Below are positions 1 to 64,000 of a stretch of 64,000 nucleotides of DNA, one piece after another. This DNA is from an uncultured Eubacteriales bacterium (lineage in GTDB: Bacteria > Bacillota > Clostridia > Christensenellales > UBA1242). Both the position numbers and the translations under genes were made by a program. Each line of letters starts with the position of its first letter. Positions within the stretch are counted from its first letter, which is position 1. Below the pieces are notes generated by a model. That model saw only the letters and a program-made list of their open reading frames with translations. It was not told the origin of the DNA and ran no database searches. The DNA lies in NCBI GenBank assembly GCA_948695535.1, contig CAPRTS010000004.1:37608-101607 (forward strand), given 5' to 3'.

Positions 1-64
1 GACTGCAACCGTAACTAAAACGACAGCGGCTAAACCGGCGGACAAAAAAGTTGCTAAGAAACCA

Positions 65-250
65 GTGGCAGTTGGTAAAGTGCGCGTGACAATGATCCAC
101 GGCTTGGGTTCTTGCACCAAACGCCAAATCCGTACCGCTAAGGCGTTAAAATTGGCGCGTCCGGGTGACACTCGTGAATTACCGAACTTACCGTCAACGT
201 TGGGTGCTTGTAAAAAACTGGAACACTTGGTGAAAGTTGAAATTATTTAA
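65..250 (+). CDS. rpmD: 50S ribosomal protein L30
   Basis: 61-aa ORF (GTG start) with L30-like core (KVRVT..., TAKALKL, KKLEHLVKVE), directly upstream of L15-SecY-Adk-Map. The same frame stays open (TATVTKTTAAKPADKKVAKKP) back to the window edge, so the true start could lie upstream. Confidence 0.85.
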   Translation: MAVGKVRVTMIHGLGSCTKRQIRTAKALKLARPGDTRELPNLPSTLGACKKLEHLVKVEII

Positions 251-259
251 GGAGAAATT

Positions 260-703
260 ATGATTATCAATGAATTATCGCCACATCCGTTGGCAAGAAC
301 TAGAAAAAGACGTGTTGGTCGTGGTATTGGCAGTGGCATGGGTAAGACTTCGACTCGTGGCCAAAAAGGTGCCGGACAACGTTCAGGTGCTGGTCTGCGT
401 ACTGGCTTTGAAGGCGGGCAAATGCCGTTAATGCGTCGCTTGCCTAAACGTGGCTTTACCAATAACTTTGCCAAAGAATACGCAATTGTTAACGTTAGTG
501 CTTTGAACGGGTTCAAAGCTAACGCAACGGTTAATGCTGATGTTTTGCTGGAAAAGGGAATAATTTCTAAGGTAGGCGAATACGGTATTAAAATTCTTGG
601 CGATGGCGAATTGAAAGTGGCTTTGAAAATAACCGCCAATGCTTGGACCAAAGACGCCGAAAAGAAAATTAAGAAAGCAGGCGGAGAAATTAAAAAATGC
701 TAA
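260..703 (+). CDS. rplO: 50S ribosomal protein L15
   Basis: 147 aa with RKRRVGRGIGSGMGKTSTRGQKG, as in L15. AAGGAG SD upstream. Canonical position before secY. Confidence 0.95.
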   Translation: MIINELSPHPLARTRKRRVGRGIGSGMGKTSTRGQKGAGQRSGAGLRTGFEGGQMPLMRRLPKRGFTNNFAKEYAIVNVSALNGFKANATVNADVLLEKGIISKVGEYGIKILGDGELKVALKITANAWTKDAEKKIKKAGGEIKKC

Positions 704-2019
704 AAACACTGCGCGAAGCATTTGCTCAAAAAGACTTACGACGTAAGATTTTACTAACTTTTGCGTTGATGTTAGTGTATTGTTTCGGCTGTTTTTTGCC
801 GGTGCCAGGTATTGACCCGGCCGTTTTTGAAGCAGGGGTTAAGGATAGTGGAGCAAACAGTTTTTTAAGCCTGCTGTCTTCCTTAACCGGTGGCGCTTTG
901 TCTAAGGGAGCGTTTTTTGCGATTGGAATTTCACCATACATTACGTCGTCGATTGTGGTGCAGTTGTTGACGGTGGCGATTCCGGCTTTGCAACGTTTGT
1001 CTAAACAGGGTAGCGATGGCCGTAAAAAGATTTCAGTTATAACCCGTTACGTTGCGTTGGTGTTAGCAACTGTGCAAGCAATTGCAATTGTTTTGTCGCT
1101 GAATACTACCAGTGGGGGAACACTGTTGTGGCAAGAAGCGCCTGATTTCTTGGTTAAAATTATGGTAATTATCTCGTTAGTGGCGGGGGCAATGTTGACC
1201 GTTTGGCTTGGTGACAAAATTACCGAGATCGGTGTGGCCAATGGCATGAGCATGTTAGTCTTTGTTGGTATTTTAAGTTCGGGTGTATCGGCTTTCTACG
1301 CCAGCATTGTGCGTATCTTTACTGATGGTATTGATGCCATTGTGACACCGATTATTTTTATTTTGTTATTGGTTTTTATTTTTGCTTTTATTGTTACTTT
1401 CGATTTGGCCGAACGCCGAATACCGGTAACTTACGCAAAACAAGTCAAAGGTAACAAAATGTACGGTGGCCAGTCGGCAAATATCCCGATTAAATTAAAT
1501 GCAACGGGGGTTATGCCAATTATTTTTGCCACGGCTTTGGTTAACTTCCCGCAACTGATTATGCAGATGTTATTACCCTTAGGCAGTGGTGTACAGAATG
1601 CTTACGCTTGGTATGCCAAATATATGGGAACGGGTACATGGATTAATATTGTGGTCACGGCGTTATTAATTCTTGGCTTTTCGTATTTCTACGCCACCTT
1701 GGTTTTCAATCCGCAAGATGTGTCACTACAAATTCAACGTAACGGCGGCTTTATTTTAGGTTATCGTCCGGGCAAACCAACTACCGATTATTTGAAAAAA
1801 GTTTCACACCGTATTACTTTGTTTGGCGCAATTTTCTTAATGCTGGTTGCTTTAATTCCGTCCTTAATTTTCACTTCAATTCCAGCAATTGCGGGCGATT
1901 CTTTAACATCGGCGTTCACTTCGATTGGTATGTTAGTACTGGTTTCGGTGGCTTTGGAGTTTGATAAATCAATTCAAAACCAAATGCTGATGAAGCAATA
2001 CAAAGGCTTCTTAAAATAA
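697..2019 (+). CDS. secY: preprotein translocase subunit SecY
   Basis: 440 aa, multi-spanning membrane protein. Start overlaps the L15 stop. L15-SecY-Adk-Map synteny. Confidence 0.95.
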   Translation: MLKTLREAFAQKDLRRKILLTFALMLVYCFGCFLPVPGIDPAVFEAGVKDSGANSFLSLLSSLTGGALSKGAFFAIGISPYITSSIVVQLLTVAIPALQRLSKQGSDGRKKISVITRYVALVLATVQAIAIVLSLNTTSGGTLLWQEAPDFLVKIMVIISLVAGAMLTVWLGDKITEIGVANGMSMLVFVGILSSGVSAFYASIVRIFTDGIDAIVTPIIFILLLVFIFAFIVTFDLAERRIPVTYAKQVKGNKMYGGQSANIPIKLNATGVMPIIFATALVNFPQLIMQMLLPLGSGVQNAYAWYAKYMGTGTWINIVVTALLILGFSYFYATLVFNPQDVSLQIQRNGGFILGYRPGKPTTDYLKKVSHRITLFGAIFLMLVALIPSLIFTSIPAIAGDSLTSAFTSIGMLVLVSVALEFDKSIQNQMLMKQYKGFLK

Positions 2020-2030
2020 GGGGGAACATT

Positions 2031-2660
2031 ATGAATATTATCTTGAATGGGGCAAGTGGCAGCGGCAAAGGCAGTATGGCGGCTTTGTTGGTGCGTGATT
2101 TTGGCTTAGTACATATTTCAACGGGGGATTTATTCCGTGAAAATATGGCAAAAAAGACGGAATTAGGTAAAAAGGTTGAGTCTTATGTTTCGACAGGGAA
2201 ATGGGTGCCTGATGAAGTTACTATTGCGGTATTGTTGGATCGTATTAAGCAACCTGATTGTAAAAAAGGGGTAATTTTGGACGGCTTCCCGCGTACCTTA
2301 AACCAAGCCAAAGCCTTGAAAGCAGTGCTGGACGTTGATTTAGTAATTGCTATTGACGTTACTGATGAAATTGTTCAAGCCCGTTTAGGGGGGCGTTACA
2401 TGTGTCGTAAATGCGGTACGATTCACGCGGCACGTTGGGATAAAATTGATAAATGCAAAAAATGTGGCGGTGAATTATACCAACGTGATGATGACAAGGC
2501 GGAATTTATCCAAAAACGCTTAGAAAATTTCAAACAAAATAACGCGGAGATTTTGGACTTTTACCGTGCAGACAACAAATTGTTTGTGGTGCACGATAAA
2601 TTAGAAAATACTCCCGAAGATACTTACCGCGCCGTAAAGGACGTCGTTGCTAAATTATGA
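2031..2660 (+). CDS. adk: adenylate kinase
   Basis: P-loop GASGSGKGS, GDLFR, and a Zn-lid CRKCG...CKKCGG. GGGGGA SD upstream. Confidence 0.95.
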   Translation: MNIILNGASGSGKGSMAALLVRDFGLVHISTGDLFRENMAKKTELGKKVESYVSTGKWVPDEVTIAVLLDRIKQPDCKKGVILDGFPRTLNQAKALKAVLDVDLVIAIDVTDEIVQARLGGRYMCRKCGTIHAARWDKIDKCKKCGGELYQRDDDKAEFIQKRLENFKQNNAEILDFYRADNKLFVVHDKLENTPEDTYRAVKDVVAKL

Positions 2661-3433
2661 AACAATTGACGGCAGCCCAAATCAACAATATGCGTTATGC
2701 GGGCAAAGTGCTGGCGGGAACTTTTACCCACATTCGCGAACACTTACGTGCGGGTATGACTACCGCCGACGTAGACAAAATGGCGGAAGAATACATTGTC
2801 GCCCATAATTGTTATCCTTGCTTTAAAGGTGTTTATGGTTATAAATATACTTGCAATACCAGCGTTAACGAAGAAATTATCCACGGCATACCGACGGGCA
2901 AGGTGTTACACGAAGGTGACATTCTTACGGTCGATTGCGGAGCCGGCTTTAACGGCATTTGTACCGATGCTTGTCGTACCTTTCCGGTAGGGAAGATTGC
3001 GCCCGACGCCCAAAAACTGATTGATGTGACCCGAAATTGTTTTTATCGCGCCTTAGACAAGGTAAAAGTTGGCGCCGAAGCCACAATTGTCGGTAAAACT
3101 ATTGAAAATTACCTTAACGGAGTGGGTGGTTACAGTATTTTGGAAGATTATTTTGGTCATGGTATCGGTAAAAATCTGCACGAAGACCCGTTAATTCCTA
3201 ATTATATTGTGCGTAACGCCCGATTGGAACGGGAAGTTCGCAAAAAATTTCAGGCTAATACCGCAATTTGTATTGAACCAATGATTTTTCAGGGTGACAG
3301 TAACGCCACCAAAGTTGCGCCCGATGGTTGGACGGTAATTTCGACAACGGGGGCTTTAAGCGCGCATTACGAAAATACTATTTTGATAACTGATCATGGT
3401 GTTGAAGTTTTAACTAACAGTGACGAAAATTAA
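2657..3433 (+). CDS. map: type I methionine aminopeptidase
   Basis: 258 aa with MetAP-like motifs (GDILTVDCGA, FGHGIGKNLHEDP, CIEPM). ATGA overlap with adk. Confidence 0.95.
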   Translation: MKQLTAAQINNMRYAGKVLAGTFTHIREHLRAGMTTADVDKMAEEYIVAHNCYPCFKGVYGYKYTCNTSVNEEIIHGIPTGKVLHEGDILTVDCGAGFNGICTDACRTFPVGKIAPDAQKLIDVTRNCFYRALDKVKVGAEATIVGKTIENYLNGVGGYSILEDYFGHGIGKNLHEDPLIPNYIVRNARLEREVRKKFQANTAICIEPMIFQGDSNATKVAPDGWTVISTTGALSAHYENTILITDHGVEVLTNSDEN

Positions 3434-4011
3434 CTTTTAATACCAACGCCTTTGGGAGTTAAAATGTATTCAGTTTGTGTGCGTTGCATAATGGTGCCAC
3501 CGATAGCGTTCATAAAACCACAGATATAGTCTAAATGCCGTTGTGCGTCCGCAATGTTGGCCAAAGAAACAATACACGCGTTACCACTGGCTAAATTGGA
3601 TAAAATGGCCGAAATTTCGGCGGGTGATTTTGGTGAAATTACCAATAAATTTTGGTTAGCCGTGGCTTGCCCTAATAAAGCGTTATTAAAAGTGGACGTA
3701 ACGTTGCTGCTGTACGCGTTAAATGTTTGTTGAGTTGGCGTAGGAGGTACTGGCTCGGTTGTTGCCGTAGTGGCTTTGGCCGTTGGTTCAGTAGTCGGGT
3801 GCACATTGGTATCGCCGTATAAAATGTATTCGGCGGCCAAACGTTTGTCGGTTGGTGTATTATCGGTAACCGGTGTTGGCTGTTCAGTAACTGGTTCGTT
3901 GGTCACTTCGGTTTCGTCTATGGCGGATTCGTCGTCCATGGCCGTTGGCGCGGGGTCTTTTTTCTTTTTTTCAATAGTTAAACCGTTTTTCAGTAAGTTA
4001 AATAATCCCAT
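3430..4011 (-). CDS. sepF: cell division protein SepF-like
   Basis: Low-complexity Pro/Thr-rich N-terminal half. The C-terminal ~80 aa (LLVISPKSPAEISAILSNLASGNACIVSL...AQRHLDYICGFMNAIGGTI) matches the SepF/DUF552 core pattern. Shares a TTAA stop overlap with map. Confidence 0.75.
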   Translation of the reverse strand: MGLFNLLKNGLTIEKKKKDPAPTAMDDESAIDETEVTNEPVTEQPTPVTDNTPTDKRLAAEYILYGDTNVHPTTEPTAKATTATTEPVPPTPTQQTFNAYSSNVTSTFNNALLGQATANQNLLVISPKSPAEISAILSNLASGNACIVSLANIADAQRHLDYICGFMNAIGGTIMQRTQTEYILTPKGVGIKS

Positions 4012-4070
4012 GATTAATTATGACCTATATTTTAATTGTTTGCAATTAGATTTATTGTTATAATTAAAGT

Positions 4071-6282
<2,212 letters not shown>

Positions 6283-6334
6283 TTTCACGTGGTAAATGAA
6301 CGGCCAGTTGTGGTAAAAAGTTCATAAAAAACAC

Positions 6335-6363
6335 TTGTAACAGTGGGGTAATTGTGCTATAAT
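6335..6363 (+). promoter_or_regulatory. sigma-A-type promoter TTGTAA-N17-TATAAT (TG-extended) ending 7 nt before ATG 6371
   Basis: Hexamers read directly. No SD between the -10 box and the ATG, so the geometry is leaderless. Confidence 0.5.
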
Positions 6364-6393
6364 AATTTATATGAAAAATACGACCGAGAACTT

Positions 6394-6435
<42 letters not shown>

Positions 6436-6458
6436 GTAAACTAACTATTTTTGGCAGT

Positions 6459-8315
6459 TTGTTAACTGCTGTTATTTTAATTGGCGTGGCGGTGATTACC
6501 GCGTGCGCCGTCAATATTAAACCGGCCAAGGCTGCGGGTGAACCGACCGCCACGCCGACCATTTTGGGTGGGGCGGTTGCCGAATACACGGGTACCGCAC
6601 AAAAAATCGTTACGGATTTACCATCGGGTATGAAATATATAATTCGTACAGACAAAATTGATACCACCAATATCGACGCGGGCAAAATTGTGCCGACTGG
6701 TTACACTGCGTTAGATTACTTGCAAAGTACGGGTACGCAATATATTGATACGGGGGTATTGGCGTCGGGCGACACACGAGTAGTAATTGATTGGCAATTT
6801 AATGATATTACGAATGCTCAACAACGCATTTTTGGTAATATGACGGGAAGTGATAGTTTTAATTTTGAAATATATCTTAACTCTCACTTTGGGATTTCGT
6901 ATTGTTATAATGATGATAATGGTAATTGGGTTAATACTCAGGTTGCAGCTGATACCGAGCGTCATGTTTTTGATCTCAATGGTTTAGCAAAAACTTTGCA
7001 AATTGACAATGGTAAAACTTTTAACAGTGGATTAAGTTATAATACTGTGAATAATTTTTCGGATACAACAATCGCTATATTTTTTAATCGTATAATGAAT
7101 AGTAGTGACTGTGTTGCTCACGCTAACGCGTACAGTTGCCAAATGTACGAAAAAGGCGTATTGCAACGTGATTTCGTTCCCGTGCGCGCCGACGACGGTA
7201 CGTTAGGCATGTACGATTTGTGCACGGGTGAATTGTACAAAAACCAAGGCGATGGTGACGATTTTGTTGCGGGCGATGAAGTCAATACCGCCATTAAAGA
7301 TTGGGAATGGCTGGACAGTGTGGACGATGAGCAAAACAATGTAACTTTGCAAGCCAACACCAAATATTACGTTTATTATTACACGCCGAACACCGACACC
7401 ACCACGGTGACCCCGTTGGCGGTTAAAGAATTTTACGTAAATTGTACCAACCATGTGTACGGCGAGTGGACAATCACCACGCCGGCGACGTGTACCACCG
7501 ACGGTGTCCGCGAACACACTTGTACGGGTTGTGGTCATGCCGAAAGTGAAACAATTACGGCGCTGGGGCACGATTACCAAGGTGTACCCGTCGCCCCGAC
7601 TTGCGGTGCACAAGGTTACACCGTGTATACTTGCACCCGTTGCCCAGAGCAGTACCAAGATGATTTTGTCGCCGCCACAGGCGAACATAGTTGGGGCGAA
7701 TGGACGACTACGGACGAACCAACCTGTACCGACGGCGGTACTCAGCAACATACTTGTAACGCGTGCGGTTTGACCGAAAGCGAACACACGTCCGCCACGG
7801 GGCATAATTACGGCACGCAAATTATTGATCCCACCTGTACCGCGGCGGGGTATACCGAACACGCTTGCCAAAATCCGGGCTGTACCGCCAGTTACCGCGA
7901 CGAACCTACCGCCGCCTTAGGTCACGAGTACGGGGATACGGTGCACCAACCGACCTGTACGGAAAGCGGTTATACCACGCACCAATGCCAACGTTGCGAA
8001 CACAGTTATAATGATACTTATACCGCGGCCACTGGTCACAAGTATGGCACTTGGACAACGACCGAACCGGCGACGACCGACCACCCGGGCGAACAACAAC
8101 GTACTTGCGAAGTTTGCGGTGCGATGCAAACGCGGACTTTACCGGCCTTGGCCGGTACCACCACTAACGGTGGCGAAAAAGATAATTCGGGCCCGTTGCT
8201 GTGGGGCATAATTATTGGTGCGATTGCGGTCTTGGCGGGTTGTGGTGGCTTGGCGTGGTTGCTGATTGTCTTGTTCAAACCCAAACACCCCAAAGCCGAA
8301 GTCGCGGCGGCGTAA
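6459..8315 (+). CDS. membrane-anchored surface protein with six Cys3-His modules; probable true start is ATG 6371, currently frameshifted by the GCAA tract
   Basis: 618-aa ORF as called from TTG 6459. Its frame is open back to 6375 through the repeat. Has an N-terminal hydrophobic segment, six ~38-aa H-x-[YW]-G...PTC...C-x2-C modules, and a C-terminal TM (LLWGIIIGAIAVLAGCGGLAWLLIVLF). Confidence 0.7.
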   Translation: MLTAVILIGVAVITACAVNIKPAKAAGEPTATPTILGGAVAEYTGTAQKIVTDLPSGMKYIIRTDKIDTTNIDAGKIVPTGYTALDYLQSTGTQYIDTGVLASGDTRVVIDWQFNDITNAQQRIFGNMTGSDSFNFEIYLNSHFGISYCYNDDNGNWVNTQVAADTERHVFDLNGLAKTLQIDNGKTFNSGLSYNTVNNFSDTTIAIFFNRIMNSSDCVAHANAYSCQMYEKGVLQRDFVPVRADDGTLGMYDLCTGELYKNQGDGDDFVAGDEVNTAIKDWEWLDSVDDEQNNVTLQANTKYYVYYYTPNTDTTTVTPLAVKEFYVNCTNHVYGEWTITTPATCTTDGVREHTCTGCGHAESETITALGHDYQGVPVAPTCGAQGYTVYTCTRCPEQYQDDFVAATGEHSWGEWTTTDEPTCTDGGTQQHTCNACGLTESEHTSATGHNYGTQIIDPTCTAAGYTEHACQNPGCTASYRDEPTAALGHEYGDTVHQPTCTESGYTTHQCQRCEHSYNDTYTAATGHKYGTWTTTEPATTDHPGEQQRTCEVCGAMQTRTLPALAGTTTNGGEKDNSGPLLWGIIIGAIAVLAGCGGLAWLLIVLFKPKHPKAEVAAA

Positions 8316-8344
8316 ACGTATACAGTAATCGACAAAATAAGTGT

Positions 8345-8373
8345 TTGCTTAATTAGTGAATAGGGGGTATATA
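8345..8373 (+). promoter_or_regulatory. TTGCTT-N17-TATATA promoter, 6 nt before the yajC ATG
   Basis: Read directly. The only G-rich run is part of the spacer. Confidence 0.45.
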
Positions 8374-8379
8374 TAACTT

Positions 8380-8865
8380 ATGATTAAAGAAATTTTAGCC
8401 GGTACCGAAATTGTTTCGTACATTTTAATTGGTGTGTTGTTGGTCGGTATGATCGTGATGATGTTCGTGCAAGGGCGTCGTTCCAAAAAAGCGCAAGACG
8501 ATTACATGTCGATGTTGGATACTTTGCGGGTGGGTGTCAAAGTCAAAATGGCGTCGGGTTTATTGGGACGTATTAAAGAGATTCGCGAAGAAGCCCCCGG
8601 TTTCAAAACGATTGTGGTCAGCACCGGTGATGACAAAAACGCCACGACGATGACCTTTATGATTGAAGCGGTGCAAGGCATCGTTAACGAGGAAGCGATT
8701 AACCGTTTGAACGTGGAGCAGTTAGCGGCCGCCGTTAATGCCCAAGAAGCGGGTGCGGAAACGACTGCGACCACCGACACAGTTACCAAAGTTAATGGCG
8801 AACCGGTTGACGAAAAACCCGCCGCCACCAAGCCAACAACCAAGAAAAAAACAAAAAGCAACTGA
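8380..8865 (+). CDS. yajC: preprotein translocase subunit YajC with a long low-complexity tail
   Basis: Single N-terminal TM, then QDDYMSMLDTLRVGVKVKMASGLLGRIKEI, resembling the YajC core. At 161 aa it is longer than usual. Its tail overlaps the convergent ORF by 74 nt. Confidence 0.7.
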   Translation: MIKEILAGTEIVSYILIGVLLVGMIVMMFVQGRRSKKAQDDYMSMLDTLRVGVKVKMASGLLGRIKEIREEAPGFKTIVVSTGDDKNATTMTFMIEAVQGIVNEEAINRLNVEQLAAAVNAQEAGAETTATTDTVTKVNGEPVDEKPAATKPTTKKKTKSN

Positions 8866-9751
8866 CCAAAACGCCAATCAATGGGTAACCCCATTGTACA
8901 ATGTGGTTGAAACCACAAAAGGACGCGATAAAAGCCAGCCCGCTGATGCCGAGTAGCACCGTGCGGGTTTTTTGTTTTGTTTTCGGCAACGCAATTTGTA
9001 CTTTCTGCACGATAGCGAACAAGGCGGCGTATTGGCTGGTTAACATGGCCAACAAAATAACGATGAAAGTTGCGGGGTGGTGACTGCACGCCAGCAAGGG
9101 CAAGGCGGCGTCGGCGGTGTCAGTAATCACGATTGTTTTCAAAATTAAGTAGACCAGCACCGCAATAATCACCGCGGTTACTAAGCCTGCCGTATACAAA
9201 GTGCGTTTACGGTAACGCGGGGCGGCCGCCGCCACCAGTTCGGGGAGCATCATGCAATTTAACCCCGCGTACAAAGTCGCCCACAATATGCCCTGTGGTA
9301 TAGCGTGGTAAGTGGTAATGGGATCAAGGGGAATCACCAGACTGCGGAAGCACACGCCAAACAACACGATAATGATGCTGATGACCACCAAGGTGTTAAA
9401 ACGTGTCAAGCGTTCAAAACCAAAGCAGACCACCATGCCCGCTACGATCAGGCTTAATAAACTGCCACCGACGCCGGCCAACTGGGTGACGCCCGCGGTC
9501 ATGGCCGTGAACATAATGAAATAAAGGCCAATAAACGCGTAATTAAGCAGTGGGTGTTGGCGGTGCGTTCCTGTGTACCCGCAATGGATACTTAACGCGA
9601 TTAACGCGAACATAGCGACCCCGACCAGCAACGCAATCAGCCACAAGGGTAAGCCTAAGCCACCAAAAAAGGTGACGATTTCCGCACCGGTGGCGAAACC
9701 CGCCCCGATAATCGTGCCAATAAACAACATGGTCATGGTCAGTACACCCAT
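8792..9751 (-). CDS. YkvI-family membrane protein (putative transporter)
   Basis: 319 aa, ~10 TM. The N-terminal IGTIIGAGFATGAEIVTFFGG matches the YkvI-type motif as I recall it. Confidence 0.65.
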   Translation of the reverse strand: MGVLTMTMLFIGTIIGAGFATGAEIVTFFGGLGLPLWLIALLVGVAMFALIALSIHCGYTGTHRQHPLLNYAFIGLYFIMFTAMTAGVTQLAGVGGSLLSLIVAGMVVCFGFERLTRFNTLVVISIIIVLFGVCFRSLVIPLDPITTYHAIPQGILWATLYAGLNCMMLPELVAAAAPRYRKRTLYTAGLVTAVIIAVLVYLILKTIVITDTADAALPLLACSHHPATFIVILLAMLTSQYAALFAIVQKVQIALPKTKQKTRTVLLGISGLAFIASFCGFNHIVQWGYPLIGVLVSCFLFFSWLLAWWRRVFRQPVRH

Positions 9752-9754
9752 GGT

Positions 9755-10120
9755 TTAATCCTCTTGTTCCGCGAACAGTTTGACCATGGTAATGTTGCGG
9801 CGAACTTTTTCGGTTTTCTTGTTTTCTAAATTATTGTACATCATGCCCATAATTACGGGGGGTAAGTATGCACCGTCTTTAATTAACTCGCGGTAGGTTT
9901 GCGAACTTTTTTCAAACTCACCCAAGGCAGAGTAACATTTGGCAATAAAAATGCCGATAGCTGTTTGGCGTGCCTTGGTGTCGGCATATTTTTTGGCAAT
10001 TTGAGCGGCGGTTAAAGCCGCGTTGGTTTGGTGCTGTTGGTAAGCTAGTTCGGCACGCGCAATATAGTACTCCCAACCATCATAAAGGTCACAAACCGTT
10101 GCCATACCCATGTATATCAA
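9755..10120 (-). CDS. hypothetical helical (TPR-like) protein
   Basis: 121-aa ORF immediately upstream of, and co-oriented with, the YkvI-like gene. Helical-repeat-like composition only. Confidence 0.4.
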   Translation of the reverse strand: MIYMGMATVCDLYDGWEYYIARAELAYQQHQTNAALTAAQIAKKYADTKARQTAIGIFIAKCYSALGEFEKSSQTYRELIKDGAYLPPVIMGMMYNNLENKKTEKVRRNITMVKLFAEQED

Positions 10121-10171
10121 AAAGTAGTAAAATTTATTGCTTAATTTGTCAAAAAATGGTAAGTAATAAAT

Positions 10172-11194
10172 ATGGGTTTACTGAAAAATATTGAATGGAA
10201 AGATAATTCCAACAACACGCTGGTTCATAAGTTGGACATGAAAAACGATTACATTTCCAAAGGGTCGGTTTTAACCGTGCGTGACGGCCAAGTAGCGGTC
10301 TTTGCCACCGAAGGTAAAATGGCCGACGTGTTTTTACCTGGTCGTTACAAATTGGATACCAAAAGTATTCCCATTATAACTAAGTTGATGTCCTGGAAGT
10401 ATGGTTTCCAAAATCCGTTCCGCAGTGACGTTTATTTTGTTTCAACCAAGCAATTTACTAACCAAAAATGGGGCACGCCTAATCCAATTACTATTCGTGA
10501 CCAAGAATACGGGGCGGTGCGTGTGCGTGGTTTCGGTACTTACGGTTTCCGTGTACAAGATGCTTACGTGTTCCTAACTGAACTGTCGGGCTCGAAGTAC
10601 GCTTTTACTACGGAAGAAATTGCTGACTATCTGCGCAGTATTGTGGTTAGTGGTATTACCGACGCTATTGGTGAAAGTAAGTTGTCAATTTTGGATTTTG
10701 CTGCGAACTTAGAAGAATTGGGACAGGCCGTCCAACAAAGTTTGACCAAGACATTCAGCACCTTAGGTTTAGAACTGACCCGTTTTACTTTTGAAAATTT
10801 TTCGTTACCCGAAGAACTGGAAAAAGCTTTGGACAAAAACGCAGCGGCGATGATGCGTCGTAACACGACTGACATTGAAATGCGCTTGGCGCAAGCCGAA
10901 GCCTTGAAAGAGGCCGCGAAGAACCCGGGCATGGCGGGCTCAATGTTGGGGGCGGGGATTGGCATGGGTATGGGTGCCAATATGGGACGTATGTTCGGTC
11001 AAATCAGTGACCCTGCGTACACTAATCATAACGCACAACGTTTTTGTCCCGAGTGCGGTGCAACGGTTGGTGCCAAAGCCAAATTTTGTGTGATGTGTGG
11101 TGCCAAAATGGCTGCAGTGAATACTTGCGGAAAGTGTGGAGCAACGGTCAAGCCGGGGTCAAAATTTTGCCCCGAATGTGGCAATAAATTGTAA
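10172..11194 (+). CDS. SPFH-domain protein with C-terminal double zinc ribbon (YdjI/COG4260-like)
   Basis: The N-terminus (VLTVRDGQVAVFATEGKMADVFLPGRYKLDT...WKYGFQNPFRSDVYFVSTKQFTNQKWGT) matches the YdjI-type family. The C-terminus has CPECG...CVMCG and CGKCG...CPECG. Confidence 0.75.
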   Translation: MGLLKNIEWKDNSNNTLVHKLDMKNDYISKGSVLTVRDGQVAVFATEGKMADVFLPGRYKLDTKSIPIITKLMSWKYGFQNPFRSDVYFVSTKQFTNQKWGTPNPITIRDQEYGAVRVRGFGTYGFRVQDAYVFLTELSGSKYAFTTEEIADYLRSIVVSGITDAIGESKLSILDFAANLEELGQAVQQSLTKTFSTLGLELTRFTFENFSLPEELEKALDKNAAAMMRRNTTDIEMRLAQAEALKEAAKNPGMAGSMLGAGIGMGMGANMGRMFGQISDPAYTNHNAQRFCPECGATVGAKAKFCVMCGAKMAAVNTCGKCGATVKPGSKFCPECGNKL

Positions 11195-11199
11195 GGCAG

Positions 11200-12255
11200 A
11201 TGGCAGAAAAAGAACAAAAAACGTACAGTAAAAAATGTGTGACCTGTGGCGGTGACTTAGTTTTTAATCCCAAAAAGCAAGTGTTGCAATGTGTGCAATG
11301 CGGTAATGCTGTGCCGGTGAGAACTACACTAACGACCGAAAAGTCATTTGAAAACTTGCTGCGTAATGCACCCCAATGGCAAAAAGATACGGTAGTTTAT
11401 CGTTGTGAACACTGTGGTGCCAAAGCGGTGATCAGCCGTAACGACTTGGCTAAACGTTGCGATTACTGCGGGGCAACTAATATTATTAAGGTTGAAGACT
11501 TACCGGGAATTCGCCCTGATACAGTCGCGGTATTCAAAATTACCAAAGATGAAGCCGTGGCCAAAGCACGTGGTTGGCTGAGCCGACGTTTCTTCGCGCC
11601 TCGGTGGTATAAAAAGTCCGCCCGTGCTAAAAATATGCACGGTATTTATTATCCAGCATTTACTTTTGACGCCCAAACTTTCAGTAATTACCGCGGCGTA
11701 CAAATTGAAACACACACCAATACCTATTACGTAGACGGTAAGCCGGTTACCCGTACGTATACTACTTCGCATCCGGTAACGGGGCAATTAGCCAAAGTGT
11801 TTGACGACATTTTAATCCCCGCAGCAACAACAGTTGATAGCGGTATTTTGTCAAAACTACAACCTTTTCAGACCAACGAAGCAGTGGCTTATCAAAAGGA
11901 ATTATTGCTGGGTTATACGGCCGGTCATTATACCCAAGATGCCCAGCAATGTTGGTTTACGGCAAAACAACGTATGGGAGAACAAATTAAAGCCGAAATC
12001 CTGGACCGTTATGATGGTGATGTTGTCGATTTAGTGATTGATACCAACGTCAGTAACATAACTTATAAATACGTCTTATTGCCACTTTATGTGGGGCACA
12101 GTGAGTACAACAACAAAAAGTACGAGCTGTACGTTAACGGTCAAACGGGGAAGGCTTACGGCAAGACGCCAGTTTCGCCATGGAAAGTGCTGTTGGTGAC
12201 GGCCTTAGGCTTGGCAGCGGTGGTGGGTGCGTTTTTGCTTGCTATGGTTTTATAA
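11200..12255 (+). CDS. zinc-ribbon protein with C-terminal TM anchor (YdjG-like)
   Basis: Two CxxC...CxxC ribbons (CVTCG..CVQCG; CEHCG..CDYCG) and a C-terminal TM (VLLVTALGLAAVVGAFLLAMVL). Follows the SPFH gene, as in the B. subtilis ydjGHI context. Confidence 0.5.
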   Translation: MAEKEQKTYSKKCVTCGGDLVFNPKKQVLQCVQCGNAVPVRTTLTTEKSFENLLRNAPQWQKDTVVYRCEHCGAKAVISRNDLAKRCDYCGATNIIKVEDLPGIRPDTVAVFKITKDEAVAKARGWLSRRFFAPRWYKKSARAKNMHGIYYPAFTFDAQTFSNYRGVQIETHTNTYYVDGKPVTRTYTTSHPVTGQLAKVFDDILIPAATTVDSGILSKLQPFQTNEAVAYQKELLLGYTAGHYTQDAQQCWFTAKQRMGEQIKAEILDRYDGDVVDLVIDTNVSNITYKYVLLPLYVGHSEYNNKKYELYVNGQTGKAYGKTPVSPWKVLLVTALGLAAVVGAFLLAMVL

Positions 12256-12282
12256 TCCGGGTACAATAATAAAGGAGATAAT

Positions 12283-12726
12283 ATGGATAAAAAAATATTG
12301 TTAAGGTTAATTGTGCCAACGGTACTGCTGGCTGTTGCGATAATCTCTTTATTAATGGTAATTCCGGCTACGGCGACGTATTTTACGTGGTTTTCGTGGG
12401 CGTGGGTGGTGACGATTATTGCGGGCGCGTTGGGGCTGCGTTATTTATTGGCCGGTATCTTTGGTCACGGCGATGCCGTCGTACGCAAAGCCAATTTGTG
12501 GTTTGGGGCGTTATTCTTAGTAGTAACCTTATTTTGTTTAACTTGGGCAATTGCGGTACCTAAGGACTGGATCGCACCATTAGTTGCGATCATTATTACC
12601 GGGGCGTTGTTTCTGGGGGTGGTGTTTACCGGCGGTCGTAAATGGGACGCGGGGGACAATCAAAAGGCTGGCTACCAAAATTATCACCAACGTAAGGCCG
12701 CGGCCGAAAAGGAACACCAATCTTGA
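12283..12726 (+). CDS. small 4-TM membrane protein
   Basis: 147 aa with four hydrophobic segments. AAGGAG SD. Third gene of the SPFH cluster. Confidence 0.5.
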   Translation: MDKKILLRLIVPTVLLAVAIISLLMVIPATATYFTWFSWAWVVTIIAGALGLRYLLAGIFGHGDAVVRKANLWFGALFLVVTLFCLTWAIAVPKDWIAPLVAIIITGALFLGVVFTGGRKWDAGDNQKAGYQNYHQRKAAAEKEHQS

Positions 12727-12762
12727 CTTTTTGACCTAGGTAACGCATACTGTTACCGATTC

Positions 12763-12838
<76 letters not shown>

Positions 12839-12852
12839 ACTCAAATTAAAAT

Positions 12853-12881
12853 TTGCTATTACGGGCAATAATTTGTATAAT
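12853..12881 (+). promoter_or_regulatory. TTGCTA-N17-TATAAT promoter, 7 nt before ATG 12889
   Basis: Read directly. The TTG used as ORF-track start at 12853 is the -35 hexamer. Confidence 0.5.
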
Positions 12882-12888
12882 AAAGAAT

Positions 12889-14502
12889 ATGACCAAATTG
12901 GGAACCAAAAAGATTGTTTTAATCGCGTTGGTCGCGGTGATTGCGATAAGCGGTATTATTTGGGCGATTGTCGCGTCCTTAAAGCCGACTTTCCGTTCCG
13001 GCATTGACACCGTCCCTGGGGCGTACAGTGTATCGGGTAACGGCTCGGCGGCGGTAATGGTAGATAACTATCTGTATTTTGTTGGTGGTTATACTAAAAC
13101 CAGTGAAATTAAGTACGGCGATAATGATTATTATGCCAATGGTAAAATCCCCACGGCGGGTATTTACCGGGTAGAGGTCAAAGATAACCAACCCGTGTTG
13201 AATTACGAATACGATAATACCTACGAAGACGGTGATAAGACTTTGGAATACGGCCCCGACGATCCGGAATACAACCAAATGGACAACGTGACCAAAATTA
13301 CTGATTGGGAGGACGTAACTGCGAAAAAGTCCCACATCAAAGCGGTTGTCCCGAAGATTGCCGGGCACGACCAAGCCGCCATGTGGGTGTTCGGTAATAA
13401 TTTGATTTATACTACGCCGCACAATTTGCTAAACAGCACCGGTGTTTTACTGTCGAACAAGTTAGACTTCTACTGTGTGAACTTGGACGGCACCAACCAC
13501 CGTTTAATTTACACTTCGGCAGCCGACGTAACGCGCAGTGACTTTACGCTGTGGGCGAACAACACTAATAATATTTATTTGTTAATTAAAGAAGGGACAA
13601 CCTTGAAAAAAATTAAGGTTAGTGATAAAAAAGTTACCACCATTGCGGAAAAAGTTACCGCTGCGGCATTCCCAACGGCAACCCAGTACCGTACCAACGC
13701 CAATAACGAACGACTGGCCGAAATTTACGGTGGGGTGATGAGTTACGTTTATTACACGACCGACCGTGATACCGCCAACCAAACGGGCAGTGGTAACGGC
13801 AATTTAATGTACCGTTACGCGATAGCGGACAATGCCGACGCCGAATTGATTGGCGACCAAACTACCGACGAAACCAGTATTACCTATACGCCGGTGGTGG
13901 TGACGCCGTTCGGTACCGACAACGCGCAATTTGTCTATACTACCAAAGAAACCCGGAGTGGTACTGAATTTGCGGCGACTAAATACTGCGTAGCCACCAG
14001 TGATGGTAATTTGACTACCAAAGCCGACTTTGACGCGTTAACGGGGGTGAACCTAGCCGGTTCGGGCAGCACAATTAAAATTTACGCGAATGGTTTTTAC
14101 ACTGTGGACGAAACCTTGTGGCGTTACGATTTAGGCTACGTCAATCAAGATCGCGGTAAAAGTATTACTAATCAAACCAATCTCGGCCGTACGGGGGTCA
14201 GCAACGTTTTTGCCGTGATGGGTAATACGGTCTATTATCAAACTTCATCGTCAGCGGTGGTAATTACCTTTGCGGCGAACGGTACTACGTCCGGCAGTGG
14301 CACTACGATTAACCTGACAGCCACCACGGACGATGATACCGGTACCACCAGCACGGAATCGGCGTTACCGTTGTCGGCACTGTATCAAGCCTACGCGGAC
14401 GGCGGAGCGGCGGGTAATAATTTGGTATTCCTTTACGATAACGGGCAATTAAAATTATATTCGGCAGTAACCACGGATGTCTACGCTTACTTGCGTCGTT
14501 AA
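12889..14502 (+). CDS. N-terminally membrane-anchored extracellular protein (possible beta-propeller/DUF5050-like)
   Basis: MTKLGTKKIVLIALVAVIAISGIIWAIVA signal-anchor. The Thr/Asn/Tyr-rich ectodomain has recurring NxIYxT / LDGTN-type segments. Confidence 0.55.
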   Translation: MTKLGTKKIVLIALVAVIAISGIIWAIVASLKPTFRSGIDTVPGAYSVSGNGSAAVMVDNYLYFVGGYTKTSEIKYGDNDYYANGKIPTAGIYRVEVKDNQPVLNYEYDNTYEDGDKTLEYGPDDPEYNQMDNVTKITDWEDVTAKKSHIKAVVPKIAGHDQAAMWVFGNNLIYTTPHNLLNSTGVLLSNKLDFYCVNLDGTNHRLIYTSAADVTRSDFTLWANNTNNIYLLIKEGTTLKKIKVSDKKVTTIAEKVTAAAFPTATQYRTNANNERLAEIYGGVMSYVYYTTDRDTANQTGSGNGNLMYRYAIADNADAELIGDQTTDETSITYTPVVVTPFGTDNAQFVYTTKETRSGTEFAATKYCVATSDGNLTTKADFDALTGVNLAGSGSTIKIYANGFYTVDETLWRYDLGYVNQDRGKSITNQTNLGRTGVSNVFAVMGNTVYYQTSSSAVVITFAANGTTSGSGTTINLTATTDDDTGTTSTESALPLSALYQAYADGGAAGNNLVFLYDNGQLKLYSAVTTDVYAYLRR

Positions 14503-14539
14503 AAGACGAAAAGATTGTGAAAAAAAGCAAAAAAATTGT

Positions 14540-14568
14540 TTGACAGTGTATTTTGCGTATTATAAAAT
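14540..14568 (+). promoter_or_regulatory. TTGACA-N17-TAAAAT promoter
   Basis: Consensus -35 and near-consensus -10, ~40 nt upstream of ATG 14609, which has an AAGGAG SD. Confidence 0.55.
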
Positions 14569-14608
14569 TGTTATAGTTAATAATAACTAAAAGGAGAAAA
14601 TTAAAAAA

Positions 14609-14932
14609 ATGAATTTCATTAAAAATTTACTAGCAGATGATCTTGGTGCAGGTACGGGATTGTCAAGTGCTAATGATGCAATTAAAGGTATCGCCAAACA
14701 GATTAACACCATTGCATCGACGATTTTTGGGGTTTTGATTATTGGCATGGTTGGGGTCGCGGTTTATTTAGCGTTCAAAATGTTTACCGCCAGCACCGAA
14801 GATAAACGTAAAAATGCGAAAGGTCAAATGATTTACGCGATCATTGGGGTCGTGGTGTTGATTATTTTCTTAATCTTAACGCCCGTTATCACCAATGCGA
14901 TTAATCAAGCGATGACTAATACTACTAAATAA
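14609..14932 (+). CDS. small two-TM membrane protein (VirB2/TrbC-pilin-like topology)
   Basis: 107 aa with two hydrophobic helices separated by the basic loop TEDKRKNAKGQ. Has its own promoter and terminator. Confidence 0.55.
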   Translation: MNFIKNLLADDLGAGTGLSSANDAIKGIAKQINTIASTIFGVLIIGMVGVAVYLAFKMFTASTEDKRKNAKGQMIYAIIGVVVLIIFLILTPVITNAINQAMTNTTK

Positions 14933-14960
14933 ATAATTGCGTTACAAAAATTACAAAAAA

Positions 14961-14985
14961 ACACGGTCGCACACCGTGTTTTTTT
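14961..14985 (+). terminator. rho-independent terminator
   Basis: CACGGT-CGCAC-ACCGTG hairpin followed by T7, with an A-run upstream (possibly bidirectional). Confidence 0.7.
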
Positions 14986-15002
14986 GTGGCATATATAACG
15001 CC

Positions 15003-15737
15003 ATGCCAACCATTACCAAAGCGGTAATTACCGCGGGCGGGTACGCCACCCGTTTTTTACCAATTACCAAAGCCGTGCCCAAAGAAATGTTACCATTAGG
15101 TGACCGGCCGGTAATTCATTACATTTTACAAGAATTGGCCACGGCCGGCATTACCGATGTGTTAATTTTAATTGGCCGAGGACGGGAAAGTTTATTAAAT
15201 TATTTGGACAAAAACTACGAAGTTGATGATTATTTGCACAAACGCGGTCAAAGTACCGCCACCAATTTTTTTGGCGAGTTAAACATTTATTATCGTCGGG
15301 TACCATTACCGCAAGGCGTGGCCGATTGTGTGCGCCACGCGCGCAGTTTTGTTGGTGACGACCCGTTTGTGTTGGCGTATTGTGACGATGTGTTTTTTGG
15401 TGGTAACCCTACGCGCGAATTGGTAACAGCGTACGCGCAAAACGGGCAACCCGGTGTAGTGGCGGCGACGGTGCCGGCGGCGGACGCCCACCAGTACGGC
15501 ATTATTGGCCCGGACGGCGTAATCGTGGAAAAGCCGACCCAGCCACAAAGTAATTTGGCGGTGGTCGGGCGGTATTTATTGCCACCGCATTTTTGCGATA
15601 CCTTAGGTGACGATATGATTGCGGCGTTAAACGCGTTACAGCCGAAAAACACGGTGGTCACCACCGCTCGGCGTTTTGACACCGGTAATAAAAACGGTTT
15701 CTTTCAAGCGTTCAAATACATCATGTCGCAAAATTGA
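15003..15737 (+). CDS. galU: UTP--glucose-1-phosphate uridylyltransferase-like nucleotidyltransferase
   Basis: KAVITAGGYATRFLPITKAVPKEMLPLGDRPVIHYILQE matches the GalU N-terminal signature. At 244 aa it is shorter than typical GalU. The track start at 14937 runs through the terminator. Confidence 0.8.
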   Translation: MPTITKAVITAGGYATRFLPITKAVPKEMLPLGDRPVIHYILQELATAGITDVLILIGRGRESLLNYLDKNYEVDDYLHKRGQSTATNFFGELNIYYRRVPLPQGVADCVRHARSFVGDDPFVLAYCDDVFFGGNPTRELVTAYAQNGQPGVVAATVPAADAHQYGIIGPDGVIVEKPTQPQSNLAVVGRYLLPPHFCDTLGDDMIAALNALQPKNTVVTTARRFDTGNKNGFFQAFKYIMSQN

Positions 15738-16267
15738 ATTTGGTAATCTACGTTGGCGATAAAGGCTTGGACAATTTGGCGTACCAAGGTTTTACCTTGG
15801 CTGTGGGTCAGTTTAGCGGAGTCATAATGCAAATCCAGTTCGTAACCCAATAAGTGTAATAAGGTGCCAAAAAATTCGATAAAAATGGGGTAGCAACTTT
15901 TATCCGTCGTGGCCAAGTCGCTGATGGCGTTGACGGCGGCCACCAAGGCGGCCGGGGCTTGTTCGACGAATTCCAAATGCAATAACGCGTCGGCAATTCC
16001 GCAGGCCAAGTAGTAGCGGTTCAAATCTTTGGTTAGTCCGTACGGTGCGGTCAGTACGTTAATGCCGGTGATCGCCGAGCCACTGCCGGTGAACTCCGCC
16101 ACAGTGAACAGTCCGCAACTGCTGGCTAATTTAGCCTTTGGACGGTATACGCCTTTCAAATTAAACCACTTGATCCCGCCCGCGGTAAAAATTGCCAAAC
16201 GAGCGTCGTAATCGCCGTAACGTACGCTTTTAATTATCACTCCCAATTCGACAAAACTTTCCCGCAT
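15704..16267 (-). CDS. recO: DNA repair protein RecO (short form)
   Basis: N-terminal OB-fold pattern (GVIIKSVRYGDYDARLAIFTAGGIKWFNLKGV) and a neighbouring yqzL-like gene, as in Bacillus. 187 aa. Confidence 0.65.
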   Translation of the reverse strand: MRESFVELGVIIKSVRYGDYDARLAIFTAGGIKWFNLKGVYRPKAKLASSCGLFTVAEFTGSGSAITGINVLTAPYGLTKDLNRYYLACGIADALLHLEFVEQAPAALVAAVNAISDLATTDKSCYPIFIEFFGTLLHLLGYELDLHYDSAKLTHSQGKTLVRQIVQAFIANVDYQIQFCDMMYLNA

Positions 16268-16298
16268 ACAATCGCAGTTTAACGCAAATAATAAGGGT

Positions 16299-16394
16299 AT
16301 GGAACTAAAAAATACTTTATGGCAACTGTTTGAACTGACGGGTGAAATTGGGTATTACAATCTTTACATTGCGTTGGACGAAAAAAAGCGTTAA
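16299..16394 (+). CDS. YqzL-family small protein (31 aa)
   Basis: Hand-translated MELKNTLWQLFELTGEIGYYNLYIALDEKKR. The W..F..TG.I..Y.LY pattern and position next to recO recall B. subtilis YqzL. Below the ORF-track size cutoff. Confidence 0.45.
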   Translation: MELKNTLWQLFELTGEIGYYNLYIALDEKKR

Positions 16395-16403
16395 CCTATA
16401 AGC

Positions 16404-18185
16404 GTGAAACACACGCGGAATTTTTGCATCGTTGCCCATATCGACCATGGCAAATCGACTTTGGCCGACCGCTTGTTGGAAATTACGCATACCGTCGCCC
16501 CACGCGATATGTCCGCCCAATTATTGGATAGCATGGAATTGGAACGTGAACGTGGCATTACTATTAAATTGACGCCCACCCGCATGCATTATACTTACCG
16601 GGGCGAAGAATACATTTTGAACTTAATCGACACCCCCGGGCACGTGGATTTCACTTACGAAGTGTCACGTTCATTAAAGGCTTGCGAAGGGGCAATTTTA
16701 ATTGTTGATGCAACCCAGGGGATTGAGGCGCAAACCTTGTCGAACGCGTACTTGGCGTTGGATAACGGCTTAGAAATCATTCCTGTTTTGAATAAGGTTG
16801 ATTTGCCCGCCGCCAATGTTGAACAAGTGCGCGCGGATATTGAACAAGTGATTGGCATTCCGGCCGGCTTGGCACCCGCAATTTCGGCTAAGACGGGTTT
16901 GAATGTTGAACAAGTGTTAGAGCAAGTGATTGAACTGTTGCCCGCACCCGTGGGCGATCCTGACGCGCCGTTAAAGGCGTTACTGTTCGATTGCTACTAC
17001 AACAATTTCTTGGGGGCGGTGTGTTTGGTGCGTGTCTTTGACGGTAGGGTTAAAGTTGGTGACCGTATTAAAATGTTGGCGACAAATAAAGAGTTTGAAG
17101 TCACCGAAGTCGGGGTCTTCACGCCTAAACAAACTCCAATTGCTGAGTTAACGGTTGGCGACGTCGGTTACATTTGTGCCAGCATAAAGACGGTGAACGA
17201 AATTAAGATTGGCGACACGATTACCGAAGCCGCACGCCCGTGTGTGGCGTTACCGGGTTACAAGGAAGTTTTACCCGTGGTCTTTACTGGCATTTATCCC
17301 GTCGCGGGGGACAAGTACGGCGAATTGAAAGACGCGTTAGATAAACTGAAACTGAACGACGCCAGTTTGGAATTTACCAAGGAAACCAGCACCGCGTTGG
17401 GCTTTGGTTTCCGTGTGGGTTTCTTGGGATTATTGCACATGGAAATTATCACCGAACGACTAGAACGCGAATTCAATTTGGACATTATTACTACTGCACC
17501 CAGTGTTAATTATATCGTTCACAAAACGGACGGCACCGTGGTGCACGTTGCGAACCCCAGCAATTTGCCCAAGGCTGCCGATATTGATTATTTTGAAGAA
17601 CCAATTGTTAATTTACAGATGTGGACACCGCCCGAATACATTGGCCCGTTAATGGATCTGGCGACCGAAAAACGCGGAGAGTTTATTACTATGCAACATT
17701 TAGACGACCGACGTACGACGTTGAATTTCCGTATCCCCTTAAACGAAATTGTATACGATTTTTTTGACCGTTTGAAAAGTTGCAGTCGCGGTTACGCCAG
17801 TTTAGATTACGAACCAGCAGGTTACGTGCGTGCGAAACTGGTGAAGTTGGATATTTTGTTAAACGGTAAAGTTTGTGATGCGTTGTCAATTATCGTGCAC
17901 GAAGATGCCGCGTATAAAAAAGGTAAAGCGTTAACGGAAAAATTAAAAGAAGTCATTCCCAGACAAATGTTCGAAGTCCCGATTCAGGCTGCGATTGGCG
18001 GTAAGGTTATTGCCCGCGAAACGGTCAAGGCGTTGCGCAAAGACGTGTTGGCGAAATGCTACGGGGGTGACATTACCCGCAAAATGAAGTTGTTGGAAAA
18101 ACAAAAAGAAGGTAAGAAAAAAATGCGCATGTTGGGCACGGTCGAAGTTCCTAGTGAAGCCTTCGTGGAGATTTTAAAAATTTAA
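16404..18185 (+). CDS. lepA: translation elongation factor 4 (LepA)
   Basis: [35 protein letters not shown], and a LepA C-terminal domain. GTG start. Confidence 0.95.
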
Positions 18186-19162
18186 TGAAACCGTTGGCTG
18201 TTTATATCCATATTCCTTTTTGCGAACAACGTTGTGGTTATTGTGATTTTGTATCGGGGTGCGATTTAACCAAAATTGACGCGTACCTAGAACGTTTAGT
18301 CGCGGAAATTAAGGCATTTGATTTCACTAAATATACCGTGCAAAGCATATACCTTGGTGGTGGTACGCCCAGTCTATTGTCGCCCGTGCAGATCAAAAAA
18401 ATTTTCACTGTTTTGCCCCCAAGCGCTGGGGAAGTGACTATTGAAGTCAATCCTAATTCGTTAACGGTGGACAAGTGTGTGGCTTACCGGGCGGTGGGTA
18501 TTAACCGCATCAGCATCGGCGTGCAATCTTTCGATGATGCCACTTTGCGCGACCTAGGGCGCCGCCATGACGTTAAACAAGCGGTTGCCGCGATAGACTT
18601 GGCGGCCGAGCACTTTACCAACGTGTCGATTGACTTAATCAAAGACATACCCGGTCACCACTTCGTGACACCGCCGGCCACCGTGTTAGACAAGATTAAA
18701 CACCTCTCAATTTACAGTCTAACCCGCGACGACCATTGTGTCTTAGAAACCGACGAACCCGTGCGTCTACCGCGGGCGTTTCACCGTTACGAAGTCAGCA
18801 ACTACGCGCGTCAAGGTTACGAAAGCCGGCATAATTTGGCTTACTGGTCGGGTGGGGAATACATTGGGTTTGGTTGCGCTGCCCACTCCTTGTTGAACGG
18901 GGAACGTTTCGCCAACACTAACGACTTATTGAACTATCATCGTTATACTACTGCGGTTTTGACGCCCGCCATGGTGCGAGAAGAACAAATTATGTTGGGC
19001 TTGCGTTTACGGACGGGGGTGTCACTGGGGTTGCTGTCGGGGCGCGAGAACACGGTCAAAACCTTGCAAGATCATGGCTTGGTTAAAATTAAAGACGACC
19101 ACCTCATCGCCACCACCAAAGGCTTAAAAATTCTTAACCAATTATGGTTACAGTTAGTTTGA
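18185..19162 (+). CDS. hemW: radical SAM heme chaperone HemW-like (HemN family)
   Basis: YIHIPFCEQRCGYCDF radical-SAM motif. Follows lepA, as in many Firmicutes. Stop/start overlap. Confidence 0.85.
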   Translation: MKPLAVYIHIPFCEQRCGYCDFVSGCDLTKIDAYLERLVAEIKAFDFTKYTVQSIYLGGGTPSLLSPVQIKKIFTVLPPSAGEVTIEVNPNSLTVDKCVAYRAVGINRISIGVQSFDDATLRDLGRRHDVKQAVAAIDLAAEHFTNVSIDLIKDIPGHHFVTPPATVLDKIKHLSIYSLTRDDHCVLETDEPVRLPRAFHRYEVSNYARQGYESRHNLAYWSGGEYIGFGCAAHSLLNGERFANTNDLLNYHRYTTAVLTPAMVREEQIMLGLRLRTGVSLGLLSGRENTVKTLQDHGLVKIKDDHLIATTKGLKILNQLWLQLV

Positions 19163-19166
19163 TTTT

Positions 19167-19240
19167 TGGCAGGAGCGGTAGGAATCGGACCCACACCACA
19201 GGTTTTGGAGACCCATGTTCTACCACTAAACTACGCTCCT
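19167..19240 (-). tRNA. tRNA-Trp (anticodon CCA)
   Basis: The 74-nt reverse complement AGGAGCGTAGTTTAGTGGTAGAACATGGGTCTCCAAAACCTGTGGTGTGGGTCCGATTCCTACCGCTCCTGCCA closely parallels B. subtilis tRNA-Trp as I recall it. Encoded CCA. Confidence 0.9.
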
Positions 19241-19302
19241 AAGATTTAACAGTTTAACACAGTCGGGTGCGGTTAGGCAACTGCTAATTGCCACAAAAGT
19301 TC

Positions 19303-19331
19303 TTGGTAAGAGTGAATTTTTGGGGTATGAT
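19303..19331 (+). promoter_or_regulatory. TTGGTA-N17-TATGAT promoter, 6 nt before ATG 19338
   Basis: Read directly. Supports 19338 rather than TTG 19320 as the start. Confidence 0.45.
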
Positions 19332-19337
19332 AAAGGT

Positions 19338-20435
19338 ATGGTAAATTTGTATACACCAGCCGAGATTGTCAGCAAATTGGACGAATACGTCATTGGCCAA
19401 GATGACGCCAAACGGGTTTTGGCAGTAGCGGTTTATAACCATTATAAACGGGTTCAGTTTGCCCAGTCGGGTGGCAACAGTGATGTCGAAGTTAAAAAGA
19501 GCAACGTCATGATGTTGGGGCCGACCGGCTCGGGTAAAACATTGCAAGTTACCACGTTGGCGAAAATTTTGAACACGACTTTTGTGGTGGCTGATGCGAC
19601 CGCCATTGTGGCTTCGGATAACGTGGGCGATGAAATCAATAAAATGTTGATTAAGTTGTTGGACAAGACCAATGGTGACGTGCATGCTGCCGAAATGGGC
19701 ATTGTGTTCTTGGACGAAATTGACAAATTGGTTACGGGTGTCAACCGCATGAAAGGTGAAAGTATCCAACAAATTATGTTAAAGATTGTTGAAGGTACCA
19801 TTGCCGAAGTGCCGTACAAAGGACAAACGGTCAAAATGGACACCAACAATATCTTGTTTATTTGTGGTGGGGCGTTCGTGGACTTACCGGGTATCATTCG
19901 TACGCGCTTGGGAGAACGCGAATCCATTTTATTAAGTGATTTTCAAATCTTAAAAGAAGTCGTGGCTGACGACTTTGCTACCTTTGGTATGATTCCCGAA
20001 TTCTGCGGTCGTTTTCCCGTGGTGGTGGTACTGGAAGCCTTAAATCGCGAAGCTTTGAAAGAGGCCCTGGTTAAACCGAAAAACTCGTTACTTTCGCAGT
20101 ATAAAAGAATGCTGGACGTAGAACAAGTTGAAATTGAATTTGACGAAAGTAGTATTGATAAAATTGCGGAAATGGCGGAAGCGTTAAAGACGGGGGCTCG
20201 TGGTTTGCGGACAATTTGCGAACGCTTTATGACCAATATCATGTACGATATTCCTAACGAAAAGGATTTAAGTAAGATTATTATTACCGCTGACGTGGTG
20301 GCGGGGGTTAGTAAACCTAAGTACATCTATAAGGTGTCGCAGACCGACCCCGAATTAACACCCCTGATACCCAGTCCTTTACGGGCAACCAATGCTTATA
20401 ATGATGAAGGAGTACACAATGGAAACAAGTATTAA
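19338..20435 (+). CDS. ClpX-like AAA+ ATPase lacking Zn-finger, pore-1 Tyr, RKH and IGF loops
   Basis: Collinear with ClpX from LDEYVIGQDDAKRVLAVAVYNHYKR. Walker A GPTGSGKT, Walker B FLDEIDK and sensor-2 TGARGLR are present. GYVG is replaced by DNVG. Confidence 0.8.
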   Translation: MVNLYTPAEIVSKLDEYVIGQDDAKRVLAVAVYNHYKRVQFAQSGGNSDVEVKKSNVMMLGPTGSGKTLQVTTLAKILNTTFVVADATAIVASDNVGDEINKMLIKLLDKTNGDVHAAEMGIVFLDEIDKLVTGVNRMKGESIQQIMLKIVEGTIAEVPYKGQTVKMDTNNILFICGGAFVDLPGIIRTRLGERESILLSDFQILKEVVADDFATFGMIPEFCGRFPVVVVLEALNREALKEALVKPKNSLLSQYKRMLDVEQVEIEFDESSIDKIAEMAEALKTGARGLRTICERFMTNIMYDIPNEKDLSKIIITADVVAGVSKPKYIYKVSQTDPELTPLIPSPLRATNAYNDEGVHNGNKY

Positions 20436-21045
20436 GTATCCCAACGGTGACGCTTACGCGGGACAAATGACGGATAACAAAAAAGAAGGCATTGGTGCGT
20501 ATTTTTACAAAAGTGGCAGTCGTTACGAAGGCCAATGGCAAGGCGATAAAAAGCACGGCCGGGGTATCTTCTATTTTGCCAATGGCGACGTTTTGGCCGG
20601 CACGTGGCAAGAGGGACAGTTAACGGGCAAGGTGTTGTACCAGTTCGCGAATAACGATGAATACGAAGGTGAATTAAAAGACAACCAATACCACGGCAAA
20701 GGTATTTATCGCTACCATAACGGTAACGCTTACAGCGGACAATGGCAAGATGGACAACAACATGGTCAAGGTGTTTTGTTTTACGCCGAAGGTGGTCAAT
20801 ACCAAGGTGATTGGGTCAAGGGTCAACGCGAAGGCAAGGGGCTCTTGGATTGTGGTGGTGGTAACGGTTACGAGGGCAACTGGCACGCCGACCAACGCCA
20901 AGGCTTAGGTCGCCAATTTTTCGCTAATGGCGAACAATACGTTGGCGAATGGAAAAACAACAAAAAACATGGTCGGGGAACTTATCTTTATGCTGATGGT
21001 ACACGTGATGAAGGTGAGTGGGTTAATGATGTTAAACAAAGTTAA
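20419..21045 (+). CDS. MORN-repeat protein
   Basis: About eight tandem Y-x-G-x-W-x2-[GD]-x2-HG-x-G units. AAGGAG SD. 17-nt overlap with the ClpX-like gene. Confidence 0.8.
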   Translation: METSIKYPNGDAYAGQMTDNKKEGIGAYFYKSGSRYEGQWQGDKKHGRGIFYFANGDVLAGTWQEGQLTGKVLYQFANNDEYEGELKDNQYHGKGIYRYHNGNAYSGQWQDGQQHGQGVLFYAEGGQYQGDWVKGQREGKGLLDCGGGNGYEGNWHADQRQGLGRQFFANGEQYVGEWKNNKKHGRGTYLYADGTRDEGEWVNDVKQS

Positions 21046-21521
21046 AGCGTGTGGTCTTTGATGGCTTGTACGGCCATTTCGTCGCAGCGATTGTTATAAA
21101 CGTTAGTGCTGTGGCCTTTGACCCAAGTGTAACGCGGGTGGTATTTTTGGTTAAGTGCTAATAGTTGTTCCCAAAGGTCACGGTTGGCCACGGGTTTTTT
21201 AGCGGTATTTCGCCAACCTTTATTCTGCCAATTAGTTAACCAGTTCTGGTTAACCGCATCGACAATGTATTTACTGTCGGTATAAACGGTAATGGGTACT
21301 TGGTTGGTTTTCAAAGATGACAGCCCGGTAATTACCGCCGTTAATTCCATACGGTTGTTAGTAGTATCCGCTACAAAGCCTGATAACTCTTTTTTTTGGT
21401 CACGGTACAGTAACACCACGCCCCAGCCACCGGGCCCGGGATTGCCACTGCACGCACCGTCAGTATAGATCGCAATTTCGTCCATTGACGCAGTGTAGCC
21501 CGAATCTGGGCGTTTGGGCAA
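21042..21521 (-). CDS. rnhA: ribonuclease HI
   Basis: IYTDGACSGNPGPGGWG, TNNRMEL, YTDSKY, and WVKGH...N..D, typical of RNase H type 1. Confidence 0.9.
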   Translation of the reverse strand: MPKRPDSGYTASMDEIAIYTDGACSGNPGPGGWGVVLLYRDQKKELSGFVADTTNNRMELTAVITGLSSLKTNQVPITVYTDSKYIVDAVNQNWLTNWQNKGWRNTAKKPVANRDLWEQLLALNQKYHPRYTWVKGHSTNVYNNRCDEMAVQAIKDHTL

Positions 21522-21529
21522 TGAAATAT

Positions 21530-23047
21530 TTAGAAATCACGGCGACGAAAATTATGAATCAATTGCCAATATAAATAAATTGTAATTAGCGACATTACGG
21601 GCAAGGTGTACCATAAGTTGCTACCAACTGGGGTCGGTGAGATAAATAAGGTCGCGCCAAAGTAACGCATGAAGTCTAAGGCTTGCCAGGGAAAGAAACG
21701 GTAAAAAGCGAAATAACCTAACAGGCTGTTGCCCAAGATTACCGCTACGACAATGGCGAAAACTGAACCGACGATAACGAATGGCTTAGTTTTGGCAAAC
21801 GATAAAATGCCGGTCAAGGCGATAAATGGTAATATCTTGAAAAGCAGACTTAATAGGTACAAAACGAAATAGTTAATGGCGGACATCACGGTCGGAGTCG
21901 TGCCGTTAAACAAGAATAAAATGTCAGTCGTAACGGTACCTTGAAAAAACAACCACCCACTAAATAGATAGAGCATAGTAAATAGCAGTAGACCAATTAC
22001 TGCCATAGTTAATACAACCATGGTTTTGGTTAAGATCATCAAAGAGCGGTTCTTAGTAGCAGCCACCGCAGTAATAATTGTGTTTTGATAAGTGTCGGTA
22101 AAAAATGTTGCCGTCGCCACAATAATAACTAACAATAGCAACGGAATCATCGCCATTTCTAAATTAGTAAAAACAAAATCTAACAAACTGACTTTCGTCC
22201 TATTATTATATATTTTGCCGAAGGTAAAGGGTTGGGCAAAGTCTTGATTCGGGTGGTTAAGACGATATTCGGCGGTAAGTGCGGTTTGGGTACTGGTGTC
22301 TGCGTCTTGGTAATCGTTAAAACCGTCGTAGGTATTTAGATTTTGTTCGTGGGGCGTATTTTGGTCAATACTTACCCAGTAGCGGTTAAGTGCGTAAGCG
22401 TAAGCAACAGTATAGTCTTGCTCGGGAACGCCTGCGGGATAGGTGGTGAAAAAGTCTTGCAAGGCCGTTAAATCGTTATCGGCTAGGATTTGAATTTGCA
22501 AATTGTCTAAGGTGGTGAACATTGTCGCTTCAACTTCGGCGTTAACTTCTAAGCCGTCCCGAATGGCCTTAGCCGTTGATAATTCAGGTACAAAAAATTT
22601 ATGTAAACGCAGCAAGGTCGCGTTAAGTTCGGTTACCGTGTTGGCTTTTAGTAATAAATAATCGGCTACCTTATTATTTTCGTCAGTGTAAATGAATTGG
22701 TGGTAATAATCGCTATAAAAATGTTTAAACTTTTCACCGGCAGTTTTGTATTCGTTAACCAGTACTGCGTCGGTAACGATTGGCGTATCGGCATTTAACC
22801 GTTTGTAAGCAGTGTAAAAATCGTCAAAAGCGTTTTTGATTGCTACTTGGCGATTATTATCCCAATCAGCAATTTTACTGGCTAATGCTGAATATTCTGC
22901 ACTGACGTCAACCGGGGGCGTGGGCGCGTGATTCAAAACTAAACCAGAAATTAACAAGGTAACCGTCGCCACCCCCACGACGCAAATTAGTAACAGAAGT
23001 GGTGACACACGACGACAAACTTTTTTGAATTCGTAACCAAAAAGCAT
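21530..23047 (-). CDS. multi-pass membrane protein (ABC-2-permease-like topology)
   Basis: 505 aa: N-terminal TM, ~270-aa soluble loop, then ~5 C-terminal TMs. GGGGGA SD. Confidence 0.5.
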   Translation of the reverse strand: MLFGYEFKKVCRRVSPLLLLICVVGVATVTLLISGLVLNHAPTPPVDVSAEYSALASKIADWDNNRQVAIKNAFDDFYTAYKRLNADTPIVTDAVLVNEYKTAGEKFKHFYSDYYHQFIYTDENNKVADYLLLKANTVTELNATLLRLHKFFVPELSTAKAIRDGLEVNAEVEATMFTTLDNLQIQILADNDLTALQDFFTTYPAGVPEQDYTVAYAYALNRYWVSIDQNTPHEQNLNTYDGFNDYQDADTSTQTALTAEYRLNHPNQDFAQPFTFGKIYNNRTKVSLLDFVFTNLEMAMIPLLLLVIIVATATFFTDTYQNTIITAVAATKNRSLMILTKTMVVLTMAVIGLLLFTMLYLFSGWLFFQGTVTTDILFLFNGTTPTVMSAINYFVLYLLSLLFKILPFIALTGILSFAKTKPFVIVGSVFAIVVAVILGNSLLGYFAFYRFFPWQALDFMRYFGATLFISPTPVGSNLWYTLPVMSLITIYLYWQLIHNFRRRDF

Positions 23048-23094
23048 TTATTCCCCCATAAACAAATTCTGCCATATTTTAATATATTATTGAT

Positions 23095-24021
23095 ATGTTA
23101 ACAACTAAAATTGCCATTGTCGGTGCAACGGGACTGGTCGGACAAATGATAATTAAAGTCTTGCAGGAGCGTAAAATTGTTGGCGAATATTTTTTGTTTG
23201 CTGGATCAAAGCATGCTGGTGATAAAATTATTATTAACGGTGATGAATATGTTACTGAGACTTTAACTACGGAACGCGTACAAGAAATCAAGGCTGATTT
23301 TGCATTGTTTGCGGCGAGTGCTGATGTCGCTGCTGAATGGGCGCCAATTTTTGTAGCAGCGGGAACTACGGTAATTGATAACAGCAGCCATTACCGCATG
23401 GATCCTACCGTGCCTTTAATTGTTCCGGAAATTAACTTAACGTCAATTGGTAACGCTAAATTGATTGCTAACCCTAATTGTTCGACGATAGGAGCAGTGG
23501 TGGCCTTAGCCCCGTTAGATCGCGTCTATCGCATTAAACGTATCGTTTACGCTACTTACCAAGCCATCAGTGGCGCGGGTAGTAAGCCACAATTCCCGCA
23601 GCCAATTATCAATAATGTGTTGCCGGAAATAGACGTATTTATGCCTGATGGCAGTACTAAGGAAGAAACAAAAATGATTAACGAAACAAAAAAAATTTTG
23701 GGACGTACCGATTTAGCAGTAACGGCAACGGCCGCCCGAGTACCCGTGGCTAATTGTCATTGCGTTGCGATCAACGTTGAGTTTGAACGGGAATTTGATT
23801 TGGCTGATGTCAAAAGTATCTTATCGCAAGCGGCGGGTGTAGTTTGGTGTGATGATTACGCAGTGCCGACCCAAGTTGATGGTCAAGATGCTGTTTATGT
23901 GGGACGAGTACGCCGTGATCTTGATCATCCGCGGACTTTAAATTTGTGGACGGTCAGCGATAATTTACGCAAAGGCGCCGCCACTAATGCTGTACAAATT
24001 ATGGAGTCGTTACTTGCTTGA
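23095..24021 (+). CDS. asd: aspartate-semialdehyde dehydrogenase
   Basis: IAIVGATGLVGQ, active-site NPNCSTI, and ISGAG. 308 aa. Confidence 0.9.
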   Translation: MLTTKIAIVGATGLVGQMIIKVLQERKIVGEYFLFAGSKHAGDKIIINGDEYVTETLTTERVQEIKADFALFAASADVAAEWAPIFVAAGTTVIDNSSHYRMDPTVPLIVPEINLTSIGNAKLIANPNCSTIGAVVALAPLDRVYRIKRIVYATYQAISGAGSKPQFPQPIINNVLPEIDVFMPDGSTKEETKMINETKKILGRTDLAVTATAARVPVANCHCVAINVEFEREFDLADVKSILSQAAGVVWCDDYAVPTQVDGQDAVYVGRVRRDLDHPRTLNLWTVSDNLRKGAATNAVQIMESLLA

Positions 24022-24160
24022 CTGTTTAATTATTGATTTATGTGTTGGTGTGTCTTTTGTTGTCGTAACCGCATTAGTGACAATTTTCCTAATAAAAAAG
24101 TAAAATTCGTCAATATTCGGCAACGGCAGTGGTTTATCCTTCGGGTAAGGAGGGAAAACC

Positions 24161-24478
24161 ATGGAAGTTTTAACCAAAACACACCGTAACATCTTGTACA
24201 TCTCCTTAAACGGCGAGTTAGACGAAAAAACCGCGGAATACACGCGGTTAGCATTGGAAAAATGTATGTTACAAGCGAATGCGGGACAAATCGTGATTGA
24301 TTTGGCCAATTTGTCGTTTATGGATTCAACCGGTATTGGCGTACTTATAGGTCGCTACAAAAAAATGAAGGACCGGGGTATACCAATTTTTATTTCTAAT
24401 CCGTCGGTACAGGCGGAACGTATTTTTAACATGACTGGGCTATATAAAATTATGCCCAAAATAAAAGGGGCAATATAA
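24161..24478 (+). CDS. spoIIAA: anti-sigma-F factor antagonist SpoIIAA (STAS)
   Basis: 105-aa STAS protein with the phospho-site context LSFMDSTGIGVLIG. First gene of the AA-AB-sigF triad. AAGGAGG SD. Confidence 0.85.
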   Translation: MEVLTKTHRNILYISLNGELDEKTAEYTRLALEKCMLQANAGQIVIDLANLSFMDSTGIGVLIGRYKKMKDRGIPIFISNPSVQAERIFNMTGLYKIMPKIKGAI

Positions 24479-24942
24479 TGAATAAAAAAATTATTAATAC
24501 AATGTCAATTAAAATTCCCGCAAAAAGCGAAAACGAATCGTTTGCTCGTGCAGTGGTAGCAGCCTTTTGTAGTAGTCTTGACCCGACAGTGGATGAAATC
24601 AGTGATTTAAAAACGGCGGTTAGTGAAGCCGTTACTAACTGTGTGGTTCACGCTTACCAAAAACGTCAAAGTAATGAGGATCTAATTGCTTTAGATTGTG
24701 AACTTTATGAAGATATGGTGCGGGTCAAAATTGCCGATCACGGAGTGGGAATTACTGATATCAATCAAGCGATGCAACCTTTTTATACTACGGTGCAAGA
24801 CGGTGAGCGCAGTGGTATGGGGTTTACGGTTATGCAAAGTTTTATGGACGAGATATCGGTCAATAATAACGACGGGGGCGGAACAGTGGTAACGATGATT
24901 AAAAATTTTACTAAGGAAGCGGAAAAAGTCAGTGGGGAATGA
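24478..24942 (+). CDS. spoIIAB: anti-sigma-F factor SpoIIAB (Ser kinase)
   Basis: HATPase_c motifs (EAVTNCVVHAY, DHGVGI, GMGFTVM). Overlapping start. Confidence 0.85.
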   Translation: MNKKIINTMSIKIPAKSENESFARAVVAAFCSSLDPTVDEISDLKTAVSEAVTNCVVHAYQKRQSNEDLIALDCELYEDMVRVKIADHGVGITDINQAMQPFYTTVQDGERSGMGFTVMQSFMDEISVNNNDGGGTVVTMIKNFTKEAEKVSGE

Positions 24943-25682
24943 CCCCGCCGATGGAAGATAAAGTTATAGACTTGGTAATTAAAGCCAAGCATGGTGACAA
25001 AGATGCCAAGCAACAGTTGGTGTTGCAAAACAGCCCCTTGATTAAGTCCTTATTAAAACGCTACATCGGTAAAGGGGTAGAGTACGATGATTTATACCAA
25101 CTAGGTTGTTTGGGCTTTGTTAAAGCAATTAATAAGTTTGACCCACAGTACAAAGTCAAATTTACCACGTACGCTACGCCGTTAATTATAGGCGAAATTA
25201 AACGTTTTTTGCGCGATGATGGTACGATTAAAGTTAGTCGTTCGGTTAAAACGCTGTATGTCAAAATTAAAAAGTTTTTGGCCGAAAAAAGCGGCGACCC
25301 GGTGCCACCAACTGTGGAGGTGATGGCAACAGAATTCGGGGTCAGTAAAGAAGATATAATTTTCGCAATGGAGGCGTCGCACATGCCATTGCCCTTGTTT
25401 AACAATGCTGAAAATGACGATGGCGAAGAAGCGTTAAGTTTGGGTGAGAAAATTGTGGCTGCGGATGACAGCCACTATGTTGACAACTTAATGATTAAAG
25501 ATCTGTTAAGCAAATTACCTAATCGGGAACGCAAGGTTATTTTGTTGCGGTATTATCGCAATGCCACACAAAGCGAAGTGGCTCGGCAGTTGAATTTATC
25601 GCAAGTACAAGTCAGTCGAATTGAACAAAAGGTTTTACGGACGATGCGGGACTATTTTAATGCTGATGAACACGTTATTTAA
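24939..25682 (+). CDS. sigF: sporulation sigma factor SigF
   Basis: Sigma-70 regions 2-4 (DLYQLGCLGFVKAINKFD, YATPLIIGEIKRFLRDDGTIKVSRS, QSEVARQLNLSQVQVSRIE), downstream of spoIIAA/AB. Confidence 0.85.
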   Translation: MTPPMEDKVIDLVIKAKHGDKDAKQQLVLQNSPLIKSLLKRYIGKGVEYDDLYQLGCLGFVKAINKFDPQYKVKFTTYATPLIIGEIKRFLRDDGTIKVSRSVKTLYVKIKKFLAEKSGDPVPPTVEVMATEFGVSKEDIIFAMEASHMPLPLFNNAENDDGEEALSLGEKIVAADDSHYVDNLMIKDLLSKLPNRERKVILLRYYRNATQSEVARQLNLSQVQVSRIEQKVLRTMRDYFNADEHVI

Positions 25683-25696
25683 TTGATAATTAGTGA

Positions 25697-25725
25697 TTGA
25701 CAAATTGGTTGATCTATTTTAATAT
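25697..25725 (+). promoter_or_regulatory. TTGACA-N17-TAATAT promoter, 7 nt before ATG 25733
   Basis: Read directly. The TTG used as ORF-track start at 25697 is the -35 hexamer. Confidence 0.55.
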
Positions 25726-25732
25726 TGTTGTT

Positions 25733-26023
25733 ATGAATGCAATTATTATGCAAGGTGGCAAGCAATATACCGTCAAAAAAGGTGACGAAGTTATTGTCGA
25801 AAAAATTGACGCGGATATCGGTGCCAAAATCACCGTCCCGACTGTTATGACTTTTGATAATGGTAAAATTGATACTAAGCCCGGAAAAATTGATGCCACC
25901 ATCGTGGAACACGGTAAAGGTGAAAAGATTAACGGTTTCAAGTATAAGCCTAAAAATAACGTGCGTAAAAAATTTGGACACCGACAACCCTATACCAAAA
26001 TTAAAATCGGAGGTAATAACTAA
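25733..26023 (+). CDS. rplU: 50S ribosomal protein L21
   Basis: [18 protein letters not shown]... matches the L21 N-terminus. Followed by L27. Confidence 0.9.
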
Positions 26024-26025
26024 CC

Positions 26026-26274
26026 ATGGCACATCACAAAGGTGGCGGTTCAACTGCTAACGGAAGAGATAGTAATGCTAAACGCTTGGGCGTAAAATTG
26101 GCCGACGGACAACACGCGAAGGCCGGCGCGATTATTGTGCGTCAACGTGGTACCGACGTTAAGCCGGGTGAAAATGTCGGTTGTGGTCACGACCATACTT
26201 TGTTCGCTTTGAAAGAAGGTACAGTACATTTTACGCGTAAAGCGAACGACAAAAAGTTTTGTTCAGTAGAATAA
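26026..26274 (+). CDS. rpmA: 50S ribosomal protein L27 (no N-terminal propeptide)
   Basis: [24 protein letters not shown] is a mature-type L27 N-terminus. Confidence 0.95.
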
Positions 26275-26302
26275 TCAATCACTAGCAACCATATAGATTG
26301 CT

Positions 26303-26677
26303 ATGGTTAAAAGTGTTTTTAAAGGAGTAATGTACGCAGTCATCAGTACCTTACTCTTTGTTTTATTATTTGCCTTGATAATTAAGTGGGCAAATTTGGG
26401 TAACGTAGTTATTAGACCCGTAATGCAAGTAGTTAAGGTTTTAGGTATCTTTTTAGGGGTGGCGATTGCGTTACGTAAAGCCAAGAGTAAAGGTTGGTTG
26501 TGTGGTGGCTTAGTTGGCATTTTATACATGGTGTTTACTTGCTTAATATTTTCGCTACTGGACGGAAATTTTCAAATCGGCTTTGGCGCTTTAAGTGATT
26601 TGTTGTTCCAAACCTTAGTCGGTGTAGTATCAGCTGTAATTTTACGCATGCGAAATAAAGATGTAGAAGTGGCGTAA
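26303..26677 (+). CDS. small 4-TM membrane protein (TIGR04086/YrzE-like by recollection)
   Basis: 124 aa with four hydrophobic helices. Confidence 0.4.
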   Translation: MVKSVFKGVMYAVISTLLFVLLFALIIKWANLGNVVIRPVMQVVKVLGIFLGVAIALRKAKSKGWLCGGLVGILYMVFTCLIFSLLDGNFQIGFGALSDLLFQTLVGVVSAVILRMRNKDVEVA

Positions 26678-26696
26678 AGTATGTTATAATTATACT

Positions 26697-28781
26697 GTGG
26701 ATAAATTTTTAGTAATTGATGGCAACAGTTTACTGAATCGTGCTTACTATGCTTTTGGTGGGCGGGGTGAAATTGGGGAGTTGAGTTTCGGTGGTATGCC
26801 AACTAACGCGGTGTATGGCTTCTTGAACATGATGATCCGGGCGGCTACCGATTTGCAAGTCAGTCACATCTGTGTGGCTTTTGATATGCGGGCTAAAACT
26901 TTCCGTCACCAAATGTTCGCGGGCTATAAAGCCAATCGGCATAAAATGCCCGAAGATTTGGCTTTGCAGTTTGATCAATTAAAAGATATTTTGCACACGA
27001 TGCAAATTAAAATTTATCAATGTGAAGGTTACGAAGGTGACGATATTGTTGGTACCATTGCGAAACGGGTGACCGACTTAACGGTGATTAACTTAACCGC
27101 GGACCGTGACGGTTTGCAATTGGTGTCACCGAATGTGGAATTACATTTAACCAAGACGGGGGTAACTAACTTAGATGTTTGGACAGAAAATCGCGTCAAG
27201 AAAGTATATGGCGTGACTCCTAAGCAAATGATTGACGTTAAGGCTTTGATGGGTGATAAAAGTGATAATATACCCGGAGCGCCAGGCGTAGGTGAGAAAA
27301 CTGCTTTGGCCTTAATACAACGTTATGGCAGTGTCGAAAGTGTAATTGCTGCCCAAGCCAACAAGAAGGTAAACGATAACGCGGCACTGGTAGAATTGTC
27401 AAAAAAATTAGCAACTATTAATTGCGAAGTACCAATTAAATTTTTAATTGATGATTGTCGATTTATATTTCCGTTTCCCGACGCTGTTAAAACCAAGTTT
27501 GAACAATACGGGTTTAAGAGTCTCCTGCGACGCAATATTTGGCAAAATGGTGTGACTCCCGAAAAACCCTTGGCGGGTGTCTTCGAGGGGGTTCCGGACG
27601 AAAGTAAAACTATTGACCGCGACGTGACCCCGATTCTGCAAACCATGTCAAATAATGGACTGAAAGTTGATGTTGCGGCATTGACGGTTTTAGGGGATCG
27701 TTTAGCAACCGAAATTAAGGCATTGGAAACACGTATTTACGCTTTGGTTGGTGAACCGTTTAACATTAAATCACCGCAGGAATTAAGTGAAGTGCTGCAA
27801 AAAAAATTGGGTGTCAACTTAACAAAGAAAACCAAGACTGGCTTTTCAACTGATGAGGAAGTGCTGACTAAATTAGCACCGACTGTACCATTGGCGGCCG
27901 AAGTGTTGGCTTACCGTGGTAAGCATAAATTGTATTCGACTTACGTCCGTGGTTATGGCAACGCGGTGGACTTAGAAGGTTTAATCCATACCACTTTTAA
28001 TATTGACCGCACGGCCACGGGGCGTTTGTCATCCAGCGAACCAAACCTGCAAAACATTCCCCAACGCAGTGCGGGTAGTGCCGAGTTCCGTAAAATGTTT
28101 GTGTCCCGTTTCCCGCAAGGTAAAATGGTATCAGCAGACTACTCGCAAATCGAATTACGCTTGCTAGCGGCTTTGTCGGGTGAACAGAGCCTGATTGACG
28201 CTTTTAATAATGGGGCAGATATTCACCGGCAAACAGCCACAATTATGTTTGGTGACCCCGAACGGCGCCGTGATGCCAAGGCGGTTAATTTTGGGATTAT
28301 TTACGGAATTTCATCGTTCGGTTTAGCGAAAGATTTGAACTGTTCGTTCCGCGAAGCCGCTGCCGTCATTAACAATTATTTTACAACATTTCCGAAAATT
28401 AAAGAGTTCCTGGATAACTGCGTGGATTCCGCCAAGAAAAATGGTTACGCAGCGACGCTGTTTGGCCGCCGTCGTTATATCCCCGAATTGTACGCCAATA
28501 ATAATAACGTAGTAGCGTTCGCAACGCGGGCGGCAATGAACATGCCAATGCAAGGTACCGCCGCCGACATTATTAAAAAGGCGATGATTAAAATTGACAC
28601 CGAATTCAAAGCACGTGGCTTGAAAAGTTTAATGGTGCTACAAATACACGACGAACTGGTTTTCGACTGCGTACCCGAAGAAGTCGACATTGTCTGCGAG
28701 ATCGCTAAGCGACAAATGGAAAGTGTGGTAGAACTGTCCGTTAAGTTGGACGTAAACATTACCGTTGACGATACGTTATGA
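26697..28781 (+). CDS. polA: DNA polymerase I, short form (5' nuclease + polymerase domains only)
   Basis: N-terminal FEN domain (LVIDGNSLLNRAYYA, GDKSDNIPGAPGVGEKTA). Pol motifs: DYSQIELR, RRDAKAVNFGIIYG, QIHDELVF. 694 aa. GTG start. Confidence 0.9.
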   Translation: MDKFLVIDGNSLLNRAYYAFGGRGEIGELSFGGMPTNAVYGFLNMMIRAATDLQVSHICVAFDMRAKTFRHQMFAGYKANRHKMPEDLALQFDQLKDILHTMQIKIYQCEGYEGDDIVGTIAKRVTDLTVINLTADRDGLQLVSPNVELHLTKTGVTNLDVWTENRVKKVYGVTPKQMIDVKALMGDKSDNIPGAPGVGEKTALALIQRYGSVESVIAAQANKKVNDNAALVELSKKLATINCEVPIKFLIDDCRFIFPFPDAVKTKFEQYGFKSLLRRNIWQNGVTPEKPLAGVFEGVPDESKTIDRDVTPILQTMSNNGLKVDVAALTVLGDRLATEIKALETRIYALVGEPFNIKSPQELSEVLQKKLGVNLTKKTKTGFSTDEEVLTKLAPTVPLAAEVLAYRGKHKLYSTYVRGYGNAVDLEGLIHTTFNIDRTATGRLSSSEPNLQNIPQRSAGSAEFRKMFVSRFPQGKMVSADYSQIELRLLAALSGEQSLIDAFNNGADIHRQTATIMFGDPERRRDAKAVNFGIIYGISSFGLAKDLNCSFREAAAVINNYFTTFPKIKEFLDNCVDSAKKNGYAATLFGRRRYIPELYANNNNVVAFATRAAMNMPMQGTAADIIKKAMIKIDTEFKARGLKSLMVLQIHDELVFDCVPEEVDIVCEIAKRQMESVVELSVKLDVNITVDDTL

Positions 28782-29354
28782 CGCCAAGACTTTGCGGTTT
28801 TGGATTAGGTACACCAACCCCGACAGTAAACAACAAACAGTTTGCAAGCCGATTAAGACGTAGCCAATGATTTGCAAGACCAACAGCCAACTAAGGTCGG
28901 CCGGTAAGCACGGTAACAGCATTAACCATGGTACAGCGATAAAAGCAATCGTGGTTTTAATTTTACCAAACATGTTGGCGGCCATGATTGTGCCCTTGGT
29001 GGCGGCTAACATGCGTAGGCAGTCAATGGCGAAATCGCGAATCAAATTGATAAAGTAAATAATTACGCATGCCCATAACGGTAAAATGTCACTAACCACG
29101 ATTAGGAACAAACCCGTATAGTACAACATCTTGTCGGCGATGGGGTCTAACATTTTGCCGACGTTGCTGACAACATTGTGTTTGCGGGCTAAATGACCGT
29201 CTAGGAAATCAGTAACGGCCGCAACGATATAAATTGTAATTGCTATGATTTTGCTGTACGGGACTAAATCGACCAGATAGAATAAGTAAATTAATGGTAA
29301 TAATAAAATACGGACAGCAGTAATGATGTTGGGAATATGTTTTGACATGGTCAC
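28776..29354 (-). CDS. pgsA: CDP-diacylglycerol--glycerol-3-phosphate 3-phosphatidyltransferase
   Basis: CDP-alcohol phosphatidyltransferase motif DFLDGHLAR...G..LDPIADK. Multi-TM. Confidence 0.85.
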   Translation of the reverse strand: MTMSKHIPNIITAVRILLLPLIYLFYLVDLVPYSKIIAITIYIVAAVTDFLDGHLARKHNVVSNVGKMLDPIADKMLYYTGLFLIVVSDILPLWACVIIYFINLIRDFAIDCLRMLAATKGTIMAANMFGKIKTTIAFIAVPWLMLLPCLPADLSWLLVLQIIGYVLIGLQTVCCLLSGLVYLIQNRKVLAS

Positions 29355-29406
29355 CTCAAAAGAGTATAATCAAATATACTTATTAAAGTAAAGGAGAAAA
29401 TTAACG

Positions 29407-30969
29407 ATGAATGTAGGTGTAGCGATTACCCTCATTATCGTGGCTCTGGTTGTAGGTCTTGGGTTAGGCTACTTGTGTTGCTGGTTCTTTCAATCCAAGG
29501 CGATGAAAAAAAATCGTCAAGCCGCCAGCGAACTGGCGAAAAAGGCCATTAACGAAGCCGCCACGATAAAACAGAAAACCTTGTTGGACGCGCAACAAGA
29601 AGTCCACCAACTGCGCGTGGAATGCGATAACGAAATCCGCGAGCGTCGTGCGGAAATTCAACGTATGGAGTCCCGTATCTTAACGCGGGAAGAGCAACTG
29701 GGCAAACGGGAAGAAAATTTGGAGAACAAGGAACTGGCCTTGGAAAATACGCGTGCGCAAATTGAGAACACTAAGCGCCAAGTCGAAAGCAACTTGCAGG
29801 CTGCCCAGAAGAAAAAAGAAGAGGCCGTGACTAAATTGGAAACGCTGTCGGGATTGACCAAGGCCGAGGCCAAGAAACTGATTATCGACAACTTGACCGA
29901 AGAAGCCAAAGCCGACGCCGTCAAAACGATTCGCGAAATCGAAGAAGACGCCAAAGAAAACGCCGACCAAAAGGCGCGCGAAGTGATTACCAACGCGGTG
30001 CAACGGCTGTCAACCGAAGTCAGCAACGAAATTATGACTTCGACCGTCAATATTTCGGGCGACGAAATTAAAGGCCGTTTGATTGGTAAAGAAGGTCGCA
30101 ATATCCGTGCCATTGAGGCCGCGACCGGTGTGGACTTGATTATCGACGATACGCCCGACGTGATTACCGTTTCGTCGTTCGACCCGTACCGTCGCGAAAT
30201 TGCACGACTGGCACTGGAAAAACTGATTATGGACGGCCGTGTCAATCCCGCCCGTATTGAAGAAATCGTCGAGCGCACTAAAAAAGAATTGGAGCAGAAC
30301 TGCCGTAACGTCGGCGAACACGCGGCCTATGACGCGCGCGTTAACGGTTTGCCCAGTGAAATCATCAAACATTTGGGGCGCTTAAAGTTCCGTTACAGTT
30401 ACGGCCAAAACGTGTTAAAACACAGCGTCGAAGTGTCGCAACTGGCCGGACTGCTGGCGATTGAATTGGGTGCCAACGAACAAGTCTGCCGTCGCGCGGG
30501 CTTACTGCACGACATTGGTAAGGCCACCGACCACGAAGTTGACGGCACGCACGTTTCGATTGGTGTCGATTTGGCGCGCCGTTGCAAAGAAAGTGACGCC
30601 GTGATTCACTGTATCGAGGCTCACCATTTCGACGTGCCGTTCAAGTCGTTGGAAGCCGTCATTGTCCAAGTTGCCGACGCGATCAGTGCTTCGCGTCCGG
30701 GTGCGCGCCGTGAGAATTTGGAAAACTATATTAAACGCCTGCACGATTTGGAAGATATTTGCCAGTCTAAAACCGGCGTGGATAAATGTTACGCGATTTC
30801 GGCCGGCCGGGAAGTGCGCGTGATCGTTAAGCCCGACCAAGTCTCCGACAGCCAAGCCCTGTTCATGGCGAAAGACATTGCCAAAGAAATTGAAAGCAAA
30901 CTGCAATACCCGGGTCAAATCAAAGTCAACGTGATCCGGGAAACCCGCGCCACGGAACTGGCCAAATAA
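29407..30969 (+). CDS. rny: ribonuclease Y
   Basis: N-terminal TM, coiled coil, KH (IGKEGRNIRAIE) and HD domain (LLHDIGKA). Confidence 0.95.
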   Translation: MNVGVAITLIIVALVVGLGLGYLCCWFFQSKAMKKNRQAASELAKKAINEAATIKQKTLLDAQQEVHQLRVECDNEIRERRAEIQRMESRILTREEQLGKREENLENKELALENTRAQIENTKRQVESNLQAAQKKKEEAVTKLETLSGLTKAEAKKLIIDNLTEEAKADAVKTIREIEEDAKENADQKAREVITNAVQRLSTEVSNEIMTSTVNISGDEIKGRLIGKEGRNIRAIEAATGVDLIIDDTPDVITVSSFDPYRREIARLALEKLIMDGRVNPARIEEIVERTKKELEQNCRNVGEHAAYDARVNGLPSEIIKHLGRLKFRYSYGQNVLKHSVEVSQLAGLLAIELGANEQVCRRAGLLHDIGKATDHEVDGTHVSIGVDLARRCKESDAVIHCIEAHHFDVPFKSLEAVIVQVADAISASRPGARRENLENYIKRLHDLEDICQSKTGVDKCYAISAGREVRVIVKPDQVSDSQALFMAKDIAKEIESKLQYPGQIKVNVIRETRATELAK

Positions 30970-30989
30970 CGGGGCAGGATTAACGCATT

Positions 30990-31021
30990 AAAAAAGACCG
31001 TCGTCGTGGCGGTCTTTTCGT
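30990..31021. terminator. bidirectional hairpin terminator between convergent rny and rpsU
   Basis: A-run, then a GACCGTC-GTCGT-GGCGGTC stem-loop, then TTTTCGTTT. Confidence 0.6.
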
Positions 31022-31038
31022 TTGGTGTAGTATCGTGC

Positions 31039-31239
31039 TTAGTACGCGGATTTGCCACGCGCTTCTTTGCGGGCGCGCTTGCGGGCGTTTTCGCTTTTTA
31101 ATTTGCGGGCGACACTGGGCTTGACGTATTCTTCTTTGCGTTTCATGTCCGCCATAATGCCGTCTTTTTGGACTTTGCGTTTGAAGCGTTTTAACGCGTT
31201 TTCCAAACTTTCGTTTTCACCGACGATGACTTGGCTCAC
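31039..31239 (-). CDS. rpsU: 30S ribosomal protein S21
   Basis: [18 protein letters not shown]...[19 protein letters not shown], typical of S21. GTG start with a GGGGTGAG SD. Confidence 0.95.
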
Positions 31240-31287
31240 TTTTTCTCACCCCGCTTTTAATTTACAATATTTCTAAAATAGCGTATC

Positions 31288-32301
31288 ATGGGACAGAAGT
31301 CAATGGTTTATTTAGTTACTTACGGTTGCAAAGTTAATTACTGGGAAAGCGAAGCCGTCGCGACGCTACTCGACCGCGTGGGCGTCGCTAACCAGATGTT
31401 AAACGACGGGGCGATTGCGCGCGTGCCGGACGGCGACGTTTTCGTCGTTAATTCGTGCGCGGTGACCAGTATGGCCGAAAAAAAATCGCGCTACGGCATC
31501 GCCAAGATTAAAAAGTACCACCCGCACGCGCTTATCGTCACCATGGGTTGTGCACTGGGACGTAAATCGCCAGAACAAGTCGCCACCGCAGTGTGTGCCG
31601 GTTTGGCGGGGGACGGTGTTGACCGTGACGTCGGGGCGCCAACCACCGTGCAACACCGGCGCGAAAAGGCCTTTATCAAGGTGCAAGACGGCTGTCGCAA
31701 CTTTTGTAATTACTGTATCATTCCGTACCGCCGTAACACGCTTGGCCACCGGACGCCGGCCGACGTGGTGGCGGAAATTAACGCCCAAGGGGCGCACGTG
31801 ACGGAAATCGTGCTGTGCGGGATTAACCTGTGTTATTACCCCAATTTTGCGGAATTGTGCCGGGCGGTGGACGCGTGCGGTCGCGCGTGGCGGATCAGCA
31901 GTTTAGAACCGCCCCTGATCACCCCGGAACTGATCGCTACTTGGCGCGCGTGTCGCCATTTCGTGCCGGCGTTCCACATTTGTTTGCAAGCCGGCGACGA
32001 CGGGGTACTGCGGGACATGAACCGCCATTATACCACCGCCGATTACGCCCGGATTATTGACGCTTTGCGCACCGCGTTCCCGGACGGCTCCTTCGCCACC
32101 GACGTGATTGTCGGCTATCCTACCGAAACTGATGACGCGTTTGAACGTACTTATCAATTCTTGCAAAATCTGCGTTTGGACAAATTGCATATCTTTCCGT
32201 TTTCGCCCCGCGCCGGCACGCCGGCCGCCCAATTAAAACCACTGACCAACGCGGTGGTGACCGCCCGCGTCGCACGCCTTGACGAACTTAATCACCGGTA
32301 A
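31288..32301 (+). CDS. mtaB: MiaB/MtaB-family radical-SAM methylthiotransferase lacking the TRAM domain
   Basis: TYGCKVNYWESE N-terminal MTTase motif and the radical-SAM CRNFCNYC. The ORF ends at 337 aa, right after the radical-SAM core. Confidence 0.75.
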   Translation: MGQKSMVYLVTYGCKVNYWESEAVATLLDRVGVANQMLNDGAIARVPDGDVFVVNSCAVTSMAEKKSRYGIAKIKKYHPHALIVTMGCALGRKSPEQVATAVCAGLAGDGVDRDVGAPTTVQHRREKAFIKVQDGCRNFCNYCIIPYRRNTLGHRTPADVVAEINAQGAHVTEIVLCGINLCYYPNFAELCRAVDACGRAWRISSLEPPLITPELIATWRACRHFVPAFHICLQAGDDGVLRDMNRHYTTADYARIIDALRTAFPDGSFATDVIVGYPTETDDAFERTYQFLQNLRLDKLHIFPFSPRAGTPAAQLKPLTNAVVTARVARLDELNHR

Positions 32302-32346
32302 AATCATTTTACATTTTTTTGGCAATGTGATAAATAATATCTGTAT

Positions 32347-35300
32347 ATGGGGGGCAAAAACAAAAGAAGAAAAGCCGCATTGCTGGTGACCGGCCTTTGT
32401 GCCGTCATTTTTGCTGTGGTGGCTTTGGCGTTTTGCTTCAATGATTTTACGTTGTTAACCCGTGAAAAAATCTATGCCGCCGACGTTGATGTCGGTACCG
32501 GTAAAACCAATACGCAAAGCAGTCCCGGTCAGTATACTTTCAAATTCTCCAACGGCGTGGCGGGCGAAACCCCTGTGTATTACGTCGAATTTGCCGGCGC
32601 CAATGGTGGTGGTGGTAAAACATCATCGGCCGGTAGAGGTGCCGTTGTTTACGGTTTCTACAAAGGCACCAGCATGGCCACCAATATCCAAGGTTACCGT
32701 GGTACTGATAAAACCAGCGGTGGTGGCTACACCAAGGTTGTCTTAAATTTTATGAACAAAGACGGCAGTGGTGAAGGTGATTCCTACGCTGCGGGCGGTG
32801 GTGGTGTTGCTGACCCAAAAACTTTTACAATAAGCAATGTGTATAATGGTAAAACTAGTAGTCCATACAGTAAAGAGTTCAACAATGGATACTCTGGCGA
32901 GGTTGGCCATGGTGGTTGGGCTCTAGGCGGGGAACCGGGGTTGGCGGGCCTTGGCGGAACGCATGATCACGCTGGGTATTCGTATATGTCTGGTAATGCC
33001 GGTTCCAGTAATAATGGTGGTAGTAGCGCCACCATTAATAATGGTTTTTCTGGACAAGGCGGTAATGGTTATTTCGGCGGTAGTAGTGGCGGTTATGATA
33101 CATTCGATACCGACTACGATTATGGTGTTACAGACAGCAGTCACTCTACTAGTACCACAACCAAGTACATGACCAATGGTGATATACTAGGTTATACATT
33201 CGGTGGCGGCGCGGGCGGTAGCAGTTCGCCCAATTCATATCCCAAAAATACTCAAGATAATTACTATTATGGTCGGGGCGGCCGAATGAACTATAGCGAT
33301 TACTGGAAAGACTCCGTTAGTACCGGACAAGGGTACGTCAAAGTTATCCGTTTGAACGCCAGCAGTTACCCCAAGGACGTGTCCTTCGTTAATGACAACC
33401 GCAGTCATACCATGCCCGGTGGCACAGTGGTCAGCGATTCGTCGTTTTCCGGTTTCAAAACACGGTTCATTTGGAGTACCGACGGTGGCAAGAATTGGAC
33501 GGATTGGGCGACCACAGCCCCCAGTGCCACCAATGTCGGTATTACCACCGTGCAATGGCGTTACCAAATTTACGGTTTAGATAGTACCAGTTACACCCCG
33601 GCGCAATCCAACGACAAAGGTATTATTCACCAAGGTACGGCAAAGTTAATTATTACCGGTGCTGGTAACGCCGGGACGTTGAATTTTGACGCTGTTAATT
33701 ACACCGGCCAACAACATAAATTTATCACCAATGACCCCACCGGCGCGACCGCCGGTGCCACCGTGCATTACGCGATTACGACCGACGCGGGTGGTTATTA
33801 CACCCGCGAAGAAAGTGGCAAGTTGGCCAAAAACCCGAACGATGGTTTTACGTGGAAGCCGTTGTCCACCATGCGGGGCGAAAATAATTGGCCGGTCAAC
33901 GCCGGTACTTATTACGTGCATTGGTACGTAGTGGCCAGAGCCCCGTCGGGCAACGACCCCGGCAACACCGAATCCAAGGTGAAGTGGACGAAGTTCACCA
34001 TTAACAAAAGTACGCCCACGTTAAGTACGGGCACGTTGAAGGGCACGAATCCAAAATACAACGGGCAAATGCAGGCGTTATTTACCGGGGCGCCGAACGT
34101 TACCGTCAATTATCGCGGTAACAGTTACAACGTCGCGTCGGCAGCCAACATTTTATATAACCTTTCTACCAGCACCGAAAACCCGAACGCGTTATTTACC
34201 CCGACCAGCCAGTTAAGTAAATTGTGCACCGATGCGGTAAGTTTATCGTCGTATTATTTGTGGGCGAAAGCGGATGACAGTGCCAACCTTAACGGTACCG
34301 ACTGGAAATTTATGGGCGAAGTGACCAAGTCGCGCATCCAGAAGGCTACGCTTTACGCGACGGGCTTAAAAGTCAGTGAACCCAACAGTCGCGATTACAA
34401 CGGTCGGTCTTTGCCGTTTATCGCCGGCACGCCGGCCACCAATTTAGAACAATCAATTCCGCTTAATTCGCCGGACATGGGCAAAGTCCAATATTGGCGT
34501 TGGTTTATTGCGGCCGACGAATTGGCCAAAAAAGAGCAGGACCCCAGTTACGAAGTGAAGGTTGACCGCACTTTGTACGGTCTTGATTTCGCGACCGTTA
34601 ACCAAGCCAAGGACGCCGGTACTTACGAATTGGTGGTTACCTGGACGGGCAGTAACAACGTCGAGTCCAGTGACCCGGAAAACAGCACCAATCCCCAAGA
34701 CGGTACGCACATTGGTACTTTCACCATTCGCAAAGCCGACCACAACATCACTTTGGGCAGTGGCTTGACCTTAATTAACGGTCAAACCATTGCCACGGGC
34801 GGGGTGCCGTTGGTGGCGGACGGCCGTTTGGAATGTATCATGGACGGCAACATGGCTACCGAACTTAACGACGTGATTGACGGCACGGCGGACGGCAACT
34901 ACGTCAGTTTCTATTGGAGCCAAGATGGCGTTAACCCGCCGAACTTGGACGTTGCCGCGGTGCAGGACGCGTTCTTAAAGCAAGGGCCGATTGGTGGTGT
35001 TTCCGGTGCGACCAGCATGCAGTTATTGTACAATTACCGCACGCCGTTGGCCGGCACATGGTACTTGTGGATTAAGTTTGACCAGCATCGCAACATCGCG
35101 AAAGACACTTTGGTGCGCTATGATTTCACGGTGGTAGTTAACAACTTGCCCGCGACCAACGTTACTTTGCAGGACGTTAACGGTGGGTTACGCCACAACG
35201 ACGACTTGCCGTTCGATGCGCGTTACCACCAAATTGCCACGGGTGATTTCTTGTACGCCGAAGATTTTATCAAGATTGACGAAAACGATGTCGAATACAA

Positions 35301-38300
35301 CATTTTCGATCTCAGTGCGAACGCTTTAATCCGCGACTGGACGAAAGATAAAACCCAATTACAGGTCGATACTTTCGGCAGTTACTTCTTGACCGTGCGT
35401 TGGGGTTATACCACGGACGAAAATGGCGACAATTACTACCACGAAAATGTGGACATTACCGACGAAGCCGGTATCCGTTTGTACTACTTGGATCGACCGT
35501 TCAAAATTACGACCAAAACCAACTTCGACGATTTGACTTTTGGTGGCTTACCGAGTACGGCTCCGGCGGAGCAACCGCACATGTACGATAACACGGCGGT
35601 ACGTTATTCGGCCGCCCCGGAAACTGCGTTACAGTTCTTTATTGACTACGACGCGGAAAAACGCCCGGATCCTTTGGCAAAAAAATACGCGGACTGCTTC
35701 GACATTATTACTTTCGGCTTGTCGTTGGACGCTAACGTAATGCCGACCGTATATTCGGCTACCATTCCCGAAGCTACGGACGTCGGTGATTACTACTTGT
35801 TCGTCAGTTGGACCGGCGACAAAGCGAACGTTAAAAACGGTTTGAAAATTTACAATCCGGACGAATACTTATCAATCATTAAGGCGACCAAGGAGCAAAT
35901 TAAAATCGACAATATCCAAGCGTTAAGTGCCGCCGACCGTACCTATACCGGCTCGCAAATCCCGTTGTTTGGCTTTGTCGACGATTCGGGCTTGCCGTTG
36001 TTCTCGGTCTTGAATTCAATGCAACCGGAAATCTCGGGCGGGGAAGGGGCTGAGCCAATTAAAAATTACAAAACGTTCAACTTGTATGGTGGTATTATTA
36101 AGTACGCTTTGACGTCAACCGACGAGGCACCGGCACCGACCGACAGCCAATGGGTGGCAACCTTGGCGGAGGCTACCCAGTTAAGGGTGGCTTGGAAGGT
36201 TAATACCAGTCATGACTCGGTAGACAATATTGCTCCGTATTATTTGTACGTGATGATTCAAGGTGACCGTAACGTTGAAGATTCTATTTACCACCAAGGT
36301 CAAGATTGGGAAACCACGATGAATTTGCAAGAAGCCTACGTCGATGACGACAAACCGCCGCGACCGTACCCCAATTTGTCTTACATCGCGGGTACTTCGC
36401 AAGTCTTGATTCGTAACAGTCTGCAAGAATCGGAAGCTGTTGATGGCATAAAACCGCCCGTAGAATACATGTTGTACTCGCCCGGTGGCGAACAAAAATG
36501 GGTGCGCAATACGGAGAATGTTGAAGGTGGACCTAACATGGCGAACACCATTAAGGCCGCTGACCCGGGAACTTATTATATCTTCTACCGCGGTGGTCAC
36601 GACGACAACCACAGTGTGGAACAACCCGAAGTAATCGCGGCTGGGCAAATCGGTAAAAAAGATACCAGTGGTTTGGGCGTTGGTTACAAATACGTTGTGG
36701 TGCAAATTCAGCCCGCTACCGCCAGCATCTCCGTTGTCCCCAGCAGTGCTAATATGGTCTACAACGGGCGTGAGCAATTATTCTTTAACCAAGGCTATGG
36801 TAAGATTGAAGGTGACGACCGTTTGAATTTAGTTTACGCGGTTTTTGACCACGTTGTTACGCCCAGCGAGTTGAATGCTCTGTTAAATCTCAACGAAAAA
36901 GATGAAAACGCGGTAACTAACCAAGATTTTTATACCCGTTTCGATGAATACTTAACCAAAAGTAATACGTTCGCACTGTATACTGAACCCGAAAAACTAA
37001 AGCGAACCAACGCTGGTACTTACACCATATATTACCGTGCCGACACAGTCCATGGTATTGGTGAGAACCCATTACAATCAGTGCAAATTGATATTGCTCG
37101 TACGCGCATCAATGCTAAACGTTTGGATTATTTGGAAACGGCAGATACGCCTAACCAAGAAAATTCTAAATTCTACAAGGCTGATGATTACGCTTTGTTG
37201 CGCACGCCTTTGGTTTTCGGCTTTAATGGTACGGACGGCTTGGGCACCGAAGGCCCCGACTACGCCTTGACCAATGAAGAGAAATATTGGAACACGGTCG
37301 GTAAAATCGGCGATATTGAATACGGTGTGGCTAAGGCACGTACGGGGGCTGGCGTTCCCGAAACTCCGACGACAATTGTCGGCAACTATCTTGATTTAAC
37401 GGCACGCGAAGCGGGTAGGTATTACTTATACTATCGCGTTTGGGCGGGGGATAACCATTTAGGCTCCGGCGGTAAAGACCGTGGTGAAGTACCGACTTGG
37501 ATATGCTTCAACGAAAAGCAACCAGTTTATATTTTGCGGGCAGACAGTTCTGTCGTCGATTTATCGTGGTCGACTGACAATTTCGGGCCGATCATGCGTT
37601 ACAATGGTCAACAACGAACGGTCGTAACGCAAGGTGATGTCGTGTTAAAAATCGGGGATTACGTGGTTACAGACACGATCGGTAAGGTGCAGTACGCATT
37701 AACTTCTTCAACGAACAGTCCCGGTGAAATTTCGGACGAATGGAAAGACACTTATTTGGCCGCCACCAAAGAAGACGCGGGTGAGTACTATTTGCACGTC
37801 AAAATAGATCAAAGCGACAATTTAACGCAGTTAATTGGTTGTGTTAACCCGTTTAATCCGGCCATCTTGGGTAAAGCTATTGCCGAAGATTTAGGCATTA
37901 CGGGCATCACGCTTTACGACCAAATGTACAACGGCGGCTGGCTGAATTTGGCGGTTGGTAACTTGCAGGTCAATACAATTGCCAATGTTGGCAACAAACA
38001 AATGGTAATTAAAGCGAACATTTTGCCGGAAGTAACCGGGTACTTCCAATACATGGCTACGCAAAACGAACCATCGGCTAACTGGCCAACTGAACAAGGG
38101 CTGGAACACGCTACGTGTCGTGAAGTTGGTAGTTATTATTTATATGTAAAAATTCCGGCCACCGATAAAACTGAAGAAGTAGTACTATTGGTTAACGCCG
38201 ATCCCGTCAAGATTACGCCCGCTAACGAGGACAACATCTATATTGTTAACCCCAATTTATCCGAGGCGGTTGAGTATAATGGTTGCCCGCACCGTATGAT

Positions 38301-41300
38301 TTTAGGTGAAGCTAATTTGGCTTTACGTAGTGGTAATGACTTGTCGGGTATCCGTGGTAAGGCGTGGTATTACCTGAAAAAGAATGACAGTACTTTGCCC
38401 AGTGTTAATGTCGACCTTGAACAATCAGCTTGGACACAATCCTATCAACAAATTACAGCGACTGACCGGGGCATCTATTATGTTTTTGTGATGTTCACGG
38501 AAGGTACCAACCACACCGCCTTGAAACCCATATTGGCTGGGCAAGTGGAAATTACCAAGGCAGGGGCAAGTACTTTGTTGCTGTCGGGAATTCGTTATGA
38601 AGATGACGTAACTTATAATGGTCGCGGGCAACCAATTGCCAGTGGTGAATTGGTCTTGAAAATTGATATGGGTAGTGAATTGGTTACCGCGACGGGAGCA
38701 GGTACTGTGCGTTACGCTTGGGGTAATAGTAATAAATTGGCGCCTAATTTTGCCGATGAAGATTGGGTAACCGATTTGTCGCAACTGACGGCAATTAATG
38801 CAGGAGAATATTACCTTTGGGTTTGGGTTGAAGGTGGCGACAATATAGCATCTTTCCGTGCTTGTCTGGAACACGATGATCATGACCAACCGCGTCAGTA
38901 CCGCTTGATTAAACAAGCAGGGGCGGATAAAGTTGACTTGTCTGGTATTGTACAATACGCTCCGCATTTGGTTTATTCGGGACTTCCACAACAGTTGGCA
39001 ACTGGTAAATTAGTGCAAAAGATTAATAATATTGAAGTTACCAGTGGTTACATTGCTTATGGTTTAGGTTCAGGGCCTAACAAAGGGCAAGAGCCAACTA
39101 ATTGGGTTAATTCATTAAGTTTAATCACGGCTACTGAGGCGACGGCTGATAGTGAATACTATTACATTTGGGTACGCATTGACGAAAGTGCTAATATTGC
39201 TACTAAAACTAAATGCGTTTTACAGGTTAAAATCGACCGAGCTAAGGCCGAGGTGACAGATATCGCTGGTGCAGAAAATTTGTTTTATTATCAAGGCGAT
39301 CAACGTTTATTGGCCTCCCCGGGTAAAGCGAATTTCGGAGAAGTAGTTTACCGCTTGACTGATGGGGGAAATGTTTATGATGCCAGTGATTGGTTGACCG
39401 ATTGGCGTGACGTGGTTGGGCAAAACGCGGGTTGGTATACTGTTTTCTATGCAGTCATTGATAACCCGAATTGGGAATATTACAGCAACAACTTACGTGT
39501 TTATATCCAACGATCTACGGCTACCTTTATTGATAAGCCATTGGCCAAAGAATACTTGGTTTATAACGAACAAGCACAAGATTTACTTGATTTTGGTAAA
39601 TTATTGCCCGAGGCCGCAGCACAGGGATGTCGCATAAAATTTAGTTATGAAGGCGATGACCATTGGTACGAATATTACGATAGCAACCGTGCTACTGATG
39701 AAAAAGATGCCCATTACGTTTGGGGAGAAAGCGGTAAACTACCGGGACGTACGGCCGCCGGCACCTACACCATTCAGTATTACACTACGGGCAGTGATAG
39801 TACCAACAACTATGTAGACGAATATTCGGAAGAGGGCGGTTGGCAGTTGCACACTTTGGTTATTGAAATTAAACGACGCGAAATCATTTGGTTGTCACGT
39901 CCCACGGCACGTTACGGCTTAAAAAATACTGGCGAAAGTCAAGAATTATTGTCGGCGGGGATGTTATCGGCCGAAGGTGGTGATGGTGCAACAATCCAGT
40001 ACACTATCAACAAAGATGGTGCGTGGGAAACTAATATTCCCACGGGGCATGGTGAAAAAATCTTCTATTGTTGGTACCAAGTTCGTTTCAAACCGGATAA
40101 TAATTATTTTATTGATAACGATGAGTTGTACGATGCGGATCAAGTCGCTGACGATGGTTATGTATATACTAGGCCACAAGTTATACAAGTGCTGATGCAG
40201 AAATTGGCATTCTCTTTCCGTGGCGACGAACCAACCAGCACAACGGTCACTTATAATGCTACTAATCAAGTTTTGGTGCAAGGCGGTGAACTGTCAACTT
40301 CGGAAACCGACGTCAATGGTGTTTACGTTAATTACCGTATAAATGGTGGTACTTGGTTAGGCGAAGGTGCTTTGCCAACAGCAGCCAAAATTGGTACTTA
40401 CGAAATTGAATGGGAACTTATATTTGACGAAAATATTTTTGAATACACCGGTAATAATCGGGCTGGTAAATTTACCTCCACTATTGTGCCGGCAGTTATT
40501 GCCGGAAACGAAATTCGTGCAATAATTACCATTGATGAAGATAATAATTATAATATTGGTTTTGACCAAGGCAGTTATTCTAATGAGTTTGGTTTGGAAT
40601 TAAATGAAGTAATTCAGTATCGTTTCCGTCGCCGAGACCAATATTTCACCAACGACGCTTGGCATTTGTGGAATGATAAAGAATTTGGCTTTGATAAAAA
40701 TAAAATTGGTACTTACGAAATTCAAGCCTTCATTGACCCCGAAGCGGGAAGCAACTTCACTGCTTATGAGCAAACGGAACCTTTTGAAACCTTTACCATT
40801 GCTAAGGATTTGCTGGTTAATATTGATATCCGCGATAAGAGTAATCCGCCGTTATTACGCGTGTGGGTTGATTTGACTGGCAATATGGGATATGCAGATT
40901 CGCCATTCAAAACCGAATATAACCCGTTGGATAAGGATAGCGTCGTATTGTACGGCGTTAATTCACCGGGAAATGGTGGACAAGGGGTGATTCGCGTACA
41001 GTGCTATAACGAGTATTATTACTATTTGTCGGATACTTTAGTTAGCGATGACCAAAAAACCAACCGCGAATCCGGTATCAAATTAACTGCGGAAAATACT
41101 CAACAAGCAACGTTAATGCTTAATCCGGGATTGGATGCCATGAATAATAATTATACAGCTTTTATATACGAGGTTTATAAAATCTCTTATGATGCCAATG
41201 GTGGCCGTGGTAGTTTACCTGATGCTTGGAAATGGCATTCTGTACCGTACGAATTGGCGGAAAATAACTTTGACCGCGATGGTTTAATTCCTGATGGTTG

Positions 41301-42120
41301 GAGCAAGTATTCCAGTGGCTCGGGGGAACGTTTCCGTAATGGTAACATGTATTACCACGATAATTTGTCGCAAGTGTTCTACGCACAATACGTGGAGGAA
41401 AACAAGAAAACAGTGTTGATCCGTTGGAAAGTCGGAAATTATGAAATCAGTTCAACGGGTGACTGGTTTAATGCGGAGCAAGAACCAGAACGTGGTAAGG
41501 GTATGACTTACTACTTGAATGAACCAATTTATTTGCCAGATATTTCAGGGCTTCCGGATACGGCAACTTCTGGTTTCCACATCCGGGGTTGGCTCTTTGA
41601 AGGAGAAGACACCGGCTATTTCTGGGGCTGTGTTGCTAATCGGGAAAACTGTGAAGAAATAGTTTTTGTGGCGGATTTGAACAGTAATGGTGATGATTAT
41701 ATCAGTGTCGTTTTCACCAGCGAAGGTAGTCCGGTACACGCGAACGTAATGATTGCTAATGGGGCACAAAGTTACATGGCCTTATCAGGGGTGACGGCCA
41801 GCGATTTCCAAAAATACAATTACCAAAAATTTGTTGATGAATATGACGTAAGTGCAAATGGCCCCATCATTGTGGGTGACAATGATCGTGCCATTACCTA
41901 TGAACTTGGTGCCGCAAAAGAGCCGGAAAAACCACCCGTTATTGAAAAACCCGAGCCTAAACCTGTAAATGACGATAATGCTGGCAGCACGGTTACGATG
42001 GTAATACTAATGGTTGTCGGCTTGCTGATTGCGGCAGTGGCTTTGACTGTTTATCTGTTGTTGCGTAACGGTAAATTAAAAATTAAATTAAAAAGGTTGA
42101 AAGAAGATAAAACCGTATAA
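32347..42120 (+). CDS. giant (3257 aa) membrane-anchored surface repeat protein / putative adhesin
   Basis: N-terminal signal-anchor (KRRKAALLVTGLCAVIFAVVALAF) and a Gly-rich region. About 20 modules each pair Y-[NST]-G... with [AV]G-x-Y-Y-[LIV]-x-[VWY] (MBG-domain-like). One Flg_new/InlB-B-type repeat (YKISYDANGG...GW). C-terminal TM plus KLKIKLKRLKEDK. Confidence 0.85.
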   Translation: MGGKNKRRKAALLVTGLCAVIFAVVALAFCFNDFTLLTREKIYAADVDVGTGKTNTQSSPGQYTFKFSNGVAGETPVYYVEFAGANGGGGKTSSAGRGAVVYGFYKGTSMATNIQGYRGTDKTSGGGYTKVVLNFMNKDGSGEGDSYAAGGGGVADPKTFTISNVYNGKTSSPYSKEFNNGYSGEVGHGGWALGGEPGLAGLGGTHDHAGYSYMSGNAGSSNNGGSSATINNGFSGQGGNGYFGGSSGGYDTFDTDYDYGVTDSSHSTSTTTKYMTNGDILGYTFGGGAGGSSSPNSYPKNTQDNYYYGRGGRMNYSDYWKDSVSTGQGYVKVIRLNASSYPKDVSFVNDNRSHTMPGGTVVSDSSFSGFKTRFIWSTDGGKNWTDWATTAPSATNVGITTVQWRYQIYGLDSTSYTPAQSNDKGIIHQGTAKLIITGAGNAGTLNFDAVNYTGQQHKFITNDPTGATAGATVHYAITTDAGGYYTREESGKLAKNPNDGFTWKPLSTMRGENNWPVNAGTYYVHWYVVARAPSGNDPGNTESKVKWTKFTINKSTPTLSTGTLKGTNPKYNGQMQALFTGAPNVTVNYRGNSYNVASAANILYNLSTSTENPNALFTPTSQLSKLCTDAVSLSSYYLWAKADDSANLNGTDWKFMGEVTKSRIQKATLYATGLKVSEPNSRDYNGRSLPFIAGTPATNLEQSIPLNSPDMGKVQYWRWFIAADELAKKEQDPSYEVKVDRTLYGLDFATVNQAKDAGTYELVVTWTGSNNVESSDPENSTNPQDGTHIGTFTIRKADHNITLGSGLTLINGQTIATGGVPLVADGRLECIMDGNMATELNDVIDGTADGNYVSFYWSQDGVNPPNLDVAAVQDAFLKQGPIGGVSGATSMQLLYNYRTPLAGTWYLWIKFDQHRNIAKDTLVRYDFTVVVNNLPATNVTLQDVNGGLRHNDDLPFDARYHQIATGDFLYAEDFIKIDENDVEYNIFDLSANALIRDWTKDKTQLQVDTFGSYFLTVRWGYTTDENGDNYYHENVDITDEAGIRLYYLDRPFKITTKTNFDDLTFGGLPSTAPAEQPHMYDNTAVRYSAAPETALQFFIDYDAEKRPDPLAKKYADCFDIITFGLSLDANVMPTVYSATIPEATDVGDYYLFVSWTGDKANVKNGLKIYNPDEYLSIIKATKEQIKIDNIQALSAADRTYTGSQIPLFGFVDDSGLPLFSVLNSMQPEISGGEGAEPIKNYKTFNLYGGIIKYALTSTDEAPAPTDSQWVATLAEATQLRVAWKVNTSHDSVDNIAPYYLYVMIQGDRNVEDSIYHQGQDWETTMNLQEAYVDDDKPPRPYPNLSYIAGTSQVLIRNSLQESEAVDGIKPPVEYMLYSPGGEQKWVRNTENVEGGPNMANTIKAADPGTYYIFYRGGHDDNHSVEQPEVIAAGQIGKKDTSGLGVGYKYVVVQIQPATASISVVPSSANMVYNGREQLFFNQGYGKIEGDDRLNLVYAVFDHVVTPSELNALLNLNEKDENAVTNQDFYTRFDEYLTKSNTFALYTEPEKLKRTNAGTYTIYYRADTVHGIGENPLQSVQIDIARTRINAKRLDYLETADTPNQENSKFYKADDYALLRTPLVFGFNGTDGLGTEGPDYALTNEEKYWNTVGKIGDIEYGVAKARTGAGVPETPTTIVGNYLDLTAREAGRYYLYYRVWAGDNHLGSGGKDRGEVPTWICFNEKQPVYILRADSSVVDLSWSTDNFGPIMRYNGQQRTVVTQGDVVLKIGDYVVTDTIGKVQYALTSSTNSPGEISDEWKDTYLAATKEDAGEYYLHVKIDQSDNLTQLIGCVNPFNPAILGKAIAEDLGITGITLYDQMYNGGWLNLAVGNLQVNTIANVGNKQMVIKANILPEVTGYFQYMATQNEPSANWPTEQGLEHATCREVGSYYLYVKIPATDKTEEVVLLVNADPVKITPANEDNIYIVNPNLSEAVEYNGCPHRMILGEANLALRSGNDLSGIRGKAWYYLKKNDSTLPSVNVDLEQSAWTQSYQQITATDRGIYYVFVMFTEGTNHTALKPILAGQVEITKAGASTLLLSGIRYEDDVTYNGRGQPIASGELVLKIDMGSELVTATGAGTVRYAWGNSNKLAPNFADEDWVTDLSQLTAINAGEYYLWVWVEGGDNIASFRACLEHDDHDQPRQYRLIKQAGADKVDLSGIVQYAPHLVYSGLPQQLATGKLVQKINNIEVTSGYIAYGLGSGPNKGQEPTNWVNSLSLITATEATADSEYYYIWVRIDESANIATKTKCVLQVKIDRAKAEVTDIAGAENLFYYQGDQRLLASPGKANFGEVVYRLTDGGNVYDASDWLTDWRDVVGQNAGWYTVFYAVIDNPNWEYYSNNLRVYIQRSTATFIDKPLAKEYLVYNEQAQDLLDFGKLLPEAAAQGCRIKFSYEGDDHWYEYYDSNRATDEKDAHYVWGESGKLPGRTAAGTYTIQYYTTGSDSTNNYVDEYSEEGGWQLHTLVIEIKRREIIWLSRPTARYGLKNTGESQELLSAGMLSAEGGDGATIQYTINKDGAWETNIPTGHGEKIFYCWYQVRFKPDNNYFIDNDELYDADQVADDGYVYTRPQVIQVLMQKLAFSFRGDEPTSTTVTYNATNQVLVQGGELSTSETDVNGVYVNYRINGGTWLGEGALPTAAKIGTYEIEWELIFDENIFEYTGNNRAGKFTSTIVPAVIAGNEIRAIITIDEDNNYNIGFDQGSYSNEFGLELNEVIQYRFRRRDQYFTNDAWHLWNDKEFGFDKNKIGTYEIQAFIDPEAGSNFTAYEQTEPFETFTIAKDLLVNIDIRDKSNPPLLRVWVDLTGNMGYADSPFKTEYNPLDKDSVVLYGVNSPGNGGQGVIRVQCYNEYYYYLSDTLVSDDQKTNRESGIKLTAENTQQATLMLNPGLDAMNNNYTAFIYEVYKISYDANGGRGSLPDAWKWHSVPYELAENNFDRDGLIPDGWSKYSSGSGERFRNGNMYYHDNLSQVFYAQYVEENKKTVLIRWKVGNYEISSTGDWFNAEQEPERGKGMTYYLNEPIYLPDISGLPDTATSGFHIRGWLFEGEDTGYFWGCVANRENCEEIVFVADLNSNGDDYISVVFTSEGSPVHANVMIANGAQSYMALSGVTASDFQKYNYQKFVDEYDVSANGPIIVGDNDRAITYELGAAKEPEKPPVIEKPEPKPVNDDNAGSTVTMVILMVVGLLIAAVALTVYLLLRNGKLKIKLKRLKEDKTV

Positions 42121-42127
42121 ATAGTAA

Positions 42128-42156
42128 TTGACAAATAGCGCATTTGTCATTATAAT
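42128..42156 (+). promoter_or_regulatory. perfect-consensus promoter TTGACA-N17-TATAAT with embedded 8-5-8 palindrome, 8 nt before the rplM ATG
   Basis: Read directly. TGACAAAT-AGCGC-ATTTGTCA spans 42129-42149. Confidence 0.65.
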
Positions 42157-42164
42157 TAACAAAT

Positions 42165-42617
42165 ATGATAGCACAAAAATCTTTTTTCGCAGACCAGCAA
42201 AATACTAAACGTGAATGGTTGCTAATTGACGCTACGGGTTTACCGGTTGGTCGTCTTTGCAGCCGCGTGGCTTTGATCTTACGTGGTAAGCACAAACCGA
42301 CTTATACACCGCATCATGATGCCGGTGATTACGTTATTATTATCAATGCTGAAAAGGCCATCTTTACCGGCAAAAAAATGACTGATAAATATTATTTCAG
42401 TTATAGTGGTTACGTTGGTGGTGATAAATATGTGCAAGCTAAGGAAGCAATGCACAAAAATCCGGCGTGGGTCATTGAACACGCCATCAAAGGTATGTTG
42501 CCCAAAAATTCTTTGGGTCGTGAAATGTTCAAAAAATTAAAAGTTTACAACAATGCGGAACACCCGCACGCTGCACAAAAACCGCGTAAGGTAGACATTA
42601 AAGGGAAGGCAAATTAA
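42165..42617 (+). CDS. rplM: 50S ribosomal protein L13
   Basis: [33 protein letters not shown], typical of L13. Followed by S9. Confidence 0.95.
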
Positions 42618-42619
42618 TT

Positions 42620-43024
42620 ATGGCAGTAAAGAAAAACACAGTAGCACAAACTTTGGGTACGGGGCGTCGTAAATCCAGCATCGCCCGTGTTCGCTTAGTG
42701 GCCGGTACGGGTAAGGTTATTATTAACCAAAAACCGTTGGAAGAATATTTTGGTGATGGTTTTATGCGCTTAACGGTTAATCAACCGTTCACTTTGTTAA
42801 ACGTGGCTACGTTTGACGCTTTGGTTACGGTCAATGGTGGTGGCTTAGCGGGGCAAGCGGGGGCAATCCGTCACGGTATTGCGCGAGCCTTGGTAAAAGA
42901 AGATGAAAGTTATAAAGCAGAATTGAAAAAGGCTGGTTTCTTAACGCGTGATCCACGTATGAAAGAACGTAAAAAATACGGCTTGAAAAAAGCCCGACGG
43001 GCGCCACAATTTTCAAAGCGATAA
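42620..43024 (+). CDS. rpsI: 30S ribosomal protein S9
   Basis: [14 protein letters not shown]...[19 protein letters not shown]...[25 protein letters not shown]. Confidence 0.95.
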
Positions 43025-43063
43025 TTATTTGCTTTTTGGTATTATATGGCGGTATAATATTTT

Positions 43064-43891
43064 ATGGCGAATATCAATATTGTTGCCGAGTTTGCTGGTG
43101 ATAATTTAAAATTATTCAAACGCGGGTTGGGTATCATTTTTAATGAGGAAATTAATCCGCAATTAAAAAAGGATATTCGCCGCGTAATGCCTGAACAACA
43201 ACAAAAAAAGATTGCCGTAGTGGCTGGTGCCGGGGCGACCGAAGAACGTACGGCTACTGAAAAAGCAATTTTATACAGTGCGGGTTTCTGCGAATTAGTT
43301 TACGTACAGCCTACTGTGGCCTTGGCGGCCTATTTTGGATACCAATTTAACGAAACAATGCCGGTAATGTCAGTAGTAATTGGTGAAGATGCAACTGATT
43401 TAGCGATTATTTTGGGTGATAAGATTTTGTACAGCGGCATCTTGGATATAGGGGTTAATACGTGTTTGTCGGCCATTGCTGACTTTATCAACGAAAAATT
43501 CAATGTGGAAATTGGCTACGAAAAAACAAGAGATATTTTTAACAACGTTGCGTCTTTATTACCAAATGACAGCCGTTTTGCTAAATATCCTGAATTTATT
43601 ATTAAAGCCGAACAGGTACGTGAAATTGTTTATCCGTTGTACGAACAAATAATTGGGGCAATCAACCACTTGTTATCGGAAGCCAGTGTTGAAATTATTC
43701 GACAAATTAACAGTACCGGAGTAGTGTTCGGGGGCATTGGGGCGGGCGTTCGCGGGTTACCGGAAGCGGTGTATTCCGTTATTGGGCTGCAATCTTTAAT
43801 TGCCGACGACCATAACAACGCGACTTTATTAGGAACTGGTAACTTATTAGCTGCTGGTAAAACGTTTCTAAAAATGGCAATTGACGCATAA
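43064..43891 (+). CDS. divergent MreB/actin-fold protein with degenerate nucleotide-binding motifs
   Basis: Collinear with MreB by eye. EFAGDNL replaces DLGTANT, VIGEDATD replaces DIGGGTTE, and FGGIGAGV replaces LTGGGALL. Subdomain IB region is shortened. 275 aa. Confidence 0.55.
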   Translation: MANINIVAEFAGDNLKLFKRGLGIIFNEEINPQLKKDIRRVMPEQQQKKIAVVAGAGATEERTATEKAILYSAGFCELVYVQPTVALAAYFGYQFNETMPVMSVVIGEDATDLAIILGDKILYSGILDIGVNTCLSAIADFINEKFNVEIGYEKTRDIFNNVASLLPNDSRFAKYPEFIIKAEQVREIVYPLYEQIIGAINHLLSEASVEIIRQINSTGVVFGGIGAGVRGLPEAVYSVIGLQSLIADDHNNATLLGTGNLLAAGKTFLKMAIDA

Positions 43892-43900
43892 ATTGATGGT

Positions 43901-44701
43901 GTGCGATTCTTTATTCACCCACTGTTTATATTGGTCGCTGGCTTAGCCTTTTTTTACTCGGCGGGGCACTTTTTTGTAGCGTTAATTATCGCGGTATTAC
44001 TGCACGAATCTGCTCACATCTTAGCCGCAAAGCATTACGGACTTTCGCCGTCGCGCTTAGCGTTGACACCGTTTGGTGGGGCAGTAAATTTACAAACTGA
44101 ATTTTTGACGGTTCAGCAACGAAACTTGATCTACTTGGCTGGGCCGGCAGGTAGTTTGTTGTTGACAATGTTTTTTGGGGTGTTAGTGTGGCTGTTCCCG
44201 GTAGTATTTGGTTATTTGGAATATTTGGTCGTGGCAAACTTTTTGGTGGGAATGATGAATGTATTGCCCGTTTATCCTTTGGATGGCGGTAAGGTTATTG
44301 CGGGTTTAGTAAAGCCAAAATACGTGTTATGGTGGTCAAACTTAACCTTTGCGTTAGTATTATTAGTGGCAATAATTAAATTTAATTTTGGTTGGATTGC
44401 TTTCGCGGTAATGGTATTGGTGCAAATTAATTGGGAATACCGTGCTACGACCTATCATGACCATTTCAAACGTTATTGCGGAGCCAAGGTGGGTAAGTAT
44501 GTACAATGCGGAGTTTTGTCATCAATGAAGCTACTGACGGTTTATAAAATGGTTGATGCTCGTCACCCGACTACTTTTGTGGTTACTGATCGTAACGGGC
44601 TAATGTTTGATGAACACGCTTTGGAACAGTGGCTGTTAGCCAACGCTAATGATACGAAAATTGCTTACTGCCTTGACAAAAGCAACACCCATTCAGCATA
44701 A
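43901..44701 (+). CDS. spoIVFB: M50 site-2 metalloprotease, SpoIVFB-like
   Basis: HESAH inside a TM helix and NVLPVYPLDGGKV second motif. Multi-TM N-terminal half plus a soluble C-terminal domain. GTG start. Confidence 0.7.
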   Translation: MRFFIHPLFILVAGLAFFYSAGHFFVALIIAVLLHESAHILAAKHYGLSPSRLALTPFGGAVNLQTEFLTVQQRNLIYLAGPAGSLLLTMFFGVLVWLFPVVFGYLEYLVVANFLVGMMNVLPVYPLDGGKVIAGLVKPKYVLWWSNLTFALVLLVAIIKFNFGWIAFAVMVLVQINWEYRATTYHDHFKRYCGAKVGKYVQCGVLSSMKLLTVYKMVDARHPTTFVVTDRNGLMFDEHALEQWLLANANDTKIAYCLDKSNTHSA

Positions 44702-44726
44702 TGTAATGATTAAGGAGAATTAAAAT

Positions 44727-45281
44727 ATGACCACTGATTATACTCAACAACGCAACTTTATTGCACACTATGCTGATTGCTATAATGCCGATCGTTGTAA
44801 GCGGGTAAAATTGACGCCGCAAATGATGGATAAAATGTACAATTTTTTGTCTAACGCAACCATTGACCAACTTTATAATGCGTGTCAATTCGTGATTGAG
44901 AAAGAAATAAATTACCATTACCGTGACGCTAAGCAAACATCGGTTGACGCGGAAATGGAAGAAACTTACCACATTCTTGGCTTGCATTTTTGGGGAAATT
45001 TGCGTAATCGTTTATACGAGTACAATCGTACCGGGATAAAAGATTTTTATAAGGCGGTGGCAACTGACCAACAGAATATGGCCTATACAGTACATAGTTT
45101 GCAAAAAACTTATACTGAACGCTATGGTTGGCAAAGTACCACTTTGATTGATAATAACCAACAAGGCTTGCAATGTGAACTGGCAACCAGTCAAAGTAAA
45201 TTGGCTTTGTTGCGACAAATTATGAGTTACGCCCCGAAATGGCAGTGCCAAGACCAAGAGCCAGGTCGAGAGCGCGGTTAA
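44727..45281 (+). CDS. hypothetical protein abutting the mobile-element junction (possibly truncated)
   Basis: 184-aa ORF with an AAGGAG SD and no family recognised. Its last 270 nt are overlapped antisense by the recombinase ORF. Confidence 0.5.
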   Translation: MTTDYTQQRNFIAHYADCYNADRCKRVKLTPQMMDKMYNFLSNATIDQLYNACQFVIEKEINYHYRDAKQTSVDAEMEETYHILGLHFWGNLRNRLYEYNRTGIKDFYKAVATDQQNMAYTVHSLQKTYTERYGWQSTTLIDNNQQGLQCELATSQSKLALLRQIMSYAPKWQCQDQEPGRERG

Positions 45282-46805
45282 ACATACATATGGTGGCGTG
45301 GATGGCAGATTGAACGAACTAGCATCATCATAAATCGCGTTATTGATTTTTTGCTCCATATTTTCACTTTTTTCTAAAGACAATCTCTCTTTTGATTTAT
45401 CGACAATGTTGAAAATAACAATAATTTTATTAGGATACAAGCGAATTTCTTTTACTAAGGAATTGATTAACGCTTTTCGAACTTTGACGCTGTTTAATTT
45501 AGTAAATAAGTGTGAACGCAAAAAATCTTCTATATCTGTTTTTTCTAAATAGCCATAACTTCGATTTCTTTCGTTGTTTATCTTGGTTTCAATTTCGTTT
45601 AATTCAACTTCTAATTCATTCAAGCGTTTTTGTGTGAAATCAGAAATAATACCTTGCTCAATTGCTTTAACTATGTTTTGGATAGCCCTAGCAGTTTCTT
45701 TCTTCTTGTTCTCAAGAATGGCCAGATTGGAATCGTCGGTGATTTTCTTATGTAAGTAATCATAAACTTTATTAACAATAAAAATTAAGTTTTCTTCGGT
45801 ATACATTACTTTGCAGATTGTGTCGATGACTAAATCTTCAATATATTCTTTAGCGATTTGTTTAGTATCGCAGCCTTTGGGTTTATGGCGATTTCTATTA
45901 CAAATATAATAATAGTAACTTGTTTTATTCTGACTAGTGCCGCTGACACCAGTCATTTTCTCGTTGCATAAACCACAAACTAATTTACCACTGAGAATGT
46001 AGTTATAAACTGATTTTACCGAATGACGCGAATGCTTATTCTTCTCAAGTAGGGCTTGAACTTGTTCCCAAAGATTATCGTTAATAATTTGTGGATAGAT
46101 ATTAGTAAAGATTTGCCCGCGATGTTCGGTCTTTCCGTTATAGTGTTGTTTGTGTAAAACATGGAAGATATAACGTTCTGTAAAATATTGTCCAGTAGGG
46201 CGCACAAAACCATGGTCATTTAAGTCATCAGCAATTTCATGTGCGGTATAACCTTGGGCATATTTAGTAAAAATTAAGTTAATGATTTTGCGTTCTTTTT
46301 CATTGATAACAAATTTTTTATTGATAATATCATAACCAATAAGTTTGCCACCACCGGTTGCATTGCCTTTCATCCAACTTTCGTATAAACCGCGATTTAC
46401 TTTTTGGCGTAATTCTGCACTATAATATTGATTAATTCCTACAATAACAGATTCCATTAAAGCTCCTTCGGGGCTATCCGGAATATTTTCCATTACAGAA
46501 ATAAGTTTCACGCCATTGTCTTTTAAGGTTTTTTTATGAATGACAGTTTCATATTGGTCACGGGAAAAACGGTCAAGCTTGTACACTAAAACATAATCCC
46601 ATTTTCGTTTCGCTGAGTCTTTAAGCATTCGTTGAAAATCCTTACGGTTATCATTTGTTCCGGTTACCGCACGATCAATATATTTATCGACAATCACAAT
46701 ACTATTGCGATTGGCATAATCTTGACAAACACGAACTTGTCCCTCAATGCTTTGTTCGGTCTGCTTATCACTGGAATAACGGGCGTAGATTACCGCAGTT
46801 TTCAT
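45012..46805 (-). CDS. large serine recombinase
   Basis: N-terminal resolvase domain (AVIYARYSSDKQ, VYKLDRFSRD), recombinase domain, zinc ribbon (CGLCNEKM...YYYICNRNRHKPKGC) and coiled coil. The last ~90 codons (45012-45281) run antisense through the neighbouring ORF and are probably read-through past the element end. Confidence 0.9.
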   Translation of the reverse strand: MKTAVIYARYSSDKQTEQSIEGQVRVCQDYANRNSIVIVDKYIDRAVTGTNDNRKDFQRMLKDSAKRKWDYVLVYKLDRFSRDQYETVIHKKTLKDNGVKLISVMENIPDSPEGALMESVIVGINQYYSAELRQKVNRGLYESWMKGNATGGGKLIGYDIINKKFVINEKERKIINLIFTKYAQGYTAHEIADDLNDHGFVRPTGQYFTERYIFHVLHKQHYNGKTEHRGQIFTNIYPQIINDNLWEQVQALLEKNKHSRHSVKSVYNYILSGKLVCGLCNEKMTGVSGTSQNKTSYYYYICNRNRHKPKGCDTKQIAKEYIEDLVIDTICKVMYTEENLIFIVNKVYDYLHKKITDDSNLAILENKKKETARAIQNIVKAIEQGIISDFTQKRLNELEVELNEIETKINNERNRSYGYLEKTDIEDFLRSHLFTKLNSVKVRKALINSLVKEIRLYPNKIIVIFNIVDKSKERLSLEKSENMEQKINNAIYDDASSFNLPSTPPYVCLTALSTWLLVLALPFRGVTHNLSQQSQFTLTGCQFTLQALLVIINQSGTLPTIAFSISFLQTMYCIGHILLVSCHRLIKIFYPGTIVLV

Positions 46806-46823
46806 CTTCTCTTTTTCTCCTTT

Positions 46824-46970
46824 TTTGTCTTTCGACGGAGCGTAAAAAACGAAAACTCTTATTTGCTTAATGTTTTAAGTTCTACTGATTTGCCGCAAGG
46901 GCTGGGGACCAGTGCAGTTTACCCTTGCGACAAATATGTTTTCGTTTACGCTCCACAGGCGAAAGACAAA
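46824..46970 (-). ncRNA. nested-stem structured leader (three-way junction) immediately 5' of the recombinase SD
   Basis: Hand-folded stems: 11 bp (46824-34/46960-70), 10 bp (46837-46/46945-54), 7 bp (46850-56/46938-44), 13 bp (46889-901/46922-34), 5 bp (46866-70/46875-79). One position is C.A on the plus strand but G.U on the minus strand. Confidence 0.45.
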
Positions 46971-47375
46971 TCTATGGCTTAACTTTGGTTTTGCTGAATG
47001 AGTAACCACTCTAACAATTCCAAATAGAAACTGTCATCTAGCACTCGAACATCTAACTCGTTTTCCAAAATGACTTCATAGTGGTTTTCCATGTTCACAC
47101 CATAAATAAAAACCACTGAACAATGCTATGGAATGACTGGTTAAGTTTTGGAGCAGAGTAGTGATGTTTTTGACTTATATGGTAGTTCTTGACTTTCTTT
47201 GTCGAAAGTATTGCACTATGGTAATATTTGGGATTATTGTAGAGACGAAAATAAAAACACCAACGATGTCCACAAAAGATTAGTTTTTACCCACGCATAA
47301 TCAAAACATCTCCACTTGTGCCATATCCGTATGAAGCACTAATGTTGTAAAGTGAATCAGCTAAAAGGAGATTTT

Positions 47376-47678
47376 ATGACAGCAGCCGATATTCGTAATG
47401 ATTTACGCGAAATTAAGTATTACTATTCTCGAAAAGAGAACATAGACCAATCTGCGAATGAGACTGGTAAAAGTCAGATTTATGCTTTGGTTGATAAATA
47501 TAACCAAGCCATTTGTGAAGCCCAATGTCGGTTGTACGATATGTATGTTGCCATCTATATGAATAATCTCAGTGTTACGGAATTTGCTGATTCAGTTTCT
47601 TATGCTCCTAATTATGTTTTCAAATTGCACCAACAGTTAATCAAGTTTTTTGAGAATAAGTTCAATGCTGTTTTATAA
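47376..47678 (+). CDS. small helical protein, possible sigma-region-4-like HTH (phage type)
   Basis: 100 aa from ATG 47376 (AAGGAG SD). C-terminal LSVTEFADSVSYAPNYVFKL resembles an HTH. Confidence 0.35.
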   Translation: MTAADIRNDLREIKYYYSRKENIDQSANETGKSQIYALVDKYNQAICEAQCRLYDMYVAIYMNNLSVTEFADSVSYAPNYVFKLHQQLIKFFENKFNAVL

Positions 47679-47787
47679 TCTAAGTTAATGTAGCGAAAAC
47701 CATGCAGAAATTAAAGTTTTCGCTGAATAGAGCGAAAGCTGTTGTATATAATAAATTTAAGTGTTATTATAGTTACAAGGAGAAAAT

Positions 47788-48993
47788 ATGTTACAACGCA
47801 ACGAATATCTTAGTAAGTTAATCAAGTGGAAGCACGAAAAACTTATCAAAGTTGTAACCGGGATAAGAAGGTGTGGAAAATCAACTTTATTAAAATTGTT
47901 TGAGAATTATCTTAAAGACAACGGAGTAAATGATTCTCAAATCATTTCAATCAATTTTGAAGATCTACAATTTGAAGAGTTGCGTGATTATAAAGTGCTA
48001 TATAAATACATTTGTGAAAAGTTATGCAAGGATCAATGGAATTATATTTTGCTTGATGAAATCCAAAATGTTGCTAATTTCCAAAGAGTGGTAGACAGTT
48101 TATATGTACAAGATAAAGTCGATATTTATATTACTGGTTCTAATGCGTATACCTTGTCAGGTGATCTTGCTACCTTACTTTCGGGAAGATATATTGAAAT
48201 ATCCATGTTGCCACTTTCTTTTAAGGAATATTACGAATTAAATGGAAATCTTACCAAAGATGATGCCTTCGCAAGGTACCTGAAAAATGGTGGTTTTCCA
48301 TATACCGCCGTTATGAATAATGACGAAAAAATTGAAGATTACCTTGAAGGTATCTACAATACAATCATTGTTAAGGATGTTGAAGAAAGGCAAAACAGAT
48401 CGAACAAGGATATAAATTTTGACGTGGCATTATTAAAATCTATCACAAGATATTTAGCGGATGTGATTGGTAATCCTGTAAGTATAAAGGGCATTACAGA
48501 TTATCTCAATTCTAACAATCGGAAAGTTTCTGACCATACAGTTAGTACTTATGTTACGGCACTTACAGCCGCATTTATTTTTTATCCAGTTGAGCGTTAC
48601 AATATTCAGGGTAAGGAAATCCTAAAAACGAATAAAAAGTTTTATATCGTTGATGTTGGATTGAGAAATCATCTCATCACAAAACGAAATTTAGATCTGG
48701 GTTTTATGCTTGAAAATATAGTCTACCTTGAACTAATCAGGCGAAATTATAAAGTTAATGTTGGTAAAGTTGGGGATAAGGAAATTGACTTTGTCGTGCA
48801 AAAGAATGGAGTTACTGAATATTTTCAAGTCTCTGCGAACGTGAGTGACGAAAAAACTTTTGCAAGAGAAATTTCCCCGCTTGAATCAGTGAAAGATAAT
48901 TATAAAAAGACCATCTTAACGTTAGATAAATTCACGACCGGTAATTACAATGGAATTCTTGTCGAAAACGCGATCGATTGGTTATTGCAATAA
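47788..48993 (+). CDS. AAA-type ATPase (AAA_14 + DUF4143 architecture)
   Basis: Walker A GIRRCGKST and Walker B ILLDEIQ. Length and C-terminal region fit the DUF4143 ATPase family. Confidence 0.75.
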   Translation: MLQRNEYLSKLIKWKHEKLIKVVTGIRRCGKSTLLKLFENYLKDNGVNDSQIISINFEDLQFEELRDYKVLYKYICEKLCKDQWNYILLDEIQNVANFQRVVDSLYVQDKVDIYITGSNAYTLSGDLATLLSGRYIEISMLPLSFKEYYELNGNLTKDDAFARYLKNGGFPYTAVMNNDEKIEDYLEGIYNTIIVKDVEERQNRSNKDINFDVALLKSITRYLADVIGNPVSIKGITDYLNSNNRKVSDHTVSTYVTALTAAFIFYPVERYNIQGKEILKTNKKFYIVDVGLRNHLITKRNLDLGFMLENIVYLELIRRNYKVNVGKVGDKEIDFVVQKNGVTEYFQVSANVSDEKTFAREISPLESVKDNYKKTILTLDKFTTGNYNGILVENAIDWLLQ

Positions 48994-49065
48994 AAAGCTC
49001 CATGATTAGCTAATTATCTTCAATGTAGGATAAATTTACCACCATTGAAGATTAAAAGTTCACCA

Positions 49066-49096
49066 GTCAAACCATATCATTCGGTTTGGCTTTTTT
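49066..49096 (+). terminator. rho-independent terminator
   Basis: GTCAAACC-ATATCATTC-GGTTTGGC hairpin followed by T6. Confidence 0.6.
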
Positions 49097-49270
49097 CTAT
49101 AATGCTCCCGTTAACTGATTGCTGAGAGCAAAGCGAACTGGCGTTCGTAATTGGCTAGGTCGATTTAAGTTTGCCAAATAGTGGCCACAAGGCAAACAAT
49201 CGCCGGGAATAGTGATTCCATTTTAGAACGCTCTTGGTAAGTTCAGTTAAACGAAAAATGGAGGTGCTGT

Positions 49271-49534
49271 ATGGCAAAACAAAATAAAGAACGCCGTTGG
49301 GCAATCCCCAGTAAGCGCGCGGAAAGCTTTGCAGACGAACGCAGAGCCAAAGTTCACAAGCATGGGGAAAAAGAAGGTAAACCCTTGACCGATTACGAAG
49401 CGGGTTTGCGTTCGGGTTACTTAATGTGTCGTTCCGACCAAGCGGGTTTGTACAAGTACAAAACTGCATTAGGGGAAGGCAAATCAAAAGCCGAAGCGAA
49501 ACGCCTTTCACGCATTATTGGGAAAGGCAAATAA
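49271..49534 (+). CDS. small highly basic protein
   Basis: 87 aa, Lys/Arg-rich, no TM. GGAGGTG SD. First gene of the inovirus-like module. Confidence 0.5.
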   Translation: MAKQNKERRWAIPSKRAESFADERRAKVHKHGEKEGKPLTDYEAGLRSGYLMCRSDQAGLYKYKTALGEGKSKAEAKRLSRIIGKGK

Positions 49535-49543
49535 GGAGGGGAA

Positions 49544-49885
49544 ATGGAAAAGAAAATTTTAGTTGAACGCGAAACTTACGAGAAAAATGGCAAGACTTTT
49601 TACAGTTATTTCGTGAAAGGTACCTTGCGGCGTAAACCAGTAAAAGCCAGTATGTCGCCAATGGATATTGGTGGTTATGCGGTACTGGACATTGTGTTTG
49701 GTAACGCCATGACTGCGGAATTGGTGATTACACCCTACGAACTGCACGATGAAAAGTCGGGGCGCACGATTAACGGTAACTCGTATGCGGTGCGTTCTAC
49801 GGACGAGAATGGGGAAGTCTTTGAATGCAAGATTAAACCCTACCGTAACAGCGACAAAATGCTTTTGCAAATGTTGCTGAAATAA
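49544..49885 (+). CDS. hypothetical protein (ssDNA-binding protein candidate by position only)
   Basis: 113 aa with an AAGGAGG SD and beta-rich composition. Confidence 0.45.
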   Translation: MEKKILVERETYEKNGKTFYSYFVKGTLRRKPVKASMSPMDIGGYAVLDIVFGNAMTAELVITPYELHDEKSGRTINGNSYAVRSTDENGEVFECKIKPYRNSDKMLLQMLLK

Positions 49886-49952
49886 AACTGACGACAGGAC
49901 AAGGGAGTAGTTTAACTACTCTCTTGTTTGCTGTCTTAAAAGGAGAGAAACG

Positions 49953-51215
49953 ATGCGAATTGCAATCAAAATTGCCAATGTGGCGTTAGTATTAGTGACA
50001 GTCATGGCGGTTTTAATGACCTTACTTTTAATCTACTTTAAGACGTTTGGTAAGAACAAACTGCCAACCAGTATCACTTCTACTTATGCCACAACAGTTT
50101 ATGATCCAGTTACTGATCGAGATTTACCAGTGCTGGAAGCTAATTATTATGCAAACAAAAATAACCACGGCTACGAAGTAATTGAGTTTAGGATTAACAG
50201 TTATAGTGGATTGTCGAAATCGGCGGTGTATGCCCGTGGCTTTCAAATGACCTGGGATACGAATGGTAAAATTATCCCGTATGTTAACCCGACTACTGGT
50301 GAAAGCAGTGATGTTTTTTATTACGATAGTTTTAATAATGCTTCGTTTGAAACGGGGCACACCTATGGCTGGGGCGATAAAATGTATATTGATTTGGACG
50401 GCGATACTTATGCTGTGGCCATGGATGGTACTTACCAAACTAGCACCACAGGGTTTGATTTAGGTAAGTCGACCGGTAACTTTTTTAAGGCATTTTTTAC
50501 GGATTGGGGGATGTTTAGCCAAGGTAGTAATTGGAACACAACCACGTATTACGACCACAAATACACCTACGTTGATTTATTACTGAAAATTAGACAAATT
50601 ATTAAGTCAAGTTCAAACGGTACTGGTGATGGTGTACTTAGCTTAATTGACTTAGGCGATTTTTTGCACATTTATGAATTAGACGAACATGGTAATGCTA
50701 AACCCGACCCGATTGGTTATAACGGGTTAATTAATAGTTACTTTACCATGTCCACGCACTATGATCAACGCGGCATGGTTTGGACAAAACAATCTTTATT
50801 TCAAAGTGTAGCCGGTGATAGTGAATTTAATTTGACAGGAATTACTGACGAAGTTGAATATTGGCAAGCAACAACAACTTATAATCTAACTGAACAAAAT
50901 TTTGTGCCACGCTACAGTACGGCGGATAATGGCTTTTATTATGTGTTGCCAACCGAACTGATTAACGAATTAAAGAATTATGACCAGATTGAAATTAATG
51001 TAGTGTTTAATCTTGATAACCTGAATGTCAATGTCTTGGGTTTTGATTATTATGCGCTTAATGGCATTACGGTTAAGCAATTAACCATTAGCAGTACCAC
51101 AGAACGCGAATTTCGTTTAATGGTGGGCTCACTGAAAGATACCGGCTTAACCGCAGAAAGCATTACCACCATCAATGTAAAACTAATTAACACGAATTCG
51201 GGGGTGGTGTTATGA
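49953..51215 (+). CDS. N-terminally TM-anchored protein (virion/adsorption protein candidate)
   Basis: 420 aa with signal-anchor IANVALVLVTVMAVLMTLLLIYF. Translationally coupled to the next gene (ATGA). Confidence 0.55.
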   Translation: MRIAIKIANVALVLVTVMAVLMTLLLIYFKTFGKNKLPTSITSTYATTVYDPVTDRDLPVLEANYYANKNNHGYEVIEFRINSYSGLSKSAVYARGFQMTWDTNGKIIPYVNPTTGESSDVFYYDSFNNASFETGHTYGWGDKMYIDLDGDTYAVAMDGTYQTSTTGFDLGKSTGNFFKAFFTDWGMFSQGSNWNTTTYYDHKYTYVDLLLKIRQIIKSSSNGTGDGVLSLIDLGDFLHIYELDEHGNAKPDPIGYNGLINSYFTMSTHYDQRGMVWTKQSLFQSVAGDSEFNLTGITDEVEYWQATTTYNLTEQNFVPRYSTADNGFYYVLPTELINELKNYDQIEINVVFNLDNLNVNVLGFDYYALNGITVKQLTISSTTEREFRLMVGSLKDTGLTAESITTINVKLINTNSGVVL

Positions 51216-51715
51216 AGTGGAAACATTATTTAATTTGCGCAATCTTAATCATTGTTGGGATGGTTTGTGGCATTGAGTTATTTCGTATATTAGATATTAA
51301 GAGCGGAGAATATGGTTCGGTGTTTGTTTATGACGAACTCAATTCTTACCAAGAATTTTCTAAATTTGATTACGGAATCATTGATTTTGCCACCGATGAT
51401 TTTGTGAACTATACCAGCATTACTACTTATGCTAACCAAGATTTTGACGGCACCAAAAGTGATTACTATTTATTTTTCAATGGTCGTCCTTTGAACAATG
51501 TTACGCAAACCGCCGGCAAAATAAGCGGTGATTTAATAATTAAGTTTTATGATTTAGACGGAATAGTGATTACCACCGCACAACTGAATTTCACGGTGGA
51601 GTATTTAGCCAATAGTACCAAAGTAACCATTGCCACACATAACCAAAACAATTCGATTTCGTATCTGAATGCCTACATGAACATTAACGGGGCGGTCTTA
51701 AAGGTGGTGTTGTGA
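51212..51715 (+). CDS. N-terminally TM-anchored protein
   Basis: 167 aa with anchor HYLICAILIIVGMVCGI. Overlapping stops and starts on both sides. Confidence 0.5.
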   Translation: MKWKHYLICAILIIVGMVCGIELFRILDIKSGEYGSVFVYDELNSYQEFSKFDYGIIDFATDDFVNYTSITTYANQDFDGTKSDYYLFFNGRPLNNVTQTAGKISGDLIIKFYDLDGIVITTAQLNFTVEYLANSTKVTIATHNQNNSISYLNAYMNINGAVLKVVL

Positions 51716-53550
51716 TGAATTTGAAAGCCTTAATTGTGAGTATCATTTCCGTAATTACGGTTGCAATCTTGGCGATTGTCGGGTATTGCTGCTGGCCCAT
51801 GATTACCGCCAGCATTACGGATAACAAATATTACACTTACGAAGAAATCCAACAAAGTTACCAAGACGGCTATAACGATGGTGCTAAAAGTGAAAGTGAA
51901 CTGATTGCACAAGTTGCGTATTATAAAACTTTGGTCGATGAGTATTACAACAATGTCAATACCTTAAATAACGAGATTAGTTTATTAAGTAAAAATAACC
52001 AAGGATTAAAAGAACGAATTGACCGATTACAAAATACGGAACAAGCACAAGCCAATACGATTGCTAACTTGCAAGGCATTATTGCTGCTAACCAGACAGT
52101 GGTTGACGACCTGAATAATCAACTATATGTCTTAAAAAAGAACATTAAGTATTACGAACAAGTCATTGCTAATCTGGAATTAGAAAACCAAGTAGTCGCG
52201 ACATTTGAGTTTAACGGAATAATTTGTAACATTCAATTACTAGACTATAACGCCATTGCTGCTGATCCCAATCCGGCTTCGACGGAGAACATAATCTTTA
52301 ACGGCTGGACGGTTAATGGGGAACCCGTCGATTTGAGTACCTATCATATTACCAAGAATACTCGTTTCGTCGCCGATGTTATTTATCGCTATACCGTCAA
52401 TTTCACAGTCGATGGTGAGAATATTGAACAGCAAATTTTAGTTAAGGACCAAACGGCAGCATTGCCCGAAACTCCAGTTAAAGATGGTTATGAATTTGAT
52501 GGTTGGTCAATAGATGGCACGAATTTGATTGGTGTTGCTAACACGCCGATTACGGCGGATACCAATTATTTCGCGGTATTTACTAAATTACACACAGTAA
52601 TCTTTAAGCAAGACGGAAAGACTGTTGTTAATCTAACTGTTCGTGATAACGATTATGTTAATGCCCCTGATTTAACATTGGCAGATAACATAATTTTTGA
52701 CGGCTGGTTGGTGGATGGTGAATTAGTTGAAGTTGCGAATTATCAAATTAAGTGTGATGTAACGTTTGTTGCCAGTTTAACCAAAAAAGAAAGTTACTTT
52801 GAACCGGTAAGTTTCACAGTTGTTAATGATAAAAATTTGTCGGGAGCAAGCATTTGGTCAGATGGTGAGAACCTATATTATTCATCAAGTAGTACGCAAT
52901 ACGTTTATAACCATAATACCGGTGAGTGGTCAACTAAGACTTGGAGTGGTAGCCTTACATCATTTAGCGCCAGTTATATTTGGTCGGATGGAACTAATAT
53001 TTACTACTCAACTTATTTGAAACAATATGTCTTAAATAAAGCCACGACAACTTGGGAAGAAAAGGTTTGGGGTGGCATGGCTTACCCCAATAAAAGTGAA
53101 ATATGGACGGACGGTACCGATATTTATCTATCGACGATGAACCCGAACAACAACTATATTTTGAATCGTCAAAATTCAACGTGGGTCAAAATTTCTTGGC
53201 AAGGCGTGTATAACGACTATTTTCATGGCAGTCGGATCTGGTCCGATGGGGTAAATACCTACTTTTCGTTAAGGGATGATTACCAATATGTATTACAAAA
53301 AGGTACGAATACCTGGGTAAATAAAACCTGGAATGGCTTTGTTCCACAAGTGACTAGTTATATCTGGTCCGACGGCGAAAACACTTATTATTCAGATGTC
53401 ACTAACAATCAATTTTATGTATTAGATGTTGCCACTTCAACTTGGCTGCCTAAGAAATGGAATATCTATCTTGATCCAAAGTATTTTTGGTGGGATGGCG
53501 ATACGATGTATTATTCCAGTGGAAAAACGCACTATGTGTTGGTGAAATAA
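51715..53550 (+). CDS. TM-anchored coiled-coil protein with three Flg_new-type repeats and a six-fold W-[ST]-D-G-x-N-x-Y-[YF]-S repeat domain
   Basis: N-terminal TM and coiled coil (aa ~60-160). FNGWTVNG, FDGWSIDG and FDGWLVDG repeats, then six ~45-aa repeats. GTG 51712 is an alternative start. Confidence 0.65.
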   Translation: MNLKALIVSIISVITVAILAIVGYCCWPMITASITDNKYYTYEEIQQSYQDGYNDGAKSESELIAQVAYYKTLVDEYYNNVNTLNNEISLLSKNNQGLKERIDRLQNTEQAQANTIANLQGIIAANQTVVDDLNNQLYVLKKNIKYYEQVIANLELENQVVATFEFNGIICNIQLLDYNAIAADPNPASTENIIFNGWTVNGEPVDLSTYHITKNTRFVADVIYRYTVNFTVDGENIEQQILVKDQTAALPETPVKDGYEFDGWSIDGTNLIGVANTPITADTNYFAVFTKLHTVIFKQDGKTVVNLTVRDNDYVNAPDLTLADNIIFDGWLVDGELVEVANYQIKCDVTFVASLTKKESYFEPVSFTVVNDKNLSGASIWSDGENLYYSSSSTQYVYNHNTGEWSTKTWSGSLTSFSASYIWSDGTNIYYSTYLKQYVLNKATTTWEEKVWGGMAYPNKSEIWTDGTDIYLSTMNPNNNYILNRQNSTWVKISWQGVYNDYFHGSRIWSDGVNTYFSLRDDYQYVLQKGTNTWVNKTWNGFVPQVTSYIWSDGENTYYSDVTNNQFYVLDVATSTWLPKKWNIYLDPKYFWWDGDTMYYSSGKTHYVLVK

Positions 53551-54392
53551 TGATTACCATTATTTTTGCCCCACCACGAACGGGGAAGACTTGTTACATG
53601 ACGCACTGCTTAAATCAATTTGCTTTTGACAAAACGCGTAATCGTAAAATGGCCAATGAGATAACAAATAAGAATGAATGTGGTTTTAATTTAAGTGTCC
53701 CTAAACACTGTGTTAGTGCGAATTACGCCATTACTTTCCGTAAGTTTCGTTACCGCCCACGCACCAGTCGGATGATTAACCCATTTCGGTTGGGGTTTGC
53801 TAATCCGTATGTTAAGACCCATTTTAATCTGCCTTACGAAGTAATTGGCATTACGGAAGCTCAAAAATACTTGAATAGTCGCATGAGCATGTATTTCCCT
53901 GAATGGCAGAGCCGGTGGTACGAACAGCATGGACACAATAATTTAGATATTTATTTAGACACCCAACGCCCAATGTTAATTGATGTGAACATTAGAGAGT
54001 TAGCCCAGTTTGTGGAAATCGTGCAACTGTGGCTGACTTACGATGACCGTAAACGGGTTTGTGGTTTGCGATGGTTAATTCGTAAGATTGCCAATAGTCA
54101 GTTATTTGATCGTTATCTGGCCTCTGGGAAACAGGATACCGCGTGCTACACGGAAGAATTCGTGGTGGCTGATTACAATGTGTTCGCGATGTACGATAGC
54201 CAGTGTTGTAAGCCCAAATTCTATGCGGGACATTTTGACGAAGATTTTGATTACCAAGCAAGTCAGCCCACGGAAGAATCTTTACAAGGTTACCTTGACT
54301 ACCTAGAAAATAACGATGACGAGTTGCCAGCAAATTTTTATGTTAAAAGGAGTAAACCCGATGCTAAACTTTCACAAGAACGATTTAATTGA
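53550..54392 (+). CDS. Zot/pI-like P-loop NTPase (filamentous-phage assembly ATPase family)
   Basis: MITIIFAPPRTGKT Walker A at the extreme N-terminus, VIGITEAQ Walker B, and HGHNNLDIYLDTQRP, as in the Zot family. TAATG coupling to the upstream gene. No TM seen. Confidence 0.7.
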   Translation: MITIIFAPPRTGKTCYMTHCLNQFAFDKTRNRKMANEITNKNECGFNLSVPKHCVSANYAITFRKFRYRPRTSRMINPFRLGFANPYVKTHFNLPYEVIGITEAQKYLNSRMSMYFPEWQSRWYEQHGHNNLDIYLDTQRPMLIDVNIRELAQFVEIVQLWLTYDDRKRVCGLRWLIRKIANSQLFDRYLASGKQDTACYTEEFVVADYNVFAMYDSQCCKPKFYAGHFDEDFDYQASQPTEESLQGYLDYLENNDDELPANFYVKRSKPDAKLSQERFN

Positions 54393-54585
54393 TGCCACCT
54401 TAGTGCGGTATTACCAAAGTTTTGAACACACTTTAGATACCGTGGATTATGTGCCAGAAAAATACAATCAAAAAATTTGTCAGTACATTTTTAAGAATAT
54501 GAAACGAACTTTCCGCAAGATTGATCGGGAAGATCGTAAATACCAACGGCAGTTGCGTAAAGGCGGTGGTGATGGCGTATCTTGA
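54361..54585 (+). CDS. hypothetical small protein
   Basis: 74 aa from ATG 54361 (AAGGAG SD). Overlaps both neighbours. Confidence 0.4.
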   Translation: MLNFHKNDLIDATLVRYYQSFEHTLDTVDYVPEKYNQKICQYIFKNMKRTFRKIDREDRKYQRQLRKGGGDGVS

Positions 54586-55498
54586 TGCAAAAGTGTATTT
54601 TGATGGCAGCCATTATATTGCGATTCCTCACATCACAAGGTTTGTAAAGAAACGAAAGCTAACTCCAGAAGAACCACTTATGCAAGGTGAACAGGACTTG
54701 GGGACGCCCAAGCCCTGTCTGCCGTTGCCTTCACGCAAAGCATTGTTTAACGAATTATACAAGGAACACATTGATTTACCACGCCGTGAACGCGTAGCAA
54801 AAATTACCCAAGCAATGACGCCATATTTCAAGGATAACGAACAATGTCAAAACTTTCTACAACGCCAAATGGAACGCAAAAAACGAAACTTAATCGCTCG
54901 TCGTACACGAATGTTTCGTAAAGCTAGCTTAATTGATTTTAATTACTTCGCAACATTTACTTACGATGACGCGAAACATACTGAACAATCGTTTAAGAAA
55001 GGTTTGCAAACTTGTTTCCGTAATTTGTGTTATCGCCAACATTGGCAGTATCTGGGCGTTTGGGAACGGGCACCCGTAACCAAACGGTTGCATTTCCACG
55101 GTTTATTCCGTATTGCGTCAGAAGCCATGGTTGGTGAATTATTTAGCCATACCGATTACAATTTGTCTTTACATAAACGAACCACGACCATTCAAAACAG
55201 TTATTTTAATGGTCGGTTTGGTCGTACTGATTTTGAATATATCGCCAGCAATAAAGACCTAATCAGAGAACTGCAATACATCTGCAAATACTTAGAAAAA
55301 ACGGAAGAAAGAATTGTGTACAGTAAAGGTCTGTACCAATACTTTGTGAGTGACATCATGAATACGGATGTGGTCTGTCGGATTGGCCGCGAAGACCGCA
55401 AACTTTTGCTGTTTGATGATTTTACTTGTATCAACACTGGTAAAATCCAAGGCAAAGTTAGCCCGACGACGATTGCCAAAATGCGAAAAAGTAACTGA
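54572..55498 (+). CDS. HUH rolling-circle replication initiator (Rep)
   Basis: Motif I FATFTY, motif II LHFHGLF (HUH), motif III YICKYLEK (catalytic Tyr), in canonical order and spacing. Confidence 0.75.
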   Translation: MAYLDAKVYFDGSHYIAIPHITRFVKKRKLTPEEPLMQGEQDLGTPKPCLPLPSRKALFNELYKEHIDLPRRERVAKITQAMTPYFKDNEQCQNFLQRQMERKKRNLIARRTRMFRKASLIDFNYFATFTYDDAKHTEQSFKKGLQTCFRNLCYRQHWQYLGVWERAPVTKRLHFHGLFRIASEAMVGELFSHTDYNLSLHKRTTTIQNSYFNGRFGRTDFEYIASNKDLIRELQYICKYLEKTEERIVYSKGLYQYFVSDIMNTDVVCRIGREDRKLLLFDDFTCINTGKIQGKVSPTTIAKMRKSN

Positions 55499-55667
55499 CG
55501 GACGGTGTGCTGGGCGCTGGCTTTAGCCCGCCAGCCACCGCTTGTGGACGCGTTACAGTGGTGGAGTGGCGGGTGCTTGTTGGCGGAGCTTTAGCGACGC
55601 CACTTGTTATATACAAGCACACGCCGCGCTCTCAAAGTATACTTTTTAAGGTTAAAAGGAGAGAAAA

Positions 55668-56585
55668 ATGCTATACAAAGAATGGTTAGCAACTTGGTTG
55701 GAAAACTATGTTAAACCAACAAGCAAAAGCCGTACCTATGCGCGTTACACGGAACTGGTGCGGCAACACCTTGGCGGGGTGGGTGATTACGCATTGGGCG
55801 AACTGACGCCGTTGGTTTTGCAACAATTTGTCATGAGCTTGTTGCAAGGTGGTAACTTAAAGACACGGCAAGGTTTGTCGGCTAATTCCGTCAATACGAT
55901 CATCTCGGTAATGCAAAGTTCCTTAAAGACGGCGTATAACCTGAGACTAATTGCCGAAAATGTTGGCACTAAAATTCAACGCCCCAAGATTACGGAAAAA
56001 CAAGTCGTATGTTTTACCGTTACAGAGCAGAAGCAAATTGAACAATTTGTTTTGACCAGCAAGAAAAAGAAATTGTACGGCATTATCGTGTGCTTATACA
56101 CCGGTTTACGTATTGGTGAACTATTGGCGTTAAAGTGGAACGACATTGATTTTGGTAAGGAGTTATTACACGTCAATCGTACTTGTTACGATACGCGTCA
56201 TGGCCGAGTCGACGACACGCCCAAAACCAAAACTTCGGTACGGGTGATTCCTATTCCTAAACCAATCATGGCCTTGTTTAAGGAATTAAAACGGGCAACC
56301 AATCACGCTTACGTCATCACCAACCACGACCAAATTATTGCGGTACGTTCGTACCAACGCAGTTTTGAACTGCTATTAAAACGCTTGCACATTACCCACA
56401 AAGGCTTTCATGCGTTACGCCATACCTTTGCGACACGGGCTTTGGAGTGTGGTATGGACGTCAAAACCTTGTCCGAGATTTTAGGTCATAAAAATTCGCA
56501 AATCACCTTAAACCGTTACGCCCATAGTTTGATCGAACACAAAATTGATGTCATGAATAAGCTGGGCAAATTGTTGCAAAATTAA
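55668..56585 (+). CDS. tyrosine recombinase / phage integrase
   Basis: N-terminal SAM-like domain. LRIGELLALKW (Arg), HALRHTFAT (H-x-x-R), LGHKNSQITLNRYAH (His...Tyr). Confidence 0.9.
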   Translation: MLYKEWLATWLENYVKPTSKSRTYARYTELVRQHLGGVGDYALGELTPLVLQQFVMSLLQGGNLKTRQGLSANSVNTIISVMQSSLKTAYNLRLIAENVGTKIQRPKITEKQVVCFTVTEQKQIEQFVLTSKKKKLYGIIVCLYTGLRIGELLALKWNDIDFGKELLHVNRTCYDTRHGRVDDTPKTKTSVRVIPIPKPIMALFKELKRATNHAYVITNHDQIIAVRSYQRSFELLLKRLHITHKGFHALRHTFATRALECGMDVKTLSEILGHKNSQITLNRYAHSLIEHKIDVMNKLGKLLQN

Positions 56586-56718
56586 AAATATTAGCAAGCT
56601 ATAGAATTTTCCAAACCAATAATGATTTGTTGAGAATAATGATTAAAGATTTTAGACAAATAACTAATTAATTTTGATTATTGTGTTAGTAATAGTATAA
56701 TAGTGATGTAGGAGATAT

Positions 56719-57555
56719 GTGGTGAAGAACGAAGTTGTTGTTAAAGGTATCAATGTAAATTATAGAAAGATAAATCAAGAAGATTATATTTCTTTAACAG
56801 ATATTGCAAAAGCAAGAAACGCAAAAGAGCCAAAAGATGTTGTTAAAAGTTGGCTGAGAAGCAGAGCCACCCTTGAATACTTGGCATTATGGGAGAACTT
56901 TTATAATCCAAATTTTAAATGGGACGAAATCGACCCCTTATTAGCACAAACTGGTAAAAATGATTTCACTATGTCTCCAACTCGTTGGATAGAAGAATTT
57001 AACGCTATTGGTATAACTGCTAAGCAGGGTAAAAATGGTGGAACTTATGCTCACCAAGATATTGCCTTTAAGTTTGCTAGTTGGATTTCTGCTGAATTTG
57101 AATTTTATTTAATTAAAGAATTTCAACGGCTAAAAATACAGGAACAACAAAGTTTAGAATGGAACGCCAAAAGGGAACTTGCCAAACTAAATTACCATAT
57201 CCATACCGATGCAATAAAGGAAAATTTAATTGTGCCAACACTGACAAAGAGTCAAATCAATTTTGTCTATGCTAGTGAAGCGGATGTGTTGAATGTCGCT
57301 TTATTTGGAAAAACTGCTGCCGAATGGCGAAAAGAAAATCCTATTCTTAAAGGTAATATCAGAGATTACGCAAGCATTGAGCAATTATTAGTGATTGCTA
57401 ACATGGAAAGCTTAAATGCCTACTTAATTGAGCAGAATATCACACAAAGTGAACGGCTTGTGCAACTTAACAGCATGGCAAAATCTCAATTAAGAGTTTT
57501 GCAACAAGTAAATTCAAAATTACTCTTAACGGATGAAAAAATTAACAATAACTAG
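56719..57555 (+). CDS. KilA-N domain protein
   Basis: N-terminal YISLTDIAK...GTYAHQDIAFKFASWISAEFEFYLIKEF matches the KilA-N pattern. GTG start with an AGGAG SD. Confidence 0.75.
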   Translation: MVKNEVVVKGINVNYRKINQEDYISLTDIAKARNAKEPKDVVKSWLRSRATLEYLALWENFYNPNFKWDEIDPLLAQTGKNDFTMSPTRWIEEFNAIGITAKQGKNGGTYAHQDIAFKFASWISAEFEFYLIKEFQRLKIQEQQSLEWNAKRELAKLNYHIHTDAIKENLIVPTLTKSQINFVYASEADVLNVALFGKTAAEWRKENPILKGNIRDYASIEQLLVIANMESLNAYLIEQNITQSERLVQLNSMAKSQLRVLQQVNSKLLLTDEKINNN

Positions 57556-57599
57556 AGTTTTCGATTGAGAAATTTTGCAAAATTAACCCAATAAAAAAG

Positions 57600-57622
57600 C
57601 CACCGAATAATCTATTCGGTGG
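57600..57622. terminator. 10-bp perfect hairpin (CCACCGAATA-ATC-TATTCGGTGG); strand of action ambiguous
   Basis: An A-run lies upstream and there is no T-run downstream on the plus strand. The T-run follows on the minus strand. Confidence 0.4.
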
Positions 57623-57792
57623 ACAAATTTCACCTTAATTATATTCAAACTATCATTAAATTGCAAGTATTTTTATCATTTATGTACAGCTAACGACTTT
57701 TATTATTGTTTTAGCCCTTGTTTTGTTCATCAAATAGATTATTCGGTGAACAAAATCTCTGCAAAATGTTCATCTAAAAGGGGCATGGGAAA

Positions 57793-60700
57793 ATGAAAAA
57801 ATTGAAAAATTGGTTCAAATGTTTGGTACTGGTCGGTGCGTTATTGTGTACCGGCGTAGGAATGTCCGCGTGCAGCTTTGGATTTGGTAACCAAACTCAA
57901 TCTTATAAGATTACTTATTATGCCAACGACGGAACTGAAAGTTATCGAACCGAAACTTGTTATGATTATCAAAAAGATGCCTTTACTATTGGAGTGGGCA
58001 TGGGTTTTGACCGTCCGTGGTATCGCTTTGTGGAATGGAATACTGCGGCAGATGGCACCGGTACGGCTTATGAATCGTGTGCTGAATACCAAATCACCGG
58101 TGATCTTAATCTGTACGCTATTTGGGAAGATGCAACACGGCAAATTACTTATCACGCTAACGATGGTACGGAACAAACTACTATCCAGACATTTGATAGC
58201 AGTCGTTATGTAAACCTAAAAGCGAATAATGCATTTACGCGGACCGGGTACGAAATTACCAAATGGAACACAACTGCGGACGGTAGTGGTACTGTGTACT
58301 ATCCCGGCAACTCTGATAAATTGACCGATAACCTAGATTTGTATGCGGTTTGGCAATTAAAAAATTATTCTCTATCTTACAATTATTATACTGACAATGG
58401 TTCTTCTTTGTCGGGTGTAACCAAAGCAAATAATCCGTCAAGCTACAATGTTGAAACCCCGACCATTACACTACAAGCACCGAGTAAAACTGGTTATACT
58501 TTTGAAGGCTGGTATCGCGAACGCGAATTCATTAACCCTGTAACCGAAATTACCCAAGGTTCGACGGGGGATATTCGCTTGTATGCAAAATTTTCGCTAA
58601 TACCGTATACCATTACCTATGAACTAGACGGTGGCACAAATGGTGATAACCCGTCGACATATAATGTCACGACTTCGACATTTACGCTGCAAGCGCCGAC
58701 AAAGGATGGGTATACTTTTGATGGTTGGTATCGTGAATCTGAATTTATTAACCGCGTAACCCGAATTACCCAAGGCACGACGGGGGAGATTACCCTATAT
58801 GCTAAATTTACATTAACTAATTATTCAATCACCTATGTACTAAACGGTGGTGTTAATGGTAATAATCCGTCTGCGTACACTATAGAAACGGATAGTTTTG
58901 CTTTGTCAATGCCAACTAAAAATGGTTATCACTTCGATGGCTGGTATAGTGAAAGTAATTTCGTTAATCAAGTGACTGAAATTACTAAAGGGACGATGGG
59001 GAACATTACTCTGTACGCCAAATTTGAGTCAATTTCTTATACTATTACTTATGAGCTGGACGGTGGTGTCAATGGGAATAATCGGTCAGTTTACACTTGC
59101 ACAAACAGTTTTATTTTGCAAGACCCGAGTAAAAACGGTTATTACTTTGGTGGCTGGTACAGCGATAGTAATTATGCTAACAAAGTTACTCAAATAAAGT
59201 ATGGCACCACGGGAGATATAACTTTGTACGCAAGATGGTGCACAAACGAAGACATTTATAACGTTGATAATGACACCATCATAGGACTTAACGACATTGG
59301 AAAGACTTTATCGTTAAAGATACTAGACATTCCTAGTCAAATTAAAGGTGTCAACATTACGGCGATTGGTTTGGAGGCGTTCCGCAATAATAAAACTTTA
59401 ACCAAAGTCGTCATTCCAGCTGGTATAACCGACATTGGTAATGATGCGTTCTATAATTGCAGTATGTTGAATGAAGTTCATATTACCGATTTAAGTGCTT
59501 GGATTCAAATTGATTTTGGTAATAAGTTCGCTAATCCGCTATGCTCTAATGATAATGAAGTCAACTTATACCTTAATGGTGAGATGGTGACTGATTTAGT
59601 TATCCCTGATGGGGTAATTCATATTGGTAGTTATGTTTTCTATGGTCGTAAAGATATAACCAGTATAACAATTCCCGACTGCGTGACCAGTATTGGCAAT
59701 TACGCGTTTGATGGTTGCAGTGGCTTGACCAGTGTGATAATTGGTAGTGGTGTAACAAGTCTCAATGGATTCTCTTTTAGCGGAAATACGAATTTAACTA
59801 CAGTGGTGATTGGTAACAATGTGACCAGCATAAGTAATGGTGCATTCTCTGGTTGTTCGTCACTACAAAATATTACCTTACCGTTCGTGGGTGACAGTGC
59901 AAATGCAACAGATGCTGCGTCTTTATTCGGTTATATTTTTGGTACTAGTAAGTACATTGGTGGTACTAGCACTCGACAGTGTTATACAAGTTCAGATGCT
60001 GTGTATTATATCCCAACAACGTTAACAACTGTGACCATTACAGGGGGTAGGATTTCGTATGGTGCGTTCTATAATTGCAGTGACTTGACGAGTATAACAA
60101 TTGGTAACGGCGTGACTAGTATTGGTATTTCTGCGTTCAAGAATTGCAGAAATTTAACAAATATTACGATCCCCGATAGCGTGACCAGTATTGGTTGTGC
60201 TGCGTTCTCTGGTTGTTCGTCACTACAAAATATTACCTTACCGTTCGTAGGATATGAAAGGGATGCAACAGATACTTCGTCCCGGTTTGGTTATATTTTT
60301 GGTTATAGCAGTTTTAATGGTGGTATCAAGATAGAACAGGGTCATTCTTCTTCTGCTGCGACCTATTACATTCCAGCAACATTAACTACTGTGACCATTA
60401 CAGGAGATAACATCCCATCTGATGCGTTCTGTAGTTGCTTTGGCTTGACGAGTATAACGATTAGTAATGGTGTGACCAGTATTGGTGATAAAGCGTTCGA
60501 ATATTGCAGTAAATTGACGAGTATAACGATTGGTAATAGCGTGACCAGCATTGGCAAGTATGCGTTCTATTATTGTAGTAGTTTAGCAAATATTACGATT
60601 CCCGATAGCGTGACCAGTATTGGCAATTCCGCGTTTGATGGTTGCAGTGGTTTAACTAGTGTGATAATTGGTAACGGTGTGACAAGTCTCAATGGATTTT

Positions 60701-61629
60701 TTGGCGGAAAGGCTAATTTAACCACAGTGGTGATTGGTAACGGCGTGACCAGTATTGATAGTTGTGCGTTCGTTAATTGCAATGGCTTAACGAGCATCAC
60801 GATTCCCGATAGTGTGACCAGTATTGGTGTTTCAGCTTTCAGCGGTTGTATTGGTTTGACGAGTATAATTATTCCCGATAGCGTGACCAGTATTGACAAT
60901 TACGCGTTTGAAGGTTGCAGTGGCTTGACGAGTATAACGATTGGTAATAGCGTGACCAGCATTGGCAAGTATGCGTTCTATTATTGTAGTAGTTTAGCAA
61001 ATATTACGATTCCCGATAGCGTGACCAGTATTGGTGATGAAGCGTTCGAATATTGCAGTAAATTGACGAGTATAACGATTGGTAATAGTGTGACCAGTAT
61101 TGGTGTTTCAGCTTTCAGCGGTTGTATTGGTTTGACGAGTGTAATTATTCCCGATAGCGTGACCAGTATTGGTGTTTCAGCTTTCAGCGGTTGTATTGGT
61201 TTGACGAGTGTAATTATTCCCGATAGCGTGACCAGTATTGGTAATTCCGCGTTTTATGGTTGCAGTAACTTGACGAGTATAACGATTGGTAATAGCGTGA
61301 CCAGTATTGGTGGTTCAGCTTTCAGAGGTTGTATTGGTTTGACGAGTATAATTATTCCCGATAGCGTGACCAGCATTGGCGGTTCTGCGTTCGAGGATTG
61401 CAGTGGTTTAACCAGTGTAATTATTCCCGATAGCGTGACCAGTATTGGTAATTACGCGTTTGAAGGTTGCAGTGGTTTGGAGAGTGTAACATTTGCAGAT
61501 ACTGATGGTTGGTATATTTCAAACACCTCTGGTGCGACCAGCGGCATTAATTTGACTTTGACTGATGCAGCTGCTAACGTAAGGTACTTGACCAGTTATT
61601 ACGAGAATTATTATTGGTATAAGGGTTAA
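57793..61629 (+). CDS. BspA-type leucine-rich-repeat surface lipoprotein with N-terminal Flg_new repeats
   Basis: Lipobox LLCTGVGMSAC. About 7 Flg_new/InlB-B repeats (Y.I.Y..NGG...F.GW). More than 25 23-aa LRR_5-type units (IPDSVTSIGNxAFxGCSGLTSVxI). Confidence 0.85.
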   Translation: MKKLKNWFKCLVLVGALLCTGVGMSACSFGFGNQTQSYKITYYANDGTESYRTETCYDYQKDAFTIGVGMGFDRPWYRFVEWNTAADGTGTAYESCAEYQITGDLNLYAIWEDATRQITYHANDGTEQTTIQTFDSSRYVNLKANNAFTRTGYEITKWNTTADGSGTVYYPGNSDKLTDNLDLYAVWQLKNYSLSYNYYTDNGSSLSGVTKANNPSSYNVETPTITLQAPSKTGYTFEGWYREREFINPVTEITQGSTGDIRLYAKFSLIPYTITYELDGGTNGDNPSTYNVTTSTFTLQAPTKDGYTFDGWYRESEFINRVTRITQGTTGEITLYAKFTLTNYSITYVLNGGVNGNNPSAYTIETDSFALSMPTKNGYHFDGWYSESNFVNQVTEITKGTMGNITLYAKFESISYTITYELDGGVNGNNRSVYTCTNSFILQDPSKNGYYFGGWYSDSNYANKVTQIKYGTTGDITLYARWCTNEDIYNVDNDTIIGLNDIGKTLSLKILDIPSQIKGVNITAIGLEAFRNNKTLTKVVIPAGITDIGNDAFYNCSMLNEVHITDLSAWIQIDFGNKFANPLCSNDNEVNLYLNGEMVTDLVIPDGVIHIGSYVFYGRKDITSITIPDCVTSIGNYAFDGCSGLTSVIIGSGVTSLNGFSFSGNTNLTTVVIGNNVTSISNGAFSGCSSLQNITLPFVGDSANATDAASLFGYIFGTSKYIGGTSTRQCYTSSDAVYYIPTTLTTVTITGGRISYGAFYNCSDLTSITIGNGVTSIGISAFKNCRNLTNITIPDSVTSIGCAAFSGCSSLQNITLPFVGYERDATDTSSRFGYIFGYSSFNGGIKIEQGHSSSAATYYIPATLTTVTITGDNIPSDAFCSCFGLTSITISNGVTSIGDKAFEYCSKLTSITIGNSVTSIGKYAFYYCSSLANITIPDSVTSIGNSAFDGCSGLTSVIIGNGVTSLNGFFGGKANLTTVVIGNGVTSIDSCAFVNCNGLTSITIPDSVTSIGVSAFSGCIGLTSIIIPDSVTSIDNYAFEGCSGLTSITIGNSVTSIGKYAFYYCSSLANITIPDSVTSIGDEAFEYCSKLTSITIGNSVTSIGVSAFSGCIGLTSVIIPDSVTSIGVSAFSGCIGLTSVIIPDSVTSIGNSAFYGCSNLTSITIGNSVTSIGGSAFRGCIGLTSIIIPDSVTSIGGSAFEDCSGLTSVIIPDSVTSIGNYAFEGCSGLESVTFADTDGWYISNTSGATSGINLTLTDAAANVRYLTSYYENYYWYKG
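60514..60623 (+). repeat. 110-bp exact repeat, copy 1 (copy 2 at 60925-61034)
   Basis: Identical strings read in both places, in frame within the LRR gene. Confidence 0.85.
60925..61034 (+). repeat. 110-bp exact repeat, copy 2
   Basis: See copy 1. Confidence 0.85.
61102..61239 (+). repeat. perfect 69-bp tandem duplication (2 units, each GVSAFSGCIGLTSVIIPDSVTSI)
   Basis: Units 61102-61170 and 61171-61239 are letter-for-letter identical. Confidence 0.9.
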
Positions 61630-61652
61630 ATTTAAAAATACAAATGGAACAC

Positions 61653-61681
61653 AAAAAAGCCAGAGAATATCTGGCTTTTTT
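61653..61681. terminator. bidirectional terminator between convergent genes
   Basis: A6-GCCAGA-GAATA-TCTGGC-T6. Confidence 0.7.
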
Positions 61682-61682
61682 G

Positions 61683-61991
61683 TTATTTGTTAGGGATGTA
61701 GATTTTGTTACCAATCTTAATCGCGTTGTAAGTTTGTCCGTTAATTGGTTGTTCGACATGTTCGGGTTTGCCAGTGGTGTACGCACGCAAGAATAGTTTA
61801 TTGCTGCTTTCTTTGATTGGTTTAATGTCAATGTCCAGCATGTTTTCCTGTTTAGAAACTTCAATAATTTCAAAACCCTTTTGTAGTAAGTAACTGCTGA
61901 ATTGCCAGAGTTTCTCAAACATGCCGTTGCTGTCGATGATGCAACTGTAATTGTGCTTTTTGTCATAAGCGGTAATGCGATAATAGTTCAT
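61683..61991 (-). CDS. hypothetical protein
   Basis: 102-aa ORF. Its start codon lies 1 nt downstream of the PcfJ-like stop codon, same strand. Confidence 0.5.
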   Translation of the reverse strand: MNYYRITAYDKKHNYSCIIDSNGMFEKLWQFSSYLLQKGFEIIEVSKQENMLDIDIKPIKESSNKLFLRAYTTGKPEHVEQPINGQTYNAIKIGNKIYIPNK

Positions 61992-61992
61992 T

Positions 61993-63306
61993 TTATATTA
62001 CTCCTTTTAATTTGCGGTTGGCATAAGGTAGCCATTTTTTGTGAACATAGTTCAAAATTTCGTCTGCGGGTTTGCTGTCGTGATGACCATAACATTGCAA
62101 AACTTTGTGATTGGCAAGTGAATATTCCAAAGTTACCAATGGGGTATTTGGTGCTAAACGATTGCGAACAAAGAAAATTAGTGTTTCTTCACGAGCAAAC
62201 TTTTGGTCATAGTTCATTCGTCCAACACAGTGGTTTAATTGTTCACCTTCATAGACCAATTCGTTTGGTGATTTGGCAATTACACAAATGTAATCGTCTC
62301 TGACTAATAATCGTTCTAATGCTGAATACTTGTTAGCAATCGTCTTAAACCGTTCGCGTAATGCAAGCCGTTTGCATTCATCATCTTGGGCTTGTTGAGT
62401 GTGGTACTGGTCAATACGAACATCATGCCAATGTTGGAAGTCATGCGGATAACGATGTTTAAGTAGTGTCAAGTCAAGATTGAGATACCGGCAAGCATTC
62501 AAATAATCTTCATATGATGCTAGATTAGTGTGTTGTTTCTCTAAATACGCAAACAACTTGGGTGCTTCATCTTTCGGAATAATTTGCTTAATTAGTGAAT
62601 TGTTATAACTCGAGCGATAGTCTTTTTCTAACCGCATTCGTTCGTAAACTAGTTCAATACTTTTTTGTTCTTTATACGCTTTAATAATGGATGGAATGTA
62701 GTAATAAGCCCTAATTTCGCCGTGGTGAGCAAATAACCATTTTCGGAAGTGTTTGTCTTTATCTAGTAAGCGTAAAATGGTAACACTCATTGCTAGATGG
62801 TTTAGGTTTAATTTAACTAACATTTCAGCGATGGGATATTGCTCGTATAACCTTAAGTAGCGAAATAAATTACAGGCGCGGAAACGCTGACCCTGACTGT
62901 ATTTCAATGATTCAATTGTAGTAATAACTTCGGGGTTGATTAGGTCGCTGTCAATGTTGAAATAACGATCTTCGTGCCAATCCCATTGACCATCTTCATA
63001 ATAGCGTTGGTATTTCGTGATACCTTGCAAATACCAACCAACTTTATAGCCAGCGATGTAGTTGTAGCAAATATCATTGATATAGCAGCGTTTACTATGC
63101 AGCGCGTGAACCACGACTTGTTTGCAAAACCATTGCTTGCGGTAATTACGCACGGCGACCGTATACTTAACTAATTCTTTGCCTTGTTTAACCAGGTAAC
63201 AATAAAACCTAGTATTACCGTTTTGGTCAGGGTAATTTTGTAAATCATATTTTTTAATGCGTGCTACCATATACTTTGGCAATTTGCGAATGCCTTTGAC
63301 TATCAT
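61993..63306 (-). CDS. PcfJ-like protein
   Basis: The C-terminal EGEQLNHCVGRMNYDQKFAREETLIFFVR...TLEYSL...VLQCYGHHD matches the PcfJ domain pattern as I recall it from conjugative elements. Confidence 0.65.
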   Translation of the reverse strand: MIVKGIRKLPKYMVARIKKYDLQNYPDQNGNTRFYCYLVKQGKELVKYTVAVRNYRKQWFCKQVVVHALHSKRCYINDICYNYIAGYKVGWYLQGITKYQRYYEDGQWDWHEDRYFNIDSDLINPEVITTIESLKYSQGQRFRACNLFRYLRLYEQYPIAEMLVKLNLNHLAMSVTILRLLDKDKHFRKWLFAHHGEIRAYYYIPSIIKAYKEQKSIELVYERMRLEKDYRSSYNNSLIKQIIPKDEAPKLFAYLEKQHTNLASYEDYLNACRYLNLDLTLLKHRYPHDFQHWHDVRIDQYHTQQAQDDECKRLALRERFKTIANKYSALERLLVRDDYICVIAKSPNELVYEGEQLNHCVGRMNYDQKFAREETLIFFVRNRLAPNTPLVTLEYSLANHKVLQCYGHHDSKPADEILNYVHKKWLPYANRKLKGVI

Positions 63307-63890
63307 AATGTTACCTCTAATTTACCATCCAAAATTTGATTAAGTATTGTGGGGTAATCATTTTTTGGTTGTTCTCTAGCTTGTGGGGCAGGGCTTACGG
63401 TGCGCATGGCTTGGTCAAAACTGTCGTCTTCCCAAACATCATTAACTGCCGTGTCTGGATTTTTTACTTCGCGTTGCACTGTATCAAAGAGACTTATTTG
63501 CGGTGTTGCTGGCTTTTCTGTTTTTATTTTGGGCGTCGATACGGTTGCTGCCTTTTTGACTTGTGGTCGATATTCGCGGCCGTCTAAGGTGTATAACCTA
63601 CCTTCAATGCTATCTTCTTCAAAGTAATGGATTGCCCAAGCAAAGACAGTCTGGCTATCTATACAGGCGAATCTAGCACCTTGTTCAGCTTGTTTCTTGG
63701 CTTCATCGCTGGAATATTGCAAAAAGCCGGTTAGGTCTTTTTTGTTTAATAGCGTCAAATTATCTTTTTGGATTTGGACACCATTGTTGATTTTCTCGGC
63801 CAAAGTTTCGCTGGCATTTTGTTCCAGATAATCTTTCACACGTTGCTCGGCGTTACCATTGGCGGTTAAGTTTAATTTAATCATTTTCAT
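63303..63890 (-). CDS. PcfK-like protein (family that includes AcrIIA9, by recollection)
   Basis: 195 aa. The N-terminal helical domain (AEQRVKDYLEQNASETLAEKI...FAWAIHYFEEDSIEG) and upstream pairing with PcfJ are typical of PcfK/PcfJ operons. Confidence 0.55.
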   Translation of the reverse strand: MKMIKLNLTANGNAEQRVKDYLEQNASETLAEKINNGVQIQKDNLTLLNKKDLTGFLQYSSDEAKKQAEQGARFACIDSQTVFAWAIHYFEEDSIEGRLYTLDGREYRPQVKKAATVSTPKIKTEKPATPQISLFDTVQREVKNPDTAVNDVWEDDSFDQAMRTVSPAPQAREQPKNDYPTILNQILDGKLEVTL

Positions 63891-64000
63891 TTCCTTTTAA
63901 GGTTGGAAAAGGTGCCCAAGAATGGACACCTTCACCATACATTTCCTATTAGTTCAATTCTTTGATTAGTAATTGCAAAGAATCGTGTAAGTGGTAGTTA

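Follow-up and report, generated by a model that had tools for sequence, protein, structure and literature searches.

The window analysed here, a 64,000-nt stretch of DNA from an uncultured Eubacteriales bacterium (GCA_948695535.1, CAPRTS010000004.1:37608-101607), carries on its minus strand a gene for a large serine recombinase (LSR) and, upstream of its start codon, a nested hairpin of five stems (P1-P5) and a putative small ORF. The features are listed in Table 1, and the coordinates that a previous sequence-only reading had given for the stems, the Shine-Dalgarno sequence and the 37-aa ORF were all confirmed in the window sequence. Exact copies of the LSR exist in two lengths, 597 aa (P0001) and 526 aa (P0002). 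The contigs carrying them are all 99.99-100% identical to the window from 45291 to at least 64000, whereas to the left of 45291 they are only 75-78% identical or contain extra genes (ogt and a gene of ~500 aa). The element junction reads ...GCCACCA/TATGTATG. By this identity break, a mobile element spanning at least 18.7 kb begins on the left with the LSR and contains the hairpin in its interior. The last ~90 LSR codons (45012 to ~45290) are host DNA beyond the element boundary at ~45291, and the LSR's own crossover site lies there too, at its 3' end. The cargo of the element includes a divergent 108-aa gene, an AAA_14 ATPase, a weak Zot-like P-loop protein, a tyrosine integrase, KilA-N, PcfJ/PcfK-like conjugation-associated genes and a Rep of the HUH type. 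No att-type direct repeats were found that would bound a nested prophage at 46970-57800.

Table 1. Positions of the LSR gene, the hairpin and its parts, and neighbouring features, counted from the first nucleotide of the window
Feature	Position	Strand	Details
LSR gene, 597 aa	45012-46805	minus	Pfam Resolvase + Recombinase + Zn_ribbon_recom
Shine-Dalgarno sequence of the recombinase gene	46815-46820	minus	GGAGAA; outside the hairpin structure
Whole nested hairpin, P1-P5	46824-46970		Fold and family model R1
P1, 11 bp	46824-46834 with 46960-46970
P1 arm adjoining the LSR	46824-46834		Plus strand TTTGTCTTTCG; on the LSR-sense strand, the near-invariant CGAAAGACAAA block
P1 distal arm	46960-46970		Plus strand CGAAAGACAAA
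P2	46837-46846 with 46945-46954		GGAGCGTAAA with TTTACGCTCC
P3, as first read	46850-46856 with 46938-46944		CGAAAAC with GTTTTCG; AAA bulge
P3 arm, family register	46847-46856 (partner 46938-46947)		AAACGAAAAC
P5, small variable hairpin	46866-46870 with 46875-46879		CTTAA with TTAAG
P4, 13-bp outer stem	46889-46901 with 46922-46934		One C.A on the plus strand
P4 inner hairpin, 4 bp	46902-46905 with 46909-46912		CTGG with CCAG; covarying
P4 one-sided bulge, 9 nt	46913-46921		Conserved; plus strand TGCAGTTTA
-35-like hexamer	46925-46930	plus	TTGCGA; base-paired within P4; family TTGACG/TTGACA, TTG invariant
-10-like hexamer	46947-46952	plus	TACGCT; 16 nt past the -35; P3/P2 boundary
Putative acidic ORF, 37 aa	46979-47092	minus	Weakly similar (E 0.004-0.02) to small ORFs preceding rep elsewhere
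HUH Rep, G2P/ORF2 type	54572-55498		Recorded gene starts at ATG 54572

Sequence 46815-46980 folds far beyond shuffled controls on both strands (z -5.4 to -8.5). With RNA parameters, a 191-nt stretch reaches -59.9 kcal/mol on the minus strand (z -6.1) and -58.8 kcal/mol on the plus strand (z -5.4), and the folds with DNA parameters give z values of -8.5 and -7.9, with 0 of 200 shuffles as good. Analysis of positions 44000-50000 with cmscan against Rfam 15 returned no match even at E<=10, in agreement with the earlier remark that the fold resembles no known motif. Neither a T/U tract nor a terminator-like site was found at the hairpin, and the judgement that it is not a terminator holds. A GC-rich spacer at 55499-55667, behind the Rep gene in the window, does not represent another hairpin copy.

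Relatives of the LSR were collected by a degenerate-pattern scan combined with LSR alignment, giving 80 loci in MAGs of Christensenellales and other Clostridia, with LSRs 43-53% identical to the query. A search of these loci with nhmmer and the window sequence revealed the hairpin in 26 of the 80 at 68-80% nucleotide identity, ~25 nt upstream of the LSR start and in the same orientation, the LSR proteins being ~45-50% identical. Using RNAalifold on the raw MAFFT alignment, only P4 was recovered because P2 shifts register; P1, P3 and P4 were then imposed by hand and the alignment was redone with a covariance model. This model confirms the existence of homologues, matching upstream of related LSR genes in 28 sources including the window at 128-175 bits (137 bits for the window, family model R1, at 46806-46981 on the minus strand) and, with 29-61 bits, at the same position in ~20 further loci. 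The latter represent a divergent version in which TAAACGRAAAC/GTTTYCGTTT is replaced by TATC[CA]GA.../...TC[GT]GAT and P4 is longer. A scan blind to genes, based on the letters of the hairpin only, retrieved 2 IMG/VR contigs and at least 120 metagenome contigs, mostly from the gut, and the covariance model matched 83 elements in 82 metagenome loci. The hairpin is a conserved family of more than 130 copies in gut Clostridia. Searching with blastn in distant mode returned nothing from 72,556 plasmids (PLSDB) or 50,697 phage records. On these comparisons the family appears to be new, lying outside any described sequence family and having functional analogues only.

The consensus structure consists of a long P1-P2-P3 helix, broken by internal loops, that leads to a three-way junction with P4 and P5 as branches. 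P4 comprises a 13-bp outer stem, a 9-nt bulge (TAAARTGCA on the LSR-sense strand) and an inner hairpin of 4-5 bp, while P5 is a variable hairpin or spacer. The family corrects the register given in the sequence-only reading: AAACGRAAAC/GTTTYCGTTT forms a single conserved helix with an irregular P2 outside it, and the neat 10-bp P2 is a local variant of the window. The register of P2 shifts among lineages, and the mean longest run is 5.0 for own-arm against 4.1 for cross-arm pairing, a modest effect. A covariation check, as that reading had proposed, bears out the pairing. Standard pairs fill 92.2% of the cells in the LSR-anchored set and 92.0% in the metagenome set, compared to 40-49% and 36-53%, respectively, when the partner is slid by 1-3 columns. 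Changes on both sides affect 24 of 40 pairs (111 cells) in the LSR-anchored set and 25 of 40 pairs (291 cells) in the metagenome set, and in both sets 0 of 500 shuffles reached any of these measures. The inner hairpin of P4 displays the clearest covariation, with CTGG/CCAG, CTAC/GTAG, TTGC/GCAA and TTGT/ACAA. The hairpin is a genuinely folded single strand, and its covariation is equally compatible with RNA or DNA.

The two arms of the hairpin form inverted repeats of 33 nt, 73% complementary, flanking 81 bp. Together with a promoter-like motif (described below) and the adjoining serine recombinase, this arrangement recalls invertons, and the sequence-only reading had offered as an alternative an invertible DNA switch. 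A switch in which the recombinase would act on the arms and flip a promoter is scarcely credible. All 83 copies are in the native orientation and none is flipped, the orientation being fixed by the downstream LSR and the retrieval being biased to the native form except in the LSR-anchored set. Flipping would create no TAnnnT -10 on the integrase side in the relatives, and the arms covary, which argues for pairing rather than for a fixed recombinase site. Finally, in contrast to invertons, the enzyme is an LSR of the integrase type acting at the end of the element, with its own crossover site at the 3' end of its gene (~45291).

The genes around the hairpin follow a recurrent layout: a rolling-circle Rep gene, the hairpin, and 21-42 nt later a Shine-Dalgarno sequence and the start codon of what is usually an LSR. 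The coupling to the recombinase start, already suggested from the window, extends to the family, with AAGGAG and a start codon 21-42 nt (median 33) past GAAAGAC of the P1 3' arm in all ~105 evaluable copies. This spacing is kept whether the hairpin precedes this LSR, a small ORF with a second LSR clade, or another ORF, and its constancy points to a role in the expression of the downstream gene and against a pure origin role. The Shine-Dalgarno sequence lies outside P1 in all copies and is never within the structure among the relatives, so the proposal that folding gates translation finds no support. This LSR clade starts 6-26 nt past the model match in 52 of 78 copies; in ~20 others, a 64-69-aa ORF is followed by the second LSR clade (~25% identity), and one locus (L164) has two hairpin copies, one ahead of each of two genes. 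On the upstream side, an HUH Rep (PF23343; E 3.9e-11 for the Rep of L055) ends 0-11 nt before the hairpin in 59 of the 80 motif-retrieved copies. The 37-aa ORF is hence not a constant partner, most relatives having a ~300-aa Rep gene that ends there. Blocks of 3.3-4.0 kb, which contain small ORFs, Rep, the hairpin and the LSR, are ~95% identical between loci with unrelated flanks, indicating that the smallest carriers are minimal Rep+LSR integrative replicons. In about 25-30% of the copies, including the window and most of the divergent variants, no Rep adjoins the hairpin, and the surrounding islands contain defence, SOS-type or integrase genes. In the window and several of these Rep-less loci, the conserved 108-aa gene is found in divergent orientation ~400 nt away.

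HUH enzymes commonly recognise hairpins, and the proximity of Rep is compatible with a site that Rep binds or nicks, either a double-strand origin or, if Rep acts as a relaxase, an oriT. The invariance of the GTCGAAAGACAAA blocks and of the P4 bulge would fit such a site, as would the small size of the 3.3-4.0-kb mobile units, which offer little other non-coding DNA. This reading is nevertheless very unlikely, as the hairpin is kept where no Rep adjoins it, and also in divergent LSR islands that lack a Rep in the vicinity, and neither its two copies in L164 nor the constant distance to the start codon would be explained. No known nick motif was identified, and a k-mer search upstream of rep for a shared Rep nick motif yielded nothing convincing.

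To distinguish RNA from DNA pairing, we considered the types of pairs in the alignment. Of the 3150 paired cells, Watson-Crick pairs account for 2853, G.T on the LSR-sense strand for 45, A.C for 78 and other mismatches for 174. The 78 A.C cells of the LSR-sense strand are G.T on the other strand, and 41 of them come from one column; once this column is removed, the wobble counts are symmetric, with no preference for the antisense strand. Wobble pairs represent 1.4% on the sense strand and 2.5% on the other, and on both they are rarer than ordinary mismatches, showing no privileged status, as in DNA-like pairing. The signature of an RNA made from the sense strand, with G.U tolerated and A.C avoided, is absent (45 G.U versus 78 A.C of 3150). 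Structured RNAs commonly contain G.U pairs; the scarcity of wobble observed here is unlike them and fits pairing that is selected at the DNA level. The sequence-only reading had argued for an RNA in the recombinase orientation from one P4 position that is C.A on the plus strand and G.U on the minus strand. This argument is not general, since wobble is rare on both strands across 107 copies, and folding energy likewise shows no strand preference: the sense strand is the more stable in 12 of 28 copies, a split that, at a mean difference of +1.7 kcal/mol, says nothing about the strand.

These counts bear on the idea of a structured RNA in the sense transcript, a 5' leader or an intercistronic element between rep and the integrase gene that would control integrase translation, processing or stability through a protein or ligand. 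The part of the earlier leader-RNA reading that stands is the position before the gene start, and the fixed distance to the Shine-Dalgarno sequence and start codon would suit a leader, as would the covariation. Moreover, the hairpin lies within a co-oriented rep-LSR pair, where read-through would include it; its conserved unpaired blocks (bulge TAAARTGCA, loop AGNNT) resemble those of ligand- or protein-binding RNAs, and a promoter-like site lies upstream of it in the window (47037-47008, minus strand). However, promoter-like sites in the window are at chance level (2 found versus 2.0 expected), the Shine-Dalgarno sequence is never sequestered and an Rfam match is absent. In addition to the low frequency of G.U, an A.C mismatch is present inside P3 on the sense strand in half of the copies. 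An RNA leader would also leave unexplained the invariance of TTG...TA...T at 16-17 nt on the antisense strand and the restriction of P5 to one arm. Overall, we regard it as rather unlikely.

The LSR-antisense strand of the hairpin carries a motif resembling the -35 and -10 elements of a promoter. The sequence-only reading missed both this motif and the link to a rolling-circle Rep, which together point to a hairpin acting at the DNA level. The pattern TTGnnn-N16/17-TAnnnT, recognised post hoc from the alignment, is present on the antisense strand in 104 of 107 distinct copies versus 2 of 107 on the sense strand (anchored at CCCTTG, with TAnnnT counted 16-18 nt past TTGnnn); its invariance is partly by construction in the 83 metagenome copies, for which the TTG and TA letters were part of the retrieval pattern, a bias that spares only the 28 LSR-anchored copies and position -7. 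In the family, the -10 has the invariant positions T(-12), A(-11) and T(-7), with variable letters between them. The commonest hexamers are TTGACG or TTGACA for the -35 and TACGCT, TAACCT or TACACT for the -10. Seven divergent variants with another P3 sequence keep the motif (TATAAT in L024, TACAAT in L017, TACCAT in L019 and L068), while in five others (L023, L026, L035, L039 and L042) an extra hairpin breaks the -35/-10 spacing.

In the predicted DNA folds, the -35 is paired in at least 90% of the copies and T(-12) in 96%, but A(-11) in only 30%, and the four positions after A(-11) are half open. The arm opposite the motif, the one that would be the template strand, always carries the variable P5 insert, which leaves the arm with the -35, the spacer and the -10 continuous. 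In the open complex of sigma-70, the DNA is duplex up to -12 and the non-template strand is single-stranded from -11. The layout of the motif in the folds looks most like that of a pre-opened promoter. On the other hand, TACGCT, the commonest -10, matches TATAAT at only 3 of 6 positions, and position -8 is a conserved C for which a promoter model gives no explanation. The motif could also belong to an ordinary double-stranded promoter firing away from the integrase, antisense to rep or toward the 108-aa gene of the window, with the hairpin unrelated or accessory. Both the conservation of the -35/-10 motif on the antisense strand and the divergent 108-aa gene of the window and several Rep-less loci agree with this arrangement. 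Against it, the covariation in P2, P3 and P4 would remain unexplained, transcription would run into the 3' end of rep in the 59 of 80 copies with an adjacent Rep gene, and the -10 is G+C-rich, with at least 4 of 6 matches to TATAAT in only 27 of 107 copies. A promoter of this kind is highly doubtful.

Our preferred interpretation, to which we give slightly less than an even chance, is that the hairpin is a fold-back single-stranded-DNA promoter or priming site that launches RNA into the integrase gene. The structure, covariation, motif conservation, geometry and gene linkage are observations; polymerase binding, a transcript and the strand that at some stage is single-stranded are inferred. 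A promoter for the housekeeping sigma factor would form only when the recombinase-template strand, the plus strand of the window, is single-stranded. P4 would hold the -35 (TTGACn) in duplex form, P3 would provide a duplex spacer of 16-17 bp, with T(-12) closing it, and the loose P3/P2 junction would contain A(-11) to T(-7), resembling a -10 that is already open, with P2 and P1 as the downstream duplex. The partner of the 'non-template' arm runs directly on into the integrase gene, and its continuation there predicts an LSR-sense RNA starting ~30-50 nt before the start codon. This RNA would be the integrase mRNA and could also prime synthesis of the complementary strand. In the double-stranded state, the integrase side is without a -10, as the hexamers point away from the gene and their G+C-rich -10 is probably poor, and expression of the integrase would thus be tied to the arrival or production of single-stranded DNA.

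The single strand could come from rolling-circle replication by the adjacent Rep or from conjugative transfer, and the carriers may be elements that make single-stranded DNA, given the HUH Rep next to 59 of 80 copies and the conjugation-associated PcfJ/PcfK-like genes in the window element. The strand displaced in Ff-type phages and in many rolling-circle plasmids carries the gene sense. If this applied to the Rep-hairpin-LSR elements, the displaced strand would be the wrong one for the promoter model. In conjugative leading regions, the single strand is the template strand, which would fit the model (PMC11541004). Frpo and sso elements are precedents for a folded DNA single strand that the host RNA polymerase accepts as a promoter (PMC11541004; PMC4595007).

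The same structural and promoter-mimic evidence would serve a single-strand (lagging-strand) origin only, at which RNA polymerase makes a primer for the second strand with no role in integrase expression. The Rep gene adjacent to the hairpin in 59 of 80 copies is in line with such an origin, and sso elements have been described as folded DNA recognised as a promoter (PMC4595007). Nothing, however, would require an origin to lie 21-42 nt upstream of a start codon in all copies, or to be doubled before two genes as in L164. The hairpin also stays with the LSR in the ~25-30% of copies without an adjacent Rep, including the window and the divergent variants, and it has no sequence similarity to PLSDB plasmids. 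A pure origin role seems to us distinctly unlikely, less so than a Rep site.

It is conceivable, though we hold this a shade more tentatively than the single-stranded-DNA promoter itself, that the hairpins constitute a class of fold-back promoters, widespread but so far unrecognised, in the mobile elements of Gram-positive gut bacteria, providing a 'zygotic' induction of the integrase, and that the hairpin would also prime the second strand and then switch itself off. If so, single-stranded-DNA promoters would extend beyond the anti-defence genes of enterobacterial leading regions and the primer-only origins of small plasmids to a new setting, the control of integration, both in tiny elements made of Rep and LSR and in the larger islands found in abundant gut Clostridia. 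This would explain how an integrase gene without its own promoter comes on right after the element enters a cell and is shut off when the element has become double-stranded and integrated. It would also reveal a compact, self-extinguishing expression module beside large serine recombinases, which are of interest to genome engineers. Should the mechanism prove wrong, the hairpins still represent a new family of structured nucleic acids that covaries strongly, numbers more than 130 members and has no match in Rfam 15, and their covariance model is ready for wider searches.

Among the closest functional parallels may be the Frpo/ssi elements, the single-stranded-DNA promoters in the leading regions of conjugative plasmids such as F (Masai & Arai 1997; PMC11541004). 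Like them, the hairpin family has a long intrastrand hairpin with the -35 and the -10 in its stem, immediately before a gene for which the folded strand serves as template. By analogy, activity would be expected only while the DNA is single-stranded, and the RNA could also prime DNA synthesis. The hairpin family differs from Frpo/ssi in having no sequence similarity to it (nothing was found by BLAST in PLSDB), in its hosts, which are uncultured gut Clostridia/Christensenellales, and in its three-way junction of ~150 nt. Moreover, Frpo/ssi drive ssb, psiB or anti-defence genes, whereas the hairpin precedes a serine integrase. New here are a three-way junction as the architecture, hosts among Gram-positive gut bacteria and the link to a serine integrase; the functional steps are all inferred.

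When comparing the hairpin with single-strand origins (ssoA, ssoT and ssoU; sso1 of ICEBs1, PMC4595007), the common points are a folded single strand that acts as a promoter, as predicted here, orientation specificity by design and carriers with a rolling-circle initiator. Unlike sso elements, the hairpin has no homology to the known sso types, is fixed at 21-42 nt before a start codon and follows the integrase gene even without Rep. The minus-strand origin of Ff provides another parallel, its hairpins B and C being used by the sigma-70 holoenzyme as a promoter-like template (PMC7948647). A hairpin that mimics a promoter on single-stranded DNA for the host RNA polymerase is also what we predict here. 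The folded strand of Ff, by contrast, is the gene-sense strand and gives a short primer only, whereas here the mimic is on the template strand of the neighbouring gene. The window shares with Ff a G2P-type Rep and, weakly, a Zot-like P-loop protein; the latter is not shared with the canonical loci of the family, which indicates that the carriers of the hairpin are not all inoviruses.

Blocks of 3.3-4.0 kb with about 95% identity are common to contigs whose flanks are unrelated, which suggests, as far as the sequences go, very small integrative units made up of a few small ORFs, a Rep (HUH rolling-circle initiator, PF23343), the hairpin and a large serine recombinase (LSR). One metagenome contig (L164) carries two hairpin copies with 80% identity. 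The first (4852-5031) precedes an unknown ORF, with Rep next in line, and the second (6734-6914) precedes the LSR; AAGGAG and an ATG lie about 30 nt downstream of each copy. In about 20 metagenome loci (L169, L120, L113, L160, L115 and others), a 64-69-aa ORF (MNNIEVKTIYGRIEDFENNYFFSPSI...) comes next after the hairpin, and behind it lies an LSR of another clade (MKQKHYIAGLYYRLSQEDERQGES...), about 25% identical. A Pfam search with the 64-69-aa ORF gave no match, and its product may serve as a directionality factor or a regulator. Islands in which a divergent hairpin, with a different P3 sequence, accompanies the LSR have other genes directly upstream of the hairpin: UmuC/ImpB-like and LexA/S24-like genes in L068, and a tyrosine integrase in L019 and L021.

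The acidic 37-aa ORF near the window LSR shows weak similarity (E 0.004-0.3) to small ORFs that directly precede rep where a unit has the canonical Rep-hairpin-LSR layout. Judging from sequence, the window copy of the hairpin may correspond to such a unit from which rep was lost. The 108-aa ORF has no match in Pfam or PHROG, and its homologues are found in at least 24 related loci, in divergent orientation upstream of the LSR (tblastn E 1e-28 to 1e-4), thus identifying it as a conserved partner of the window LSR lineage.

At its other end, the LSR reading frame crosses the mobile-element boundary at ~45291, so that its C-terminal tail (45012-45291 in the window; the crossing is also seen in the loci L001-L012) is encoded by host DNA and varies with the site of insertion. 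In the window the LSR has 597 aa; where the element adjoins an ogt/MGMT gene, it has 526 aa. The flanks of the element hosts are only 75-78% identical, compared to 99.99% for the element itself over at least 18.7 kb.

Coordinates of the features in the window and in related loci (L-numbers)
Feature	Position	Strand	Remark
Element junction	~45291		...GCCACCA/TATGTATG
37-aa acidic ORF	46979-47092	-	
108-aa ORF	47352-47678	+	
P-loop protein	within 53550-56585		weak Zot match (E 5e-4)
74-aa ORF	within 53550-56585		
HUH Rep (PF23343)	54572-55498		
GC-rich structured 170-nt spacer	55499-55667		DNA fold z -3.0
Tyrosine integrase	55668-56585		
Small ORFs resembling the 37-aa ORF	L072 2841-2936; L013 2849-2917; L014 683-760		
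Shared 3.3-4.0 kb blocks	L124 1023-5018; L109 4126-7406; L112 832-4325		
UmuC/ImpB-like and LexA/S24-like genes	L068 859-3208		directly upstream of divergent hairpin
308-aa tyrosine integrase	L019 1500-2426; L021 2354-3280		directly upstream of divergent hairpin

Elsewhere in the window, a module of filamentous-phage-like or rolling-circle type occupies 53550-56585. Its order, Rep-spacer-integrase, is that of the hairpin family, but the spacer and the type of integrase differ.

Between a KilA-N gene and the gene for a 1278-aa LRR/Flg_new surface protein, the segment 57601-57748 contains two separate hairpins that have the 16-nt word CACCGAATAATCTATT in common in inverted orientation. The inverted arms are 27 nt long, 89% complementary and 94 nt apart, and the overall fold of the segment is not significant (z -1.6). 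The window also holds two very large ORFs; a 3257-aa ORF (32347-42120) lies in a stretch of higher GC content (about 50%), and the 1278-aa ORF (57793-61629) encodes a protein with BspA-type LRRs and Listeria-Bacteroides repeats and contains many internal repeats at the DNA level. This protein has 1117 aa in one otherwise near-identical copy (L010), versus 1278 aa in the window.

Follow-up and report, generated by a model that had tools for sequence, protein, structure and literature searches.

A putative integrated inovirus-like element of about 20 kb in the genome of an uncultured Clostridia bacterium

Inoviridae genomes span 5.5-10.6 kb according to the abstract of the ICTV profile (PMC8491893), and inoviruses with serine-recombinase, tyrosine-recombinase and transposase modules have been reported (PMC6813254). 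In gut Firmicutes inoviruses the Zot protein stands alone, a tyrosine recombinase follows the Rep gene in one genome, and other genomes carry non-homologous Reps (PMC8530359). Here we analyzed a window of 64,000 nucleotides from contig CAPRTS010000004.1 of an uncultured Eubacteriales bacterium, in which an initial annotation had described an inovirus-like module in a Gram-positive-type host at 49097-56718. The ORFs, motifs and overlaps of this block are as described there, but its coordinates cover the core only and not the whole element. With a probability of about 0.68, the block forms the core, for replication and morphogenesis, of a temperate inovirus-like (Tubulavirales-like) element that is integrated in the host genome, spans ~20.4 kb and is predicted to reach from ~45,300 to ~65,700 in window coordinates. 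Particle formation is putative.

The core is a constant chain of p87, p113, TM-anchored structural proteins, a stand-alone Zot ATPase, p89, a G2P-type Rep and a two-hairpin region. Conservation of this chain extends over 80 genome loci in Clostridia, some of them in the cultured species Pumilibacter muris, P. intestinalis and Anaerocaecibacter muris. Its members in the window are:

49271-49534, plus strand: p87, basic and helical, family hallmark and candidate DNA-coating protein (55-74% identity in 23 aligned relatives)
49544-49885, plus strand: p113, beta-rich, candidate ssDNA-binding protein (kept in 30 relatives)
49953-51215, plus strand: p420, structural, N-terminal TM anchor by hydropathy (homologues 50-73% or ~24% identical in relatives)
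51212-51715, plus strand: p167, structural, N-terminal TM anchor by hydropathy (homologues in relatives)
51712-53550, plus strand: p612, with TM anchor, coiled coil, Flg_new repeats (Pfam, 5e-18) and a repeated W-x-D-G-x-N-x-Y-Y-S domain (repeat families D1/D2)
53550-54392, plus strand: stand-alone Zot/pI-like P-loop ATPase without TM segment (matches to PHROG 197, Pfam Zot and PDB 2r2a)
54361-54585, plus strand: p89, conserved partner always after Zot (present in almost every related locus, 40-73% identity)
54572-55498, plus strand: HUH rolling-circle Rep of the G2P/ORF2 type (Pfam PF23343, REP_ORF2-G2P, 31.9 bits against a cut-off of 27.8 bits)
55507-55632, plus strand: two-hairpin replication origin region (ssDNA fold, 32-sequence alignment)

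Counted from the ATG that gives MITIIFAPPRTGKT, the Zot-like ATPase has 280 aa, and all motifs quoted in the initial annotation were found in the translations (PPRTGKT, ITEAQ and HGHNNLDIYLDTQRP in the ATPase; FATFTY, HFHGLF and YICKYLEK in Rep). It matches PHROG 197 'Zot-like' with 1.4e-8 and Pfam Zot with E=5e-4 (19.9 bits, slightly under the cut-off of 20.3 bits), a family that is matched by 9 of 15 members of the ATPase family; the profile of the latter matches PDB 2r2a with 3.4e-6. More than 845 homologues, 270-285 aa long, were found. A better score to non-phage P-loop families would have spoken against the inovirus-like reading, but the ATPase matches Zot-type families only. A plasmid or IS91-type Rep would likewise have counted against it, but the Rep is of the G2P/ORF2 type and not of the IS91 type, with 46-59% identity in relatives. 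Its ORF spans 54521-55498; the 89-aa ORF before it spans 54316-54585, the true start of p89 probably being an internal ATG giving MLNFHKNDL. The Zot match is remote, lying below the Pfam cut-off, and the only annotated phage is 30% identical in Zot. This phage is filed under Inoviridae as a circular record of 9.8 kb. In two related contigs the two ends overlap, by 127 and 43 nt, which is the signature of circular molecules.

Hydropathy confirmed that the ATPase is without a TM segment (maximum 0.97 in 19-aa windows), as are p87, p89 and Rep. This had been listed as an unusual point; according to a published report (PMC8530359), Firmicutes-associated gut inoviruses have such a Zot as a rule.

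The hairpin-rich GC island following Rep forms two hairpins when folded as single-stranded DNA (z = -3.5). Compensatory changes occur at 31 of the 37 predicted pairs in the 32-sequence alignment, consistent with a conserved origin, and the unpaired conserved bulge ACTTGT(A)T(C)A in hairpin 2 is a candidate nick site. At the other end of the chain, p87 occurs only as a stand-alone small protein, with 167 cluster representatives among 1.84 billion, and has no matches in Pfam, PHROG or PDB; AlphaFold predicts four helices with low confidence (pLDDT 64). The p113 model (pLDDT 91) has six long strands and two helices. It gave no significant fold match, the weak ones including nsp9 and SSB-type proteins, and we propose p113 as a possible analogue of the filamentous phage gene V protein.

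The chain of 87-, 113-, 420-, 167- and 612-aa ORFs leading into Zot lies where it had been placed, with real start/stop overlaps, and p420, p167 and p612 are N-terminally TM-anchored, with 19-aa windows of 2.5-2.8. p612 is highly variable across relatives (up to 1195 aa, with LRR_5 in relatives) and is a candidate receptor-binding tip protein. The absence of a small coat-like gene was also borne out: both strands of 45000-55700 were scanned for ORFs of 20-130 aa, and no free-standing hydrophobic one with a ribosome-binding site was found, each hydrophobic candidate being an out-of-frame stretch within a longer gene. No protein matched the known inovirus coat families, so that a defining inovirus feature is missing here. 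All 40 sampled relatives with the same structural module have a 52-aa hydrophobic gene (s52) between p113 and p420, often accompanied in this interval by a 64-72-aa hydrophobic gene (s64). Alignment with two relatives (L009 and L026) shows a clean absence of both genes from the window copy, where a single feature is found:

49900-49926, plus strand: hairpin after p113, at the site where relatives have s52 (and s64) and then a terminator hairpin

Absence of the small coat gene is specific to the window copy among relatives sharing its structural module. Because 16 relatives with other structural modules lack a small TM gene, a pVIII-type coat is not universal in the lineage.

For lack of s52, the window copy may be defective or may need a related element on contig C6 of the same host genome. 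The C6 element has an s52 gene with 63% identity to that of a relative, and p420/p167/p602 with 68% nucleotide identity to the window genes, p420 included. Having lost s52 as well as the genes for a LexA-like repressor and a zinc-ribbon protein, the window copy would still replicate and integrate but would leave the cell only via proteins of the C6 element, or never. We regard this as a tentative possibility that deserves serious consideration. s52 lies just before the p420-type module in all 40 sampled loci, and the window alone has p420/p167 without it, while C6 could supply the missing proteins; an AAA_14/DUF4143 gene occupies the expected site of the regulators, and in a 2026 preprint another Zot-bearing element, one without structural genes, is suggested to be a satellite. 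However, all other core genes are intact and the recombinase is full length, the 16 relatives that manage without a small TM gene suggest that s52 may not be essential, and the clean transition from p113 through the hairpin to p420 could reflect natural variation.

The lack of a helical hydrophobic coat next to a soluble basic small protein, and three proteins with N-terminal anchor and large ectodomain, could also be read as a pleomorphic membrane-enveloped ssDNA virus of plasmavirus- or pleolipovirus-like type, with p420, p167 and p612 as spikes in a host-derived membrane, p87 as nucleoprotein and release by budding. Alphapleolipoviruses likewise pair an RCR Rep with an NTPase. We consider this highly improbable, since the Zot-type ATPase is a filamentous-phage hallmark, PHROG and BFVD searches showed no similarity to pleolipovirus or plasmavirus proteins, and the penicillin-binding proteins of the host point to a wall in the way of budding. 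With two PBP genes and no secretin, the host is predicted to be a walled, single-membrane cell.

Relatives reside in Christensenellales/Pumilibacteraceae-type Clostridia. Of 151 host-family genomes, 46 encode Zot homologues, and these genomes represent 26 of 58 genera; the host genome itself has four copies. No relative was found in the 2.9 million IMG/VR contigs. The lineage is common in small-genome gut Clostridia and partly catalogued.

Conserved genes of the inovirus-like element continue on both sides of the core, ending on the left with a large serine recombinase (LSR) and on the right with a PcfJ/PcfK operon, both on the opposite strand and each preceded by a long nested DNA hairpin. 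The left flank contains:

45012-46805, minus strand: LSR (Pfam Resolvase, Recombinase and Zn_ribbon_recom)
46824-46970, no strand assigned: hairpin A, long and nested (ssDNA fold -46.7 kcal/mol, z = -6.2)
47352-47678, plus strand: p108, conserved early or regulatory protein with an IRxDLxEIKYYYS motif (homologues 30-48% identical)
47788-48993, plus strand: AAA_14/DUF4143 ATPase (Pfam AAA_14 4e-34, DUF4143 1.5e-17)

Most relatives with enough flank have an opposite-strand LSR 1-3 kb upstream of p87, and the LSR is the probable integrase of the element. p108 has no Pfam match; more than 30 related loci encode a homologue, located between the LSR and p87. The AAA_14/DUF4143 ATPase, which takes the place of the LexA-like repressor and zinc-ribbon genes of relatives, has no homologue in the related loci and is likely accessory. 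The left junction is placed near 45,282-45,330 because the last ~90 LSR codons run antisense into a host ORF (44727-45281); C-terminal comparison showed that similarity to other LSRs stops near residue 470-500 (about 45,300).

To the right, a variable cargo slot begins exactly after the origin hairpins, followed by the antisense operon:

55668-56585, plus strand: tyrosine recombinase, in the cargo slot (Pfam Phage_integrase 4e-27)
56719-57555, plus strand: KilA-N domain protein, cargo (Pfam KilA-N 5e-21; PHROG 2657)
57793-61629, plus strand: BspA-type LRR / Flg_new surface lipoprotein of 1278 aa, cargo (Pfam LRR_5 and Flg_new)
61574-64000 (window end), minus strand: antisense operon with a 130-aa ORF, PcfJ-like 61993-63306 and PcfK-like 63303-63890 (Pfam PcfJ 5.5e-25, PcfK 1.4e-5, DUF7222)
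~65,470-65,670, beyond the window end, after the antisense operon: hairpin B (z = -6.8; conserved in two relatives, L076 and L080)

The tyrosine integrase and the HUH Rep are present beside the hairpin island as ORFs and motifs, as described, but the recombinase is probably a site-specific invertase-type enzyme and not the integrase of the element. It follows Rep in one of 80 related loci, and homologues (~50% identical) occur in 19 of 81 host-family genomes beside methyltransferase, surface-protein or KilA-N genes, with paralogues on C6 (90% aa) and C7 (63%). A different element on C6 stops at the very same base, 35 nt ahead of a paralogous recombinase gene, which fits a shared cargo-slot junction. 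In the C6 copy, the KilA-N gene is absent between recombinase and surface-protein gene; in the window, a 27-nt inverted repeat pair (57601-57627 / 57722-57748, repeat I2) precedes the lipoprotein gene. The original proposal, a self-contained ~7.6-kb unit (49,097-56,718) integrating by this adjacent recombinase, is very unlikely. A tyrosine recombinase immediately behind Rep has been published for one gut inovirus, Ino-06 (PMC8530359), and this order recurs on C6 and in one relative (L043). On C4 and C6 alike, the perfect 12-bp palindrome AAAGTATACTTT lies at the junction. On the other hand, a second copy of the junction sequence was not found near the left side, the recombinase is missing after Rep in 79 of 80 relatives and has homologues in non-phage contexts, and conserved family genes lie beyond the interval, p108 and LSR to the left and PcfJ/K to the right.

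The antisense operon continues past the window end with four more genes, the last reaching ~65,359. In 15 related loci, PcfJ/PcfK homologues likewise lie on the strand opposite to Rep, downstream of it by 5-10 kb and past variable cargo. The right end at ~65,700, past the window end, is provisionally placed solely from where conservation of this operon stops. No repeats that would mark exact att sites were found, and no empty integration site was found among relatives.

Hairpins A and B share an outer-stem motif (TTTGYCTTTCG...CGAAAGRCAAA). Hairpin A directly precedes the LSR start codon and is a candidate single-strand promoter or complementary-strand priming site. Both are similar to the single-strand promoters found in the leading regions of plasmids (Frpo/ssi). 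Together with PcfJ/PcfK from conjugative-plasmid families, the lack of a recognisable coat protein and a size above that of classical inoviruses, this would suit an integrative element sending naked or protein-coated ssDNA in a conjugation-like manner, with the Zot-type ATPase as DNA pump and the TM proteins as mating or adhesion apparatus. This is unlikely, as relaxase, coupling protein and VirB4-type ATPase are all absent from the element, the ATPase matches Zot families only, Rep is of the filamentous-phage G2P/ORF2 family, the gene order mirrors that of filamentous phages, and the 30%-identity relative is a 9.8-kb circular genome.

For an inovirus-like element, the following cycle can be proposed. 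Rep would nick the conserved bulge of hairpin 2 and start rolling-circle synthesis of plus-strand ssDNA, which abundant p113 and p87 would coat. Export of this strand across the single membrane would fall to the Zot ATPase together with p89 and the membrane-anchored proteins p420, p167 and p612, the last serving as adsorption tip. Upon entry, the plus strand may fold hairpins A and B, allowing host RNA polymerase to start on single-stranded DNA; these starts would give early recombinase and PcfJ/K expression and prime the complementary strand. The resulting circle would be integrated by the serine recombinase.

Compared with known systems, neither the stand-alone Zot nor a tyrosine recombinase following Rep is new, both layouts having been published for inoviruses of gut Firmicutes. 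With ~20 kb and opposite-strand operons, the element exceeds the size of Inoviridae as summarized in the family profile abstract (5.5-10.6 kb). Its gene order mirrors the filamentous-phage order gV-gVIII / gIII-gVI-gI-gII.

The element on contig C4 (CAPRTS010000004.1) is, with a probability that we put at about 0.7, an inovirus-like temperate element whose core is the block flagged in the initial annotation (49,097-56,718). As a description of the whole element this interval was too short, since conserved family genes lie beyond it on both sides. The following genes extend it (proteins of the element are named by their length in amino acids):

45,012-46,805, opposite strand: large serine recombinase (LSR) with all three Pfam domains
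47,352-47,678: p108, a family gene between the LSR and p87
47,788-48,993: AAA_14/DUF4143 ATPase gene, occupying the place of the LexA-like repressor and zinc-ribbon genes of relatives
61,993-63,890, minus strand: PcfJ-like and PcfK-like genes with homologues in related loci

In most relatives with sufficient flank the LSR gene lies 1-3 kb upstream of p87, on the opposite strand, and is followed by the LexA-like repressor, the zinc-ribbon gene and the p108 homologue. LSR homology fades near residue 470-500, from where the open reading frame runs antisense into a host ORF (44,727-45,281); the left junction was therefore placed near 45,282-45,330. On the other side, similarity between elements breaks off exactly after hairpin 2, the second hairpin of the origin, and resumes 5-10 kb further on. 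Beyond this variable cargo, homologues of the PcfJ-like and PcfK-like genes and of the genes that follow these are encoded on the opposite strand in 15 related loci. Past the window end this antisense operon is bounded by a 210-nt nested hairpin (hairpin B, z = -6.8), which is kept in both relatives with enough sequence and has an outer-stem motif in common with hairpin A, a hairpin of the same kind before the recombinase (z = -6.2). Taking the LSR with its left junction and the conservation of the PcfJ/PcfK operon and hairpin B as limits, the conserved unit would span roughly 20.4 kb, between about 45,300 and about 65,700. Inoviruses are recognised by small genomes (about 5-15 kb) with short genes on one strand. 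The core (49,271-55,632, 6.4 kb) is compact and co-directional, and the unit of about 20 kb adds the recombinase and the operon on the other strand.

No direct repeat joins the two sides of the interval first annotated or of the larger unit. Neither exact att sites nor an empty site could be located, the left flank being unconserved at the DNA level across 60 related genomes. A weak inverted match, ATGATGAT, between ~45,320 and ~65,685 was not above chance. The tail of the LSR gene contains a string resembling a tRNA 3' end (TTCAATCTGCCATCCACGCCACCA, 45,282-45,310, minus strand); it matches none of the 41 tRNA/tmRNA genes of the genome and was dropped as a tRNA end. The serine recombinases of contig C6 and of C5:61,210-62,784 end on tRNA genes, and the stop codon of the former abuts the 3' end of tRNA-Gln(ttg).

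The source genome (0.9 Mb, 82% complete, 18 contigs) encodes penicillin-binding proteins and no secretin was found in it, which indicates a walled host with a single membrane. All nine core ORFs of the initial annotation were recovered from the sequence with their lengths, quoted motifs and start/stop overlaps. In Pfam the stand-alone ATPase (280 aa) matched Zot as its sole family (E = 5e-4, 19.9 bits, below the cut-off of 20.3), and in PHROG it matched PHROG 197, 'Zot-like' (1.4e-8). Nine of 15 members of the ATPase family match Pfam Zot, and the family profile matches PDB entry 2r2a (3.4e-6), which we take to be the N-terminal domain of a Neisseria Zot-like protein. By these comparisons the element encodes a pI/Zot-like morphogenesis ATPase, with homology that is remote but consistent. 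It had been noted that this protein lacks a transmembrane (TM) segment, and hydropathy bears this out (maximum 0.97 over 280 aa). The classical features of an Ff-type pI, a C-terminal TM segment with a periplasmic domain and a partner secretin in the genome, are thus absent, as expected for a single-membrane host and as published for Firmicutes inoviruses.

The protein encoded after the ATPase and p89 is a rolling-circle Rep (Pfam REP_ORF2-G2P, PF23343; 31.9 bits, above the cut-off of 27.8), in which the HUH and Tyr motifs were found. The GC island 3' of the rep gene comprises 130 nt and folds into two hairpins, both of which are kept in an alignment of 32 elements with compensatory changes at 31 of 37 pairs. 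The outer stem of hairpin 2 is nearly invariant (GGCGTGTGCTTGTCT / AGACAAGCACACGCC) and its inner stem covaries. Its unpaired bulge, ACTTGT(A)TCA (sequence ACTTGTATCA), resembles the CTTG|ATA nick sites of the phiX174/pC194 class and is a likely candidate for the Rep nick site. The element combines a rolling-circle Rep with an adjacent structured origin, at which Rep putatively nicks. Two solitary G2P-type rep genes are present elsewhere in the genome (C1:102,311-104,910, 46% identical to the window Rep; C5:65,036-67,724, 42%), each with a nested hairpin and a serine recombinase downstream on the same strand. This same-strand layout does not fit a simple model in which an antisense gene is read from the packaged strand.

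Across 80 loci the conserved chain consists of p87, p113, a variable membrane-anchored block, Zot, p89 and Rep. Hydropathy profiles place N-terminal TM anchors in p420, p167 and p612, the last of which carries Pfam Flg_new repeats; p87, p113, p420, p167 and p89 had no match in Pfam or PHROG. The structural block between p113 and Zot occurs in at least three unrelated versions among relatives, a variability that fits a role in host recognition. Conservation of p87 and p113 equals that of the ATPase. The p87 family is a stand-alone protein with only 167 cluster representatives among 1.84 billion; AlphaFold predicts four helices at a confidence too low for a fold comparison, and the p87 profile matched no PDB sequence. 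For p113 a beta-rich fold was predicted with confidence (pLDDT 91). Comparison with PDB and BFVD gave nothing significant for this fold (best E 0.02-0.03), the weak, non-significant matches including nsp9- and SSB-type nucleic-acid binders.

The initial annotation reported no coat-like ORF. We scanned every ORF of 20-130 aa on both strands from 45,000 to 55,700, and the observation holds down to 20 aa: free-standing hydrophobic ORFs with a ribosome-binding site are absent. A 66-aa hydrophobic frame inside p420 (50263-50463) was rejected as a coat gene, having no ribosome-binding site. The window copy thus encodes no short structural protein of 30-90 aa with one TM segment, a major coat protein included. 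In 40 of the 80 loci a 52-aa protein, s52, is encoded between p113 and the p420-type block, a good ribosome-binding site preceding its gene and a terminator hairpin coming after it (consensus MKxLxLIILIIVLVVLFGTWPLSILAKxFE...WLAKxLNFFGWNGIL). About half of the s52 loci also encode s64, a TM protein of 64-72 aa with a basic N-terminus and an acidic C-terminus. Neither s52 nor s64 matched coat families or solved structures. s52 is present in all relatives that combine a p420/p167-type block with sufficient upstream sequence, including the closest one, L009 (80% identity in Zot, 73% in p420). In the window the p113 stop codon is followed by the hairpin and directly by p420, and no s52 homologue is present anywhere in it; contigs C6 and C2 each have one. 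Sixteen relatives with other structural blocks contain no free-standing small TM ORF. A pVIII-like coat is therefore not universal in the lineage, and on comparison of these loci a membrane protein specific to this structural module was most likely lost from the window copy. The lack of a coat gene has two sides: one is a loss from the window copy, the other a property of the lineage itself.

One way in which such an element could form particles would dispense with a pVIII-type coat, and we regard it as rather unlikely, if worth stating. The two universal proteins p87 (basic, helical) and p113 (beta-rich), highly expressed and soluble, would coat the single-stranded DNA, and the TM-less Zot would export the genome of about 20 kb together with the module-specific anchored proteins. 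On entry, the incoming strand would express the integrase and the PcfJ/PcfK establishment operon from fold-back promoters formed on single-stranded DNA. If true, this would place the lineage in a group of family rank alongside the filamentous phages known so far, set apart by a novel virion design and by an entry programme resembling conjugation.

The tyrosine recombinase after Rep (Pfam Phage_integrase, 4e-27) had been taken for the integrase of the element. This assignment is not supported: such a gene follows Rep in only one of 80 relatives, and there is no second copy of the junction core. It belongs to a cargo slot between hairpin 2 and the antisense operon, which in the window contains the recombinase, a KilA-N gene and a gene for a 1278-aa BspA-LRR/Flg_new lipoprotein. 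In other loci the slot holds methyltransferases, restriction-modification systems, YpsA, HTH genes or a retron-type reverse transcriptase. Judged by its distribution, the presumed integrase is cargo. Paralogues are encoded on C6 (90% aa identity), directly after the Rep of a different element, and on C7 (63%), before a methyltransferase operon. In the host family, 19 of 81 genomes encode homologues of about 50% identity, next to methyltransferase, surface-protein, KilA-N and other non-phage genes.

Homology between C4 and C6 begins at the identical base, 35 nt upstream of the recombinase start codon. At this point lies a perfect 12-bp palindrome, AAAGTATACTTT, found at 55,634-55,645 and at C6:21,144-21,155 and nowhere else in the genome. 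The Reps of the two elements are unrelated (G2P type versus circovirus-type Viral_Rep with SF3 helicase), and their serine recombinases are 33% identical. The palindrome was considered as the site at which both elements hijack a host tyrosine recombinase, in the manner of CTXphi and XerCD. We rejected this reading because the cargo proved to be followed by the conserved antisense operon, and in its place we read the palindrome as a shared cargo-slot junction; the shared base would then mark the start of a common cargo module, not a junction with the host.

Downstream of the recombinase and just upstream of the 1278-aa surface-protein gene lies a pair of 27-nt inverted repeats (57,601-57,627 and 57,722-57,748, 89% complementary) that flanks 94 nt. 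The region upstream of a 943-aa surface-protein gene on C6 is 80% identical to its window counterpart. The repeats are possibly an invertible promoter, and for the recombinase the more likely role is that of an invertase-type enzyme acting for the adjacent surface-protein gene. Through their cargo the elements may reshape host surfaces and defence, since it comprises a recombinase with a large surface protein here and restriction-modification, retron-type reverse transcriptase or YpsA elsewhere.

The source genome contains four Zot-type loci, one each on C4 and C6 and two on C2; an internal stop interrupts one of the C2 copies. At C6:20,204-31,540 (parts of which are covered by the related contigs L003 and L193), s52 is found with p420/p172/p602 genes at 68% nucleotide identity to the window. 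The Zot of this element is only 26% identical, its Rep is of circovirus type, and it carries the 90%-identical tyrosine recombinase. The locus at C2:5,978-18,181 combines a p420/p167-like block with an s52 homologue (C2:6250-6405), and its Zot frame is interrupted by a TGA; C2:83,585-89,605 encodes a 298-aa Zot, anchored proteins of 449 and 706 aa and an SSB-like 105-aa ORF. A much shorter module, in Anaerocaecibacter muris (L082), has neither p87 nor p113; it comprises an HTH gene, an 86-aa ORF, genes for a 112-aa TM protein and a 299-aa Zot, and a p89-like gene.

Close homologues of the ATPase number more than 845; they are 270-285 aa long, and none has a name or a precomputed Pfam domain. 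A scan of species-representative genomes gave the 80 loci in uncultured Clostridia/Christensenellales and also matched the cultured mouse-gut isolates Pumilibacter muris, P. intestinalis and Anaerocaecibacter muris. Within the host family an ATPase homologue is present in 46 of 151 genomes and 26 of 58 genera. Scans of IMG/VR with the Zot protein and with the family alignment returned no relative. Terminal overlaps typical of circular assemblies were found for two related contigs, L134 (12,724 nt, overlap 127 nt) and L145 (11,821 nt, 43 nt), both with an IS30-like transposase in place of the serine recombinase. Two contigs of about 7.8 kb each from ERZ1090881 (L152 and L159), on which no terminal overlap was found, have a coverage of 87-91x versus 2.6x for another related contig of that assembly, and may be replicating or particle-borne forms. 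A 2026 preprint describes an element of ~15 kb with an 'inovirus gp2 family' gene in a Pumilibacteraceae genome, enriched in virus-like-particle DNA. We do not tie it to this family, because its 15-bp direct repeat is absent from all related loci studied here and the copy in the genome of the matching species (L046) encodes a truncated Rep.

Almost all that is known of filamentous phages in single-membrane gut bacteria comes from sequence, and the present lineage occurs in about 30% of the genomes sampled from an entire family of gut Clostridia with small genomes. Three features set it apart from the textbook design: a small coat protein is not universal, its size is about double the classical range, and antisense early genes lie behind DNA hairpins. 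Since relatives are present in cultures of Pumilibacter muris (CLA-AA-M08), P. intestinalis (CLA-AA-M10) and Anaerocaecibacter muris (CLA-AA-M11), the questions of the coat, of the crossing of a thick wall and of the hairpins as putative single-strand promoters are testable.

Among known systems, the 'Clade-1' inoviruses of gut Firmicutes (Ino-01 to Ino-06) come close: they have a stand-alone Zot without C-terminal extension, predicted Clostridiales hosts and, in one genome, a tyrosine recombinase after Rep, and non-homologous HUH Reps are exchanged from genome to genome, much as the C4 and C6 elements differ in theirs (Sugimoto et al., 2021; PMC8530359). Clade-1 genomes are circles of 5.6-9.4 kb chosen for a recognisable inovirus major coat protein, whereas the window unit is ~20 kb with none recognisable, and the available text does not describe a serine recombinase, a hairpin-fronted antisense operon or a cargo slot (PMC8530359). 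The candidate families of Roux et al. (2019; PMC6813254) resemble the element in the pI-like marker, a chronic or temperate lifestyle and spread to Gram-positive hosts, and include modules of the serine-recombinase, tyrosine-recombinase and transposase type. The group is defined by a pI-like ATPase together with 30-90-aa single-TM proteins; its detection needs the latter, and the window copy has none (PMC6813254). The TM-less ATPase and the Rep/recombinase layout are thus not new (PMC8530359, PMC6813254). In the portions of the literature searched, nothing corresponded to the ~20-kb architecture, to the two opposite-strand units headed by hairpins, to the cargo slot or to the absence of any universal small coat.

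Among annotated phage records, a similar ATPase was found only in Bajarodino virus 12 (PQ006185.1; 30% identity, E = 1e-20, alignment covering 85% of the protein). This 9.8-kb circular genome comes from rodent faeces, is classed with the Inoviridae and encodes a short Zot (266 aa), an integrase, a repressor and several 60-aa ORFs. No other detectable protein is common to it and the window element.

In gene order the element resembles the Ff phages (M13/fd/f1), in which abundant small proteins, a terminator, a large adsorption protein, membrane proteins, the assembly ATPase, Rep and a hairpin-rich intergenic region follow one another. The Ff Rep belongs to the same Pfam family as the window Rep, and the Ff intergenic region holds both origins; the minus-strand origin includes a promoter-like hairpin used by RNA polymerase on single-stranded DNA. 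Unlike the window ATPase, Ff pI carries a periplasmic domain besides its TM segment and acts together with a secretin. Ff phages also have the hydrophobic pVIII, pVII and pIX, lack an integrase and opposite-strand genes, and have a genome of 6.4 kb. The Plectroviridae (Spiroplasma SpV1-type) are linked to the element by the Pfam Rep family, which bears their ORF2 name. SpV1 phages carry an IS30-like transposase, as do L134 and L145. They infect wall-less Mollicutes, unlike the walled host of the window element, and no plectrovirus record was matched when the ATPase was compared with the phage collection. A parallel to the hairpin-fronted units is offered by the Frpo/ssi single-strand promoters in the leading regions of conjugative plasmids, long imperfect hairpins with promoter-like hexamers that stand before the genes needed first after entry of single-stranded DNA. 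Like these, hairpins A and B precede the recombinase and the PcfJ/PcfK operon, respectively, and the strand presumed to be packaged is predicted to be the template of both.
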